The notes under the pieces: generated by a model
The model's database searches: none
Seen by the model: only the letters and a program-made list of their open reading frames with translations
What the model was told of the DNA's origin: nothing
Made by a program: the position numbers and the translations under genes
Shown here: piece by piece, positions 1-64,000 of the stretch
How the letters are laid out: each line of letters starts with the position of its first letter
How positions within the stretch are numbered: the first letter of the stretch is position 1
NCBI GenBank assembly: GCA_965223545.1
Contig: OZ245006.1
Coordinates: 5,248,001 to 5,312,000, forward strand
DNA length: 64,000 bases
Source of the DNA: Planctomycetota bacterium
Lineage (GTDB): Bacteria; Planctomycetota; UBA1135; UBA2386
Direction: 5' to 3'

Positions 1-1
1 C

Positions 2-259
2 GTGATCGACGCCTTGCTGCGGTTGGCAACAGCGCGCACGACGCTGATCGTCACCCACGACTACGAGCTCGCGCGGCGGGCCGATCGGGTGGTGGTGTTG
101 GCCGACGGTGGCATCGTCGAGCAGGGGCCGCCGGCCGAGCTCGCCGCGCGCGGCGGCGCGTTCGCGCGGTTGTTCGAGAGTGGCGCCCGCGGCGCCGGGG
201 CGAGGGCAGTGAGACCGTCCAGCGGCGGCGTGGCGCGCGAGCGCGGAGGCGACGAATGA
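2..259 (+). CDS. ABC transporter ATP-binding protein, C-terminal fragment (exporter type), 5'-truncated by window
   Basis: H-loop LIVTHD and IVEQGPPAELAARGGAFARLF tail typical of fused ABC exporters; stop overlaps next start (ATGA). Confidence 0.8.
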   Translation: MIDALLRLATARTTLIVTHDYELARRADRVVVLADGGIVEQGPPAELAARGGAFARLFESGARGAGARAVRPSSGGVARERGGDE

Positions 260-2028
260 AGATCGTGTTGGTCTGGCGGCGGACGGGTGCGGCGGAGCCC
301 GCGGCGGCCGTGGGAGAGCGGCTGTGTGCGCACTTCGAGCCGGTGCTCGCCGAGCGTCCGGCGCTGCGGCACTGGTCGGTGGGGGCTACCGAGGTGGTGT
401 TGGCGCAGCTGCCGGTGCCGACTTGGCGGCGGGCGTTCTGCGACGAAGACGGCGAGCGCTTCGCGGTCGCGCCGGACTACCCGCTCAACCTCGAGGCGGC
501 GGGCGTGCTGGATCATCGCTGCGAGCGCGCGCCGTTGCTGCAGCTGGCGGATCGGCTGGCGCGGGATCCCGAGCCCGTCCTCGCCGAGCTGGCGCCGCCG
601 TTCTCGTGTGTCTGGAACGAGCCCGAGACCGGGGGCTTGCGCCTGCAGGTCGACGGCCTGGGGCAGTCCAACTGGTTCGAGCATCGCGGTGAGCACGTAT
701 GGGCGGTGACCAATCGGATCGGCGCGCTGCGCGCGCTCGGCGTGGAGCTGCGGCCGGTCGCCGAGGAGTGGGCGACGCGGTTCGCGCTGGGCTGGTTTCC
801 GGCGGACCAATCCGGCTACGCGGGGGTGCGTGTGGTGGCGCCGGGCACCCAGATCTGCGCGGACCGCGACGGCGTGCGGCATCGCCGGCTCGACGTGCTG
901 TCCGGCTGGGTCCATCCGGACCCAGCCATCGCCGCGGATCATCTCGAGGCCGGCCGGCGTTCGATCGTCGAGCTGCTGGCGGAAGTCGCGCCGCTGTGGG
1001 AGCGGGCGACCGTCGGCCTGTCCGGCGGCCGCGACAGCCGCGCGGTGACCGCGGTGCTGCGCTCACTCGAGGCGCGCTTCGACTTGCGGGTGCGCGGGCA
1101 TCCCGAGCGGTTGGACGTGATCATCGCCCAGCGCCTGGCCGAGATCGCCGGGTTGCCGATTCGGGTCAGCAGCACGAGTGCGCTGCCGCCCGACAGTGCG
1201 GATGGCTGTCGGAGCAGCGTGGAGTCCGCGCTGGTGTGGCAAGACGGCTACATGACCGCGCTCAAGCACAAGACCTTCCTCGCCAAGGGCAAGCTGCTCG
1301 ATGGCGGAGTGGTCAACGTCATGGGGCAGCACGCGGGCATCGGCAAGGGCGACTTCGCCGCGCAGATCCGCGCCGATCAGCTGCCGCCCGAGGCCTACGA
1401 GGACGCGCTGGTCGCCTCGCTGTTGCGCGGCGTGCCGGCGATGTTCCAGCCACACGTGCTGGCGGCGGTCGAGGAGAGGGTGCGCCACGCCTATCGCCAG
1501 GCTGCGCAGTTCGGTGTCGACGAGGGCCTACACCGTCTGCACTTCTTCTTCCTCTACGAGTACACGCGGCGCTGGGGCGCGGCGACCGTGGGCTCGCAGA
1601 CCGGGCTGGTGATCGCGCCGTTCTTGAACCCCGGGTTCATTCGCGCCGCCTACGCCGCGCCGCCCGAGTCGATCACCGCGCGGCCGTTCCACGGCCACAT
1701 CACGGCGCACCACGCGCCCGACTGGGTCGGCGAGCCGATCGAGAGCGAAGTGCCGCCGGAAGACGTCAAGGCCGGCAAGTATCCGCCGCGCGGGCCGATC
1801 CCCGACGAGCTGAACCACCGACCCCGCTGGCACACGCGCGGCGGCTGGCGCAAGTACGACCACGTGCGCTACTGGCGCGCGGTGGGGGCCCCGCTGGTCG
1901 AGGAGGCGCTGGACGAGCAGGGCTGGTGGACCGAGATCTTCGATCCGAACGCGGTCGCGGCGGCGTGGCAGAAGAAGAAGGGGGTCGCCGACGCGGCGGT
2001 CATCGCGCACCGGGTCGGGCGGCGATGA
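256..2028 (+). CDS. Asparagine synthetase-like ATP-dependent amide ligase (no N-terminal catalytic Cys)
   Basis: PP-loop GLSGGRDSR, APFLNP motif near C-terminus, degenerate Ntn-like N-half; starts MKIVLV rather than MC. Confidence 0.7.
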   Translation: MKIVLVWRRTGAAEPAAAVGERLCAHFEPVLAERPALRHWSVGATEVVLAQLPVPTWRRAFCDEDGERFAVAPDYPLNLEAAGVLDHRCERAPLLQLADRLARDPEPVLAELAPPFSCVWNEPETGGLRLQVDGLGQSNWFEHRGEHVWAVTNRIGALRALGVELRPVAEEWATRFALGWFPADQSGYAGVRVVAPGTQICADRDGVRHRRLDVLSGWVHPDPAIAADHLEAGRRSIVELLAEVAPLWERATVGLSGGRDSRAVTAVLRSLEARFDLRVRGHPERLDVIIAQRLAEIAGLPIRVSSTSALPPDSADGCRSSVESALVWQDGYMTALKHKTFLAKGKLLDGGVVNVMGQHAGIGKGDFAAQIRADQLPPEAYEDALVASLLRGVPAMFQPHVLAAVEERVRHAYRQAAQFGVDEGLHRLHFFFLYEYTRRWGAATVGSQTGLVIAPFLNPGFIRAAYAAPPESITARPFHGHITAHHAPDWVGEPIESEVPPEDVKAGKYPPRGPIPDELNHRPRWHTRGGWRKYDHVRYWRAVGAPLVEEALDEQGWWTEIFDPNAVAAAWQKKKGVADAAVIAHRVGRR

Positions 2029-3158
2029 TCGAGCCCCGCGGCTTTCTGCGGCAGGCGCGCGAGGCGGGCTTCGACTTCGCGACCGGCGTGCCCTGCTCGA
2101 TCCTGACCGGCTTGATCAATGCGGCTCTCGGCGAGGCCTCGTTTCGCTACGTCGGCGCCGCCAACGAAGGCGATGCCGTCGCGATCGCCGCCGGTGCCGA
2201 GCTCGGCGGGCGGCGGGCGATCGTGCTGTCGCAGAACTCGGGGTTCGGCAACGCGGTCAACCCGCTCACCTCGCTGTCGATCCCGTTCGCGATTCCGTGC
2301 CTGTTCGTCACCACCTGGCGCGGCGAGCCCGACGGCGCGCCGGACGAGCCGCAACACGAGGTCATGGGCCGGATGACGCCGGCGCTGTTCACGCAGATGG
2401 GGCTGCCGTTCGAGATCTGCAGCGGCGATGCCTCGGAGTTGTCGGCGATGTTCGCACGCGCGCTCGCGCACATGCAGCAGCACGGAACGCCGTACGGGCT
2501 GATCGTGCGCCGCGGCAGCTTCGCCAAGGAGGCGCTCGACGAGACCGCACCGATGAGGCCCCCGACGTTGCGACCCGAGCCGATGCCGGCCACCTGGAGG
2601 CCGCAGTCCGTCGATGACGTGCTCGCTCGCGTTCGCGCCGCCGCCGGCTCGGGGGACGTGCTGCTGGCGACGACTGGCTTCACCGGCAGGGCGCTCTACG
2701 CGCTCGGCGATCGCGCAAGCCAGCTCTACATGGTCGGCTCGATGGGATGTGTCTCGAGCCTCGGGCTCGGCCTGGCGGTGGCCTGCCCCGAGCGCCGGGT
2801 CGTCGTGCTCGACGGCGATGGGGCTGCCCTGCTGCGGTTGGGCGCCCTCGCCACGATCGGCTACGAACGGCCGCCGAATCTGACGCACGTCCTGCTCGAC
2901 AACGGCGTGCACGACTCCACCGGCGGCCAGCAGACGGTGATGCGCTCGGTCGACATCGGCGCGGTCGCTGCCGCATGTGGCTACCCGGAGGTGCACCGCG
3001 CGGTCGAGCTGGATGCAGTTGGGGATGCGGTCGCGGGTGCGCGGCAGCTGACGTTCGTCCACGTGCGCACCGCGCCGCGCGGCGGGCGCGGACTGCCGCG
3101 GCCGGAGATCGCGCCGCGGGAAGTGGCGCGCCGGCTGCGCGGGTGGTTGGCGGGGTAG
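2025..3158 (+). CDS. aepY: Phosphonopyruvate decarboxylase (ThDP-dependent) homologue
   Basis: GVPCS, ANEGDAVA, QNSGFGNAVNPLTSL, WRGEP..DEPQH, YMVGSMG, ThDP motif GDGA..N, DSTGGQ; ATG 2025 overlaps the upstream stop. Confidence 0.92.
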   Translation: MIEPRGFLRQAREAGFDFATGVPCSILTGLINAALGEASFRYVGAANEGDAVAIAAGAELGGRRAIVLSQNSGFGNAVNPLTSLSIPFAIPCLFVTTWRGEPDGAPDEPQHEVMGRMTPALFTQMGLPFEICSGDASELSAMFARALAHMQQHGTPYGLIVRRGSFAKEALDETAPMRPPTLRPEPMPATWRPQSVDDVLARVRAAAGSGDVLLATTGFTGRALYALGDRASQLYMVGSMGCVSSLGLGLAVACPERRVVVLDGDGAALLRLGALATIGYERPPNLTHVLLDNGVHDSTGGQQTVMRSVDIGAVAAACGYPEVHRAVELDAVGDAVAGARQLTFVHVRTAPRGGRGLPRPEIAPREVARRLRGWLAG

Positions 3159-3184
3159 CGAGAAAATCGAGTCAGACTCGGTAC
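3157..3184 (-). repeat. REP-like element (GTAC + hairpin), degenerate copy between convergent genes
   Basis: Reverse complement gtaccgagtctgactcgattttctcgct resembles 43257-43284 gtacggagtccggctcgattctctcgct. Confidence 0.6.
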
Positions 3185-4293
3185 TACCCGCGCATGGTGT
3201 GGAGTGCGTCGGCGATGGCGGCGAGCAAGCGGCGGACGTCTTGTTGGTCGAGGGCGCCGATCGTGCCGATGCGGAACGAGGGTTCCTTGGAGAGGACTCC
3301 CGGGTAGATGAGCAGTCCTCGGGCCGAGAGGAGTTCGTACAGGGCGGCGAACGAGAACTTCTCGTCGGGGAGGTTGCGGAAGGCGGTGATGACGGGACTC
3401 TGATGGTCGCGGGCGACCAGCTCGTCGAAGCCGAGAGCGCGCATTCCGTCCCGCAACAGTTCTTGGTTGGCTCGGTAGCGGGCGCCTCGGGCGGCGACGC
3501 CGCCCTCGGCTTCGAGCTCGTCGAGGGCTGCCGCGAACGCGAGGATCGCGTGCGTCGGCGGCGTGAAGCGGAACTGGCCGTTGCGCTGCAGGCCCTGCCA
3601 CTGCGCGTGTAGGTCGAGGGTCAAGCTGCGCGGCGCGCGTTCTGCCGAGCGCAGCGCGTCGCGGCGAAAGACGACGAGGGCGAAGCCCGGCACGCCCTGG
3701 ATGCACTTGTTGGACGACGCGATCAGGTAGTCGATGCGATCGCGATCGACGTCGATGGGGACCGCGCCGAACGAGCTCATCGCGTCGACGATGAGGCCGA
3801 CGCCGTGCGTGGCGGCGACCTCGGCGACCTCGGCCAGCGGGTTGAGGATGCCGGTCGTGGTCTCGCAGTGGACCAGGGCGATGTGGCTGCAATCCGGCGA
3901 CGCCGCCAACCGGCGGGCGACGACATCGGGCGCCACCGGCTCGGTCTCGGGCCATTCCTCGATGGCAGTGTCGACGCCGTGGATGCGGGCAATCTCGGCG
4001 AGGCGCCGGCCGTAGACGCCGTTGGCCAACACCAGCAGCCGCGCACCCTCGGGAAGTCCGCTACAGCAGACCGCCTCGACGCCGAACGTGCCGCTGCCCT
4101 GCACCAGCACCGCGTCGTGGGCATCGCCGCCGCCGGCGAGCCGCACCAGGCGGCGCCGGACTCCGGCGACGAGATCGATGAACTCGCGATCCCGGGAGCC
4201 GACGTCGCGCAGCATCGCGCGCTTGACGGTGCCACTCGTCGTCAGCGGGCCGGGGGTGAAGAGCAGCTTGTCGGGCTCGGGTTCGGTGGTCAC
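3184..4293 (-). CDS. phnW: 2-aminoethylphosphonate:pyruvate transaminase (PhnW/AepZ family, PLP)
   Basis: LLFTPGPLTTS, HCETTTGILNP, DAMSSFG, SSNKCIQGVPG (PLP Lys), QFRFTPPTH; GTG start at 4293 with AAGAGG RBS. Confidence 0.92.
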   Translation of the reverse strand: MTTEPEPDKLLFTPGPLTTSGTVKRAMLRDVGSRDREFIDLVAGVRRRLVRLAGGGDAHDAVLVQGSGTFGVEAVCCSGLPEGARLLVLANGVYGRRLAEIARIHGVDTAIEEWPETEPVAPDVVARRLAASPDCSHIALVHCETTTGILNPLAEVAEVAATHGVGLIVDAMSSFGAVPIDVDRDRIDYLIASSNKCIQGVPGFALVVFRRDALRSAERAPRSLTLDLHAQWQGLQRNGQFRFTPPTHAILAFAAALDELEAEGGVAARGARYRANQELLRDGMRALGFDELVARDHQSPVITAFRNLPDEKFSFAALYELLSARGLLIYPGVLSKEPSFRIGTIGALDQQDVRRLLAAIADALHTMRG

Positions 4294-4409
4294 GGTACGC
4301 CTCTTGATCGGACCGACAGCTGCAACTCGTGGTCCGCTATGTTGGCACGCGCGGCGGCGTCCGTCTTCCGGGCCCGGTGGGCTGCGCGGCACGCACCGGG
4401 AGCAACACC

Positions 4410-4790
4410 ATGAACAACCGACTGCACATCGCCCTCAACGTTCGTGATCTGGAGACTTCGACCGCCTTCTACGAGGCCGTGTTCGCGCTGGCGCCCGACA
4501 AGGTCCGTGATGGCTACGCGCGCTTTACTCTCGATGATCCACCCCTGGTGCTGGCGCTCAACGCGAAAGACGAGGTCCGCGACGGCAATCGCGTCGGCCA
4601 CCTAGGGGTGCGCCTCGGTGCCGATGGCGATCTTTCGGTCATGCGCAGTCGCTTGGCGGCCCGCGACCTGATCCACAAGGAGCAGACCCGCACCAAGTGC
4701 TGCCACTCGGTGCAGAACAAGCTCTGGGTGGTGGATCCGGACGGCAACTACTGGGAATTCTACGAACTGGTTGCCGACCACGTGTCGTAG
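4410..4790 (+). CDS. arsI: ArsI/CadI family VOC metalloenzyme (putative organoarsenical C-As lyase)
   Basis: RLHIALNV..S.AFY, GHLG, vicinal CC (TKCCHSVQNKLWVVDPDGNYWEFY). Confidence 0.85.
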   Translation: MNNRLHIALNVRDLETSTAFYEAVFALAPDKVRDGYARFTLDDPPLVLALNAKDEVRDGNRVGHLGVRLGADGDLSVMRSRLAARDLIHKEQTRTKCCHSVQNKLWVVDPDGNYWEFYELVADHVS

Positions 4791-4924
4791 CACCGTGGTT
4801 CGCCGTGGCCTTGGTTCCGAGGCCCCGCGTTTGAGAACGCTACGGCCGCGTCCGGCGTCCGGACGCGCCCGGGTCCCGCCGCGGCCGAGTTCCCGTGGCA
4901 TGTGGGTTGCCGCGTGGTGCTGCG

Positions 4925-5743
4925 ATGAGATACGTGTTCCTGGCCGTTGCCGCGCTCGCCCTGGCGGCGATCTCGTCGGTCTCGTTCGGTGCCGAGAAGC
5001 GCTTCTTGGTCACCGGCTCGAGCACGGTGGCGCCGATCCTGCAGGCAGTGGCCGACCGCCTGGCCGAGGCGCAGCCCGCGCTTCTGCTCGACGTGCAGAC
5101 CGGGGGCAGCAGCCGCGGGATTCGCGACGTCCGCGATGGTCTGAGCGACGGCGGGATGGCGTCGCGTGACCTGGACCCGGAAGAGGCGGTGGGCATCCAG
5201 GTCCGGCCGGTCGCCTACGACGGCATCGCCCTGATCGCGCACCGGGACAACCCCGTGCGTGGCCTGACGACCGAGCAAGTGCGGCAGCTGTTCACCGGCG
5301 CTGCGCAGAGCTGGGCTGTGGTCGGCGGTGCGGACTCTCCGGTCCACGTCGTGAGCAAGGCCGAGGGCCGTGCGACGCTGGCGGTGTTCTTGGACTATTT
5401 CGACCTCGACAGCCGGGCGGTGGACGCCGACGCGGTCGTCGGCGACAACGCGCAAGGCGTGCGTCTGGTCGCCGGCAACCCGGACGCGTTGGGCTACGTC
5501 AGCGTGGGCGAGGCGCTGACCGCCGTCACCATGGGCGAGCCGATTCGGCTGCTGGAGCTCGACGGCGTCGCGCCGACTCTGGAGTCGGTCGCCAGCGGGA
5601 GCTACTCGGTGCGGCGCACGCTCTACGTGCTGTTCCCGCCGGAGTCGCCGATCGCCGATCGCATCTGCGGCTTCCTGGCCGGTGCGGAGGGTGCGCGCCT
5701 GATCGAGTCGCTGTCCTTCGTGCCCTGCGCGAAGCCCGAGTGA
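4925..5743 (+). CDS. pstS: PstS-like phosphate/oxyanion ABC substrate-binding protein
   Basis: Signal peptide, GSSTVAP, GGSSRGI, MASR, AYDGIA, ALGYVS. Confidence 0.85.
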   Translation: MRYVFLAVAALALAAISSVSFGAEKRFLVTGSSTVAPILQAVADRLAEAQPALLLDVQTGGSSRGIRDVRDGLSDGGMASRDLDPEEAVGIQVRPVAYDGIALIAHRDNPVRGLTTEQVRQLFTGAAQSWAVVGGADSPVHVVSKAEGRATLAVFLDYFDLDSRAVDADAVVGDNAQGVRLVAGNPDALGYVSVGEALTAVTMGEPIRLLELDGVAPTLESVASGSYSVRRTLYVLFPPESPIADRICGFLAGAEGARLIESLSFVPCAKPE

Positions 5744-5767
5744 AGGCGAGGAATTGGGCGTACTATC

Positions 5768-6619
5768 ATGGCTCAGCTGACCGTGCTGCACCGCGCCGGC
5801 GGCGAGCCGCGCACCGGCTGGGCCGCGATCGGCGGGCTGGGACTGCTCGCAGCTTGTGCGCTGCCGGCGGTGGTGGTCTTCCTGGCCGCCGTCGGTTGGG
5901 ACCTGCTGGCCAGCGGCCGCGCCGGCAGTCTGCTCGGAGCGGAGTGGTTTCCCACGCACGGCGCCTTCGGCTTGGCACCGTTGGTCGCCGGCACGTTGTG
6001 CACATCGGTCTTGGCGCTGGCGGTGACGGTGCCGGTCGGGCTCGGCGCCATCATCTACCTGCACTTCTTCGCCGGCCGTCGCGTGCAGCGGCTTGGCGAC
6101 GCCACGCTCGGTGTGCTCGGCGGCACGCCTTCGGTGGTGTTCGGCCTGTTCGGTACCGTCTGGCTGGTGCCGCTGGTCGGGCCGAGCCTGCTCGCCGCGG
6201 TGTTGGTGTTGTCGGTGATGGTGTTGCCGACGTTCGCCCTCTTGGGGCTGGCGGCGTTGCGGCAGGTTCCGCCGACGCTGTTGTCGGCGGGGGCCGCCCT
6301 CGGACTGCGGCGCGAGCAGGTGATTGCGCGGTTGGCGTTGCGCGTCGCGCGCCCTCACCTGGCGGCGGCGGCGACCGTTGCCCTGGCGCGCTGTCTCGGC
6401 GAGGCGTTGGCGGTGGAGATGGTGTGCGGCAACGTGGCGGCGCTGCCGTCGGGGTTGACGGCGCCGGTGCGCACGCTGACCACGACGCTGGTGCAGGAGT
6501 TCGACTACGCGCGTGCCGAGCACAACCAGGCGCTGCACCTCGTCGCGCTGACCGTGGTCTCCCTGGCGGCGATCGCCAGCTTGGCGGCGGTGCGCTGGCA
6601 GGCGCGGAGGATGTCGTGA
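5768..6619 (+). CDS. pstC: PstC-like ABC permease
   Basis: Multi-TM, FGLAPLVAGT, TPSVVFGLFG, ARCLGEALAV, RTLTT. Confidence 0.8.
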   Translation: MAQLTVLHRAGGEPRTGWAAIGGLGLLAACALPAVVVFLAAVGWDLLASGRAGSLLGAEWFPTHGAFGLAPLVAGTLCTSVLALAVTVPVGLGAIIYLHFFAGRRVQRLGDATLGVLGGTPSVVFGLFGTVWLVPLVGPSLLAAVLVLSVMVLPTFALLGLAALRQVPPTLLSAGAALGLRREQVIARLALRVARPHLAAAATVALARCLGEALAVEMVCGNVAALPSGLTAPVRTLTTTLVQEFDYARAEHNQALHLVALTVVSLAAIASLAAVRWQARRMS

Positions 6620-7413
6620 AGTGGCTCGGCGCGGGTTGCCTGGCGTTGGTCGGCCTGCTGTGCGCGGCCATGGTCGTCGACCTGGTGGCCGGCGGTTTCG
6701 GCGAGCTCTCGCTCGACTTCGCCGTCGCCGCCGCGCGCGACAGCGGTCGGGCCGGCGGCATCGGTGCCGTCGTGTTGTCCACCGTCCTGGTTGCGGTGCT
6801 GGCCATCTCGATCGCCGCGCCGCTGGCGCTGGCGGCGGCGGTGTTGTGCGCGGAGGGGTTGCGGCGTCGCCCGCGCGCCGCGCGCTGCTTGCGCGGTGGG
6901 TTCGAGGTGATGGTCAGCGTGCCGTCGGTGGCGATCGGCTTGGTCGGCTGGACCCTGTTCGGGCGCGGCCTGGGGCTGGGGTTCTCGCTGCTCGGCGGGG
7001 CGTTGACGCTGGCGCTGATGCTGGCGCCGGTGATGACGGTGGCCTTCACCGCCGGGCTCGAGCGGGTGCCGACGGCGTTGCGCCGCGCCAGTCTGGCGCT
7101 CGGCGTGTCGCGCTGGGACACGCTGTGGCGGCAGGTCGTTCCGGCGGCGCGGCCGGCCTTGTTGGCGGGCGTCGCGCTGGCGTTGGGACGGGCGACGGCG
7201 GAGACCGCGGCCCTGGTCCTGACCTCCGGAGTGTCCCTGAGAGTGCCGGGTTCGATCCTCGACCCTGGTGCGACGCTCGCGGTCCACGTCTACAACATGG
7301 CGCGCAACGTGCCCGGCGGCGAACCGCGCGCGTACTCCGCGGCGCTGGTCTTGCTGGCCATCAACGTCGCGGTGTTCGCCACGATCTCGCGACTGCAGCA
7401 CGGAGTTCGGTGA
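6616..7413 (+). CDS. pstA: PstA-like ABC permease
   Basis: GGIGAVVLST, VPSVAIGL, ASLALGVSRW, GRATAETAAL, TLAVH; GTGA overlap with pstC. Confidence 0.8.
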   Translation: MKWLGAGCLALVGLLCAAMVVDLVAGGFGELSLDFAVAAARDSGRAGGIGAVVLSTVLVAVLAISIAAPLALAAAVLCAEGLRRRPRAARCLRGGFEVMVSVPSVAIGLVGWTLFGRGLGLGFSLLGGALTLALMLAPVMTVAFTAGLERVPTALRRASLALGVSRWDTLWRQVVPAARPALLAGVALALGRATAETAALVLTSGVSLRVPGSILDPGATLAVHVYNMARNVPGGEPRAYSAALVLLAINVAVFATISRLQHGVR

Positions 7414-8297
7414 TGCTGACGTTCGAACGAGTCTCGGTGGTCGGCTGTGGCGTGCGGATCGTCGACGGCCTCGATCTGGCGCTGCCGGAGCGCGGCACCG
7501 CGGTCATCCTCGGCCCGTCGGGATGTGGCAAGACCACGCTGCTGCGCTGTGCGATTCGCGAGGACGAAGACGATCCCGACCTCAGCTTCTCCGGCGTCGT
7601 CCGGCTGCGCGGCCGCGACGTGCGCGAGCGCGGTCTCTCCGTGCACCACCTGCGCCAGCAGGTCGGGCTGGTGCTGCAGACGCCGGTGGCGTTTCCGGGG
7701 ACCGCGTTCGACAACGTCACCTTCGCCCTGCAGTGCACCACGTCGTTGGCCAAGGCCGAGATCGACGAGCGAGCGGCGCGCGCGCTGGCCGAGGTCGGGC
7801 TCGAGCCCGAGCACCACGCGACGCGGGCGGTCAGCCTGTCCGGAGGCCAGCTGCGGCGGCTGTCGATCGCGCGCACGGTGGCCCTGGACCCCGCCGTGCT
7901 GTTGATGGACGAGCCGTCGGCCGGCCTCGATCCGCTGGCGGTGGCGCGACTCGAGCATTTGGTGCGCACTCTCTCCCGGCGCCGTTTGGTCGTCATCGTC
8001 ACCCACGACGTCGAGCTGGCGCGGCGCATCGCCGACGAAGTCCACTTCCTGTGGCCCTTCCCGGATGGTTGCCGGCTGGTCGAATCCGGCAGCGCGGCGC
8101 AGCTCTTGGATGCGCCGCAGCGGTCCGAGACGCGGCTGTTCATCGACGCGGCGACGCGTGGCGCGGCCGCGCTCGCCGAGCTCGGCGGTCGCATCGAAGA
8201 CTCCGACGCAGAAGAGTGTCTACCGCGCCGCATTCGCTTGAAGGGACCGGTGACCGCGCCGTCGAGCCGGCCCGCTGGTTCCGCCAAACTCCCCTGA
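7413..8297 (+). CDS. pstB: PstB-like ABC ATPase
   Basis: Walker A GPSGCGKTT, LSGGQ, LLMDEPSAGLDP, IVTHD. Confidence 0.82.
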   Translation: MLTFERVSVVGCGVRIVDGLDLALPERGTAVILGPSGCGKTTLLRCAIREDEDDPDLSFSGVVRLRGRDVRERGLSVHHLRQQVGLVLQTPVAFPGTAFDNVTFALQCTTSLAKAEIDERAARALAEVGLEPEHHATRAVSLSGGQLRRLSIARTVALDPAVLLMDEPSAGLDPLAVARLEHLVRTLSRRRLVVIVTHDVELARRIADEVHFLWPFPDGCRLVESGSAAQLLDAPQRSETRLFIDAATRGAAALAELGGRIEDSDAEECLPRRIRLKGPVTAPSSRPAGSAKLP

Positions 8298-8306
8298 CCG
8301 ATCACC

Positions 8307-9605
8307 ATGCAAGTCCTCTCCACTCTCTCGCCGTTGCGCCACAAGAGCGCGCGTCCGTTCGTCGCCCGCATCCCGGGATCCAAGTCGTTCACCAACCGGG
8401 CGCTTCTGCTGGCCGCCTCGCGGGTCGGCGAGACCCGAGTCGTCGGCGGTCTGCACTGCGATGACACCGATCGGCTGAGCGAGGCGCTGGACTCCTTCGC
8501 CGGGCTCGAGGTCGCCAAAGTCGACGATGGGTTCTCGGTGCGTCGCGAGGCGGACCGAGTCGGAGCACCGGCGGAGCCGTGCTTCATGGGCGGGGCCGGC
8601 ACGCCGGCGCGGTTCATGCTGGGGTTTGCTGTCAGCGCCGAGGGCGAGACGGTGGTGACCGGTGTGCCGCGGCTGTGTGAGCGGCCGATGCAGGACATTC
8701 TCGACGCGCTGACCGGAATGGGAGTCGAGCACACGCCGCTCGGGGAGCCCGGACACTTGCCGACGCGGGTCCGCGGTGGGGTCGTGGGTGCGCGCGAGTG
8801 GACCATCGACGGTGGCATCTCGTCGCAGTTCACCAGCTCGCTCTGCCTGCTGGCCGCGCAGCAGCCGGACGGACCGGTGCGCATTCGCATCCGGGGCAAC
8901 CAGGTGTCGCAGCCTTACGTCGAGATGACGTTGGCGATGATGCGCGACTGCGGCATCCGCGCGCAGCGCGTCGAGCCCACCTTGATCGAGGTGCACCCGG
9001 GTCGTCCTACCGGCGACACGATTCCGGTGGAGTGCGACGCCAGTGGCATGTCCTACTACCTCGCGGCTGCGGCAGTGACCGGCACCACCGTCGAGATCCC
9101 CGGCATCGGCGAGGGCTCCGCGCAGGGAGATGTCGGGCTGGCGCGCGCCTTCGAGCGCATGGGGTGCACGGTGCAGATGAGCGGCGATCGCATCGTGATC
9201 ACCGGTGGGCCTTTGCGCGGCATCGACATCGACATGGAGGAGATGCCGGACGTGGTGCTGACCTTGGCGGCGGTGGCGGCCGTCGCGACCGGAAGCACGC
9301 GCATCACCAACATCGCCAACTTGCGGGTCAAGGAGTGCGATCGCATCAATGCCGCCGCGCGCGAGCTCGAGCGATTGGGGGTCGGGGTCGAGGAGGGCGA
9401 CGACTTCTTGGTCATCCACCCCGCGCCGCTGCGGCCTGCCCGGATCAACACTTATGACGACCACCGCGTGGCGATGGCGTTCTCGGTGCTCTCGCTGGTG
9501 TCTGCCGGGATCGAGATCGAGGACCCGGGGTGCGTGGCCAAGTCGTTCCCCGACTACTGGGCGGAGTTCGATCGCTTTACCCGGCATCACAACGAGGACC
9601 GCTGA
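8307..9605 (+). CDS. aroA: EPSP synthase family enolpyruvyl transferase (AroA or neofunctionalised paralogue)
   Basis: PGSKSFTNR, GTPARF, SSQF, PYVEMT, QGD, RVKECDRI, DDHRVAMAF, KSFPDYW. Confidence 0.9.
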   Translation: MQVLSTLSPLRHKSARPFVARIPGSKSFTNRALLLAASRVGETRVVGGLHCDDTDRLSEALDSFAGLEVAKVDDGFSVRREADRVGAPAEPCFMGGAGTPARFMLGFAVSAEGETVVTGVPRLCERPMQDILDALTGMGVEHTPLGEPGHLPTRVRGGVVGAREWTIDGGISSQFTSSLCLLAAQQPDGPVRIRIRGNQVSQPYVEMTLAMMRDCGIRAQRVEPTLIEVHPGRPTGDTIPVECDASGMSYYLAAAAVTGTTVEIPGIGEGSAQGDVGLARAFERMGCTVQMSGDRIVITGGPLRGIDIDMEEMPDVVLTLAAVAAVATGSTRITNIANLRVKECDRINAAARELERLGVGVEEGDDFLVIHPAPLRPARINTYDDHRVAMAFSVLSLVSAGIEIEDPGCVAKSFPDYWAEFDRFTRHHNEDR

Positions 9606-9614
9606 GGCAACGTG

Positions 9615-11087
9615 ATGATGCAGCACAAGGCCTGTCTGTTGGTGCTCGATGGCGCCGGCTACACCAGTGAGAGTGCTGGCAACGCGGTGCGTCCCGACAC
9701 TCTGCCGACGGTGTTCGCGGCGATGCGCGAGCATGGATTTGCCGTGCTCGAGGCCTCGGGAACCGCGGTGGGGCTCGAGGAAGGGCAGGTCGGCAACTCC
9801 GAGTCCGGCCACATGACCTTGGGTGCGGGGCGTGTCGTGCCCTGCATGACGCGGCGCATCGATGAAGCTTTTCGCGGCGGCACCTGGGCGGCGGATCCGG
9901 GATGGGCGCCTGCGGTCGAAGCCGGTGTGCTGCACGTCGTCGGTCTGTTGTCGGACGCGGGCGTGCACGGTCTGGTCCGGTCGATCGAGCAGGCGGTGCA
10001 TACCGCGGCGGCCGCGGGGGTGGCCGAGATCTTGGTGCATCCGATCCTGGACGGAGTCGACTCCGTGGCCGGCAGTGCGCCGGAGCTGTTGGCCGGGTTG
10101 CTGGATCGGCTTGCCGGGGTCGAACGCTGTCGGCCCGGAATCGTCATCGGTCGCAAGTGGTGCTGCGATCGCAGCGGTGACCTGAGCGTGACGCGGGTCG
10201 CGACCGCGGCGTTGGCGAGCTCTGCGGATCTGCCGATCGGCGATCTCGACACCGTCCGCGACCACGTCGCGCGCACCGGCGGAGAGGCCGACTTCCCGGC
10301 CCACGCATTCGCCGGCGGCCGCGGCATCGGTGCCGGTGAGCCGGTGCTGATCACCAGCCACCGCGCCGACCGCGCGCGGCAGCTGGCGGGTGTGCTCGCC
10401 GAGACCCAACCGCTGCTGATGCTGGTCGACCCCGGCGAGGGCGTCGATGTGCAGCACGTGTTCTTCCCCACGGAGACGGTTGGCGCGGGCGTGGCGAGCG
10501 TCCTGCAGGACGCTGGCGTGCGCTCGGTGCGGGTCGCGGAGAAGTGCAAGTTCCCGCACGTGACGTTCTTCTTCAACGGCTTCACCAAAGGCGGCGAAGG
10601 CGAGCGCGTCTGCGTGCCGACGATCGCCGAGGCCGAGATCCCGGGTCAGCCCGAGATGGGGGCCGCCGCGGTGACCGCGCAGGTCACCGCGGCGATGGCC
10701 GACCCGTCGCGCCAGGCGATCGTCGCCAACCTCGCCAACCTCGACCAGGTCGGGCACCTCGGCCGCATCGACCTGGCGGAACGCGCGGCGGCCGCGGTGG
10801 ACGCCGCGTTCGCCCAGATCGTGGCCAGCGCGCGCCAGCACGGCTGGACCGTGCTGGTCACCGCCGACCACGGCAACGCCGACTGCGTCGAAAAAGACGG
10901 CCGGCCCTTCGGCTCACACACGCACTGCCCGGTCCCGTTCTTCATCGTCCCGCCCACCAAGCACCGCGTCCTCTGGAACGAGCAGCGCGGATCCCTCGCC
11001 AACGTCGCCGCGTCCTTCCTCCAAGCCCTCGGCCTACGACCCACCCCCGCCATGCACCCCCCCCTGGCCGAAGTCCACGCCCACTGA
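9615..11087 (+). CDS. Cofactor-independent phosphoglycerate mutase (iPGM) homologue, divergent
   Basis: LVLDG, ASGTAVGL..GQVGNSE.GH (catalytic Ser), SDAGVH, RADRARQ, HVTFFFNG, DQVGH, TADHGNA, SHT; several substrate-site substitutions. Confidence 0.85.
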   Translation: MMQHKACLLVLDGAGYTSESAGNAVRPDTLPTVFAAMREHGFAVLEASGTAVGLEEGQVGNSESGHMTLGAGRVVPCMTRRIDEAFRGGTWAADPGWAPAVEAGVLHVVGLLSDAGVHGLVRSIEQAVHTAAAAGVAEILVHPILDGVDSVAGSAPELLAGLLDRLAGVERCRPGIVIGRKWCCDRSGDLSVTRVATAALASSADLPIGDLDTVRDHVARTGGEADFPAHAFAGGRGIGAGEPVLITSHRADRARQLAGVLAETQPLLMLVDPGEGVDVQHVFFPTETVGAGVASVLQDAGVRSVRVAEKCKFPHVTFFFNGFTKGGEGERVCVPTIAEAEIPGQPEMGAAAVTAQVTAAMADPSRQAIVANLANLDQVGHLGRIDLAERAAAAVDAAFAQIVASARQHGWTVLVTADHGNADCVEKDGRPFGSHTHCPVPFFIVPPTKHRVLWNEQRGSLANVAASFLQALGLRPTPAMHPPLAEVHAH

Positions 11088-11108
11088 ACGCATGGCATCG
11101 CGCGGGTG

Positions 11109-11127
11109 GTACGGAGTCAGGCTCGAT
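11109..11127 (+). repeat. REP-like element, degenerate copy between convergent genes
   Basis: gtacggagtcaggctcgat, similar to core gtacggagccaggctccg. Confidence 0.55.
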
Positions 11128-11129
11128 CT

Positions 11130-12401
11130 TCACGGCACGGGCTGGCGGGGTGCGTCGTGGCGCCGGAGGGCGGCGCGGGCTGGTTTGAGACCGCCGGTGT
11201 CCGGCAGATGCCAGAAGGCGACCGGGACTTTGAAGCGGGCGAGGCGCCGCTGGAGTCGCCGGCGCAGATCGGCGGCGGTTGGCGGCGCGTCGGGGCGCAG
11301 CGCGAGGTAGGCGGCGGGGCGGTGGCCGAACTCGGCGTCTTCGACCGGGACGACGACGGCGTCGACGACGGCGTCGAGCTCGAGGAGCGCGGCCTCGATC
11401 TCGGCGGGGTGGACGTTCTCGCCGCCGGAGATGAAGACCTCGTCCATGCGGCCGTCGACGTAGAGGCGCCCGTCGGCATCCAGCCGGCCGACATCGCCGG
11501 TGGAGTAGCTGCCGTCGTCGTTCACGCCGCGCTGCAGTCGGTCGCCTTCGAGATAGCCGGCGAACAGCGCGTCGCCGCTCGCGATGATCTGGCCCCGGCC
11601 GTCGAGCGCGACGCGCCAGCCCGGAATCGGTCGGCCCGCGCATCCGGCGCGCAGCAGGTGCTCCGGCTCGCGTTCGGCGGCGAGCATGCCGCAGGTCTCG
11701 GTGGCGCCGTAGCTGACGATCGGGGCGAGTTCCGCTTCGATCGCCCGGCGCCGGAGTGCGGGCGGCACCGGCCCGCCGCCCAGCAGGATCGTGCGCACCG
11801 GCCGCAACGCGTCGACCGCGTCCTCGTCGAGCAGCCGCTGCAGTTGGGTGGCGACCAGTGAGACGTGGGTCGGCCGCGCGCGGCGCAGCGCTGCGGCAAG
11901 CCCTTCGCGATCTCGCATGAGTGCGCACTGCGCGCCGCGCACCAGCGTGCGGAACAGCACCGCCAACCCACTCACGTGGTGCAGTGGAAGGGTCAGCAGC
12001 CAGCGGTCTCCCGTTTCCAAGCCGAGCCAAGTGCCGGATCGATCGGCCGCGCGGAAGTGTTGCGCCAGCGAGTGCGCCGCGAGCCGCGGAGTGCCGCTGC
12101 TCCCCGACGTGGCGATCACCGTCGCGATCCCCGGCGGTGCCACACACTTTGTCAACCGGCGCGCGATCGCCCCTTCCCGTGGCTCGCTGGGGGGGACCAG
12201 CGCGGTGGTGCCGCCGCCGTCCCAGGTGGACAACAGGTCCGCGATCCCGCGCGCATCGGCGCGCGCTCGCAGCACCGCGGTCGAAGGCCGCCGCTGCGTC
12301 AAGAGATCGCGGACCGCGTAGCACCGCTCGCCGTCGTCCAGCCAGGTCGCGTCCGTCCGGCCGGCGAGCGCCTCGGCCAAGTGGGACCGCGGAGCGCTCA
12401 A
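11130..12401 (-). CDS. menE: o-succinylbenzoate-CoA ligase
   Basis: AMP-binding TSGSSGTP, LPLHHVSG, SYGATET, TGDVG, SGGENVHP; TTGA overlap with menC. Confidence 0.85.
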   Translation of the reverse strand: MSAPRSHLAEALAGRTDATWLDDGERCYAVRDLLTQRRPSTAVLRARADARGIADLLSTWDGGGTTALVPPSEPREGAIARRLTKCVAPPGIATVIATSGSSGTPRLAAHSLAQHFRAADRSGTWLGLETGDRWLLTLPLHHVSGLAVLFRTLVRGAQCALMRDREGLAAALRRARPTHVSLVATQLQRLLDEDAVDALRPVRTILLGGGPVPPALRRRAIEAELAPIVSYGATETCGMLAAEREPEHLLRAGCAGRPIPGWRVALDGRGQIIASGDALFAGYLEGDRLQRGVNDDGSYSTGDVGRLDADGRLYVDGRMDEVFISGGENVHPAEIEAALLELDAVVDAVVVPVEDAEFGHRPAAYLALRPDAPPTAADLRRRLQRRLARFKVPVAFWHLPDTGGLKPARAALRRHDAPRQPVP

Positions 12402-13477
12402 CGCTGCAGGCCGTTGGCGTCGGCCGGAGCCATGACCGCATCGGACAGCCGCAGCGTTCCCCCGGCCGAGGAGAAGCGCGGCGCGATCACATCGGCTGCC
12501 AGCCATCGGTCGGTCGCCAGGCCGGCGGCGCGCTGCTCGACCATCGACGCGGCGAGGTGGGTCAGGGTCCACAGGCCGAGGCCGCTCTCGAAACACGAGG
12601 ACACCACGCAACCGATGCCGCGCTCCACGGCGCGCGCGCCGATCTTCATCGACTCGAGCAGCGCGCCGTGGCGGGACGGTTTGAGCACCCAAGTCGTGAT
12701 TCCCGGGCCGTGCCGCCAGTCCTCTTCGCCCTCTGCCAGCGGAATGTCCAGACTCTCGTCCAGCGCGATGCGCACGCCGGCGCGGCGGTGGAGGGTGCGC
12801 AGCTCGGCGGGGTCGCGCAGCGGCTCTTCGAAGTACTCGATCCGATCGACATCGATGCCGTCGACCAACGCGCACGCATCACCGAGCTGCATGGCGCGGT
12901 TGGCGTCGAGTCGCAGCAGCACTCCCTCGGGCAGCTCGGTCAGCAGCAGCGACAGCAGCAGGCGCTCTTCGTCCGGCGGCCGCCGGCCGACCTTGACCTT
13001 GACCGCCGCGTAGCCGCGCAGCTCACCGGCGTCGAGAGCGCCGCGCGCCGCCGCCAAGTCGCCGTCGAGCAGCGCGTTGACCGGCACTTCGGCGGCGGGC
13101 GCCGGGCTCAACTGGTGCGCCAGATCCGTGCCGCGCTGCGCCGCCCGCAGGTTCAGCCAGGCCGATTCCAAGCCGAAGCGCACCGATGGCATGAGACCGG
13201 GGGTACCCGTCATCTTGTCCAGCGCGCTGGAGTCCGCGCTGTCGGTCCCCGGCAAGCCACGGCTCAGCGCGTCCGCCGCCGCCCGTGCCTCGGCGAAGGT
13301 CTCGCCGTGGATCCCCGGCAAGGGAGCGATGTCGCCGTGGCCTCGGGTTCCGTCGCTGTCGGTCAGCGTCAGCACGACGCCAGCGCGCTCGCGCAGCTCG
13401 TGGTCGCCGATGCTCAGACGGCGGCGCAGGGGCAAGGTGTAGTCCGACAACGAGACCGCGGCGATGTCCGTACTCAT
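12398..13477 (-). CDS. menC: o-succinylbenzoate synthase
   Basis: Enolase superfamily: APLPG, KVKVG, RLDAN, EYFEEP, ALDES, VLKP. Confidence 0.88.
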   Translation of the reverse strand: MSTDIAAVSLSDYTLPLRRRLSIGDHELRERAGVVLTLTDSDGTRGHGDIAPLPGIHGETFAEARAAADALSRGLPGTDSADSSALDKMTGTPGLMPSVRFGLESAWLNLRAAQRGTDLAHQLSPAPAAEVPVNALLDGDLAAARGALDAGELRGYAAVKVKVGRRPPDEERLLLSLLLTELPEGVLLRLDANRAMQLGDACALVDGIDVDRIEYFEEPLRDPAELRTLHRRAGVRIALDESLDIPLAEGEEDWRHGPGITTWVLKPSRHGALLESMKIGARAVERGIGCVVSSCFESGLGLWTLTHLAASMVEQRAAGLATDRWLAADVIAPRFSSAGGTLRLSDAVMAPADANGLQR

Positions 13478-14247
13478 GCAGGCGGGGCGAGATGCAGGCT
13501 GAGGAACTCGTCTACCATAGCGGCCAGTGGTCCGGGTGCCTCGGCTGGCACAGCGTGTCCCGCATCGCCAATCGCGGCGAACCGCGCCGAGGGCAGCTCG
13601 CTGGCGAGCGCGCGGCCGATCGCCGAAAACTTGTCATCCAGCGCACCGGCGATCAGCAGCAGAGGGCGTCGGGCGGCGTGCAGCCCGGGGCGCAGATCGG
13701 GCTGCATGCCCGTGCCGAACACCTCGAGGGCGCGCGCCAGCTGCTCGCCGTCGCCGCCGCGCCGCCGGGCCCGCACCGCGTCGAAGCCGGCCGCGTTCGC
13801 CAGCGATGTGAACAGCGGCTGCGCGTACCATTGATCGAGGAACGCGTCGAGGCCGCCGCGCAGCGCGGCGGCGTGCCGGGCATCGGCCCGGCGGCGGGCA
13901 TCGCGCGCGGCCGGCGAGCGCAGGCCCGGGTGTGCGCCGATGGCGACCACGGCGCGGACCAGGTCGGGATCGGCGGCCGCCAGTGCCAGCGCGAGACGGC
14001 CGCCCATCGAGTAGCCCACCAGCGCGCATCGATCGATCGCGCGATCGCGCAGCATGCGGCGGACCTGCTCCACGCCGCCGGCGAAGTCGGTGTCGAGCAC
14101 CGGATCGGGCGAACGACCGTGGCCGGGGAGGTCGATGGCGATGCCGGCCAGTCGGGGGCGCAGAGCACGGCGGACCTCGGCGAAGTCCTCGGCACAGCCG
14201 AGAAAGCCGTGCAACCAGACCACCTGCACGCCGGCAGGCTGCGTCAT
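13474..14247 (-). CDS. menH: SHCHC synthase (alpha/beta hydrolase)
   Basis: LHGFLG, DLPGHG, GYSMGGR, WYAQPLF, D.KF, AGH. Confidence 0.9.
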   Translation of the reverse strand: MTQPAGVQVVWLHGFLGCAEDFAEVRRALRPRLAGIAIDLPGHGRSPDPVLDTDFAGGVEQVRRMLRDRAIDRCALVGYSMGGRLALALAAADPDLVRAVVAIGAHPGLRSPAARDARRRADARHAAALRGGLDAFLDQWYAQPLFTSLANAAGFDAVRARRRGGDGEQLARALEVFGTGMQPDLRPGLHAARRPLLLIAGALDDKFSAIGRALASELPSARFAAIGDAGHAVPAEAPGPLAAMVDEFLSLHLAPPA

Positions 14248-16007
14248 CGCCGCGCGCCGGTGGCCGCGTCGGCCGCCAGCCGCTGGAGGGACTGCTGCAA
14301 TGCAGCGCTGCTGCCTGCGTCGATCCGCGCTTCGATCACTGCGGGCGAGTCGGATTTCAGGGCGGCCCGGACCGCCTCCCCGAACGCGGCGCGATCGTCG
14401 ACCGCTCGGTAGGCCAGATCGAAGTCCGCGCAGACCCCACCGAAGCCGAAGCCGTGACCGCCGTCGAAGTACGGCGTCAACACCCCGTCGCAGGCGGCGA
14501 TCGGCAGCTGGTGGAAGATGCCGCCGCCGAAGTTGTTGAGCAGGACGACGAGCATCTTTGGGGCGAGCTCGCGCAGCAGAACGAGGCTGTTGAGGTCGTG
14601 GATCAACGCCTGGTCGCCGATCAGCAGCGTGGTGCGCTCGCCGGTGGCGTGGGCGAAGCCGACCGCGGTCGCCAGCAATCCGTCGATGCCGCTGACGCCG
14701 CGATTGCTGGCAATGCGCAGCTCCGGGCCGCCGCGGACGCCGTACTGATCGAGGACGCGGATCGCCAAGCTGTTGGCGGCGAACAGGCACGACCGCGGCG
14801 GGAGGTGCGCGCTGAGCCAGCGCGCGATCCACGGTTCTGCCAGCGGCGAGCGCTCCAGAGTGTCATCGAGCGCCGCGCCGACCGCCGCGTCGGCCTGGCG
14901 CCACGTCGCGGGCACGTGGTCCGCACGCGGCGCGCCGCCGCCCAGCAGTGCCGCGGCGGTCGCCTCGGCCCAAGGCCCCGGTTCGGCGCGCACCCACGCC
15001 CGCGCCCGATGGCCCGGATCGACCCTCACGGGTTGCTCGCCGACGACGACCAGCGCCGCGCCGGAGGACTCGAGCAGGCGGCCGAGTGCGGTCGCGGTCG
15101 GTCGATCGCCGAGCAGCAGGACGATCTCCGGCGGCTGCGCGCAGTCCGCGCCGAAGCAGAGTTCGGCGTGCGGCAGCAGAAGGGGGTCGCTGGGGCCCAG
15201 TCGCAGCCCACTGCGAATGTCGGCGCGGACCGGCCAGCCGAGCGCGCGGGCGAGGTCGAGCACCGCGTCCCGCGGCCCGGCGCCGCCGCCGGCGACCACG
15301 AGTCCGCGGCGACGCGGGTTCAACAGGTCGGCGAGCGTGTCGTCGATCGGCAGGGCCGCCGGGCGGTCGGTGGGGTAGCACGCCGTCAGCGGTTGTCGGT
15401 CGGTCAGCCAATCCTCGAGGCCGGCCAGGCAGTCCTGGTTCCAGGCCTCTTGCACCGGCGCCAGCGGCTCGCGCAGTCGGCAGTTGAGCTGCACGGGTCC
15501 GCGCTGCTCGCGTGCCCGGCCGAGCGCCGTGGCGGCGGCGCTGACCACGTAGCGCGCGGCGACGGTGTCGCTCGGCGCCGGCAGGTCGAGCGACCAGCGC
15601 AGGTGGTCGCCGAACAAGCCGGTCTGGCGGGTGGTCTGGTTGGCGCCGCAATCGTGCAGCTCGGGCGGCCGGTCTGCAGTCAGCAGCAGCAGGGGGGTCG
15701 GGTCGGCGGCGGCTTCCACCACCGCGGGCGCCAGATTGGCGACCGCCGTCCCCGACGTCGTGATCACGGCCGCCGGGACGCCGGTCGCACGCGCCACTCC
15801 GAGCGCCGCGAATGCCGCACCGCGTTCGTCACGGCAAACGAACACGCGCGCCTCGGGATTGCGGACCGCCGCGATCACCAGTGGAGTCGAGCGCGAGCCA
15901 GGCGCCACCACGAAATGACGCACGCCGCCGCGCACGAGCTCGTCGACCAACAGCCAGCACCACAGTGCGTTGATGTTGGGCAGTGCGCGCGGATCGACGG
16001 TGGTCAT
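14244..16007 (-). CDS. menD: SEPHCHC synthase
   Basis: PGSRSTPL, DERGAAF.ALG, TTSGTAVAN, TADRPPEL..GANQ, SNRGVSGIDG, NNFGGGIF. Confidence 0.93.
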   Translation of the reverse strand: MTTVDPRALPNINALWCWLLVDELVRGGVRHFVVAPGSRSTPLVIAAVRNPEARVFVCRDERGAAFAALGVARATGVPAAVITTSGTAVANLAPAVVEAAADPTPLLLLTADRPPELHDCGANQTTRQTGLFGDHLRWSLDLPAPSDTVAARYVVSAAATALGRAREQRGPVQLNCRLREPLAPVQEAWNQDCLAGLEDWLTDRQPLTACYPTDRPAALPIDDTLADLLNPRRRGLVVAGGGAGPRDAVLDLARALGWPVRADIRSGLRLGPSDPLLLPHAELCFGADCAQPPEIVLLLGDRPTATALGRLLESSGAALVVVGEQPVRVDPGHRARAWVRAEPGPWAEATAAALLGGGAPRADHVPATWRQADAAVGAALDDTLERSPLAEPWIARWLSAHLPPRSCLFAANSLAIRVLDQYGVRGGPELRIASNRGVSGIDGLLATAVGFAHATGERTTLLIGDQALIHDLNSLVLLRELAPKMLVVLLNNFGGGIFHQLPIAACDGVLTPYFDGGHGFGFGGVCADFDLAYRAVDDRAAFGEAVRAALKSDSPAVIEARIDAGSSAALQQSLQRLAADAATGARR

Positions 16008-17401
16008 GGTGCCCGGTGCAGCAGCGGGGCAAAAGCACGCAGCTTGCTCTCGGTCTCGCGCCATTCGCTGGCGGCGCGCGAGCCGGCGACGATGCCCGCG
16101 CCCGCGTACAAGCGCACATCGCGATCTCGCAACAAGGCGCTGCGGATGGCGACCGCCCACTCGGCGCCAGTCGGACCGAGGCAGCCGATCGGGCCACAGT
16201 ACAGGCCGCGGTCGAACCGCTCGCGGCGCTCGATCTGCTCGAAGGCGGCGCCGGTGGGGAGGCCGCACACCGCCGGAGTCGGATGCAACGCGCCGATCAA
16301 GGTCGCGTCTTCCACCGGGCCGGACAGGCGCGCGCGGAACTCGGTGCGCAGGTGTTGCACGTTGGTCAGCGGTACGACGTCGGCGCCCAACCGCTGCACG
16401 CGCTCGGCCCAGTGCTCCAGGACCGAACAGACGTGCTCGCCGACCAGCGCGTGCTCGAGGCCGTCCTTCGTGCTGTTGCGCAGTTGGTCGGCCAGCTCGC
16501 GGTCGGCCTCGGGTGATGCGCCGCGCGGCCGGGTCCCGGCCATCGCCTCGCTCCAGACGTCACGATCGACGCGCAGATACAGGCGCTCGGGCGACGCGCC
16601 GAAGAACGCGTGCGACCCGTCGACCTGCACACAGAACCGGTAGGTCGCCGGGTGCTCCGCCGCCAGCGCGCGCAGCAGGTCGACGGCGCACGGCGCGGCG
16701 TCGGCGCGCAGGCGCCGGGTGCGCGCCAGGACGACCTTGGCCACGCGAGCCCGGTCGATCTCGGCGAGGGTCGCGTCGACCGCTGGGGACCACCACGATT
16801 CGGGTTCCTCTTGCTCCACCCAGATCGGGTGGGGCGTCGGCGCGGTGATCGGCAGCCGGAGCCGCTCGATCGCCCGCAGGGCGGAGTCGATCTCGCTGTG
16901 CCAAGAACGCGCGCCGACCCGGAGGTGCACGGCGAGATGGCAGGCGTGTTTGGCGCGGCGCATCTCGATGCGCGGCAAGTACGCGCGGACCACTCCGAAC
17001 GGCCGCCACTCGTCGCTGGCTTCGCGATCGGTGCGGAACCGGGCGGTGGCCAGGTAGCGCAGATCGGCGTGGCTACCGGCGGTGCCGCCGCGTGGCAGCC
17101 GCCGCAGGCAGTCGAAATCCGCGCCTTCCACCGTCAACGCCGTGCCGCAGCCGGCCAGCTGCAGCTCACCGCTGCGGTTGCACCACGCCAGCCGCACGGG
17201 CTCCGGCTGCGCGGCGAGCCAAGCCAGGGGGTCGGTTGCGCTCAGCGCCCGCTCGACCCGGAGAATCGACGTGCTGGTCGCCGGTGGCGCATCGCGCTGC
17301 GCGGCGACGGCGGCGTGCAACGCGGCCGCGGCGTGTCGCAGAGGCAGCCGCGCGCGGCCCTCGATCGTACTGGTCTTGCTGGCTGCGGCGCTGTCGAACA
17401 C
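16004..17401 (-). CDS. menF: Isochorismate synthase
   Basis: KVVLAR, GASPERL, AMAGT.PRG, EHALV, LHPTPAVCG, VAIRSAL, YAGAGIVAGS. Confidence 0.9.
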   Translation of the reverse strand: MFDSAAASKTSTIEGRARLPLRHAAAALHAAVAAQRDAPPATSTSILRVERALSATDPLAWLAAQPEPVRLAWCNRSGELQLAGCGTALTVEGADFDCLRRLPRGGTAGSHADLRYLATARFRTDREASDEWRPFGVVRAYLPRIEMRRAKHACHLAVHLRVGARSWHSEIDSALRAIERLRLPITAPTPHPIWVEQEEPESWWSPAVDATLAEIDRARVAKVVLARTRRLRADAAPCAVDLLRALAAEHPATYRFCVQVDGSHAFFGASPERLYLRVDRDVWSEAMAGTRPRGASPEADRELADQLRNSTKDGLEHALVGEHVCSVLEHWAERVQRLGADVVPLTNVQHLRTEFRARLSGPVEDATLIGALHPTPAVCGLPTGAAFEQIERRERFDRGLYCGPIGCLGPTGAEWAVAIRSALLRDRDVRLYAGAGIVAGSRAASEWRETESKLRAFAPLLHRAP

Positions 17402-17477
17402 CGCGCTAGAGCATAGCCCGTCGGCACCGACTACCGGGGGCCGGTTTCCGTTGCTCTGCCGCGGTACGCGCGGCTGG

Positions 17478-18779
17478 CTACTTGCGCATCTTCTTCAGCT
17501 TGGCGATCGCGCCCTGCACGTTCTTGCCGGCGTTGCCGCCGGAGGCGGCCTGGTCGGCGTCGCCATGGCCTTCACCATCGGCGGCGGCACGAAGGCGCAG
17601 GTTGGCGATCGACTCGGTCAGCGCGCCGATCTCCGTGCGAATGCTCTGCAGCACGCCGGCGGCAACCGGATCGCTGCCGCTGCCGCTGGCGGTCGCGTGC
17701 TGGTCGAGTGCCTGGCCGAGCTCGTGCAGCTCGTTGACGATGGCATCCCGAGTCTGCGCGACGCTCTGGTCGACCTGGGCGACCGTGGCCGACAACTTGG
17801 CGGTCTCCTTGCCGATTTCGGCGGGCAGCTCCTCGCGCAGCTCTTCGACGGCCTTCAGCGAGCGGCGCATCGATTCGCGGATCTCGGCGCTCATCTCGTC
17901 GCCGTTGCTGACCAGTCGCTGGGCGAGGTCGCGCAGCATCGCCTCGATGTGGCGCAACCCCTCGTCCGGCATCGCCGACGCCTGGCCACCCGCCGGCCGC
18001 GACCCCGACTCGCGCACTGCTCCTTCGAGTCGGCTGCTGGATTGTTCGACGATCGTCTTGAGAGCGACCAGCTTGCTCTCGATGTCACCGATCTGCCGGC
18101 CGGACTCGGTCAGCTGGTTGGTGATCTCGAGCAGCGGTTTGCCGTACATCTTGGTCGCCTTCGACAGGTTGGAGATCTTCTCCTCCTGGCGCTGGATGAA
18201 GTGCAAGGCCTGCTGGAGTTCGTCGCCGGAGGCGCTGCCGTTGGCGCGTTGGTGTTCGGCTTCGAGCAGCGTGTCCAGCGCTTCCTGCGCGTGGGACGCG
18301 GTGTTCTCGACGGCGTCGAACAGAGCCGCCACGGTGCGCTGCTGGTGTTCGACGCGGCGCGCCAGCTTGCCGACCATCAGCAGGACGACGCCGAGCACGA
18401 CGATCGACAGCGGCTGGACGCCGGTGTTCTGCAGGACCTGGCGGACTTCCGCGTTTGCTGCGCAGGCAGCCACGGCGACCACGCCGGCAACCGCGATCAG
18501 CGAGCCGAAGATCACCAGTGGGCCGTTGCTCGACACGGAGCGCGGCGGCGTGGTGGCCCGCCGTGTCCGGCGCGGCGGCGGACTGTAGCTCTCTTCCTCG
18601 TAGGTGTCGCCCTCGTAGCCCTCGTCGTCGTCGTGCAGGGCTTCGAGCTCCTCGGCATCGGCTTCGGCGTCATCGAGGTGCCCGTCGTTCGGTCGGCTCA
18701 ACGCGCCGAGTGGGCTGGAAGATTCCCCGTTGGGGTGGTTGCTGCTCTGTTCGCCCTTGATGTGCATTGCCGGCGCCAT
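17478..18779 (-). CDS. Hypothetical membrane-anchored coiled-coil protein
   Basis: Acidic disordered N-terminus, two hydrophobic segments, long heptad-rich region, amphipathic basic C-terminus; start uncertain (18779 or 18767). Confidence 0.65.
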   Translation of the reverse strand: MAPAMHIKGEQSSNHPNGESSSPLGALSRPNDGHLDDAEADAEELEALHDDDEGYEGDTYEEESYSPPPRRTRRATTPPRSVSSNGPLVIFGSLIAVAGVVAVAACAANAEVRQVLQNTGVQPLSIVVLGVVLLMVGKLARRVEHQQRTVAALFDAVENTASHAQEALDTLLEAEHQRANGSASGDELQQALHFIQRQEEKISNLSKATKMYGKPLLEITNQLTESGRQIGDIESKLVALKTIVEQSSSRLEGAVRESGSRPAGGQASAMPDEGLRHIEAMLRDLAQRLVSNGDEMSAEIRESMRRSLKAVEELREELPAEIGKETAKLSATVAQVDQSVAQTRDAIVNELHELGQALDQHATASGSGSDPVAAGVLQSIRTEIGALTESIANLRLRAAADGEGHGDADQAASGGNAGKNVQGAIAKLKKMRK

Positions 18780-18879
18780 TCGAAAGTCAAGGCTCGTCCC
18801 GTCCCTCATCGGCACGGCGTGGGGCGGCGATGAAGCCCTGTTGCATTCGGCGGCCGGCTCCGGGAAAACCGTCCCCGCG

Positions 18880-20643
18880 ATGTCTCGCAAGATCAAAGGA
18901 GTCGCCGCGGCGCCGGGGATCGCGATCGCTCCGATCGTGCAGTTCCACGCCGATCTCGACTTCATCCCGTCCTACTCGGTGTTGGAAGATCAGACACGGA
19001 GTGAGGTCAAGCGGCTGGAGGACGCGATCACCGCGGCCTCCAAGTCGATCCTGTACCTGCGCCACGAGCTGGCGGCGAGCTTGTCCGACCACGACGCCAA
19101 GATCTACGACGCTCAGCTCGCCTTGCTGCACGACGCCACCCTCAAGGCCGACTGGGTGCGGGCCATCGAGGCCGAGAAGATCAACGTCGAGGCCGCGGTC
19201 CGCCAGGTGATCGGGCGCTATGAGAAGGTGTTCGAGAGCATGGAGGACATCGCCATGCGCGAGCGCGGGGCCGACCTGCGGGACGTCGGCCGGCAGGTGC
19301 TCAGCGCGCTGCTGCGGCGCGACCGGGACGTCTATACCAGCGAGGATCGCGACTACATCTTCGCCGCCGACGAGTTCTTGCCCTCGGACGCCGGCGTGCT
19401 CGACCGCGCCCACGTCAAGGGCATCGTCACCGCGCGCGGCGGCAAGTACTCGCACGGCGCGATCTTGGCCCGCTCGCTCGGCATCCCCGCCCTGCTCGGT
19501 GTGGGCGACGCGCTGAGCAGCACGCACAGCGGTGAGGTCGTCGTGCTCGACGGCGAGTCCGGCCACCTGATCCTCGACCCCGATGACGAGGAGGTCCAGT
19601 CCTACCGGCAGTTGCAGGCCGAGCGGGCGGAGGGCGAGCGCCGGGTCTTCGAGGTTCGGTTCCTCAGCTCCATCACCCCCGACGGAGCCGAGGTGTCGCT
19701 GATGGTCAACGTCGAGAGCGCGCGTGACTTGGATCACGTCGAGCTCAACGCGGTGGCCGGCATCGGCTTGTTCCGCACCGAGTACGCGTTCATGGAGCGC
19801 CGCCAGTTCCCCGGCGAGGAGGAGCAGGCGGAGATGTACCGCGTCATCCTGGAGCGGGCCGAGGGCAAGGCGGTGACCTTTCGCACGCTGGATGTCGGTG
19901 GCGACAAGCCACTCAACTACTTCCGCACACCCGACGAGCGCAACCCGGTGCTCGGGTGGCGGGGGTTGCGCATCAGCATGGATTGGCCGGACATCTTCTA
20001 CACGCAGATCCATGCCATCCTGCGCGCCAGCGCCAGCGGCCGTGCGCGCATCTTGCTGCCGATGGTGACCAATCTGTCCGAGGTCGAGAAGTGCCGTGCG
20101 GTCGTCGAGAACGTGTGCCGCGACCTGGATGACGAGGGCATCGCGTACGACCCGAACATCGAGATCGGCGTGATGGTCGAGGTGCCGGCGTTGGTCTCGA
20201 TCCTCGATCAGGTGCTGCCCCACGTCGATTTCCTGTCGGTGGGGACCAACGATCTGGTGCAGTACCTGCTGGCGGTGGATCGCGACAACCCTCGCGTGGC
20301 GGCGCTCTACGATCCCTACCACCCCGCGGTGCTGCGCGTGTTGGCGAAGATCGCCGAAGGCGCCGCCGCGGCGGACAAGCCGGTGTCGATCTGTGGCGAG
20401 ATCGCGGGCGACCACTACTTCACGCCTTATCTGCTCGGCTTGGGCTTTCGCGAGCTGTCGATGGCGCCGGTGTTCTTGCCAAGAGTGAAGTTGATGGTGC
20501 GGTCGTTCCCGGTGCAGGAGTGCCAGGAGATGGTGCAGGAGGCGCTGTCGCTCAGCAGTGCAGCGAAGGTCCGCGCCCTCGGGCGCGACCGCGCGCGGGA
20601 GCGTTGGAGTCGATTCTTGCAGCGCGACGGCGGCGAGGGTTGA
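18880..20643 (+). CDS. ptsI: Phosphoenolpyruvate-protein phosphotransferase (PTS enzyme I)
   Basis: GGKYSHGAILARSLGIP (phospho-His), GIGLFRTEY, RTLDVGGDK, NPVLGWRG, SVGTNDLVQY, ICGE. Confidence 0.93.
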   Translation: MSRKIKGVAAAPGIAIAPIVQFHADLDFIPSYSVLEDQTRSEVKRLEDAITAASKSILYLRHELAASLSDHDAKIYDAQLALLHDATLKADWVRAIEAEKINVEAAVRQVIGRYEKVFESMEDIAMRERGADLRDVGRQVLSALLRRDRDVYTSEDRDYIFAADEFLPSDAGVLDRAHVKGIVTARGGKYSHGAILARSLGIPALLGVGDALSSTHSGEVVVLDGESGHLILDPDDEEVQSYRQLQAERAEGERRVFEVRFLSSITPDGAEVSLMVNVESARDLDHVELNAVAGIGLFRTEYAFMERRQFPGEEEQAEMYRVILERAEGKAVTFRTLDVGGDKPLNYFRTPDERNPVLGWRGLRISMDWPDIFYTQIHAILRASASGRARILLPMVTNLSEVEKCRAVVENVCRDLDDEGIAYDPNIEIGVMVEVPALVSILDQVLPHVDFLSVGTNDLVQYLLAVDRDNPRVAALYDPYHPAVLRVLAKIAEGAAAADKPVSICGEIAGDHYFTPYLLGLGFRELSMAPVFLPRVKLMVRSFPVQECQEMVQEALSLSSAAKVRALGRDRARERWSRFLQRDGGEG

Positions 20644-20658
20644 GCGGAAGGGGTTGAT

Positions 20659-21357
20659 GTGGCTGCTGGCAAGCGCGGCAACTGGTCGACCGAAGAGCTC
20701 GAACGGTTGGCCGTGCTCTACCCGCGTTGCGCCGAAGACCGGGTCGCGGAGTTGTTGCGGCGATCGGTGGCCAGCGTCCGACGGCGTGCGGTGGCGCTGT
20801 TCGGTGGTCACCGGCGCCGGGGCCCGTGGACCGGGGACGACGACGCGCGACTGCGGCTCGCGTACGGTGTCCACGACCTGGACACCATCGCGCTGATCAC
20901 CGGCCGCACCGAGCGCGAGATCGGCGAGCGTGTGCGGCGGCTGCGTGCCGACCTGCGCCGCGACGAGTGGACCCCGACCGACCTCGCCCGGCTCAAGCAG
21001 CTATACGGATCGAGAACGAACCGCGACCTGGAGGTCTGTCTGTCTCGGCCGGAGGCCGCGATCGAGCGCAAGGCGCGGCAGCTGTGCCTGTCGAAGGACA
21101 AGCGCTTCTTGGCGGCACGAGACGAGAAGCCGGCGGACGGACGCAGTCGAATGCCGCGCTGGTCGGACGCCGACATCGAGACCCTGGTTCAGCTGTACCC
21201 GCGGCTGGACAACCTGGAGCTCGCGCGACGCTTGGGGCGGTCGGTGACGTCGGTCGCCAACAAGGCGAGCCAGCTCCGCTTGAAGAAGAGTCCGGAGCTC
21301 CTCGAGGAGATGGGGCGTCGCAACGTCGCGGTTCGTTATCGGCGACGCAACCGCTGA
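20659..21357 (+). CDS. Protein with four Myb/SANT-like HTH repeats
   Basis: Repeats WSTEELERL, WTGDDDARL, WTPTDLARL, WSDADIETL, each followed by L.R(S/T/P)..(V/I)..(R/K). Confidence 0.65.
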   Translation: MAAGKRGNWSTEELERLAVLYPRCAEDRVAELLRRSVASVRRRAVALFGGHRRRGPWTGDDDARLRLAYGVHDLDTIALITGRTEREIGERVRRLRADLRRDEWTPTDLARLKQLYGSRTNRDLEVCLSRPEAAIERKARQLCLSKDKRFLAARDEKPADGRSRMPRWSDADIETLVQLYPRLDNLELARRLGRSVTSVANKASQLRLKKSPELLEEMGRRNVAVRYRRRNR

Positions 21358-21505
21358 ACCGTCGTTGGCAAGGGCGCGAGTGTAGGGCGCCGGTTGCGAA
21401 AGTCGGCACACGGCTCAATTCACGAAGCACCTCTGGCCGACAGAGGGGACATGCCGCCCCGCGCTTGCAGGGTCGGAACACGCAACCTCGCCGCAAGGGG
21501 ATCTG

Positions 21506-21898
21506 ATGGAAATCGTTGGCAAGAAGAGCCAAGGCCTGTCCGTCACCGCGCTCAAGGAAGACAAGACCGTCATCATCTCGTTCAACGACCGGAGTCTGAA
21601 CTTCTACGTGACAGACTCGCTCAAGGAGTCGTTGAAGGAGACGATCAAGGGCAAGATCGAAGAGGGTTACCAGCACTTCGTGCTGAACCTGGAGAGCGTC
21701 AAGATCATCGACTCCTGTGGAGTCGGTCTGATCATCGTCGCCAACAACGTGACTTCCTCGCACAGTGCGAAGCTGTACCTCTGTCACATCAAGCCGTTCA
21801 TCATCAAGATCTTCGACATCATGCGCATCTCGAAGCACTTGGCGATCTTCGAGACCGAAGAGGACGCGCTGGCCGAGGTGAAGAACAACCTCGCCTGA
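21506..21898 (+). CDS. STAS-domain anti-sigma factor antagonist
   Basis: FVLNLESVKIIDSCGVG motif, IFETEEDALA C-terminus. Confidence 0.85.
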   Translation: MEIVGKKSQGLSVTALKEDKTVIISFNDRSLNFYVTDSLKESLKETIKGKIEEGYQHFVLNLESVKIIDSCGVGLIIVANNVTSSHSAKLYLCHIKPFIIKIFDIMRISKHLAIFETEEDALAEVKNNLA

Positions 21899-21926
21899 CT
21901 CGGAGGCGTTCTCGCGTGGGCCAGGG

Positions 21927-23024
21927 ATGAGCGGCGAGAGCGCGATCCTCGATGGCGTGTTGTGCGTGGACCGCCGGTCGCAGGTCACTCTGATCAATCC
22001 ACCCGCGCAGGCTCTGCTCGGGATCAACGCGCTGGCAGCGTTGGGCCATTCCCTGGCGGATCTGTCCGGTCACCCCGAGCTGATCGGACCGCTGCGCACC
22101 GATCACGACGGTGTCGCGGTGACCAGGGATGAAGTCGCCCGCACTCTCGAGGTGCACCACACCGAGCGGGATCTGCTCTACATCCGGGCGATCTCGACGC
22201 CGATGCGCGACCACGAAGGTGAGTTCGCAGGTGTGATCACCTACCTGCACGACATCACCACCGGCTTCAAGTCGAACCAGCTCAAGAACCAGTACTTGTC
22301 GATCGTCGCGCACGAGCTGCGCACGCCGCTGACCGGGATCAAGACCTTCGCCACCATGCTCGGCAAGAGCTCGCTCGGCGATCTCAACGAGCGGCAAGCC
22401 GAGGCGGCGTCGGCGATTCGAGAGCAGAGTCTCCGGTTGGAGCAGCAGATCGACAAGCTGATCAACCTGGGCTACTTGGACGACAACGACTACGGCCAAG
22501 ATCTGCAGGTGATCGCGGTGCCCGATCTGATCCGCAACGCCGTCGCTCCGTTCGAGGCTCTGGCCGCCGAGGGCGGTGTGCGGCTTGCGGTCGGCGCGGA
22601 CGCGGATGTCGAGATTCGCGCCGATCGGGCCGACCTACGGCGTGCGATCCAGGCGTTCGTCGAGAATGCCCTCAAGTTCACGCCGGACGGCGGCCTGGTG
22701 GAAGTCACCACGACATCGGAGGGCGACGAGGTCCGGATCTCGATTCGGGACGACGGCATCGGCGTCGACCCTCGCTACCAGCGCCGGATCTTCGAGAAGT
22801 TCTTCCAGGTCGAAGACCCGCTGACAAGGCATCACGGTGGCGCCGGCCTGGGGCTGTTCGTCGCGAGCGAGATCATCGCGGCGCACGGCAGCCGCATCGA
22901 GTTGGCCAGCGAGCTCGGGAAAGGCGCAGATTTCTGCTTCCGTCTGCCGACATACAAGGAAGACGCATCAGCGGATGCGGGCGACGCCGCACCGGGCGCC
23001 GCGCCGGAGCAAGTGAGGACCTGA
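21927..23024 (+). CDS. PAS-domain sensor histidine kinase (cytoplasmic)
   Basis: PAS N-terminus, HELRTPLT H-box, ENALKFT, DDGIG, FEKFFQ, GAGLGL. Confidence 0.92.
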   Translation: MSGESAILDGVLCVDRRSQVTLINPPAQALLGINALAALGHSLADLSGHPELIGPLRTDHDGVAVTRDEVARTLEVHHTERDLLYIRAISTPMRDHEGEFAGVITYLHDITTGFKSNQLKNQYLSIVAHELRTPLTGIKTFATMLGKSSLGDLNERQAEAASAIREQSLRLEQQIDKLINLGYLDDNDYGQDLQVIAVPDLIRNAVAPFEALAAEGGVRLAVGADADVEIRADRADLRRAIQAFVENALKFTPDGGLVEVTTTSEGDEVRISIRDDGIGVDPRYQRRIFEKFFQVEDPLTRHHGGAGLGLFVASEIIAAHGSRIELASELGKGADFCFRLPTYKEDASADAGDAAPGAAPEQVRT

Positions 23025-23395
23025 TGGAGCGAACGGTACTGATCGTCGAGGACGAGAAGCTGATCATCGTCTCGACCCAGATGGTGCTGGAGGCCGCCGG
23101 CTATCGGGTCGAGTCCGCGACCAATGGCGAAGAAGGGATCGCCAAGGCGCGTGAGCTGAGCCCGGACCTGATTCTGCTCGACATCATGATGCCGGGCATC
23201 GATGGCTGGGAGACGTTGACTCGCCTGAAGAGGGACGGCGAGACCCTGTCGATTCCGGTCATCATCTTCACCGCGCGCGAGCACTCGCGGGGCAACCAGA
23301 AGAGCTCCGAGATGGGGGCGGCGGACTACTTTCGCAAGCCGTTCGAGCCGGACGAGCTGATCGAGCTCGTCGAGAAGCACATCGGCCAGCGCTGA
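23024..23395 (+). CDS. Single-domain response regulator
   Basis: [25 protein letters not shown]. Confidence 0.92.
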
Positions 23396-23537
23396 GGCGG
23401 GCGCCCTCGCCGGACCCTTCAATCCGCGCTCCGAGACGCGCGCGCCAGCGCGGGCATCGGGAATCGAGGAGCCGGCGGGCGGAGCGTTCGCCATCGGCCT
23501 GCTAGAATCGCGCGCCCCCAGTCGCCCGATTTCTCCG

Positions 23538-26435
<2,898 letters not shown>

Positions 26436-26447
26436 CAGAGCGCACGC

Positions 26448-26538
26448 AGCCCGGCGCACGTACGGAGCCAGGCTCCGATTCATCACCCGGCGTCGCCGGG
26501 TGATGAATCGGAGCCTGGCTCCGTACGTGCGCCGGGCT
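26448..26538. repeat. Perfect 91-bp palindrome (45-bp arms, 1-nt centre), REP doublet / probable bidirectional terminator
   Basis: 26448-26492 is the exact reverse complement of 26494-26538; each arm contains gtacggagccaggctccg. Confidence 0.92.
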
Positions 26539-27154
26539 TGGAGATGCGGTGCAGGTGGGCGTCGGCGAGGTGGGGAGGGGCGCCGCCGCCGAGCATGGCT
26601 TCGCGGACCTCGTGCTCGTCGGCGCCGCAGTGTAGCGCGCCGCGGGCGTGGGCGATCAGCTGCGGGACCTGGTCGGTCGCCTGCAGGGCGGTGACCGCCA
26701 GGAGTTCGCGTTGGCGGGAGGTGAGACCGGGGCGGGTCAGGATCCTGCCGTAGGCGGCGGTGAGCACGAAGTCGTGCAGCTCGGGGTGGTGCGAGCGCAG
26801 CATTGCGCGCACTGCGGCGCTGCGGTCGCCGTAGATCCGGTCGAAGAGCGCGCGTCCCGCGGTGGGCTGCTGTTCTGCCGGCAGTGCCTCGTTGTCGGCC
26901 GTGCCGGCGCGCGGCCATTCGCGGTCGAGCTCACCGAACGCGGTGACGGCTCTGGGGAAGCCGAAGAACAGCACGGCTTGCAGCAAGGTCTCTTCGAGCA
27001 ACCGGCGCTCGAGCCGTTCCCTGCGGCCGGCGTGGATGCAGTGGGCCAGCAGTTGCCAGTCGGCGGCGGCGATGCTGGCCATCGCCGCCAACAGCACGCG
27101 CTCGGCACGCGACAGGCCGCGTCGCTCCAGCCAGCCGTCGAGGTCGAGCCCCAC
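26483..27154 (-). CDS. Carboxymuconolactone decarboxylase/AhpD-like family protein
   Basis: Two CMD-like halves: EETLLQAVLFFGFPRA and YGRILTRPGL..RQRELL..HARGAL; 3' end reads into the palindrome. Confidence 0.75.
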   Translation of the reverse strand: MGLDLDGWLERRGLSRAERVLLAAMASIAAADWQLLAHCIHAGRRERLERRLLEETLLQAVLFFGFPRAVTAFGELDREWPRAGTADNEALPAEQQPTAGRALFDRIYGDRSAAVRAMLRSHHPELHDFVLTAAYGRILTRPGLTSRQRELLAVTALQATDQVPQLIAHARGALHCGADEHEVREAMLGGGAPPHLADAHLHRISKPGARTEPGSDSSPGDAG

Positions 27155-27156
27155 GG

Positions 27157-27543
27157 TCAGAGGTCGTCCGGCACGGTGTCCGGCACCGCGGTCTCGCGGA
27201 CCAGGACGAGGATCGCGCTGTGCGGCACCACGAGGTATCGCGTGTCTTCGAAGGTGATCTCGATGGCTGCCTTGCGGAAGAACAGCGCGTAGTCACCGGA
27301 CTCCACCTGCATGGGCAAGTAGCGCGCAGTGCTCTGCGCGGTCTTCCACGGCTCGGCGTCGTCTTGCGGCGGCGGCAACGGTTGGCCCGGCCCCATCGCC
27401 ACCACTCTGCCGCCACGGACGTCCTCCTTCTCGACGACCGTTGCCGGCAGCAGCAGCCCGACCTTGGTGCGACCTTCGTCCTCACCGGGTTCGATCAGGA
27501 CACGGTCGCCGACGACCAGGAGCTCTTTGCGGCCTTTTCTCAT
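27157..27543 (-). CDS. groES: GroES/Cpn10-family co-chaperonin (no groEL nearby)
   Basis: VVGDRVLI, TKVGLLLP, GRVVAMGPG, VESGD, YLVV...IL. Confidence 0.8.
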   Translation of the reverse strand: MRKGRKELLVVGDRVLIEPGEDEGRTKVGLLLPATVVEKEDVRGGRVVAMGPGQPLPPPQDDAEPWKTAQSTARYLPMQVESGDYALFFRKAAIEITFEDTRYLVVPHSAILVLVRETAVPDTVPDDL

Positions 27544-27600
27544 GTGAGCAGTCGGACAGGAGTTTCACACAATCGGCGGTTGGCTGCCAGCGGGCCCCAC

Positions 27601-28341
27601 TCAGCGCCGGCAGACGAACGCTGTGTCGGTGTACCGGGTCACCTCGAGTTGATCGGCGCAGCGGAGCTCGCGCTCGGTCCATTGATCAACGCGCGGGGTC
27701 AACCGCAGCGCCCGTGCCAGCTGGTCCACCAGCGCGTCCCGCAGTGGCGCGAGTGCGGTGTCCGGCTCGACGCAATCGGCGATGGCGCCGCACGCGGGGG
27801 CCGGTGGAGTGCGCAGAGGGATCGAGCCGTGGTGCAGCACCCGGGGTCGGGGGTGCCGCAGCCGTCGCTGGGCCGAGCCCACGATCTTGGCCCCCGTCGT
27901 GGTCACCAAGTCGAGGCCACCGGGCTGCGCAAAGCACCAGCACTCGGCCGGGCGGGCCCGCGCGGTGCAGGTTCCGCCGTGCGGCAGCATGCGCGTGTCG
28001 ACTCCGATCTCGGCCAGCGCACGAACGACCGCGCCGTGCACGCGCTCGTACGATTCCACCACGGAAGAGCCCAGCAGCTCGGCGTCGGCGGTCAGCGAGA
28101 ACGTCAGCTCCTGATCGTGGTAGATCGCACCGCCGCCGGTGAGGCGGCGCACGATCACGTGGTCGCCGGGCAGCTCGAGGAACGGCGCGGCGGCCTGGAA
28201 GTAGCCCAGCGACAGACCGGCCGGTGCCCAGGAGTACAGGCGCAACGTGGCCGGTGGACCGCACAACAACGCGGCCTCGTCGATCGCCATGTTGCGCGGG
28301 GGCGGCAGCGCCCCATCGCGAACCACCCGCAGTTTGGGCAC
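27601..28341 (-). CDS. Lipoate-protein ligase/octanoyltransferase (LplA/LipM family)
   Basis: NMAIDEA, LRLYSW, SLGYFQ, RRLTGGGAIYH, KIVGSAQ, HGSI. Confidence 0.88.
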   Translation of the reverse strand: MPKLRVVRDGALPPPRNMAIDEAALLCGPPATLRLYSWAPAGLSLGYFQAAAPFLELPGDHVIVRRLTGGGAIYHDQELTFSLTADAELLGSSVVESYERVHGAVVRALAEIGVDTRMLPHGGTCTARARPAECWCFAQPGGLDLVTTTGAKIVGSAQRRLRHPRPRVLHHGSIPLRTPPAPACGAIADCVEPDTALAPLRDALVDQLARALRLTPRVDQWTERELRCADQLEVTRYTDTAFVCRR

Positions 28342-28353
28342 CGCTCGCCGCGG

Positions 28354-28734
28354 CTAGGAGTCTTCTTGCTGGCAGTGTTCCTCGTAGGCCGCCGCGTCCA
28401 CCAACTCCGGCGAGGCCGAGGACACCTTGACCTTGACCATCCACGCCGCATCGAATGGGTCGCTGCCGAGCAGCTCCAGGTTGTCGGTGAGTGCGTCGTT
28501 GGTTTCGACGATCTCGCCGCTGACCGGAGAGATCAGGTCGGACACCGCTTTGACGGACTCGATCTCGCCGAACGGCTCACCGGCGGTGACGGCCGTGCCC
28601 GTGCTCGGCAGGTCCAAGAACACTAGATCGGACAAATGGGCGACGGCGAAGTCGGTGATGCCGAGCGTGGCGAGGTCACCCTCGGTCTTGCACCATTCGT
28701 GACTCTTGAGGTACTGGCGATCGTTCGGACGCAT
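28354..28734 (-). CDS. gcvH: Glycine cleavage system H protein
   Basis: SHEW, GITDFA, IESVKAVSD (lipoyl Lys), SPVSG. Confidence 0.95.
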   Translation of the reverse strand: MRPNDRQYLKSHEWCKTEGDLATLGITDFAVAHLSDLVFLDLPSTGTAVTAGEPFGEIESVKAVSDLISPVSGEIVETNDALTDNLELLGSDPFDAAWMVKVKVSSASPELVDAAAYEEHCQQEDS

Positions 28735-28871
28735 CGTGGTTGCGGGACCCGCGAGCGGGAGGGTTGGGGTGGCGAGGGGTTTGGGCCGGTCTGTGGAGAC
28801 CGGCCCGCAACACTAGGAGGGAGGTCGCCGCCAGGCAAGCGGCGCGTGCTTGGGCCGCGTCTGCGTGGGCG

Positions 28872-29966
28872 TCACTTCGCGCGCTTGTAGAACGGCAGGG
28901 AGCACACCGTCGCGGGCTCGGCCTTGTCGCGCACGACGAACTCCAACCGGGTGCCCGGTTCGGCCTGCGCGGTGGGCACGTAGCCGGTGGCGATGTTGGT
29001 TCCCAGGGTCGGCGATGCCGCGCCGGAACAGACCGTGCCGACCGTCTCGCCGCCGCTCGCGATCGCGTATCCCTGGCGCGGCACTCGGCGGCTGTCGGTG
29101 GTCAGACCGACCAGCGTGCGCTGCGGGCCGCCGGCGTCGCGGATGCGCTCCAGCGCCGCGCGCCCGACGAAGTCGTGGGTGAACTTCACCGACCACCCCA
29201 ACCCGGCCTCCAGCGGATTGGTCGTGCGGTCGATCTCGTGGCCGTAGAGCGACATCCCCGCCTCGAGGCGGAGGATATCGCGCGCCGCCAGCCCGATCGG
29301 TGCGAGCCGGTGTGCCTCTCCGGCGGCGAGAAAGGCGAGGAACAGCCGTTCGGTCTCGGCCTGAGGCGCGTAGACCTCGAAGCCGTCCTCACCGGTGTAG
29401 CCGGTGCGCGACAGGCCGACCTCGACGCCATCGACCGAACCGCGCGTCCACCGGTAGTACTTCAGTGCGCCGAGATCCAAGTCGGTCAGGGTCTGCGTGA
29501 TGTCCTGCGACCGCGGCCCCTGGATGGCGAACATGCCGAGGCCGTCGGTCTGATCGATCACCCGAACATCGCCGAACTCGGCGGCGAGCGCTTGCATGAT
29601 CGCCAGGTCGTGGTCGGTGTTGGCGGCATTGACGACCATGAAGAACGCGTCTTCGCTCGGCTCGCGATAGACCAGGATGTCGTCCTGCGTGAGACCGTCG
29701 TCGTCGAGAATGGTGGCGTAGCGGATGCCACCGCTCGGAATCGCGCTGACGTCGTTGGTCTGCAGGCGCTGCAGGAAGGCCTCGGCGTCGCTGCCCTCGA
29801 TGCGCACGCGCCCCATGTGACCGAGGTCGAACAGCCCGCCGGAGCCACGCACCAACGCGACCTCCTCCAGCACGCTGCCATACTGCACCGGCATTTGCCA
29901 ACCGGCAAACGGCACCAGTCGGGCACCGAGGGATTCGTGCAGAGCACGGAGCGCAGTCTCACGCAT
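28872..29966 (-). CDS. gcvT: Glycine cleavage system T protein (aminomethyltransferase)
   Basis: FAGWQMPVQY, LFDLGHMG, RTGYTGEDGFE, GLAARDILRLEAG. Confidence 0.95.
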   Translation of the reverse strand: MRETALRALHESLGARLVPFAGWQMPVQYGSVLEEVALVRGSGGLFDLGHMGRVRIEGSDAEAFLQRLQTNDVSAIPSGGIRYATILDDDGLTQDDILVYREPSEDAFFMVVNAANTDHDLAIMQALAAEFGDVRVIDQTDGLGMFAIQGPRSQDITQTLTDLDLGALKYYRWTRGSVDGVEVGLSRTGYTGEDGFEVYAPQAETERLFLAFLAAGEAHRLAPIGLAARDILRLEAGMSLYGHEIDRTTNPLEAGLGWSVKFTHDFVGRAALERIRDAGGPQRTLVGLTTDSRRVPRQGYAIASGGETVGTVCSGAASPTLGTNIATGYVPTAQAEPGTRLEFVVRDKAEPATVCSLPFYKRAK

Positions 29967-30123
29967 GTGGAGATCTCGGGGTCGTGGGGGCGAGTGTCGA
30001 GGTTCTTGCCGCTCCTCGCGGGGCTCGTCCGCGCGCGAGGTCACACGATTGTCCCCGTTGCGTGGCGATTGTGCGAGAGGATTTGGCGCGCCGGGATCTG
30101 TCGGATTTCGCAACGGCGCCGCC

Positions 30124-30157
30124 GCGCCGGAGGCTCGGCGAGACGGTGCCTCGTGGC
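30124..30157 (+). repeat. Dispersed intergenic repeat (family 2) fragment
   Basis: 31/34 nt identical to 51681-51714. Confidence 0.75.
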
Positions 30158-30270
30158 CGCGCCCCCGCCGACTGACCTCAACACGTCGGGAGTGCTGTGC
30201 CGATATCGAAGGCGGAGTCTCGCACCGACCGGTGGGGGCCCGCACCGAGGACACAGCTCGCGAACGAACT

Positions 30271-33200
30271 ATGGCGCTCAAAGGAGATCTGGCAAGCGTA
30301 GACCTGGCTCAGGTCTTCCAGATGCTGGCGCTCAACCAGAAGGTTGGCATGCTCAGCATTCAGGCGCCCGGGACGTGGAAGGCCCTGTACTTCGATCAGC
30401 GCGGCGTCACCCTCTACTTCAACGAGCACCTGGTCTTGGACCGCGTGCTCGGCACGATGACGCGCAGCGGCCAGCTGCAGCAGGAGGTCGTGCAGGAGAG
30501 CCGCGACCACGCGGCGAGCCAGGGTGTCTCGGTGGTCGACAGTCTGCTCGCCGGCGGCTACGTGTCGGAAGAGGACTTCGAGGAGTCGTTCCGCCAGGAG
30601 CTCGAGGAGGAGATCTACGACCTCTTCTTCTGGCGCGAGGCCAAGTTCGAGTTCTTCGAGGGAGCGACCGGCTTCGAGGGCCGGGAGGGCTCGGTCAACG
30701 AGCGCTTCTTCTTCAGTACCGACAGCCTCATCATGGAGGCCGCCCGCCGCATCGACGAGTGGGCGTTCATCCAAGAGCGCGTCCCCGGTCCGGAGGAGAT
30801 CTTCCGGCCGACCGACGAGAGTCCCAACATCCTCAAGCTCGAGGACGTGGCCCTGTCGGTGCACGAGCTGGTGGACGGCAAGCGCAACGTCGAGCGCCTG
30901 ATCGAGATCACCGGGCTGTCGTCGTTCCACGTCTACAAGAGCCTGGCGCAGCTGCTCGACGAGCAGATGATCAAGCGGCTCGATTCCAGCGACCTGGTCG
31001 ATGCCGCCAAGGAGTGCGTCGCCGAGGGCCGTCTGCAAGACGCGATCAATCTGTACGAGCGCGCGATCTCGCTCGACGTCGGTCTGCCGGAGACCCACGC
31101 TCTCGCCGCGCACGCCTACGAGTCGACCCAGGAGTTCGAGCTCGCCGGCTACCACCTCAAGTGTGTGGCCGAGTACTACGCCTCGGCGGGCAACGTGGTC
31201 GAGGCGGTCGACCTGCTGCGGCGCGTCAACGAGATGCTGCCGACGGACCTGGCGACGCGCGAGCGCATCGTCGAGCTCACCGTCGGCTCGTCCGAGTTCA
31301 AGGGCGACGACGCGCAGACCGTCGCCGAGGCCAAGGCGCTGGTCGATCTGTACCTCGAGATCGAGCAGGTCGAGCGCGTGCGCGGCATCCTCGAGCGGCT
31401 GCTGCACGACAACCCCAGCGATGTCGAGCTGAAGAAGAGCCTGGTCAACGTCTACGCCAAGACCGGCGACCAGCGGCGCGTGATGGAGCTGTACGAGTCC
31501 ATCGCCGACGATCTCGTCGCCAAGGCCAACCCGATCGAAGCCGTCAAGTATCTGCAGAAGATCTTGATGATCGATCGGTCGCGCAAGGACATCTCCGACC
31601 GCATCCGCTCGCTCTACGAGCTGGACGAGCGACGCCGTTCGCGGCGGCGCAGCATCGCGTTGGTCGGCGTCGGCATCTGCATCGTCCTCGGGCTGATCGG
31701 CGCCTGGTTCCTGTACGAACAGAACGCGCGCGAGAAGTTCAACGCCATCGACGTCGACGTCTTGGTGCGCGAGCGGAACTACAACGCTGCGGTCGCGGTC
31801 TACCAGGAGTTCATGGACTCGCACCCGTGGACTCTGGTCTCCAAGGACGTGCGCTCGGCAATCACCCGCCTGGAGAGCATGCGGTTGGCGCACGAAGAGC
31901 AGTTGCGTGCCGACCGGCGCCAGCGCGAGGAGGAGCAGAACAAGCTGCGCCTGCGCTACAAGCTGGCGTGGGACCGCTACTTGACCGAGTTTCGCGCCGA
32001 GGACCTCGGCGCGGCTCTCGAGCAGCTCGAGCTGTGCCGCTCGCTGGTCGAGGAGACCGCCGAACCGGTCGACGTCAAGTGGGCCCAGGACAAGAAGCTG
32101 GAGAAGGTCATCGGAGACCTGCGGACCTACATCGGCAACGCCGCGGCGCTGGAGCGCGTCGCTCGCGAGCTGGTGCTGGCCGGCGACTGGCGCCAGGCGC
32201 GCGAGAAGCTGCTCGAGCTGACCAGCAAGTACGACATGACCGAGGTCGCCAAGCGGGCGCGCATCCCGGTGATGCTGACGTCGCGCCCGGCCGGCGCGGT
32301 GATCGCGCAGGGCGGCAGGCCGCTGGTCAAGGTGGTGGACGGCGCGGAGGTCGAGCTGCGCACTCCCGCCGTGGTGTTCTGCCAACAAGAGATCGAAGAG
32401 CGCTTCATGCTGCGGCACCCCGGCTTCAAGCCGGTGGTCGTCGACCTGCGGGCCGCCGAAGCGGCGGTCTCGCATCACGTGCTCAGCGTCGTGCCCGCCG
32501 CGGTGATCGATTTCGGCGCGCCCGTGCAGACCGCACCCGGCGTGGGGCGCGATTACCTCGTCGCCGGTCTACAGGGTGGTCGTTTGGGAGTGGCGCGCAG
32601 TGACGGCGGCGGCCGCCTGCCCGGCGTCCAACTCGAGGACCTGCGCGAAGTCGTGGGCCGCCCGGCCGTGGTCGGTGATCACTTCTACTTCCGCACCAAC
32701 CAGTCCGAGATCGTCTGCCGACTCCTTTCGGGGCTGCAGCGCTGGGTGTCGGGCAACGGCGTCACCGCCGCTACCGATCCGGTCGTCGTCAACGGCCGCG
32801 TGCTGTTCTTCGACATCGACGGTGGGCTGGTGTGCTTGGACGCCGACGACGGCAGCGAGTTCTGGCGGGCGACGATGCCGTCGCCGGCGGCCGGGCTGCC
32901 GGCTGCCGAGGGGCGTCTGGTCCGGGTCGGAACCACCGCCGGCGAGCTGCTGCTGATCGACCTGGTGAGTGGCGCGGTCCTGCGGCAGTACTCGGGATTG
33001 CCCGGGTTCGGCTCGTCGCCGCTGTTGGCGCCCGCCCGGGTGGCCTACGGCACGGTCGAGGGTCGAGTCGCGCTGGTCGACGAAAAGCGCGGAGTCTTGA
33101 TCTGGAGCATGGACGTCGGGCGTACGCCTTCCACGGGTGAGATTGCCGTGGTCGGCGACAGCGTCGTGGTCCTCGCGCAGGGTGATCGGATCGTGCGCCT

Positions 33201-33471
33201 CAGCATGCTGGATGGCGCCGAGGCGGCTCAGTTCAAGCTGCCTGGTGCCCGGTTGTCCGGGCCCTTGGCAGTGGGGTCGCGGGTGTTCGTCACGGCGAGG
33301 GTCGTCGCGTCCGACCGCAGCCGGCAGGACGTGCTGATCGCCCTGGATGCGGAGACCATGCAGATCGCCTGGGAGTTCAGTGACGGTGGTCTGTTCCGGG
33401 GCCCGCTCGGGGCGGACGCAGAGTCCGTCTACCTGCCGGATTCCACGACGCGAGTCGTCCGATTCCAGTGA
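30271..33471 (+). CDS. DUF4388 + TPR + transmembrane + PQQ-type beta-propeller protein
   Basis: N-terminal LKGDL..VDLAQVFQML..NQKVG and SLIMEAARRIDEW (DUF4388-like), helical TPR-like repeats, one TM (IALVGVGICIVLGLIGAWFLY), C-terminal propeller repeats (CLDADDGSEFW, ALDAETMQIAW). Confidence 0.75.
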   Translation: MALKGDLASVDLAQVFQMLALNQKVGMLSIQAPGTWKALYFDQRGVTLYFNEHLVLDRVLGTMTRSGQLQQEVVQESRDHAASQGVSVVDSLLAGGYVSEEDFEESFRQELEEEIYDLFFWREAKFEFFEGATGFEGREGSVNERFFFSTDSLIMEAARRIDEWAFIQERVPGPEEIFRPTDESPNILKLEDVALSVHELVDGKRNVERLIEITGLSSFHVYKSLAQLLDEQMIKRLDSSDLVDAAKECVAEGRLQDAINLYERAISLDVGLPETHALAAHAYESTQEFELAGYHLKCVAEYYASAGNVVEAVDLLRRVNEMLPTDLATRERIVELTVGSSEFKGDDAQTVAEAKALVDLYLEIEQVERVRGILERLLHDNPSDVELKKSLVNVYAKTGDQRRVMELYESIADDLVAKANPIEAVKYLQKILMIDRSRKDISDRIRSLYELDERRRSRRRSIALVGVGICIVLGLIGAWFLYEQNAREKFNAIDVDVLVRERNYNAAVAVYQEFMDSHPWTLVSKDVRSAITRLESMRLAHEEQLRADRRQREEEQNKLRLRYKLAWDRYLTEFRAEDLGAALEQLELCRSLVEETAEPVDVKWAQDKKLEKVIGDLRTYIGNAAALERVARELVLAGDWRQAREKLLELTSKYDMTEVAKRARIPVMLTSRPAGAVIAQGGRPLVKVVDGAEVELRTPAVVFCQQEIEERFMLRHPGFKPVVVDLRAAEAAVSHHVLSVVPAAVIDFGAPVQTAPGVGRDYLVAGLQGGRLGVARSDGGGRLPGVQLEDLREVVGRPAVVGDHFYFRTNQSEIVCRLLSGLQRWVSGNGVTAATDPVVVNGRVLFFDIDGGLVCLDADDGSEFWRATMPSPAAGLPAAEGRLVRVGTTAGELLLIDLVSGAVLRQYSGLPGFGSSPLLAPARVAYGTVEGRVALVDEKRGVLIWSMDVGRTPSTGEIAVVGDSVVVLAQGDRIVRLSMLDGAEAAQFKLPGARLSGPLAVGSRVFVTARVVASDRSRQDVLIALDAETMQIAWEFSDGGLFRGPLGADAESVYLPDSTTRVVRFQ

Positions 33472-33566
33472 TGCGTGCGAATCCGCCGATAGTTCACTCG
33501 GCGTCGTGCCAACGGCGGTGTCTGCCGCCCGCGCGTCGCGGTCGAGCCCTTGTGACGGGAGTCTAG

Positions 33567-34688
33567 TTGGTCAAGCTGCTACAGCGCCTGAAGATCTGGC
33601 GAGAGCTCAAGCGCCTGGAGACCAAGGCGCGCGAGACGCCGTCCCCGACCACGTACGTGGATCTCGGCCAGGTCTACATCAACCTCGGCATGCACGATCA
33701 GACGTTGCGTGTGTCCGAGGAAGGGCTCGCGCTGTTCCCCGACTCGAAGGAGCTGCGCAAGCTCAACAACTTCGCGAAGAAGAGCCACCTCAAGACCCGG
33801 ATCAAGGAGCTGCGCACTCGGCTCAACAAGAGCCCCGACCCGGATCTGTACCGCGATCTCGCCGGGTTGTATCTCAACCTCGGCGACCACGGCGCCGTGC
33901 TCGGTACCTGCGAAGAGGGCGTCCGCCGGTTCCCGGACGACCCCGGCGCGTACTTGGTGATGGCGCGCGCGCGGTTGGAGGGCTTCTACCGCGACCTACG
34001 GGCGCACGATGGCATGGAGGCGGTGCGCTGCTTGGGCAAGGTCATCTCGCTCGAGCGCGACAACGCCCGGGCGCACAAGCTGATGGCCGAAGTGCTGTAT
34101 CGCGTCGGTGCGCTCAACCGCGCGGTGCACCACCTCAAGTTCTTGCGCGAGCTGGACTCGAGCGATTTCGAAGTCGAGGCGTTGTTCCGTCGTGCGGACG
34201 CCGAGGCCGACGGCGGGCAGAAAGAGGACGTCGACCAGCTGTTCCTCGAGGTCGAGGGGCGCCGGTTGCTGGCCCGCGGGCCGGTGGGAGAGCCGCCGCG
34301 CGATGCCAAGGGCGCCGCGCAGGACGCCGACGTCGGCTCGATCCGCGACTCGCTGGGCAGCATCGCGGAGATCCCCGGCGTCATCAAGGCGACCTACATC
34401 AAGGGTGCCAAGGCGTTGGTGAAGGGCCGGATCAAGAACGGCAAGGATCCGTTCCTCAAGTTGTCGCGCGTCGTGAGTCAGGCGGCGCAGCGGTCGTGCA
34501 AGCGGATGGATCTCGGCAACTTCTCCAAGGGTGTGGTCGACGGCGACTTCGGTCACGTCTGCATCTGCTGCTACGGAGACGTGGTCGCGGCGGTGCTGTG
34601 CACGTCCAACACCCCGCTCTCTCGGGTGATGAACGACCTGCAGGAGCTGGTCGCCAAGTCTCTCTACACCGCTGAGGTTGCCGGCTGA
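33567..34688 (+). CDS. TPR protein with C-terminal Roadblock/LC7-like domain
   Basis: TPR repeats (YVDLGQVYINLG, YRDLAGLYLNLG) then IAEIPGVIKAT...MDLGNFSKGVVDGDFGHV roadblock-like pattern; TTG start. Confidence 0.7.
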   Translation: MVKLLQRLKIWRELKRLETKARETPSPTTYVDLGQVYINLGMHDQTLRVSEEGLALFPDSKELRKLNNFAKKSHLKTRIKELRTRLNKSPDPDLYRDLAGLYLNLGDHGAVLGTCEEGVRRFPDDPGAYLVMARARLEGFYRDLRAHDGMEAVRCLGKVISLERDNARAHKLMAEVLYRVGALNRAVHHLKFLRELDSSDFEVEALFRRADAEADGGQKEDVDQLFLEVEGRRLLARGPVGEPPRDAKGAAQDADVGSIRDSLGSIAEIPGVIKATYIKGAKALVKGRIKNGKDPFLKLSRVVSQAAQRSCKRMDLGNFSKGVVDGDFGHVCICCYGDVVAAVLCTSNTPLSRVMNDLQELVAKSLYTAEVAG

Positions 34689-35053
34689 TGAGTCAAATCG
34701 CCAAGATCCTGCAGAAGATGGGCGATGTCGACGGCATCAAGGGAACCGCAGTGCTGACCGGCGATGGCATCATGGTCGCCAGCACGCTCGGCGAGGAGTT
34801 CCTGGACGACGTCGTCGCCGGGCTGAGCTCATTCTTGATCACCACGACCCGCCGCTCGCTGGGCGAGGCGGGCATGCCGACGGCGTTCTCCCGCTTCACG
34901 CTGAACTCGACGCACGGCAAGGTCGTGCTCGTCGAGCTGGGTGAGGCGTTCCTGGTTGTGATCACCAACCAGTTCGCAGATCTCGACCGCTGCTACGTGG
35001 ACATCGACGCCGCGGCGAAGAAGCTGCGCAAAGTGTCCAAGATCCAGGTCTGA
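34688..35053 (+). CDS. Roadblock/LC7 (MglB/MglC-like) protein
   Basis: ILQKMGDVDGIKGTAVLTGDGIMVAS, FTLNSTHGKVVLV, FLVVIT. Confidence 0.85.
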   Translation: MSQIAKILQKMGDVDGIKGTAVLTGDGIMVASTLGEEFLDDVVAGLSSFLITTTRRSLGEAGMPTAFSRFTLNSTHGKVVLVELGEAFLVVITNQFADLDRCYVDIDAAAKKLRKVSKIQV

Positions 35054-35296
35054 GACACGGCGGGCGTGCTCCCCGGCGCCGCATCCCGCACGGGGGGCGG
35101 CCTGCGGGTCGACCGCACCGTCCCGTCGTCGGCGCGGTCGAGTGTCGATTTGTGACGATCTGAGCGCGGCACCGCGAAGTGCCCTCAAGACGAGTCGCGC
35201 GAAAGACCGAAGAGGACCGCAGGTCACCGCAGGCCGGCTGTTCGGTCCGCATCACCGTGGGAATCGGGGCGGTGTGCCTGCAGGAGCAGGACAAGC

Positions 35297-36274
35297 ATGG
35301 TTCAGATCAACTTCGCTCTGAAGGAAGTCAACTGCAAGATCGTGTTCTACGGTCCGGGCATGAGTGGCAAGACCACCAACCTCGAGATCGTGCACCAGAA
35401 AGCGCCCGAGGAGAACAAGGGCGAGTTGACGTCTATCTCAACGGACGGCGACCGGACGCTGTTTTTCGACTTCATGCCTCTCGACCTCGGCAACGTGGCC
35501 GGGATGCGCACGAAGTTCCAGCTGTACACGGTTCCCGGCCAGGTCTACTACAACTCGACGCGCAAGCTCGTGCTGCAAGGTGTCGACGGCGTCATCTTCG
35601 TCGCGGATTCGGATCCCGAGAAGATGCCGGAGAACATCGAGAGCTACGACAACCTGATCGAGAACCTCCGCGAGTACGGCAAGGACATCCGCGAGCTTCC
35701 GCACGTCCTGCAGTACAACAAGCGCGACTTGCCGGGGGCGCTGTCCGTCGAGGAGATGGACCGGCAGCTCAACAAGTTCAGCGTGCCGACGTTCGAGGCG
35801 GTGGCGACGACGGGTGAGGGCGTCTTCCCGACGCTCAAGGTGCTGGCCGGCCTCGTGCTGGAGAGCATCGACCGGATGGACAACCGGCGCCCGACGCCGA
35901 AGCCCGCTGCCAAGCCGCAGGCCGCTGCGGCGCGCGCCGAAGGCGCGCCGGCGCAGGGTGGCCAGCAGCCGCAGCGGCGTCGCAAGCCGCAGCCCGGCGG
36001 CAAGGGCCAGGGCCAGCAGCGGCGCAAGGGCCAGGGCGGCGGCCAGCAGCGCCAACGTCCGACCCGCCAGGCGGCAGGCCAGCGCGGGGGGCGGAGCGCG
36101 CCGCAGCGCAAGGGCGGTCAGCGCGACGGCGGCAGCCGGCAGCGCCAGCGCCCGAACAAGAGCGAGGCGAGCTCGGGGCGCAGCGGCGGTGTGGCGATGG
36201 CGGTGGTCTTGACGTTGTTCTTGGCCGGGGCCGTTGCCGGGGCAGTCTTCTTCTTCATGCAGCAGCAGGGGTGA
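35297..36274 (+). CDS. mglA: MglA-family Ras-like GTPase with long linker and C-terminal TM anchor
   Basis: KIVFYGPGMSGKTTN, DRTLFFDF, QLYTVPGQVYY, FVADS, YNKRD, EAVA; Q/R/G-rich tail then VAMAVVLTLFLAGAVAGAVFFFM. Confidence 0.92.
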   Translation: MVQINFALKEVNCKIVFYGPGMSGKTTNLEIVHQKAPEENKGELTSISTDGDRTLFFDFMPLDLGNVAGMRTKFQLYTVPGQVYYNSTRKLVLQGVDGVIFVADSDPEKMPENIESYDNLIENLREYGKDIRELPHVLQYNKRDLPGALSVEEMDRQLNKFSVPTFEAVATTGEGVFPTLKVLAGLVLESIDRMDNRRPTPKPAAKPQAAAARAEGAPAQGGQQPQRRRKPQPGGKGQGQQRRKGQGGGQQRQRPTRQAAGQRGGRSAPQRKGGQRDGGSRQRQRPNKSEASSGRSGGVAMAVVLTLFLAGAVAGAVFFFMQQQG

Positions 36275-36278
36275 TCGG

Positions 36279-36800
36279 ATGTCTGGCAACGGCATGAGTG
36301 CGAATGAGCGTTTGCGCCACGATCGGCTCACCTTCTACAAGGAGGACATCGATCAGATCGACAAGCTGCTCAACGAGTTCCTGCGTCTGTCGGGGGCCAA
36401 GTGCGCCGTTCTGATCGACAAGGAAGGCCACCTCGTCACCAGAGCGGGCGAGGTCAACACCGTCGACATGGACACGATCTCCGCGCTGGTCGCGGGATCG
36501 TTCGCCGCCACCAAGGAGATGGCCCGCCTGCTCGGCGAGGACGAGTTCTCCGCACTGTTCCACCAGGGTGAGCGGGACAACATCCAGCTGTCGCTGGTCG
36601 GCGACCGGACGTTGCTGACGATCTTGTTCGACGAGCGCACGACGATCGGCATGGTGCGGCTGTACGCGAGCGAGACCGCGAAGAAGCTGGCGACCATCTA
36701 CGAGCAGGCGCAGCGGCGCAGCGACGAGGGCGGCGGCCCCGAGCTCGACTCGGAGTACGGCGACGACGCCAAGCGGAAGCTGGAGAACCTGTTCGACTGA
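36279..36800 (+). CDS. mglB: MglB-family GTPase-activating Roadblock protein
   Basis: AKCAVLIDKEGHLV, SALVAGSFAAT.EMARLLGEDEFS.LFHQGE, TTIGMVRL. Confidence 0.9.
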   Translation: MSGNGMSANERLRHDRLTFYKEDIDQIDKLLNEFLRLSGAKCAVLIDKEGHLVTRAGEVNTVDMDTISALVAGSFAATKEMARLLGEDEFSALFHQGERDNIQLSLVGDRTLLTILFDERTTIGMVRLYASETAKKLATIYEQAQRRSDEGGGPELDSEYGDDAKRKLENLFD

Positions 36801-36958
36801 TCGCGCGCGCACGCCGAGGTCGCGTGTCGTGTTTGCCGGCGGCGCACCCATCACGGGTGCGCCGTTGTCGTGTACGCCGCCGTTGTCATCCGCGCCGATG
36901 ACACTCGCACGAGGAGTGCGGCCAAAGCTGCACGGGCGGCTGCGTCGTTGCCAGGTCG

Positions 36959-37013
36959 GCGGCGTCGCCTCGAGAGTGTTGTCGCTGCTCGACGATTCGC
37001 GGCACCGGAGGCT
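36959..37013 (-). repeat. Dispersed intergenic repeat (family 2)
   Basis: 49/55 nt identical to the reverse complement of 51605-51659. Confidence 0.8.
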
Positions 37014-37318
37014 TCGAGCGCCGTTCGTGCGCTCGAATCGCGCAAGAAAAAAAGAGAAAACCGCATGTTGGGACGCGGTTGGAGCGAATTGCTCATTCTC
37101 TCGTTCGGCACGCCACGGATAGCGGTCTGAGTAGCGATTCGCAAAGTTCGTCCCGAATGCGGGATCGCGTTATCCCCCGGCCACTGCGAGATTTCGGTGA
37201 ATCTCGCATGTGTTGGTGACGATTTACCGGGAGATGGGCGTGGCATCGGCGGCGTGCCGTCCACGCAGGCCCGCTCCGGGCCACCCCAACTCTGAAACCA
37301 GAACAGAGGACCGAGCGA

Positions 37319-37666
37319 ATGGCTGCTAAGAAGAAGGCGACCAAGAAGAAGACCGCCCGCAAGGCGACCAAGAGGAAGGCGACCAAGCGGAAAGCGGCGA
37401 AGAAGAAGGCCACCAAGAAGAAAGCGACCAAGAAGAAGGCCGCCAAGAAGAAGGTGACCAAGAAGAAGGCGAAGAAGAAGGCCAAGAAGAAGGCCACGCG
37501 CAAGAAGGCCACGAAGAAGAAGGCCACCAAGAAGAAGGCCAAGAAGAAGGCCACGCGCAAGAAGGCTGCGAAGAAGAAGACCACCAAGAAGAAGGCCAAG
37601 AAGAAGGCCAAGAAGAAGGCAACTCGCAAGAAGGCCACCAAGAAGCGGGCGACTCGTCGGGCCTGA
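37319..37666 (+). CDS. Lys/Ala-rich histone H1-like DNA-binding protein
   Basis: 115 aa made only of M/A/K/T/R/V, about 61 Lys, repeated KKKAT units; AGAGGA RBS upstream. Confidence 0.8.
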   Translation: MAAKKKATKKKTARKATKRKATKRKAAKKKATKKKATKKKAAKKKVTKKKAKKKAKKKATRKKATKKKATKKKAKKKATRKKAAKKKTTKKKAKKKAKKKATRKKATKKRATRRA

Positions 37667-37747
37667 TCGCCCGAGTCCGCCCATCGCTCGTCGTGCCCGG
37701 GAGTTGCGCCTGGGCAGCGGCGGGGCGGGTGGTGGAAACGACCGAGT

Positions 37748-37773
37748 GCGGGAGTGGCGACGGCCACTCCCGC
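37748..37773. terminator. Hairpin between convergent histone-like gene and metG, putative terminator
   Basis: Perfect 11-bp stem gcgggagtggc-gacg-gccactcccgc; weak U-tract. Confidence 0.5.
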
Positions 37774-37825
37774 CGCCGTTTAAGCACCGCCGACTTCGGG
37801 CGCCCGTTGGGGGGCGTCGCCGGGT

Positions 37826-39901
37826 CTATTTCACCCGGTCGCCGTCCGGGGTCTTGGCGGCGGGAGCGAGCAACAGCGGGCGTCCGTCGGCGTCTTCGGT
37901 GGTCAGCACCATGCCGTGCGACGCGATACCGCGCAGCTTTCGGGGCGCCAGGTTGGCGACCACGGTGACCCGCTTGCCCACCAGCTCTTCCGGGGCGTAA
38001 GCCTCGGCCAGCCCCGACACGATCTCGCGCTGCTCCGCGCCCAGGTCGACGGTCAGCACCAGGAGTCGATCGGCCTTGGGGTGCTTGGCGGCGCTGCGCA
38101 CCGTGCCGGCGCGCAAGTCGGTGGCGGCGAACGTGTCGAACGCGATCTCGGGCGCGAAGGCCTCCACGGCCGGCACCCGGTCTTTCGTCGCTGGCGTCGC
38201 GGCGGTGGCCGCCGCCGCCAAGTCGCGCAAGCGGGCGCGCTCGGCCTCGATCTCCTCGTCCGCGACCTTCGGAAACAGGACCGGCACCGCGCCGACGTGC
38301 AACGGTCCCTCGGCCAGCCGGGCCCCGCCGGCGTCGCCCAGCAGGGGCTCGCCTTGCACGCCGAGCGCGTCGAGCAAGGTGCGCGCGGTGCGCGGGAGGA
38401 CCGGAGCCCACAGGATTGCCAGGCTGCGGATCAGCTCGGCACAGACTCGCAGTGTCTGGCCGCAGCGCTCGGGCGACGTCTTTCGCGTCGCCCATGGCTG
38501 TTCCTGGTCGTAGAACCGATTGCAGTCGGCGCCGAGGGCCATGAGCCGCTGGCACGCGCGGCGGAACTGGAACTTGTGCAACAGTCCTTGCACTTCGACG
38601 GCGGCGCTCTCGGTCGCGCCGAGGATCGCGGCCTCGGCTGCGGACAGCGGGCCCAGCGGCGGCAGGATCCCATCGGTGAAGCGCTCGGCGAACCGCAGGG
38701 TGCGAGAGACGAAGTTGCCGAGGTTGTCGGCCAGCTCGCCATTGACGCGCGCCTGGAACTCGGTCCACGACCAGTCCGAGTCGGCGGTCTCGGGCATCAT
38801 GGCCGTCAGGGCGTAGCGCAGGGCGTCGGCCGGCACGCGCCACGCCAGGCTGTCCGCCGGGATGTACCAGCCGCGCGACGTGTTGAACTTGCTGCCCTCG
38901 AGGTTGAAGAACTCGTTGGCCGGCACGTTCTCCGGCACCACCCAGCCCGCCTTGCTCCCCCAGAGCATCGACGGGAACACGACCACGTGGAAGGTGATGT
39001 TGTCCTTGCCGATGAAGTGGTAGAGCTTGGTGTCCGGCGACTTCCAGAGCTGCTCGAACTCCGCCGCGCGGCCGCGCTCGGCGAAGTACTGCTGGCTCAT
39101 CGAGAGGTAGCCGATCGGGGCGTCGAACCAGACGTAGAGCACCTTGCCGTCGGTGTCGGGCAGCGGCACCGGCACCCCCCAAGGAAGGTCACGCGTGATC
39201 GGGCGTTCGCGGAGATCGCCGAGCGCTGCCTCGACGAAGTTCTGCACGTTGTCCTTCCATTGGCCGCGCTTGCCTTCGAACCAGCCCTGCAACCACTCAT
39301 CGCGGATTCGCGCCAGATCGAGATACCAGTGCCGACTCTCGCGCAGCACCGGAGGTTGGCCGTCCAATGTGCTTCTGGGCTCGATCAGCTTGCGCGCGTC
39401 GAGCCAGGAACCGCACTTGGGGCACTCGTCGCCGCGGGCGGCCGGATGCTGGCAGACGTAGCAAGTGCCCTCGATGTAGCGGTCGGGCAGGAAGCGCTCG
39501 AGCGTCGGGCTGTAGTACTGCTCCTCGGTGCGATCGAACACGTAGCCGTTCCGCCGTAGGTCCTCGAACATCTCCTGGCACAGAGGCCGGTGGTACGGAT
39601 TCCGGTGGTGGCCGGTGCCGGAGAAGATGTCGAACTCGATGCCGACCGCCTGCAGGGTGCGCAGGATCTCGGTGTGCCAGTGGTCGACGTAGGCCTCGTA
39701 GCCCTGTCCGGCTTGCTCGGCCTTGAGCGTGATCGCGACGCCGTGCTCGTCGGTGCCGCAGACGTAGTGCACGTCGTCACCGCACATGCGGCGAAAGCGC
39801 ACGTAGATGTCGGCGGGCAGGTAGGCGCCGACGACTTGGCCGAAGTGCACGGGCCCGTTGGCGTAGGGCAAGGCGCTGGTGACGATGATCTTCTCCGGCA
39901 T
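37826..39901 (-). CDS. metG: Methionine--tRNA ligase with C-terminal tRNA-binding (OB) domain
   Basis: ALPYANG, CGTDEHG, Zn knuckle CYVC..CPKC, ITRDLPWG, YVWFDA, FIGKDN, ANLAPRKLRGIASHGM. Confidence 0.96.
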   Translation of the reverse strand: MPEKIIVTSALPYANGPVHFGQVVGAYLPADIYVRFRRMCGDDVHYVCGTDEHGVAITLKAEQAGQGYEAYVDHWHTEILRTLQAVGIEFDIFSGTGHHRNPYHRPLCQEMFEDLRRNGYVFDRTEEQYYSPTLERFLPDRYIEGTCYVCQHPAARGDECPKCGSWLDARKLIEPRSTLDGQPPVLRESRHWYLDLARIRDEWLQGWFEGKRGQWKDNVQNFVEAALGDLRERPITRDLPWGVPVPLPDTDGKVLYVWFDAPIGYLSMSQQYFAERGRAAEFEQLWKSPDTKLYHFIGKDNITFHVVVFPSMLWGSKAGWVVPENVPANEFFNLEGSKFNTSRGWYIPADSLAWRVPADALRYALTAMMPETADSDWSWTEFQARVNGELADNLGNFVSRTLRFAERFTDGILPPLGPLSAAEAAILGATESAAVEVQGLLHKFQFRRACQRLMALGADCNRFYDQEQPWATRKTSPERCGQTLRVCAELIRSLAILWAPVLPRTARTLLDALGVQGEPLLGDAGGARLAEGPLHVGAVPVLFPKVADEEIEAERARLRDLAAAATAATPATKDRVPAVEAFAPEIAFDTFAATDLRAGTVRSAAKHPKADRLLVLTVDLGAEQREIVSGLAEAYAPEELVGKRVTVVANLAPRKLRGIASHGMVLTTEDADGRPLLLAPAAKTPDGDRVK

Positions 39902-39971
39902 CCCGGGACCATACGCCAGCGCCCCTGCCGCCGGGAGCGAGTTTCCGCTCTGGCCCGGGTGCGACGGCCGC

Positions 39972-40904
39972 TCAGTCGCGAGCGGGTGACCGCGGTGCGG
40001 GCTGCGCCAGGCTCGGCAGCTTGTCGAAGCGCAGATACAGGCTGGACACCGCCACCGCGGCAGTGGGCGCGAGGAGCAGTAGGTTGAAGAACGGCGTCAG
40101 CAGCGCGACCTGGAAGGCGAGTCCGAAGCCGAGCGCGCGCGGCCAGTTGCGGCGCACGGTGCGCACGCGTTGCTCGATGCTCGCTCCGCGGCGGGCGAAC
40201 GGCAGCTCGAACCACAGCAGTGCGTTGAGGAACGCGCTCGCGCAGAGCGCGACCGCCAGCCCGAGGTGGCAGAATGAGAGCAGCACGCAAGGCACCAGCA
40301 CGACCAGCTGCATCGCCAGGACCTGCGCAGAGGCCCGGACGTTGGCGGTGATGCCGGTCAGACCGCGCGGCGCCGCGGAGGCGGTGCTGCCGATCCCCAT
40401 CGAGCGCTCGACGGCCTCGGCCAGCGGCTCGAGGAACGGCGCGGTCAGCGTCTGCAGCACCGCCGGCACGATCAGCACGGCGAGCACGACGGTGAGGACG
40501 AACGGCTGGGTGCCGCGCGCGAAGCCGAGGCTGTCGCGCGCAGGCTCCAGCCACCCCCAGTCGCTGGCCGCCAGCCAATGCGCCAGCGGCACCAGTCCCC
40601 ACCAGACGCCGGCGGCGATGACCGCCATCGCCGCCGCGTTGGTGGCGCCCGCCGCTCCGAGTCGGCCGAAGAACTCCGGCCGGGTCAGCAGCCGAATGGC
40701 GGACAGCCAGAACTCGGCGAATCCCTGCACCAGGTCGAGCGGGGCGAGCCGCCGGCCCGGCCGCACCGGGGGGCCGAGCGGTGTCTCCAGAACCTGCCCG
40801 CCACAACGCGCGCAGGGCGCCGGGCCGCGGGGATAGCCGCACGCCAGGCAGGGTGGATCGCCTGGAGCGGGCTCTGGGTCCGGGGTTCGTTCCGCGGTCG
40901 CCAC
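39972..40904 (-). CDS. EI24/CysZ-like membrane protein with N-terminal Cys-rich (Zn-ribbon-like) segment
   Basis: CLACG..CARCG, APFLEPLAEAVE, LGFG, PFFNLLL..P.AAVA. Confidence 0.7.
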   Translation of the reverse strand: MATAERTPDPEPAPGDPPCLACGYPRGPAPCARCGGQVLETPLGPPVRPGRRLAPLDLVQGFAEFWLSAIRLLTRPEFFGRLGAAGATNAAAMAVIAAGVWWGLVPLAHWLAASDWGWLEPARDSLGFARGTQPFVLTVVLAVLIVPAVLQTLTAPFLEPLAEAVERSMGIGSTASAAPRGLTGITANVRASAQVLAMQLVVLVPCVLLSFCHLGLAVALCASAFLNALLWFELPFARRGASIEQRVRTVRRNWPRALGFGLAFQVALLTPFFNLLLLAPTAAVAVSSLYLRFDKLPSLAQPAPRSPARD

Positions 40905-41002
40905 GGCGTGGAATGCTACTCGTCGGGTCGGGCTGGCACGGCTTCCTTCCGACCGTTGGCTTCCCTATCCTGCGCTCCTTTTTCTGTTCACGGTCGTTAC
41001 GA

Positions 41003-42169
41003 ATGAATCGGTTCAAGGGCGTCGACTTCTATCAGCTGGACGAGCTGTACACCGACGAAGAGAAGATGGTGCGGGACACCGTCCGCGAGTGGGTGGACGC
41101 GGAGTTCATGCCGATCATCGAGGAGCACAACCGCGAGGGTCGGTTCCCGTCCCACTTGGTGCCGCAACTCGGCGAGCTCGGTACGCTCGGTGCCAGCTTG
41201 GTCGGCTACGAGTGCGCGGGGTTGTCGCCGACTGCCTACGGGCTGATCTTGCAGGAGCTCGAGCGCGGCGACTCCGGGCTGCGGTCGTTCGTCTCGGTGC
41301 AGGGCTCGCTGTGCATGTGGCCGATCTACACGTACGGCAGTGAGGAGCAGAAGCAGAAGTACCTGCCGAGCATGGCCAAGGGCGAGCTGATCGGCTGCTT
41401 CGGCTTGACCGAAGCCGACTACGGCAGCAACCCGGGCGGAATGATCACGCGCGCTGTCGAAGATGGTGACAGCTACGTCTTGAACGGATCGAAGTACTGG
41501 ATCACCAGTGGCAACGTCGCGCAGGTCGCGGTGGTCTGGGCCAAGCTCGATGGCGAGATCCGCGGCTTCCTGGTGGACACCGACACCAAGGGCTTCTCCG
41601 CCAACGAGATCAAGAACAAGTTCTCACTGCGCGCGTCGGTGACCAGCGAGTTGGTGTTGGAAGACTGCCGCGTGCCGAAGAGCGCGATCCTGCCCGGTGC
41701 GGTCGGCCTCAAGGGACCGCTGTCGTGCCTCAACCAGGCGCGCTACGGCATCGCTTTCGGTGTCGTCGGCGCCGCCATGGCGGTCTACGACGAGGCGCTC
41801 CGTTACGCCAAGATGCGGATTCAGTTCGATCGTCCGATCGCCCGCTTCCAGCTGGTGCAGGACAAGCTCGTCTGGATGGTGAACGAAATCACCAAAGCGC
41901 AGATGCTGTGTTGGCGGCTCGGGCGCCTGAAGGAGTCCGGACAGCTGCACCACAGCCACGTCTCCTTGGCCAAGCGGAACAACTGCTGGATGGCGCTGGA
42001 GATCTGCCGCAAGGCGCGCGATGTGCTGGGCGCCAACGGCATCACCGACGAGTACCAGACGTTCCGCCACATGTGCAACCTCGAGTCGGTGATCACTTAC
42101 GAGGGAACGCACGACATCCACGCGCTGATCATCGGCAAGCAGATCACCGGCGAAGACGCGGTGACGTGA
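41003..42169 (+). CDS. gcdH: Glutaryl-CoA dehydrogenase-like acyl-CoA dehydrogenase
   Basis: ELERGDSGLRSFVSVQGSL, GCFGLTE, KFSLRASVT, RYGIAFG, ITYEGTHDIH. Confidence 0.88.
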   Translation: MNRFKGVDFYQLDELYTDEEKMVRDTVREWVDAEFMPIIEEHNREGRFPSHLVPQLGELGTLGASLVGYECAGLSPTAYGLILQELERGDSGLRSFVSVQGSLCMWPIYTYGSEEQKQKYLPSMAKGELIGCFGLTEADYGSNPGGMITRAVEDGDSYVLNGSKYWITSGNVAQVAVVWAKLDGEIRGFLVDTDTKGFSANEIKNKFSLRASVTSELVLEDCRVPKSAILPGAVGLKGPLSCLNQARYGIAFGVVGAAMAVYDEALRYAKMRIQFDRPIARFQLVQDKLVWMVNEITKAQMLCWRLGRLKESGQLHHSHVSLAKRNNCWMALEICRKARDVLGANGITDEYQTFRHMCNLESVITYEGTHDIHALIIGKQITGEDAVT

Positions 42170-42203
42170 GTCCGCGTCTTCCGTAGCGAGGGCTGCAGCG
42201 CCA

Positions 42204-43256
42204 ATGCGTGTATTCGTGCTCGGTGGTCTCGGGTTCACCGGCCAGCGCGTTGTGCGTGCGCTGCGCGCCGTCGATGGCGTCGAGGTCGCGATCGGCTCGC
42301 GCGATGGCCGCGACGGCACGACCGCCTGTGACATCCTCGACTCGGCCTCGCGCCCGGCGATGCACGGGTTCGACGCGGTCGTCGACTGCACCGATGGCCG
42401 GGCGGCGCCGCCCGCCAAGGCCGCCGAGTTCTGCCTGCTGTCGGGCATTCACTATTGGTCGCTGGCCGCCGATCCACGCGTGGTCGAGGAGCTGTGGCTC
42501 GCGGCGCGCGCAGTGCCCGACCCGACCGGCAGCGCCATCCTCGGGGTCGGTGTGTTCCCCGGCCTTTCGACGTTGCTCGCGGCAGCGGTTGCGGCCGGCG
42601 GCCCGCCACCGCGGCGGCTGGAGGTGGGTGTCCGCTACAGCCCGTGGTCGCAGGCGGGCGACGGCGTCTGCGCGCTGATGGCAGCCTCGTTGGCCGAGCC
42701 GGCGGTGCGCTACGAGGAAGGCGAGCGAGTGCAGGACCCGCCGTTGACCGTCGGTGGCCGCTTTCGTTTCCACGGCCAGGAGTTCCACGCGCTCGGTGTG
42801 GGCCTGCCGGATGCCCTCTTGGCGCACTGGGGGCCGGGGGCGCCGAGCACCGGCTCGCTGGTCGTGCCGCGCCCCGGCCTGCCGGTCACGGTGCAGCGCC
42901 TACTCGCCCTGTTCGGCCCGTGGCCTCTGCTGCGCTTTGCCCCTACCCGATGGCTGGTCGGGCGTGCGCTGTGGCTGGTGCGCGGCGTGGCGCTGCGCTG
43001 GCGCGCCGTGCCGGTCGAGTTGGCCGCGGTCGCCGACCGCGGCGCCGAGACCCCCCGCGCCGGCTGGCTCCGGGTCAGCGACGGCTTCGCCGCCGCCGGC
43101 TGGATGGTCGCCGCCGCCATCGCGCAGACCAAGGCCGCGCCGCCGCCCCCCGGCGTCCACACCATCGACCGGATCCTGCGCCTCGACGACACCATCACTC
43201 GCATGCGATCCCTCGCCGGCGACACCCTCCACCTCGACCTCACCACCGACGCGTAA
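42204..43256 (+). CDS. Saccharopine dehydrogenase-like NAD(P)-binding oxidoreductase
   Basis: Rossmann VFVLGGLGFTG, GVGVFPGLS, PPGVH C-terminal motif. Confidence 0.65.
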   Translation: MRVFVLGGLGFTGQRVVRALRAVDGVEVAIGSRDGRDGTTACDILDSASRPAMHGFDAVVDCTDGRAAPPAKAAEFCLLSGIHYWSLAADPRVVEELWLAARAVPDPTGSAILGVGVFPGLSTLLAAAVAAGGPPPRRLEVGVRYSPWSQAGDGVCALMAASLAEPAVRYEEGERVQDPPLTVGGRFRFHGQEFHALGVGLPDALLAHWGPGAPSTGSLVVPRPGLPVTVQRLLALFGPWPLLRFAPTRWLVGRALWLVRGVALRWRAVPVELAAVADRGAETPRAGWLRVSDGFAAAGWMVAAAIAQTKAAPPPPGVHTIDRILRLDDTITRMRSLAGDTLHLDLTTDA

Positions 43257-43284
43257 GTACGGAGTCCGGCTCGATTCTCTCGCT
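43257..43284 (+). repeat. REP-like element immediately after stop codon
   Basis: gtacggagtccggctcgattctctcgct. Confidence 0.6.
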
Positions 43285-43304
43285 TCGCCCGATTTGCCCG
43301 TTGG

Positions 43305-45971
<2,667 letters not shown>

Positions 45972-45975
<4 letters not shown>

Positions 45976-46544
45976 CGCTGCCCCAGCTTGCGCAGGGCTT
46001 CCGCCCGCTTTTTTTGCGCTCGGTCGCGCTCGGCCTCGAAGTGCTCGGCGGGGAGGTTGTTGATCGCCTGGAACGACAGCGTCGTGTTGTAGACCTGCTG
46101 GAAGGCCGCCACGCAGCCGTTGAACGCGGTGATGTCGGCGACGTCGCTGCTGCCGTCCTGTCGCGTGCGCACCCACTCGCTGCCGTTGATGCGCAGCGCG
46201 AGCTGCGCCTTCGGGCGGCCCTGCGCCGCCGCCGAAGCGCGGTCGAAGAACTGCAGCTGATCCCACGCCGCGATCAGGCGGTTGAAGTCGTCCTGCGGCG
46301 CGTACTTCAGGTTGGCCGGTCGCTGCGCCGCCGCCGAGGCCTCGGCGAAGTCGGTGTTGCGGAGCGATAGAGTGACGACCCCGTCGGTGTAGACCGCCTC
46401 GACCCGAGGCGGCGCCTGCTGCTCGAGAGCGTGGCTCACCGAGTTCGGCAGCCGGCGCTCGATCGCGGCGGCATCCGCGGTGTCCGGAGAAGCGCAGCCC
46501 GCCGCCAGCGCGGCGGCCGCGAAGACTGTGGAAAGAGTGCGCAA
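45972..46544 (-). CDS. Putative lipoprotein
   Basis: Signal peptide with lipobox LAAGC. Confidence 0.7.
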
Positions 46545-46634
46545 GGCGGCGATCCTAGCGGTGCCCGTCGATCAGCTCCACCCACTTGCCGTGCCCCGGC
46601 GGCCGCCCGCGCGGGTCGAAACACAACCTGAGGC

Positions 46635-46663
46635 GTGACATGGGCTACCGGCATCCGTACCAT
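46635..46663 (+). promoter_or_regulatory. Candidate sigma70 promoter for LysM gene
   Basis: gTGACA-17 nt-TACCAT. Confidence 0.45.
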
Positions 46664-46777
46664 GGGGGTTCAGCCGACGGGCGCGGCAGCGCGCGGCGGC
46701 AACGACAGTGCGGAATTCCGCGGGCGGCGGACCGCACCACGAGGCCTTGCCCCCGGGAAACGCTCGGGAGGGATCTG

Positions 46778-47590
46778 ATGAAGCGCAACGAGTCCATCTT
46801 GGTCTACGGTGTGACCGGGCTTTTGGTCGTGATCCTCGTCGTCGCCGTGGTGTTCGGCGAGGAGGCCACGCCCGCCCTCGCCGGCGGCGGTGACCCGTCG
46901 ACCGCGGCGGTCGATCTGGAGCAGGTGCTGGATTTCAACCCGGTGCAGGCGCTCGAGGGCGCCGGTGATCCCGAGGGCGAGAACGCCGCGCCGGAGTCGG
47001 GCGATGTGGACGGTGATGGCCCCCCAGTGGGCGGGGAGACCGGCGACGACGGCACGGTCGTCGACGACGGCGTGATCATCAGCCCGGATGGCTTCGCCGG
47101 CGTGCAGGCACCGCCGTCGGCCGAGCAGAACGCGCAGCTCGCGGAGACTTCCGAGCGACAGCGCGAGGCGGCCCTCACCCGGCGGGTCGGCGACTTCCGC
47201 GAGGTCACCGTCCGGCCCGGCGACACGTTCTCGGCGCTGGTGCTGCGCTGGTGTGGCAGCCTGGACCACCTGGGGATGGCCGAGGCGCTCAACGAGGATC
47301 TCGACTACGACCGGATGCCCACCGGCCGGGTCGTGCTGCTGCCGTGGGTCGACGACCAGCAGCTCTTGGCGTTGCGCGTCGACCATCGAGTGGCCGGCAC
47401 CAAGCTCGATCCGGACACCGGCCAGAGCTACCGGCTGCAGGCCGGTGACAACCTCTGGAAGATCGCGCTGCAGAAGACCGGTACTGACCGTGCCGCAGCG
47501 GGTTACGTGCGGCGGATCCTCGACCTCAACCCGGGGATCGTGCCCGAGAAGCTGCGCGAGGGGCAGGAGATTCGGCTGCCGCAGAACTGA
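46778..47590 (+). CDS. Membrane-anchored protein with two LysM domains
   Basis: N-terminal TM, acidic linker, VTVRPGDTFSAL and YRLQAGDNLWKIA...LNP....L..GQEIRLP. Confidence 0.85.
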   Translation: MKRNESILVYGVTGLLVVILVVAVVFGEEATPALAGGGDPSTAAVDLEQVLDFNPVQALEGAGDPEGENAAPESGDVDGDGPPVGGETGDDGTVVDDGVIISPDGFAGVQAPPSAEQNAQLAETSERQREAALTRRVGDFREVTVRPGDTFSALVLRWCGSLDHLGMAEALNEDLDYDRMPTGRVVLLPWVDDQQLLALRVDHRVAGTKLDPDTGQSYRLQAGDNLWKIALQKTGTDRAAAGYVRRILDLNPGIVPEKLREGQEIRLPQN

Positions 47591-47617
47591 CGCTGCGCAG
47601 CGCCAGGAGCTGCGGTC

Positions 47618-48973
<1,356 letters not shown>

Positions 48974-49124
48974 GCGCGGATGGTAGCGCCGCGCAACCCG
49001 CGCTCCCACCGGGCGCCCGGCTCCGGCGAGGGGGGCTGAGCGGTTCTGGCGACGGATTCTCCGCGGCGGCGAGGTATGCTTCGCCGAAGCTACGCCCCCG
49101 TCCGGTGCCGGTTTCTCCGCCGCC

Positions 49125-49152
49125 TTGACGGGAGCGAGCCTAACCCTAGGAT
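49125..49152 (+). promoter_or_regulatory. Candidate sigma70 promoter for HEAT-repeat gene
   Basis: TTGACG-16 nt-TAGGAT. Confidence 0.45.
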
Positions 49153-49298
49153 GGCGCGACTCTTGCCCCAGCCGATGCCCGTTCGGTGGGGCGGACGGCC
49201 CTAGCCCTCCAGGGCCACGCAACAACCCTTGTAAGCCTCTCCCTCGCACTCAGCCCTGCCCCGGGCAGGGATGCACCTCCCCAAGGAGCTCCGTTCAA

Positions 49299-51416
49299 AT
49301 GGCTCGTGTTTTTGCCAAGTCGCTCACCGGTATCGCAGCGGCGCTCGTGACCACCACTCTCGCCTCGGCGCAGAACGACGCGTTCGCCGAGGGCGTCAAG
49401 GCCTACCGGCTCGGTGAGCTCGAGCAGGCCAAGCAGAAGTTCGAGGAAGTGCTAGCGGCCGATCCCAGCCACGAGGACGCCTTCGATCTGTATCGCAAGA
49501 CGGACGCCGCGGTGTGGCAGGCGCTGTTGTTGGAGCAGGACGGCGGCATCAATCAGTTCGCGCGCCACATGCTCGAGCTCGCCAAGGTCGGTCGCTCCGA
49601 GCGCTCGCGCGACGCGGATGCGATCGCGGCGCTCGTCGAGCAGGCGACGGACGAAGCTGCGGACTTCCAGACGCGCTATCAGGCGGTGCTGAAGCTGCGT
49701 GGCGACCACGCCGAGTTCGCCGTGCCGGCGCTGGCGCGGGTATTGGGCGACGCCGATGCGGACAAGGGCCAGATCGCCGCGCAGGCGGCGCTGGTGGAGA
49801 TCGGCCGTGACGCGACGCCGGCGCTGATCGAGCTGCTGCGCAGCGACAACGACCTGTTGCGCCGCAACGTGGTCGCCGTGCTGGGCAACATCAAGGACGA
49901 GCGCGCGGTGCCGGCGTTGCAGCACGTCGCCGCCACCGACAGCAGTGATGTGATCCGCGAGACCGCGGCGACGGTCGTGGACCGCATGGGTGCGAGCGGC
50001 AACGCGTTGAGCAGCTTCTTGCGTCAGGCCGAGGGTTACTTGAGCGACAGCGGCGTGCGCGATGACGACCGCTCGCCCGTGACCTGGAGCTTCGGCGATG
50101 GCGAGCTGGCCGCGCACGACGTGCCCGCGGTGCTCTACAACTTCGAGCTGGCCAAGAAGGCCGCGCACGACGCGTTGGCCATCGCCCCGGACAGCGAAGA
50201 GGCGCAGACGCTGCTGGCGCGCGCCTACCTCGGGCAGGCCGCGGCGATTCGCGAGTCGTTGGCGAGCAACCCCGACGACGAGGCACTGGCTGGATTCGGC
50301 GGGCAAGTCGCCGGTTTGGTCAACACCGCCGCGGCGACCGGCGTCGACGTCGTCCGCCGCGCCGTCAACGACTCGATCGCGGGCGGCATGGGGCCGGTGG
50401 CGGTCGCCGGCATCGAGCTGCTCGGCCAGATGGAGAGCCGCGATGACCTGGACGGCTCGCCGCTCGTCGCCGCTGTTTCCAGCCCGAACAAGGAAGTGTC
50501 GTACGCCGCCGCCCTCGCCCTGGCCAAGGTCGGTGGCGCCGGAGTGCCGGCCGCCGGCAACGTGGTCGACAAGCTGGCGCAAGCGGTGGGCGAGAAGGCG
50601 GTGCTCAACATCCGCGTGATCGACTCCAACCCGGTGACGCAGTCCGCGGTGATGGAAGCCAGCCTGCCGCGCGGCACGCGCGTCGACGTCGCCGATTCGG
50701 CGGTCGCCGCGATGAACGAGATGTACCGCTTCCCCAACGTCGACGTGGTCGTGCTCAGCGAGAACACGTCCGACGCCTTGCCCGAGGCGATCATCGGCTT
50801 GATCCGCAAGCACAACGACATGGCCAAGGCGAAGATCTTGGTCATCGCCGAGGACGTCGACGCCGCCACCGAGCGCTTCGGCGACCGCATCGACGGCGCG
50901 ATCCAAGGCCCGGTCTCGGCGGACTCGGTGCGCGACGCCGTCAACTCCGCGCTCGAAGGTGTCGAGCTCGACGCGACCCAGCAGCGCGCGGCGCGCGCGG
51001 CGGTGGCCGCCAGCACGGCGCTGCAGAGCCTGGCCCGTGACAAGGTCGACATCAGCGGCGCCCTGGTGAGCCTGGCACAGCAGCTGACCCGCGAGGACGC
51101 GGTGGCGGTGCCGGCGGCGCAGGCCATCGGACACGGCGGTGGTGTCGAGGACGCCACGGCGCTGCTCGCCGCGATCCGCGGCGAGGGCAGCGACGACCTC
51201 AAGGTCGCGTGCGCCGAAGCGATCGGCAACATTCTCGGCCGCACTCCGGCGGCGCCGCAGGATCTGTTCGGCGCGCTCGTCGAGGTCGCGACCGGCGACG
51301 CGGAAGCCGGCCTCAGGGCGGCCACCGTGCGCGCGTTGGGCAAGGCCAAGGTCGATGCCCAGAGCAAGGCGAAGCTGATCGAAGCCCTGCGCGTGCGGCC
51401 GTCGGTGGACTCCTGA
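49299..51416 (+). CDS. Secreted TPR/HEAT-repeat protein with embedded receiver-like domain
   Basis: Signal peptide (ASA|Q), HEAT repeats (ATPALIELL..RRNVVAVLGNI), REC-like beta/alpha segment; AAGGAG RBS. Confidence 0.72.
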   Translation: MARVFAKSLTGIAAALVTTTLASAQNDAFAEGVKAYRLGELEQAKQKFEEVLAADPSHEDAFDLYRKTDAAVWQALLLEQDGGINQFARHMLELAKVGRSERSRDADAIAALVEQATDEAADFQTRYQAVLKLRGDHAEFAVPALARVLGDADADKGQIAAQAALVEIGRDATPALIELLRSDNDLLRRNVVAVLGNIKDERAVPALQHVAATDSSDVIRETAATVVDRMGASGNALSSFLRQAEGYLSDSGVRDDDRSPVTWSFGDGELAAHDVPAVLYNFELAKKAAHDALAIAPDSEEAQTLLARAYLGQAAAIRESLASNPDDEALAGFGGQVAGLVNTAAATGVDVVRRAVNDSIAGGMGPVAVAGIELLGQMESRDDLDGSPLVAAVSSPNKEVSYAAALALAKVGGAGVPAAGNVVDKLAQAVGEKAVLNIRVIDSNPVTQSAVMEASLPRGTRVDVADSAVAAMNEMYRFPNVDVVVLSENTSDALPEAIIGLIRKHNDMAKAKILVIAEDVDAATERFGDRIDGAIQGPVSADSVRDAVNSALEGVELDATQQRAARAAVAASTALQSLARDKVDISGALVSLAQQLTREDAVAVPAAQAIGHGGGVEDATALLAAIRGEGSDDLKVACAEAIGNILGRTPAAPQDLFGALVEVATGDAEAGLRAATVRALGKAKVDAQSKAKLIEALRVRPSVDS

Positions 51417-51518
51417 TCGCGGCGAATCTTCGCCAAGCGTTCTTGGCTGCGCCGGGGCGCGTCGGTAACTTGCCGGCGCGCCCCGGCGCCGTTTCGGGCG
51501 GGCGGGGAGCCAACGGCT

Positions 51519-51593
51519 GCCTGAGTAGCTCAGCGGTAGAGCAACGCTTTCGTAAAGCGTAGGTCGTGAGTTCGATTCTCACCTCAGGCTCCA
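51519..51593 (+). tRNA. tRNA-Thr(CGT)
   Basis: Acceptor GCCTGAG/CTCAGGC, D-arm, anticodon stem acgct-ttCGTaa-agcgt, T-loop GTTCGATTC, encoded CCA. Confidence 0.96.
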
Positions 51594-51596
51594 ACG

Positions 51597-51995
51597 CTGC
51601 GCTGAGCCTCCGGCGCCTCGAATCTTCGAGCTTCGACAACATTCTCGAGGCGACGCCGCTGCCATGGCGACGTCGCCGCGGCGCCGGAGGCTCGGAGAGA
51701 CAGTGCCTCCTGGCTCAGCGCGGCGGCGGATGGGTCGGACGTTCCAAACCGCTCCGGGAAAAGCGGCATCCGAGTTTGGTTGCGGCCGTGGCCGCGCTGA
51801 GCCTCGGGGTCCGCAGCTCTTCGCGCGGCGACAACCTTTCGGAAGGCTCGATGCCGCTGGAACTTCGACAACGCAGCTCCCGGAGGCTCGAAGACAACAC
51901 TGGCCTCTGGGCTCAGCGCGGCCGCCGGCGACCGCGGGACCCGCGACCGACGCTCGGGTCGCGGAATGCTCCGAGTTTGCGGCCGTGGCCGCGCC
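51597..51995. repeat. Degenerate ~200-bp tandem duplication rich in inverted repeats (family 2) downstream of tRNA-Thr
   Basis: Both units share gctgagcctc, cgacaac, ccggaggctcg, ggctcagcgcggc and ccgagttt..gcggccgtggccgcgc in the same order. Confidence 0.7.
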
Positions 51996-52017
51996 GGGTC
52001 CCGTAGCATCTGGCCCG

Positions 52018-52737
52018 ATGCCCGACCCCGTGCCCGCACCGCCCGCGCTTGCCGAGCCCGGCCGCCGCTCCCGCTGGGTCGCCGAAGCGATCGCCACCTT
52101 TGCCTTGGTCTTCGCGGGCACCGGCGCGATCGTCATCGACGCCTCCACCGGCGCCATCGGACACCTCGGGGTGGCGATCACGTTCGGGCTGGTCGTGCTG
52201 GCGATGATCTACGCGGTGGGGGACGTGTCCGGTGCGCACCTCAATCCGGCGGTGAGCATCGCGTTCTGGGCCGCGGGGCGGCTCCCTGCCCGCGAGCTCG
52301 GCGGCTACGTCGCGATGCAGCTGCTCGGCGCGCTGGTGGCTTCCGGTCTGCTGCGCGTCCTGTTTCCGGAGCACGCGACCCTGGGCGCGACCGTCCCCGC
52401 CGGGTCCTACGGTCAGTCGTTCGTCCTCGAGGTGGTGCTGACGTTCTTGCTCATGTTCGTCATCCTCGGCGTCTCGCAAGGGCCCAAGGAACGCGGCTTG
52501 ATCGCCGGCATCGCGGTGGGCGCGACCGTCGGGCTGGAGGCTTTGTTCGCCGGGCCGATCAGTGGTGCTTCGATGAACCCAGCGCGAAGCCTCGCGCCGG
52601 CGCTGGTCGCCGGCCCGCTCGAGCCGCTGTGGATCTACCTCGTGGCCCCGACCCTGGGCGCGCTGCTGGCGGTGCCGCTGTGCCGGTGCGTGCGGGCCGG
52701 CAATTGCTGTGCGCCGGAAGGGATCCCGGCCCGTTGA
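52018..52737 (+). CDS. MIP-family aquaporin/aquaglyceroporin with Cys-rich C-terminus
   Basis: SGAHLNPAVS and SGASMNPARS NPA boxes; tail LCRCVRAGNCC. Confidence 0.92.
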   Translation: MPDPVPAPPALAEPGRRSRWVAEAIATFALVFAGTGAIVIDASTGAIGHLGVAITFGLVVLAMIYAVGDVSGAHLNPAVSIAFWAAGRLPARELGGYVAMQLLGALVASGLLRVLFPEHATLGATVPAGSYGQSFVLEVVLTFLLMFVILGVSQGPKERGLIAGIAVGATVGLEALFAGPISGASMNPARSLAPALVAGPLEPLWIYLVAPTLGALLAVPLCRCVRAGNCCAPEGIPAR

Positions 52738-52850
52738 CGGCGCGACCGATGGTGTGGCAGGACAACATTTCGAAGGGCTCGCGAGTACCGGCGACCGGTT
52801 GTCGCATGCCCGCAGCCCACAAAGTGGAAACAGCTCCGCGAGTGCTCCTC

Positions 52851-53681
52851 ATGTCCGACAGAGCTCATTTCATGGTTCGGTCCCTGCCGTTGATCGCCCT
52901 GCTGATCACGTCTTCCTGCGCCTTCGGTTGGCGCGAGCCCGCCGTGTGGCTCGACGATGAGCAGACGCTGTCGATCGAGCCCGAAGCCGCCTCGTCGCTG
53001 CATTGCGAAACGCACAACGGTTTCGTCGCCGTCTCCGGAACCGGGTCGGCCGCGATCGACGTGCGCGTGTACCGCCGCGGTGGCGGTCGCGATGCTGCGG
53101 ATGCACGGGCTTGTCTGCAGGCGATCCGGGTCTTCAGCCGCCGCGAGGGGGACACCGTTCGGCTCGGCTGGGAGTGGGCGGAGCCGCGGGATCGCGACTG
53201 GGTCGGGATCGTCTCCTTCGACGTCCGCCAGCCGGCTGGATTGTCGCTGGCGGCCCAGACCCACAACGGCGAGATCCGCGTCCGCGACCTGAGCGGTGGC
53301 TCGGATCTATCGACCCACAACGGGGACATCACCGCGCAGGAGTGCGCTGGGCCGGTCAGTGCCGAGACGCACAACGGCGACATCGGCCTGCGCCGCTGCC
53401 GCGGCGTCGTCGCCCTGCAGACGCACAACGGCCGGGTGCGCGCCGAGCTCACCGACGGCCACGTGTCCGGCTCGATCGAGACGCACAACGGGTCCGTGCA
53501 GGTCAAGCTGGCGGAGGCGACCAACACGCGCATCGTGTGCGCGACCCACAACGGCGGCGTCAGCGCGGGGGTCAGCGGCGATCTGATCGCCGCCGGGCGC
53601 AACTTCTTGGTGATGGACCGCGGAACGCCACGCGATCAGCTGCGCATCGAGACCCACAACGGCTCGATCAGCGTGCGCTGA
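52851..53681 (+). CDS. DUF4097 beta-strand-repeat (adhesin-like) lipoprotein
   Basis: Repeated THNG.(I/V) units; lipobox-like ITSSC; alternative start 52872. Confidence 0.78.
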   Translation: MSDRAHFMVRSLPLIALLITSSCAFGWREPAVWLDDEQTLSIEPEAASSLHCETHNGFVAVSGTGSAAIDVRVYRRGGGRDAADARACLQAIRVFSRREGDTVRLGWEWAEPRDRDWVGIVSFDVRQPAGLSLAAQTHNGEIRVRDLSGGSDLSTHNGDITAQECAGPVSAETHNGDIGLRRCRGVVALQTHNGRVRAELTDGHVSGSIETHNGSVQVKLAEATNTRIVCATHNGGVSAGVSGDLIAAGRNFLVMDRGTPRDQLRIETHNGSISVR

Positions 53682-53734
53682 CACTGGATCACCACGGGGC
53701 TCGAGCGCCTTCGTGCCGTTATTCTCGAAGGCCC

Positions 53735-54397
53735 ATGTCCGATCGCCCTGAGTTCGTGCCGCTCGAGGATCCGTTCGTGCCGGCGGCGTCTGCCGAGACC
53801 GCGTCGGCGGAGCACTTCGCCATCATGCGGCGCCGCCGCTCCATCCGCGCGTTCTCCGATCGCCCCGTCAGCCGCGAGACGATCGAGAACCTGGTGCGCA
53901 TTGCCGGCAGCGCTCCGAGTGGCGCCAACAAGCAGCCATGGCGCTTCGTCTGCGTCCAGGATCCCGCCGTCAAGCGCGAGATCCGGCTGGGCGCCGAGCA
54001 AGAGGAGCGCGAGTTCTACAGCCGGCGCGCCAGCGCGCGGTGGCTGCGCGACCTCGCGCCGTTGGGCACCGACGAGCACAAGGAGTTCTTGGAGATCGCG
54101 CCTTGGCTGATCGTCGTGTTCAAGCTGATGCACGACGACGACGACGGGCAGGTCTACTACATCAACGAGTCGGTGGGCATCGCCGCGGGCATGCTGATCA
54201 CCGCGATCCACCTGGCCGGCTTGGCGACGCTCACCCACACGCCCAGTCCGATGAAGTTCCTGGGCCGCATCCTCGACCGCCCGGCGTTCGAGCGGCCGTT
54301 CTTGCTGCTGCCGGTGGGCTATCCGGCCGACGATTGTCAGGTGCCGGTGGCGGCGATCCGCCGCAAGCCGTTGGCGCAGATCATGACCGTCCGCTGA
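53735..54397 (+). CDS. Iodotyrosine deiodinase-like nitroreductase
   Basis: RRRRSIR.FS, APSGANKQPW, AEQEEREFY, K.FLE.AP, LTHTPSPM. Confidence 0.85.
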   Translation: MSDRPEFVPLEDPFVPAASAETASAEHFAIMRRRRSIRAFSDRPVSRETIENLVRIAGSAPSGANKQPWRFVCVQDPAVKREIRLGAEQEEREFYSRRASARWLRDLAPLGTDEHKEFLEIAPWLIVVFKLMHDDDDGQVYYINESVGIAAGMLITAIHLAGLATLTHTPSPMKFLGRILDRPAFERPFLLLPVGYPADDCQVPVAAIRRKPLAQIMTVR

Positions 54398-55862
54398 GCG
54401 GGTGCCACACGCCTTCGCGCTCGGTGGCGCGCCCCTGCTCGGCCAGCATCTGCAAGCCGGCGAGCAGCGAGCGCGCCGCGTAGGCGTGCAGCTCGGGCGC
54501 GACGTCGTCGTAGACCACCGGTAGCAGGTCCGCGACCCGGGTGGGTGCTTGCAGGGCAGCCTCGAGCTTGCGCTGCCGTGCGGCGCGGTGGCGCAGATAG
54601 TGCTCGAAGACGGGGCTACCCTGGCGGGCGGCGGGGCCATGCGCTGGATACAGCACGCCGACCTCGAGTTCGCGCAGTCGTTCGAGGCTGCTCAAGTAGG
54701 TGGCCAAGTGGCCGTCGGGTGGGTCGATGATGATGGTCGACACGGTCGACACCATGTCGCCGGCGACCAGGGCGCGGTAGCGGCTCTCCAGATAGCAGAG
54801 GTGTCCCGGCGCGTGGCCGGGAGTGAACACGGCGGTCAGATGGTGGTCGGGCGAACCGTCCGGTGCCGTGCCGAGCGCCACTCGGTCGCCGTCGTTCAGC
54901 GGCGCCCCGCGCGGAACCGGCGGCGCGAGGCGCGACAGCGTCTCCGCGTGGCCGCGCACGCGCCGGTCGAAGCGCCGGCAGATGGCGTCGACCCCGCCGA
55001 CGTGGTCGGGATGGTGGTGGGTGAGCAGCACCTCGCCGAGCGCACGGCCCTCGGCCAAGAGCTCCTCGACGAGCGTCGCCAACCGGTCCTGCTCGTCCGG
55101 GTCGGCGGCGGCGGGATCGATCACGCAGAAACGGTCCTCGCCGACGATCAGGCAATTGGTCGTCGTCGCCGGCGGCAGCGTTTCGGTGTGCAGGCTGGCC
55201 ATGATCACGCCGGGCGAGAACTGCACGCGGTGCAGCGCCCCGCGGCGGTAGCCGTCGGCGAGCGCGCGGCTGGCGGCCAGGAACTCGTCGACGGAGGCGT
55301 CGCACAGCTCCTGCAACAGGATGAGCACCGGGGGCACGATCGAGACCTCGCCGCGCCGCCACGCGGCGAGGGCGTCGGCGGGCCGCCAAAAACGACCTTC
55401 GGTGAGCTCCCCAGACCAGACCGACGGTGCCTGTTCGGGCGGCAAGTCGGCGAGCACGAACAGCGTGTCGTAGCGCACCGGGGAGAACGGGGGGGTGCGG
55501 ATGCGGCAGATGTCGGTGATCGGCAGCGGTCGACCGGCCTGCAGCAGAGTGCGCCAGCCATCGGCCGAGCCCTCCAGCAGTGCGCGGCGCACGAGTTCGC
55601 GTTCGTCTTCGTTCGCGTCGCAGTCGGCCAGCAGGACGCCGGTTTCCTCGAACAGCTCGCGCATCGCGCAGTGCCGCAGCGAGTCCTCGTCTCGTTCGCC
55701 GCCCAGCTCGTGGTCGACGGCGTCGCGGACGCCACCGGGCAGCGCCCAGTAGCCGCCGAAGAAACGGAGCTCCGGCGCTCGGCTCACCAGCAGGACCTCG
55801 CGGTCGGCGCCGTCGCCACGCAGCAAGACGACCGCGGCGGCGTCTCGGTTGCGGGTCTTCAT
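54381..55862 (-). CDS. Nudix hydrolase + LACTB2-like metallo-beta-lactamase fusion
   Basis: PGG..D and RELFEETG Nudix box, TLPPATTTN, THHHPDHVGG, TPGHAPGH, AGD, PAHG, C-terminal winged helix-like segment. Confidence 0.85.
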   Translation of the reverse strand: MKTRNRDAAAVVLLRGDGADREVLLVSRAPELRFFGGYWALPGGVRDAVDHELGGERDEDSLRHCAMRELFEETGVLLADCDANEDERELVRRALLEGSADGWRTLLQAGRPLPITDICRIRTPPFSPVRYDTLFVLADLPPEQAPSVWSGELTEGRFWRPADALAAWRRGEVSIVPPVLILLQELCDASVDEFLAASRALADGYRRGALHRVQFSPGVIMASLHTETLPPATTTNCLIVGEDRFCVIDPAAADPDEQDRLATLVEELLAEGRALGEVLLTHHHPDHVGGVDAICRRFDRRVRGHAETLSRLAPPVPRGAPLNDGDRVALGTAPDGSPDHHLTAVFTPGHAPGHLCYLESRYRALVAGDMVSTVSTIIIDPPDGHLATYLSSLERLRELEVGVLYPAHGPAARQGSPVFEHYLRHRAARQRKLEAALQAPTRVADLLPVVYDDVAPELHAYAARSLLAGLQMLAEQGRATEREGVWHPLSGRS

Positions 55863-57913
55863 GTGCGGACCTCTTCTGTGTAGTTCTGCACTCCGTGCCT
55901 CGGGCCGAGCACGACCAGTGCCATGCGGTCGGTCAGTCGCAGCTCTCCGTCGGGCAGGAAGCGGCGTTCGACGCCGTGCTCGTCGACTTCGATCACGACC
56001 AGCGGCAGCAGCCCGTGTCGTTCGAGCACGGGCTGACCCAGGCACGTTTGGCCGCGCAGCTCGGGGTGCACGGCCACGCGCGCCAGCTCGGTCTGCGGCG
56101 GCAGCTGGACGTAGGTGTCTTCGGCGGCGTCCTCGACCCGCAACCGCGCGCGCAGGTTGCGTTGCCCCAGCACTTGGTCGGTCAGCAGCGCGATGATGTC
56201 GCGGCGGGTGAGGCGGCCGACCAAGCGGTCGTCGCCGGGGCCGACCACGACCGGCAGCTCGTCGAGGTCGGGGTCGTCGAACAGCTCGAACACCTGCGCC
56301 AGTGTTTGCTCGGGATGCACGGCGGGGGCGGGGCGGGTGAGATCGCCGGCGATCACGATCGAGGCCAGCGTCGGGTCGTTGATGTAGGTCTTGATGTCGT
56401 GGATGTGGATGCGGCCGGCGAGCGATTCGGTCTCGTCCACGACGTAGATCGTGTCGCGGCGTTCGCCGGCGACCAGAGCCATGACCTCGCGGAAGGTGGC
56501 GGTGTAGATCAAGGACTGTGCGTCGGCGCGCATCACGTCGCGCACATAGTTGGTCTGCATCGCCAGAGCCTCGATGCCGCCGACCACGGTGTGGCCCTTC
56601 TCGCGCAGCTTGGCCATGAAGATCGAGTCCGGCTGCAGCATCCTCGCCATGAGGCTGGCGAGGATGCTGCAGATCATCACCGGCAGCACGAGCTCGTAGT
56701 TGCGCGTGAACTCGAACACCAGCAGCACGGCCGTGATCGGGGCGTGCGTCGTGGCGGCGACCAGGCCGGCCATGCCCACCAGCGCGAAGCCGGTGTGCAG
56801 GGCGGGTGAGCTGAGCTGGAGCCAGTGGTCGGGGAGCAGCAGCAGGATGCCGCTGGCGTAGCAGGAGCCGAGCGCGGCGCCGACGACCAGCGTGGGGGTG
56901 AACACGCCGCCGAGCGCGCCCGAGCCGATCGAGATGGACGTCGCCAGCGACTTCAGCACCATGATCAGGAGCAGCATGCCGACCGCGGTGTCGCCGCGCA
57001 GACTGATGATGTCGGTGACCACGGCTTGGCCGTTGCCCCAGACCTCGGGCCGCCAGATGCCGATCGCGCCGACGAGCGCCCCGCCGACCGGCAGCGCCAA
57101 CCACGGCGACCAAGCCAGGCGGCGAAAGGCGCGTCGCCCCTGTGCCAGCATCACGCGAAACCCCAGGGCGCCGACGGCGCAGATGCAGCCGAGCAGCACC
57201 GCGCAGCACACCAGGGTCGCGTCCATCATGCTGAGTTGGCTGACGGTCTCGACCTCGTACAGCGCGTGGCTGGCGATCTCCGGCCGCAGCGCGCGGTTGA
57301 CCAACGTGGCGATCACCGCGCTGACGACGATGGGCGCGAAGACGTCCATCGCGAAGTTGCCGAGCACGACCTCCATGACGAACAGCGCGCCGGCGATCGG
57401 CGCGTTGTAGGAGACCGCCATGCCGGCCGCGACGCCGCAGCCGAGCAGAACCGATCGGTCGCGGGAAGAGCAGCGGAACAGGCGGGCGAACGAGGATGCC
57501 GCGGTGGCGCCGAGCTGTGAGTTGGCGCTCTCGCGCCCGATGCTGCTGCCGGTGGCGATCGACGCGGCCGACGACAGAATCTGCTGGAGAGCGTGGCGCA
57601 GCCGGATGCCGCCCTTGCGAGTGATCACCAGATCCATCACGTCGCCGATGCCGAACGGCGCCGCGGTGTGGCGCAGGCCGAACAGGCAGGCGGCGGCCAG
57701 CAGCCCGCCGAGGGCTGGCACCACCACGCGTTGCCACGGCGTCAGCCGCTCGGCGGCTTCGAGCAGTGAGTCGCCCTCGACGACGCGCAGCAGCTGCCAC
57801 GCCTCGAGCAGACTCTGGAACAGGAAGCCCAGCAAACCACCCGCCGCGCCGACCGCGGCCGCGAGCAGGAACAGGCCGGCGGCCCGCGCGGGGGATCCCT
57901 TTGGCTTCGCCAT
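55859..57913 (-). CDS. CLC-family chloride channel/transporter with CBS pair and TrkA-C-like domain
   Basis: GSSIGRE, GVAAG, YNAPIAG, GGVFTP, HAPITA, two CBS domains, C-terminal RCK_C-like segment. Confidence 0.88.
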   Translation of the reverse strand: MAKPKGSPARAAGLFLLAAAVGAAGGLLGFLFQSLLEAWQLLRVVEGDSLLEAAERLTPWQRVVVPALGGLLAAACLFGLRHTAAPFGIGDVMDLVITRKGGIRLRHALQQILSSAASIATGSSIGRESANSQLGATAASSFARLFRCSSRDRSVLLGCGVAAGMAVSYNAPIAGALFVMEVVLGNFAMDVFAPIVVSAVIATLVNRALRPEIASHALYEVETVSQLSMMDATLVCCAVLLGCICAVGALGFRVMLAQGRRAFRRLAWSPWLALPVGGALVGAIGIWRPEVWGNGQAVVTDIISLRGDTAVGMLLLIMVLKSLATSISIGSGALGGVFTPTLVVGAALGSCYASGILLLLPDHWLQLSSPALHTGFALVGMAGLVAATTHAPITAVLLVFEFTRNYELVLPVMICSILASLMARMLQPDSIFMAKLREKGHTVVGGIEALAMQTNYVRDVMRADAQSLIYTATFREVMALVAGERRDTIYVVDETESLAGRIHIHDIKTYINDPTLASIVIAGDLTRPAPAVHPEQTLAQVFELFDDPDLDELPVVVGPGDDRLVGRLTRRDIIALLTDQVLGQRNLRARLRVEDAAEDTYVQLPPQTELARVAVHPELRGQTCLGQPVLERHGLLPLVVIEVDEHGVERRFLPDGELRLTDRMALVVLGPRHGVQNYTEEVRT

Positions 57914-57956
57914 GTGCCGGCGAGAAGCGTAGCGCGCCCGCGCGACCACGCACGCG

Positions 57957-58018
57957 TGATGGTACGGAGCCAGGCTCCGTACTGTCGAACTTGATGGTAC
58001 GGAGCCAGGCTCCGTACC
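57957..58018. repeat. Two tandem REP-like palindromes
   Basis: tgatggtacggagccaggctccgtac at 57957-57982 and 57992-58017; each contains the perfect palindrome gtacggagcc-a-ggctccgtac. Confidence 0.88.
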
Positions 58019-58024
58019 GCCGAA

Positions 58025-59446
58025 CTACTGGCTTGGGGTGCCGCAGCAGGTGGCGTGTGGCTCGGTGTCGGTGTGCTCGCCGCAGTTTTGGAGCTCGTCG
58101 ACGGGGACGCGCCGGTCGGCGCCGATGACGGCGGCGATCGCGCTGACGTGTCCCTCGTGGGGCTCTCCGACGATGAGGTCGGTCGGCGCGTCGGCGGGCA
58201 GCGCGCCACCACCCTCGGCGGTGAGCAGGCGGATCGATGGTTGGCGGAGGCTCGGGCCGGTGCCGACGACCAGGGCCTGCTCGCCGCGGTCGAGCTCGAC
58301 GCGCGTTCCAATCGGATACAGGCCCAGGGCGCGGACGAAGAAGCGCAGCCAGCGCGGGTCGAAGCCGTCGCGCATGCGGTGCATGATCACGTACGCCTCG
58401 ACCGGCGTCATCGGCGCCTTGTACGGACGTGCAGCGGTGAGCGCTTCGAAGACGTCGCAGACGCGCACCAGCTTGCTGACCCCGCTCGGCTCGAACGGCA
58501 GCGCGGGCGTCGGATAGCCGCTGCCGCCGGGTCCCATGTGGTGGCAGAAGGCGGCGCCCACCGCGATCGGATCGACGCCGTCCTGCTCGAGCAGGATCTC
58601 GCCGCCCAGCCGGGCGTGCTCGGCCATCACGCGGCGCTCGTCGTCGTCGAGGGCGCCGGTCTTGAACAGCACGTCCTGCGGAATGCGCGACTTACCGATG
58701 TCGTGCAGCAGCGCGGCGGTGCCGGCCTGCGTCAGCTGCCGGTCGCTCGCCCCCGCTGCCCGGGCGACGTGCAGAGCGAGCAGGGTCACCCGCACGGAGT
58801 GGCCGACGGTGAAGTTGTCGATGTCGTCGTGCATCGCCAGGGCCAAGAGCTCGCTCGGCGCGCGGCCCATCAGCGCCATGGTGCGGTCGACGACCGATGT
58901 CGCCTGGTCGAGCTCGATCTCGTCGCCGCGATAGGCGTTGACGTGGTTGTCCTGGAGGAAGCCCGACAACGCCTGATAGCTGGTCAGGCCGGCGTCGGTC
59001 TCGCCGTCCTCGGCATCGCGGCCGTCGCGCACGAGGACGCCCACGTTGTGGATGCCCAGCCGCGCCAGCGCCGGCTGCAGGTTGGTGGGGGCAAAAGCAG
59101 CGCTCTCACCGGGGTCCATCAGCAGCGCGAAGAAGCGCAGGATCTCGTCGTCTTCGGCCGAGGGCGCCAGCTCGAGCGCGTCGATGCCGCGCTCGGCCAG
59201 CAGGCGCAGCAGTGGCGTCGCCTGCAGGGTCGTGCGCAGCAGGGTGTTGCCCGCGCACGTCAGCCGGTCGCCGCGCCGCTCGAGGCGGATCGCGCCGCTC
59301 TCCTGCTGCAGCAGGTCGACGGCCGCGCGCACGGCTGCGCGCGACAGAGCGTGCGCGCTGTCGTGCATCTGCAGCTGCACCACCAGGTCGACGAGGGCGA
59401 CGCCCAGCTGATCGACGCGGCCGTGGTGGGTGAGGGCCGTGGTCAC
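58025..59446 (-). CDS. HD-GYP domain phosphodiesterase
   Basis: GHSVRV, LLHDIGK, HH....GSGYP, DVFEALT.ARPYK, FDP; GTG start overlapping upstream stop. Confidence 0.88.
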   Translation of the reverse strand: MTTALTHHGRVDQLGVALVDLVVQLQMHDSAHALSRAAVRAAVDLLQQESGAIRLERRGDRLTCAGNTLLRTTLQATPLLRLLAERGIDALELAPSAEDDEILRFFALLMDPGESAAFAPTNLQPALARLGIHNVGVLVRDGRDAEDGETDAGLTSYQALSGFLQDNHVNAYRGDEIELDQATSVVDRTMALMGRAPSELLALAMHDDIDNFTVGHSVRVTLLALHVARAAGASDRQLTQAGTAALLHDIGKSRIPQDVLFKTGALDDDERRVMAEHARLGGEILLEQDGVDPIAVGAAFCHHMGPGGSGYPTPALPFEPSGVSKLVRVCDVFEALTAARPYKAPMTPVEAYVIMHRMRDGFDPRWLRFFVRALGLYPIGTRVELDRGEQALVVGTGPSLRQPSIRLLTAEGGGALPADAPTDLIVGEPHEGHVSAIAAVIGADRRVPVDELQNCGEHTDTEPHATCCGTPSQ

Positions 59447-60021
59447 CGATCCTCCGCCTGCTCGGCGGCCCGCAGCGCGCGCTCGGCGGCAGCGTGCAGG
59501 GTGCGGAACAACAGCGGCATGTCCGGTCGCCCCATCGCCTCGGCCAGCAGCCCCACCAGCTCGCCCAACACCGTGGCGTCGACCCCGCGCCAGGCGGCGA
59601 GGTCGCGCATCGCCCCGCGCAGCTCGGCGGTGGCGCGTTGCCGCGCGACCCCGCCGCCGCGCATCGAGATGTCGGCCAGGATCCACAGCCGCTCTTCGCC
59701 CAGCCGTTCGTCGAGGGGCGGCGCTGGGGCGCACTCGATCTCGGTCGTCGCCGCCGCCAGCGCGCGCAGCTCGTCGGCGCGGATCGGCGCGTCTTTGGAG
59801 CGGCGGGCCGGTGGGTCCTCGCGCCACGCGACCGGCTCGGCGCCGAGGCTCATGTGCCGCAAGAAGACGCTGGTGACCGCTTGATCGAGGATCTCTGCCT
59901 CGACCGACGGATCGCAAGCCAAAGTCGCCAGTGGCGCTCCGGTGGCGTTGGTCACGGGCCTCGGACCGTCCGTTCCGGCGGTCGGTTCGCTGGCCGGTTG
60001 CTTGCGTCGCGGGCCTGCCAT
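59443..60021 (-). CDS. Hypothetical helical protein co-transcribed with HD-GYP gene
   Basis: GTGA overlap with downstream gene; plausible codon usage. Confidence 0.55.
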   Translation of the reverse strand: MAGPRRKQPASEPTAGTDGPRPVTNATGAPLATLACDPSVEAEILDQAVTSVFLRHMSLGAEPVAWREDPPARRSKDAPIRADELRALAAATTEIECAPAPPLDERLGEERLWILADISMRGGGVARQRATAELRGAMRDLAAWRGVDATVLGELVGLLAEAMGRPDMPLLFRTLHAAAERALRAAEQAEDR

Positions 60022-60213
60022 CCCGGTTCTCGCATCGGCCAGTGGGAAGGCCGCGGTTGACGGCGCCGCGGCGCGGCGTCCCAGAGCGGGACGCGCGACG
60101 CCTCAGAGCGGGGCCCGTGCTCGGAGCAGTGTCGCGAACTTCGACAGGGTTCGGCCAAAACGCTGGCCGCGGCGGCCGGTGGCTCGCGCATTGGCGTCAG
60201 CAGAGGAACCCAA

Positions 60214-61914
60214 ATGCAAGACCTTCGATCCCCCTTCGTCGCCGTCGCCGCGGCTCTCGCGGTCGCCTCTTCGGCCGCTTCGCAGACCTACTCGCGCGTG
60301 TACCGCGACGATACCCGAACCACCACGGTGGAAGCCGTCCGCCAGCTCGCCGATGGCAGTCTGGTGATGGCCGCCAACACGGATGGCAAGTACGCCGGGC
60401 TGGTGCGCATCGACGGCGGGGGCAACCCGGTCTGGCAGTTCACCTATGACGGACTGCCGAACGACCGCGGTCTGTTCTTCGACGTGCAGGAGAACGCGCT
60501 GCGCGACTTGATCGCGGTCGGCCACCGCGACTTCCACCCCTACTTCGGTGTGGTCTCATCGCAGACCGGCCAGCTGCGGCAGAGCTGGGAGACCAGTCAG
60601 GACCGCGGTTCGCTGCTGGCGGCGGTGCCGGACGCGACCGGCGGCTTCACCGCCACCGGTTGGATCACCGGCCCCCAAGGAGACGCCGACGTGCTCGTGG
60701 TGAAGGTCGACTTCAAGGGCAACGAGGTCTGGCAGCGCCGCATCGAGATCGCCGGTGGCGACGAGTTCGGCGATGCCATCCAGCACATCGGCGCCGACAC
60801 CTTGATCGTCGGCCGGACGGCGTCGGTCGGAGTCGGCGGCAACGACCTGTTGTTCCTGTTGGTCAACCAGTTCGGTGACACGATGTGGCAGCGGACGGTC
60901 GGCACGCAGGGCCAGGACGGCATCGCCGGTACGCCGGTGGTCGCGAAGAGCAGCGATGGCTCGTTCTTCGTCGTCGCCGGCCGGGACACCCAGGGCTCTC
61001 GGGGCGACGACGTCTGGCTTCTCAAGCTCAGCGCGAATGGCTCGGTGATGTGGGAAGTGCTGTTCGACGCCGGTGTCGATGCGCCGCGATCGGTGTGCGC
61101 GACCGCCGACGGCGGCTGCGCGATTCTGGCGGACACCAAGGCGGTCGGCAGCACCGACTCGGATCTGTGGCTGATCAAGGCGGACGCGCTTGGCGCGACC
61201 GAATGGGAGCGTCGCTACGGCAGTGCCGTGCCGGACACCGCGGTCGACCTGGTCGCCACGCGGGACGGCGGCTATGCCTGCGTGGCGCGCACCACGGGCT
61301 TCGGTGCGTCGCCCGCGCCGGGCAGCTGGGTGTGGACCCTGCGCCTGGACTCCCGCGGCCTGATCGGGCAGCGCTGCCACGTGGCGGCTTCCGTGGCGTC
61401 GCGCAACAGCGGCTGGATCCGCACTGGCACCACCATCTCCACCACGGTGGGAGCGGCGATCCCGGTGGTCGGTGGCTTCGGGCTGTCGTTCCTGATCGAC
61501 GGCTTCCCCACGCTCATCGAGGCGGTGCAGTGCGCCACCAATGGCGGCGCGTGGACCGATCTCGCCAACGCGACGCCAGGCACCGGCGGGGCGCCCGAGC
61601 TGGCCGGCTCGGGCACGATGTGGCCGGGGACGCGCTTGAACTTGGTGCTCAACGGAGGCTTGCCGGCCACGCCGGGCGTGCTGCTGCTCGGCACCCAGAC
61701 CGCCTACGTGCCCGCTGCGGGGATGACGATCGTGCCGCTGCCGGCGGCGACGGTGCCGCTGCCGGCGGTGCCGGCCAACGGCCACACCACTTGGGGTTTC
61801 ACTTGGCCGCCGGGCGCCCCCGCCGGCCTCGAGATCTTCAGCCAAGTGCTGCTGGTGGATCCGGCCGGTCCGCAGGGCTTCGCCGCCACCAATGGCGTGC
61901 GCGGCCGCAGCTGA
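60214..61914 (+). CDS. Secreted beta-propeller-like repeat protein with C-terminal beta domain
   Basis: Signal peptide, repeats D.(W/L)(L/V)(I/L/V)K.D..G...W.R, tail GLEIFSQVLLVDP..QGFAATNG; AGAGGA RBS. Confidence 0.78.
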   Translation: MQDLRSPFVAVAAALAVASSAASQTYSRVYRDDTRTTTVEAVRQLADGSLVMAANTDGKYAGLVRIDGGGNPVWQFTYDGLPNDRGLFFDVQENALRDLIAVGHRDFHPYFGVVSSQTGQLRQSWETSQDRGSLLAAVPDATGGFTATGWITGPQGDADVLVVKVDFKGNEVWQRRIEIAGGDEFGDAIQHIGADTLIVGRTASVGVGGNDLLFLLVNQFGDTMWQRTVGTQGQDGIAGTPVVAKSSDGSFFVVAGRDTQGSRGDDVWLLKLSANGSVMWEVLFDAGVDAPRSVCATADGGCAILADTKAVGSTDSDLWLIKADALGATEWERRYGSAVPDTAVDLVATRDGGYACVARTTGFGASPAPGSWVWTLRLDSRGLIGQRCHVAASVASRNSGWIRTGTTISTTVGAAIPVVGGFGLSFLIDGFPTLIEAVQCATNGGAWTDLANATPGTGGAPELAGSGTMWPGTRLNLVLNGGLPATPGVLLLGTQTAYVPAAGMTIVPLPAATVPLPAVPANGHTTWGFTWPPGAPAGLEIFSQVLLVDPAGPQGFAATNGVRGRS

Positions 61915-61930
61915 CGCTGCCGGGCGGCCA

Positions 61931-63616
61931 CTACAGCCGGATCTCGTGCGCGTCGGTGGCCGCGAACACTCCGTTCGCCGGGGCCGGCAGTCCCAGGCTC
62001 GCCGGCGCCGCTCCCGGCAGCGCCAGCGTCTGGAAGAACAGGCTGACCCCACTCAAGCCCGCGGGAACCGGCATCGCCCAGCGCCAGCCGCCGGGCAGGA
62101 CGAGGGCGCCGCTGAACGGCGAGCCAGTGCCGTTGGCCAGCGGGATCAGGAAGCCCGGGTCGAGCGCGAAGCCGGGAATCGTCGGCGCCGGCAGCCCCGT
62201 CGCGGTCAGTGTCGGGGACGCCAGCAACAGCAGCGGAGCGTAGTCGAACGTGCCCTGTGGTGAGTGCACGTGCAGGGTCAGCAGCTCGCCGGCGGCACCG
62301 TTCTTGACGTCGTGCAGCGGGCCGCCGCTGAACAGCGGCGCCGCCGAAGGCCCGTGGACCGCGGACAGTAGCTCGAAGTCCTCGGCGGTGCCCGGGTAGT
62401 TGCCGCGGCGCGGCGTGATGTTGCGGTGATGGGCGAAGCCCTCCGGTCCGCCGCCGCGGTAGAGGCCGAACACGAGGTCGGTCCGCGAATCGCGATCGAA
62501 GTCGGCGGCCACCACCGCGAAGCCCTCGGCCGTGGGCGTCGAGATCGTCATCGGCACCACGCCGCCCGCCAGCCCGGACCCGGTGCAGCCGAGGGGGTCG
62601 AAGCAGCCGCGGCCGTCATTGAACCAGAGGTTGGCCCCGCCAACCCGTTGGATCGCGACGATCAGGTCCAGGTCGCCGTCACCGTCGAGGTCGCCGGGCG
62701 CGATGTCCTGCGCCCACTGGGTGGGCGCGTCGTAGCGCTGTGGGATGAAGCTGCCGCGGCCGGCGTTGATCAGTACGACCATCGGAGCGGGCGTGCCGGT
62801 CGAGAAACCGACCGCCGCGCCGGCGATGTCGTCCCGGCCGTCGCCGTCGAAGTCCGCCACCGCGAGGCGAGCGATGCCCGTGTGGCCCACCGCGATCGCC
62901 ACCGGGGCGGCGAAGCCGCCGCTGCCGTCGTTCGCGCGGGAGTAGAAGGTGCCCAAGTGCACCTGGATGATGTCCGGGGTGCCGTCGTCGTTGGCGTCGC
63001 CGATCACGATCTCCGGCGCTGTGGTCGAGCCGCCGAAGGTGGGGCCCGCGGATGTGATCGTGGCGAACAGGCTGGCGCCCGGGCCGCCGCGGGCCAGCAG
63101 GGCGGCGCCGAACCCGTCGGCGGCGACGACGTCGTCGATGCCGTCCCGGTCGAGGTCGGCCACCGCCAACCGCGAGCAGTTGGTCGACAGAGTGAACTCC
63201 GTGGGGCTGCCCAGCGCGAAGCTGCCCGAGCCATCGCCGAGATAGGCGCGGAGTCTGCGCGCGCGCGGGATCACGGTGATCAGGTCGAGGTGCCCGTCTC
63301 CATCGACGTCGCCGTGGCCGATGTCGCCGACGTCTTCGGTCAGGGTGCTGGCGGCGGCGCCGAAGTTGCCGTTGCCGTCATTGAGGACCACCGACAGGCC
63401 GGCGCGCGCGCCCGTGGTCCCCCACGTGCCGCCAAAGGCGAGGTCGACGGCGCCGTCGCCGTTCCAATCGCCGGCGGTCGCGCGCGGATAGCCGGTGGGC
63501 AGGGTGCGCTCGATGGGCGCGGCGAAGGTGGCGGTGCCGGCCTGAGCCATCGCGCCGGCCGCCGAGACGTGAAGCGCGCAGAGCAGCGCGACGGTACCGT
63601 TCGTGTTTCGATGCAT
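61931..63616 (-). CDS. Secreted FG-GAP/VCBS repeat protein with C-terminal beta domain
   Basis: Signal peptide; GDWNGDGAVDL, GDVDGDGHLDL, ADLDRDGIDD, GDANDDGTPD, ADFDGDGRDD, GDLDGDGDLDL, ADFDRDSRTDL. Confidence 0.85.
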   Translation of the reverse strand: MHRNTNGTVALLCALHVSAAGAMAQAGTATFAAPIERTLPTGYPRATAGDWNGDGAVDLAFGGTWGTTGARAGLSVVLNDGNGNFGAAASTLTEDVGDIGHGDVDGDGHLDLITVIPRARRLRAYLGDGSGSFALGSPTEFTLSTNCSRLAVADLDRDGIDDVVAADGFGAALLARGGPGASLFATITSAGPTFGGSTTAPEIVIGDANDDGTPDIIQVHLGTFYSRANDGSGGFAAPVAIAVGHTGIARLAVADFDGDGRDDIAGAAVGFSTGTPAPMVVLINAGRGSFIPQRYDAPTQWAQDIAPGDLDGDGDLDLIVAIQRVGGANLWFNDGRGCFDPLGCTGSGLAGGVVPMTISTPTAEGFAVVAADFDRDSRTDLVFGLYRGGGPEGFAHHRNITPRRGNYPGTAEDFELLSAVHGPSAAPLFSGGPLHDVKNGAAGELLTLHVHSPQGTFDYAPLLLLASPTLTATGLPAPTIPGFALDPGFLIPLANGTGSPFSGALVLPGGWRWAMPVPAGLSGVSLFFQTLALPGAAPASLGLPAPANGVFAATDAHEIRL

Positions 63617-63765
63617 GCGTTGAGTTCGGGATCGGGTCGGGGTCGTTCTCCGTGCGATCGGGCGTGCGGCGACGCGCACCGATTTTCTGGATTTTCCACG
63701 CCCACGCGTTGGCCCCGCCGGCGGCGGCGGCGGTCCAGGCATACAATCCACCGTAAGGCGCCCCC

Positions 63766-64000
63766 ATGAACCAACACGGAGCATCCCCACCGTCGGACGA
63801 AGAGTTGCTCGAGCGCGCCATGCCCACGCTGCGTCGGCTGGCGGACGACCTCTTGGCGCGCGATCGGGTCGATCACACGCTGCAGCCGACGGCCTTGGTG
63901 CATGAGTTGTACCTCAAGTTGATGCGGCAGCGCGGCTTCGAAGGCCTCGACGAGGACCGCCTGCTGGCGATCGCCCGGCGGGCGATGCAGCAGATCTTGA
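63766..64000 (+). CDS. ECF sigma factor, planctomycete/verrucomicrobial type (3'-truncated by window)
   Basis: Own translation: MNQHGASPPSDEELLERAMPTLRRLADDLLARDRVDHTLQPTALVHELYLKL...; the HTLQPTALVHE motif is characteristic of this family; not in the ORF track. Confidence 0.85.
   Translation, partial: MNQHGASPPSDEELLERAMPTLRRLADDLLARDRVDHTLQPTALVHELYLKLMRQRGFEGLDEDRLLAIARRAMQQIL

What the first reader, a model, noticed from the sequence alone, without database searches (positions are those of the whole stretch)
1..11087. Candidate organoarsenic (As-C bond) biosynthetic gene cluster predicted to make 2-aminoethylarsonate or a conjugate of it
Seen: arsI-pstSCAB-aroA-iPGM lie on one strand with short or overlapping junctions from pstS onward (pstB stop 8297, aroA 8307; aroA stop 9605, iPGM 9615). 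They diverge from an AEP transaminase, which converges on ABC exporter-amide ligase-Ppd. No PEP mutase (pepM), the usual source of phosphonopyruvate, is in the window. Established (recalled, not searched): the Streptomyces coelicolor/lividans arseno-organic cluster, found by EvoMining and later shown to make bisenarsan, combines an AroA paralogue, an iPGM homologue implicated in As-C bond formation, a phosphonopyruvate decarboxylase homologue, an oxyanion ABC importer and arsenic-resistance genes, and yields a 2-hydroxyethylarsonate unit. Inference: arsenate or arsenite + PEP -> arsenoenolpyruvate (AroA-like) -> arsonopyruvate (iPGM-like) -> arsonoacetaldehyde (Ppd) -> 2-aminoethylarsonate (PhnW/AepZ), then amide ligation and export. 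An amino-branch organoarsenical pathway in a probable planctomycete would be new to my knowledge.
Basis: partly seen in the sequence, partly recalled or inferred. Interest (0 to 1): 0.93.

Follow-up and report, generated by a model that had tools for sequence, protein, structure and literature searches.

The report
Arsenic–carbon bond pathway outside Actinobacteria
This gene cluster most likely builds a small molecule with a direct arsenic–carbon bond, using enzymes related to those behind the Streptomyces compound bisenarsan but finishing with an amino group and an amide link, in a bacterial group where such chemistry has not been shown.

Summary
All genes and junctions are real. The cluster is conserved, rearranged, in 10 of 339 genomes of the class (Ppd 10/10, AsnB-fold ligase 10/10, aroA beside iPGM 9/10, AEP transaminase, ArsI/CadI and Pst-like importer 6/10 each; men genes 1/10). 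The genome has no pepM and keeps a separate housekeeping gpmI. AroA and iPGM each group with homologues from bisenarsan-type Streptomyces-like clusters (UFBoot/SH 87/98, 99/98; one AU test inconclusive). Independent arsenic link: in a gammaproteobacterial family the same iPGM clade lies near aioBA, and its upstream slot holds either this AroA (3 genomes) or ArsJ-type GAPDH + histidine phosphatase + divergent enolase (3 genomes), never both. One refutation criterion is half met: this is the genome's only aroA and the ancestral aroA slot is empty. The enzyme keeps an intact EPSPS site, so it probably does both jobs, which fits the published reverse-EPSPS model. Best reading: a BsnMNJ-like route to arsonoacetaldehyde (~0.8), then 2-aminoethylarsonate and an amide conjugate (~0.6 overall). 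No product is shown. New variant of a known kind.

The parts
1..259 (+). 3' end of an ABC exporter (623 aa, starts upstream at G000:C1:5246388), preceded outside the window by an alginate-export-type outer-membrane protein and an APH-family kinase
   Evidence: kinase in 7 of 10 carriers, exporter in 3 of 10 within the stretches fetched
256..2028 (+). Asparagine-synthetase-B-fold ATP-dependent amide ligase candidate; SGGxDS motif; no N-terminal Cys, so no glutaminase site
   Evidence: ESM Atlas 0.99 to Asn_synthase clusters; profile hits beta-lactam synthetase E 1.2e-4; model pLDDT 94, Foldseek TsnB9, CarA, AsnB, beta-LS E 1e-15 to 1e-12; 10 of 10 carriers
2025..3158 (+). Phosphonopyruvate-decarboxylase homologue (proposed arsonopyruvate decarboxylase); the only ppd in the genome
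   Evidence: TIGR03297 375 bits, over cut-off; 10 of 10 carriers
3184..4293 (-). PhnW/AepZ-family class V transaminase (longest ORF to 4392; likely start 4293)
   Evidence: TIGR03301 440.8 bits, over cut-off; 6 of 10 carriers
4410..4790 (+). ArsI/CadI-family VOC protein with His, His, Cys-Cys, Glu motif; candidate C-As lyase (self-protection)
   Evidence: NF041414 128.6 bits, over cut-off; motif kept in 5 carrier and 2 Streptomyces-like homologues shown; 6 of 10 carriers
4925..8297 (+). PstSCAB-like oxyanion ABC importer, paralogous to the genome's own Pst operon at G000:C1:5660462-5667091; proposed arsenate importer
   Evidence: all four under Pst cut-offs; 23-34% identity to the housekeeping set; 6 of 10 carriers
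8307..9605 (+). AroA of the BsnM-related clade; intact EPSPS site; the only aroA in the genome; proposed arsenoenolpyruvate synthase that also makes EPSP
9615..11087 (+). Divergent iPGM of the BsnN-related clade; proposed arsenoenolpyruvate mutase forming the As-C bond

Best explanation
A SAM-independent arsonate (As-C) biosynthetic cluster. The Pst-like ABC system brings in arsenate (inferred). The AroA, a true EPSP synthase, runs backwards with arsenate in place of phosphate: EPSP + As(V) gives arsenoenolpyruvate + shikimate-3-phosphate, and it can remake EPSP from PEP, so the net reaction is PEP + As(V) to arsenoenolpyruvate + Pi (first half is the published proposal for BsnM; the recycling is my inference). 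In this genome it also supplies EPSP for chorismate, since the native aroA is lost (loss shown; activity inferred). The iPGM homologue moves arsenic from O to C3, probably through its conserved Ser62 and two-metal site, giving 3-arsonopyruvate (inferred from BsnN). Ppd gives arsonoacetaldehyde (inferred from BsnJ). The AepZ/PhnW transaminase gives 2-aminoethylarsonate, and the AsnB-fold ligase joins that amine to an unknown carboxylate, possibly on an exported or cell-surface molecule handled by the kinase, exporter and outer-membrane protein (weakest steps). ArsI/CadI guards against reduced, trivalent products. Probability of As-C chemistry as far as arsonoacetaldehyde about 0.8; of the full amino/amide ending about 0.6.
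For: Gene set conserved under rearrangement in 10 of 339 class genomes while men is not. No pepM in G000, nor in G007, G072, G073, G178, all at least 90% complete. Separate gpmI, 31% identical. Best plasmid hit of the AroA (47.7%) is a Streptomyces aroA-gpmI pair beside pst, arsR, arsC, acr3. AroA groups with 6-11 such homologues: SH 99; UFBoot/SH 87/98, E. coli-type grouping rejected at p-AU 0.044. iPGM groups with them against housekeeping GpmI: SH 96, 99/98. Shared changes: AroA N94 to G/A in 120/120 and 17/18 against at most 1/38; iPGM W195 to L in 109/120 and 16/18 against W in 74/75. Gammaproteobacterial members sit near aioBA and swap AroA for ArsJ-type GAPDH + His-phosphatase + divergent enolase, 3 against 3. 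bsnM, bsnN, bsnJ knock-outs abolish bisenarsan (PMC12159101 section 8).
Against: No biochemical or expression data. Sole aroA in G000, G007, G015, and clade members occur without the iPGM in G021, G022, G038, so the AroA alone is not diagnostic. iPGM is only 33% identical to the Streptomyces protein against 31% to the genome's own GpmI; the AU test does not reject grouping with that GpmI (p 0.18); long branches meet. R153 is lost and three Cys are gained only in the window clade. Ppd is closer to planctomycete pepM-linked Ppd (49-57%) than to the Streptomyces-like ones (40-44%). Transaminase not seen in 4 of 10 carriers; 0 of 18 Streptomyces-like loci have it or the ligase. No ArsR or Acr3 found near the cluster. 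PstS tree is unresolved. The S. lividans/S. coelicolor proteins themselves were not available.
Confidence: 0.62

Rival explanations
1. Same As-C head (AroA, iPGM, Ppd) but a different ending: arsonoacetaldehyde is oxidised or reduced by enzymes elsewhere, and the AsnB-fold ligase activates an arsono-carboxylate (such as arsonoacetate) rather than using 2-aminoethylarsonate as the amine; the transaminase is accessory or catabolic.
For: Ligase in 10 of 10 carriers but transaminase in 6 of 10; none seen near the cluster in the four genomes of genus g80, two of them contig-limited. G103 and G178 have two ligase copies. The transaminase is on the opposite strand from ppd.
Against: Where present the transaminase is adjacent to ppd or aroA in all 6 and forms one group 52-57% identical; no aldehyde dehydrogenase or reductase is a conserved neighbour.
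Confidence: 0.18
2. A PepM-independent phosphonate pathway: the iPGM homologue converts PEP to phosphonopyruvate, and Ppd, AepZ and the ligase make ordinary 2-aminoethylphosphonate conjugates; the Pst system imports phosphate.
For: Ppd and transaminase score as phosphonate equivalogs; Ppd is nearest to pepM-linked Ppd; 5 of 10 carriers hold an orphan pepM whose genome has no other ppd.
Against: PEP is already in the cell, so the tightly linked AroA, or the alternative GAPDH/phosphatase/enolase trio, would have no role; ArsI/CadI, aioBA and ArsJ-type GAPDH neighbours; relation to BsnMN.
Confidence: 0.1
3. No shared pathway: aroA is a xenologous housekeeping gene feeding the adjacent men operon, beside a relic phosphonate module and an arsenic-resistance cassette (for example export or hydrolysis of arsenate esters).
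For: Sole aroA in a genome with aroB, aroC, aroE and DAHP synthase; intact active site; clade members stand alone in several relatives.
Against: men is adjacent in 1 of 10 carriers; aroA-iPGM adjacency holds in 9 of 10, in 18 of 18 Streptomyces-like loci, and via pstSCAB in the gammaproteobacteria; 5 of 5 tested carriers in family f10 keep a second aroA; ppd and transaminase are intact without any pepM.
Confidence: 0.08

Closest known systems
Bisenarsan (bsn) cluster of Streptomyces lividans / S. coelicolor, MIBiG BGC0001283: BsnM (AroA homologue), BsnN (iPGM homologue), BsnJ (Ppd homologue) (PMC12159101 section 8; PMC4943196 sections 12-13)
   Same: aroA directly upstream of iPGM, a ppd, an oxyanion ABC importer, an arsenic-related gene, no pepM, no SAM enzyme; AroA and iPGM group with homologues from clusters of this type, including two with PKS + FabH-like + Ppd (G882, G989).
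   Different: No PKS, FabH-like, reductase, CTP-synthase-like gene (17 of 18 Streptomyces-like loci have it), ArsR, ArsC or Acr3. Adds AepZ/PhnW transaminase, AsnB-fold ligase, APH kinase and exporter. iPGM only 33% identical, with its own Cys residues; Ppd from planctomycete phosphonate stock; AroA is the sole EPSPS; host is not an actinobacterium.
2-Aminoethylphosphonate biosynthesis (PepM, Ppd/AepY, AepZ), recalled; examples seen in G175, G094, G277, G279
   Same: Ppd and AepZ-type transaminase over their equivalog cut-offs.
   Different: PepM is absent and replaced by AroA + iPGM; no nucleotidyltransferase in the cluster.
Beta-lactam synthetase / CarA / AsnB / TsnB9 family of ATP-dependent amide-forming enzymes
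   Same: Fold (TM 0.47-0.66) and SGGxDS ATP motif.
   Different: 11-16% identity; no N-terminal Cys; substrates unknown.
ArsI C-As lyase (PMC6138428, passages)
   Same: NF041414 over cut-off; vicinal Cys pair and metal ligands present.
   Different: The model does not separate ArsI from CadI; activity untested.

Membership tests
BsnMN / AEPS-APM arseno-organic clusters | aroA homologue directly upstream of an iPGM homologue | tested here: met
   8307-9605 and 9615-11087; 9 of 10 carriers, the tenth on a 1.6-kb contig
BsnMN / AEPS-APM arseno-organic clusters | AroA in the recruited clade, apart from housekeeping AroA | tested here: met
   sister to Streptomyces-like cluster AroA, SH 99, 87/98; reference proteins are homologues from bsn-type clusters, not SCO6819 itself
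BsnMN / AEPS-APM arseno-organic clusters | iPGM in the BsnN clade, apart from glycolytic GpmI | tested here: inconclusive
   grouped at 99/98, but p-AU 0.18 for the alternative with the genome's own GpmI; 33% identity
BsnMN / AEPS-APM arseno-organic clusters | AroA is an extra copy beside a housekeeping aroA | tested here: not met
   only aroA in G000, G007, G015; met in 5 of 5 tested f10 carriers
BsnMN / AEPS-APM arseno-organic clusters | Ppd homologue without pepM, and no SAM enzyme in the cluster | tested here: met
BsnMN / AEPS-APM arseno-organic clusters | Arsenic-resistance/regulatory genes and oxyanion importer in the cluster | tested here: inconclusive
   ArsI/CadI and PstSCAB-like present; no ArsR, ArsC or Acr3 nearby
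BsnMN / AEPS-APM arseno-organic clusters | CTP-synthase-like gene (third conserved marker in PMC4943196 fig. 4) | tested here: not met
   17 of 18 Streptomyces-like loci; in G000 only pyrG is hit
BsnMN / AEPS-APM arseno-organic clusters | Arsenate-induced expression and an As-C product lost in the aroA/iPGM mutant | not testable with these tools
   needs culture or heterologous expression
Bisenarsan cluster proper | Iterative PKS + FabH-like ester-forming genes | tested here: not met
   none in the window cluster or within 40 kb upstream; present in G882 and G989
PepM-dependent phosphonate clusters | PEP mutase | tested here: not met
   36 bits against 319.55 in G000; no EDK-x5-NS motif (recalled motif) in predicted proteins
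EPSP synthase (AroA) | S3P, PEP and catalytic residues | tested here: met
   21 of 23 E. coli positions checked are identical; N94G and P101F differ (the list of positions is recalled)
Glycolytic iPGM (GpmI) | Full phosphoglycerate-binding set and equivalog score | tested here: not met
   285.8 under 330.65; R153V, W195L, Glu-to-Cys before K336; Ser62 and all metal ligands kept (numbering recalled)

The most novel reading that the evidence does not exclude
Arsonate biosynthesis is a cross-phylum pathway built like phosphonate biosynthesis. One iPGM-derived mutase is fed arsenoenolpyruvate by interchangeable modules (a reversed EPSP synthase that can also replace housekeeping aroA, or an 'arseno-glycolysis' trio of ArsJ-type GAPDH, histidine phosphatase and divergent enolase) and is followed by interchangeable endings. 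This planctomycete-type ending makes 2-aminoethylarsonate, the arsenic twin of ciliatine, and amide-links it to an exported or cell-surface molecule, possibly sharing the line with the phosphonate where pepM is also present.
Probability: 0.4. Interest if true: 0.92.

Novelty: new variant of a known kind. Interest (0 to 1): 0.8.

Why it matters
A 2026 review calls bisenarsan the first confirmed arsonic-acid secondary metabolite (PMC13728944, passage), and the papers read place its AroA/iPGM route only in Actinobacteria (PMC4943196 section 13; PMC12159101 section 8). This cluster points to a second natural arsonate class and extends the route to probable planctomycetes and to Proteobacteria. It makes open questions testable: how an alkaline-phosphatase-superfamily mutase forms an As-C bond, whether arsenoenolpyruvate is really its substrate (the AroA/enolase swap is a natural test), and whether the recruited AroA is still an EPSP synthase (it should complement an aroA mutant). 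It also gives a genetic source to look for behind unidentified organoarsenicals in environmental speciation.

Tried and rejected
Rejected: pepM upstream or elsewhere (the two PF13714 hits are an ICL/PEPM-family protein at 36 bits on TIGR02320 and isocitrate lyase). Rejected: aroA missing through incomplete assembly (the ancestral slot is closed, with both flanks present). Rejected: men operon as part of the unit. The one genome-contig scan used over-general patterns and returned 80 loci, 79 of them ordinary GpmI, used as tree background. The metagenome scan gave 2 cluster loci among 35; the viral scan gave none. The iPGM variant was not found in a 251-genome phylum sample apart from G000, nor among the 25 of 46 plasmid rows listed. 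PstS tree uninformative, long branches meet. No sigma-70 promoter matches; a hairpin at 3168-3180 between the converging genes is within chance. Earlier scan notes: nothing in 4 look-ups. Papers not held: PMID 39192828, PMID 40819889, PMC1136813; the 2023 JACS paper was seen only as a reference. My simple gene caller missed several genes, so presence counts use tblastn.
Full report
Observation. The window is G000:C1:5248001-5312000 in an 8.1-Mb, 2-contig assembly rated 91% complete. Ppd, the PhnW/AepZ transaminase, ArsI/CadI and AroA pass their NCBIfam cut-offs; iPGM and all four Pst proteins fall under theirs. The 590-aa protein at 256-2028 has no Pfam hit. The ESM Atlas places it with Asn_synthase clusters (0.99; 17-71% of members carry the family), 4 of 50 aligned relatives hit PF00733, and its model (pLDDT 94) matches TsnB9, CarA, AsnB and beta-lactam synthetase. 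It keeps the SGGxDS motif and lacks an N-terminal Cys, so an external amine rather than glutamine is the likely nucleophile (inference). Upstream of the window lie an APH-family kinase, an alginate-export-type outer-membrane protein and the exporter.

Genome context. There is no pepM. A second, conventional gpmI lies at C1:7526666 (31% identity), and a conventional Pst operon at C1:5660462. The other PF00275 hit is MurA, while aroB, aroC, aroE and a DAHP-synthase motif are present. This is loss, not a gap. In three family relatives (G001, G012, G018) aroA sits between an unnamed gene and purC; in G000, G015 and G007 both flanks are present 162, 96 and 47 nt apart with no aroA. For G007 and G015 the only other TIGR01356 matches score 63-76 bits, like MurA in G000, and were not examined further. 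The three carriers may not be independent, and other family members also carry aroA at other sites.

Conservation. The iPGM variant was found in 10 of 339 class genomes, G000 included, at E 1e-60, and in none but G000 of a 251-genome phylum sample. In the stretches fetched (9-40 kb each; G101 and G102 limited by contig ends), tblastn found Ppd in 10 of 10, the AsnB-fold protein in 10, AroA in 9, kinase in 7, transaminase in 6, ArsI/CadI in 6, PstSCAB-like in 6, exporter in 3 and men genes only in G000. Gene order varies but aroA-iPGM stays adjacent. 5 of 5 tested carriers in family f10 (of 7) keep a second aroA. A pepM-nucleotidyltransferase fusion occurs elsewhere in 5 of the 10 (G015, G101-G104; G104 split over contig ends), with no ppd beside it, and the cluster holds each genome's only ppd. 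G000, G007, G072, G073 and G178 have none. As a rough proxy for wider linkage, 32 of 119 longest-contig lengths are shared between the AroA and iPGM hit lists. Named members of the iPGM clade include Azospirillum soli, a Rhodospirillaceae MAG and a Nitrospiraceae MAG; their neighbourhoods were not seen.

Relation to bisenarsan. PMC12159101 (passages and section 8 read) reports that bsnM (EPSP synthase homologue), bsnN (phosphoglycerate mutase) and bsnJ (Ppd) are each needed for 2-hydroxyethylarsonate, and proposes EPSP + As(V) to arsenoenolpyruvate to arsonopyruvate to arsonoacetaldehyde. PMC4943196 (passages, sections 12-13) found 26 such clusters, all in mycelial Actinobacteria. The authentic proteins were not obtainable, so I used homologues. 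The best plasmid hit of the window AroA (47.7%, above E. coli at 40%) is a Streptomyces sp. NBC_01708 aroA-gpmI pair beside pst, arsR, arsC and acr3. Its GpmI found 17 of 301 genomes in one unnamed genus that I take to be Streptomyces by similarity. Across these 18 loci: AroA 18, CTP-synthase-like 17, ArsR 17, PstS 15, Ppd 11, ArsC 9, ArsI/CadI 8, class I aminotransferase 7, Acr3 6, PhnW-type transaminase 0, AsnB-like 0. Two carry PKS + FabH-like + Ppd, the bisenarsan layout. In trees the window AroA clade is sister to these (SH 99 with 90 rows, quick search; UFBoot/SH 87/98 with 40 of those rows), and grouping with E. coli-type AroA is just rejected (p-AU 0.044). The iPGM clade joins them against housekeeping GpmI (SH 96 with 71 rows; 99/98 with 37 rows, bootstrap not fully converged), but joining it to G000's own long-branched GpmI is not rejected (p-AU 0.18). 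Ppd forms its own group, nearer to planctomycete pepM-linked Ppd than to the Streptomyces-like ones, so the cluster is a mosaic.

Residues (position lists and numbering recalled, counts computed). AroA keeps 21 of 23 E. coli active-site positions, including the whole shikimate-3-phosphate site, as a reverse-EPSPS mechanism requires. N94 is G or A in 120 of 120 window-clade and 17 of 18 Streptomyces-like proteins but in at most 1 of 38 others. Clade members without the iPGM stand as apparent sole aroA in G021, G022 and G038, and more distant ones occur in G010, G321, G322, which argues that the clade still makes EPSP. The iPGM keeps Ser62, all metal ligands and R185/R191/R261/R264/K336. Both cluster groups lose D192 and W195 and mostly have F for Y337. 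Only the window clade has R153V (111 of 120) and Cys at 184, 311 and 333 (106, 118, 105 of 120); C311 replaces an otherwise invariant Glu next to the K336 equivalent. A role in holding arsenic is speculation. The model is a normal iPGM fold.

Independent arsenic link. In the family of a gammaproteobacterial MAG (G340, locus L031), 6 of 30 genomes have a window-clade iPGM (40% identity, same C-K-F-P-H and D-G-x-D-S signatures), behind pstSCAB wherever the contig reaches (5 of 6). The slot between a P1B-ATPase and pstS holds either a window-clade aroA (G1046, G1041; G340 across two contigs) or a divergent enolase + ArsJ-associated GAPDH (NF033735, 542.7 over 450) + histidine phosphatase (G1043, G1060; G1042 across two contigs). 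The two are mutually exclusive, 3 against 3, and interleave on the iPGM tree with moderate support. Arsenite oxidase aioBA lies 5-12 kb upstream in the three contigs that reach that far. The enolase is 46% identical to an enolase of S. viridochromogenes DSM 40736, which I take from recall to be PhpH; PMC4748306 (one passage) confirms PhpH is a recruited enolase making carboxyphosphonoenolpyruvate. The simplest reading is two ways to make an enolpyruvyl ester of arsenate for one mutase. That is inference, but it does not depend on the Streptomyces comparison, and it argues against a phosphonate role, since PEP needs no such supply. No ppd was seen in these loci; a class I aminotransferase was.

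Mechanism, rivals and novelty. Shown: gene content, linkage, absence of pepM, loss of native aroA, phylogenetic grouping, residues. Inferred: every reaction. I put As-C chemistry at about 0.8 and the 2-aminoethylarsonate/amide ending at about 0.6. ArsI as a C-As lyase with a vicinal Cys pair is from PMC6138428 (passages); the HMM does not separate it from CadI. Nine literature searches were run; those aimed at novelty found no report of this route outside Actinobacteria, of a natural 2-aminoethylarsonate pathway, or of the enolase alternative. PMC13728944, PMC13492698 and bioRxiv 10.64898/2026.04.29.721666 were read as passages only, PMC11203657 only for a reference line. The three main Hoshino papers were not read and no supplements were opened; either could already mention such homologues. 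It works like BsnMNJ. It is not the bisenarsan cluster, and it fails two family features (extra-copy aroA, CTP-synthase-like gene). Verdict: new variant of a known kind, interest 0.8.

Noticed in passing
L260, L262, L264, L268, L271 (G1046, G1043, G1041, G1060, G1042): Gammaproteobacterial arsenic island where aroA is swapped for divergent enolase + ArsJ-type GAPDH + histidine phosphatase in front of pstSCAB-iPGM; a candidate second route to arsenoenolpyruvate, with aioBA and a class I aminotransferase nearby. Worth its own follow-up.
   Followed up: partly
L029:6295-17810; L178, L198, L200-L202, L208: Streptomyces-like aroA-gpmI clusters without ppd but with a class I PLP aminotransferase and a Cys-rich GNAT/FemAB-like protein (7 of 18 loci): a possible arsonoalanine branch, analogous to phosphonoalanine (analogy recalled).
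   Followed up: partly
G000:C1:254010-255360 and C1:1072488-1073624: The genome also has arsenosugar-type genes: a TIGR04167 radical SAM protein over cut-off, 3 kb from the empty aroA slot, and a TIGR04283 glycosyltransferase fused to an ArsC-like domain. No Acr3 found by tblastn with a Streptomyces Acr3.
   Followed up: partly
L242-L247 (G101-G104, G015): Orphan pepM-nucleotidyltransferase fusion with no adjacent ppd, in three g80 genomes a few kb from glycosyltransferases and an exporter related to the window's; arsonate and phosphonate heads may share one Ppd.
   Followed up: partly
L237, L240, L241 (G100, G150, G149): Cluster-type ppd left without aroA, iPGM or pepM nearby: probable remnants of the cluster (G150's is at a contig end).
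   Followed up: no
L251 (G038), L249 (G021), L250 (G022): Cluster-type aroA kept without iPGM as apparent sole aroA; in G038 it still neighbours the outer-membrane protein, exporter, kinase and three glycosyltransferases. G000 has related glycosyltransferases at C1:5646665-5650028.
   Followed up: partly
window 11130-17401: menE, menC, menH, menD, menF on the - strand, converging on the iPGM gene; ordinary and not conserved beside the cluster.
   Followed up: yes
window 30271-36800: Run of genes ending in roadblock-like and MglA/MglB-like proteins, judged by eye from the translations; a gliding/polarity-type module in a probable planctomycete.
   Followed up: no
P0057: An AroA homologue fused to an ABC ATPase domain (731 aa), consistent with a pstB-aroA fusion.
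   Followed up: no
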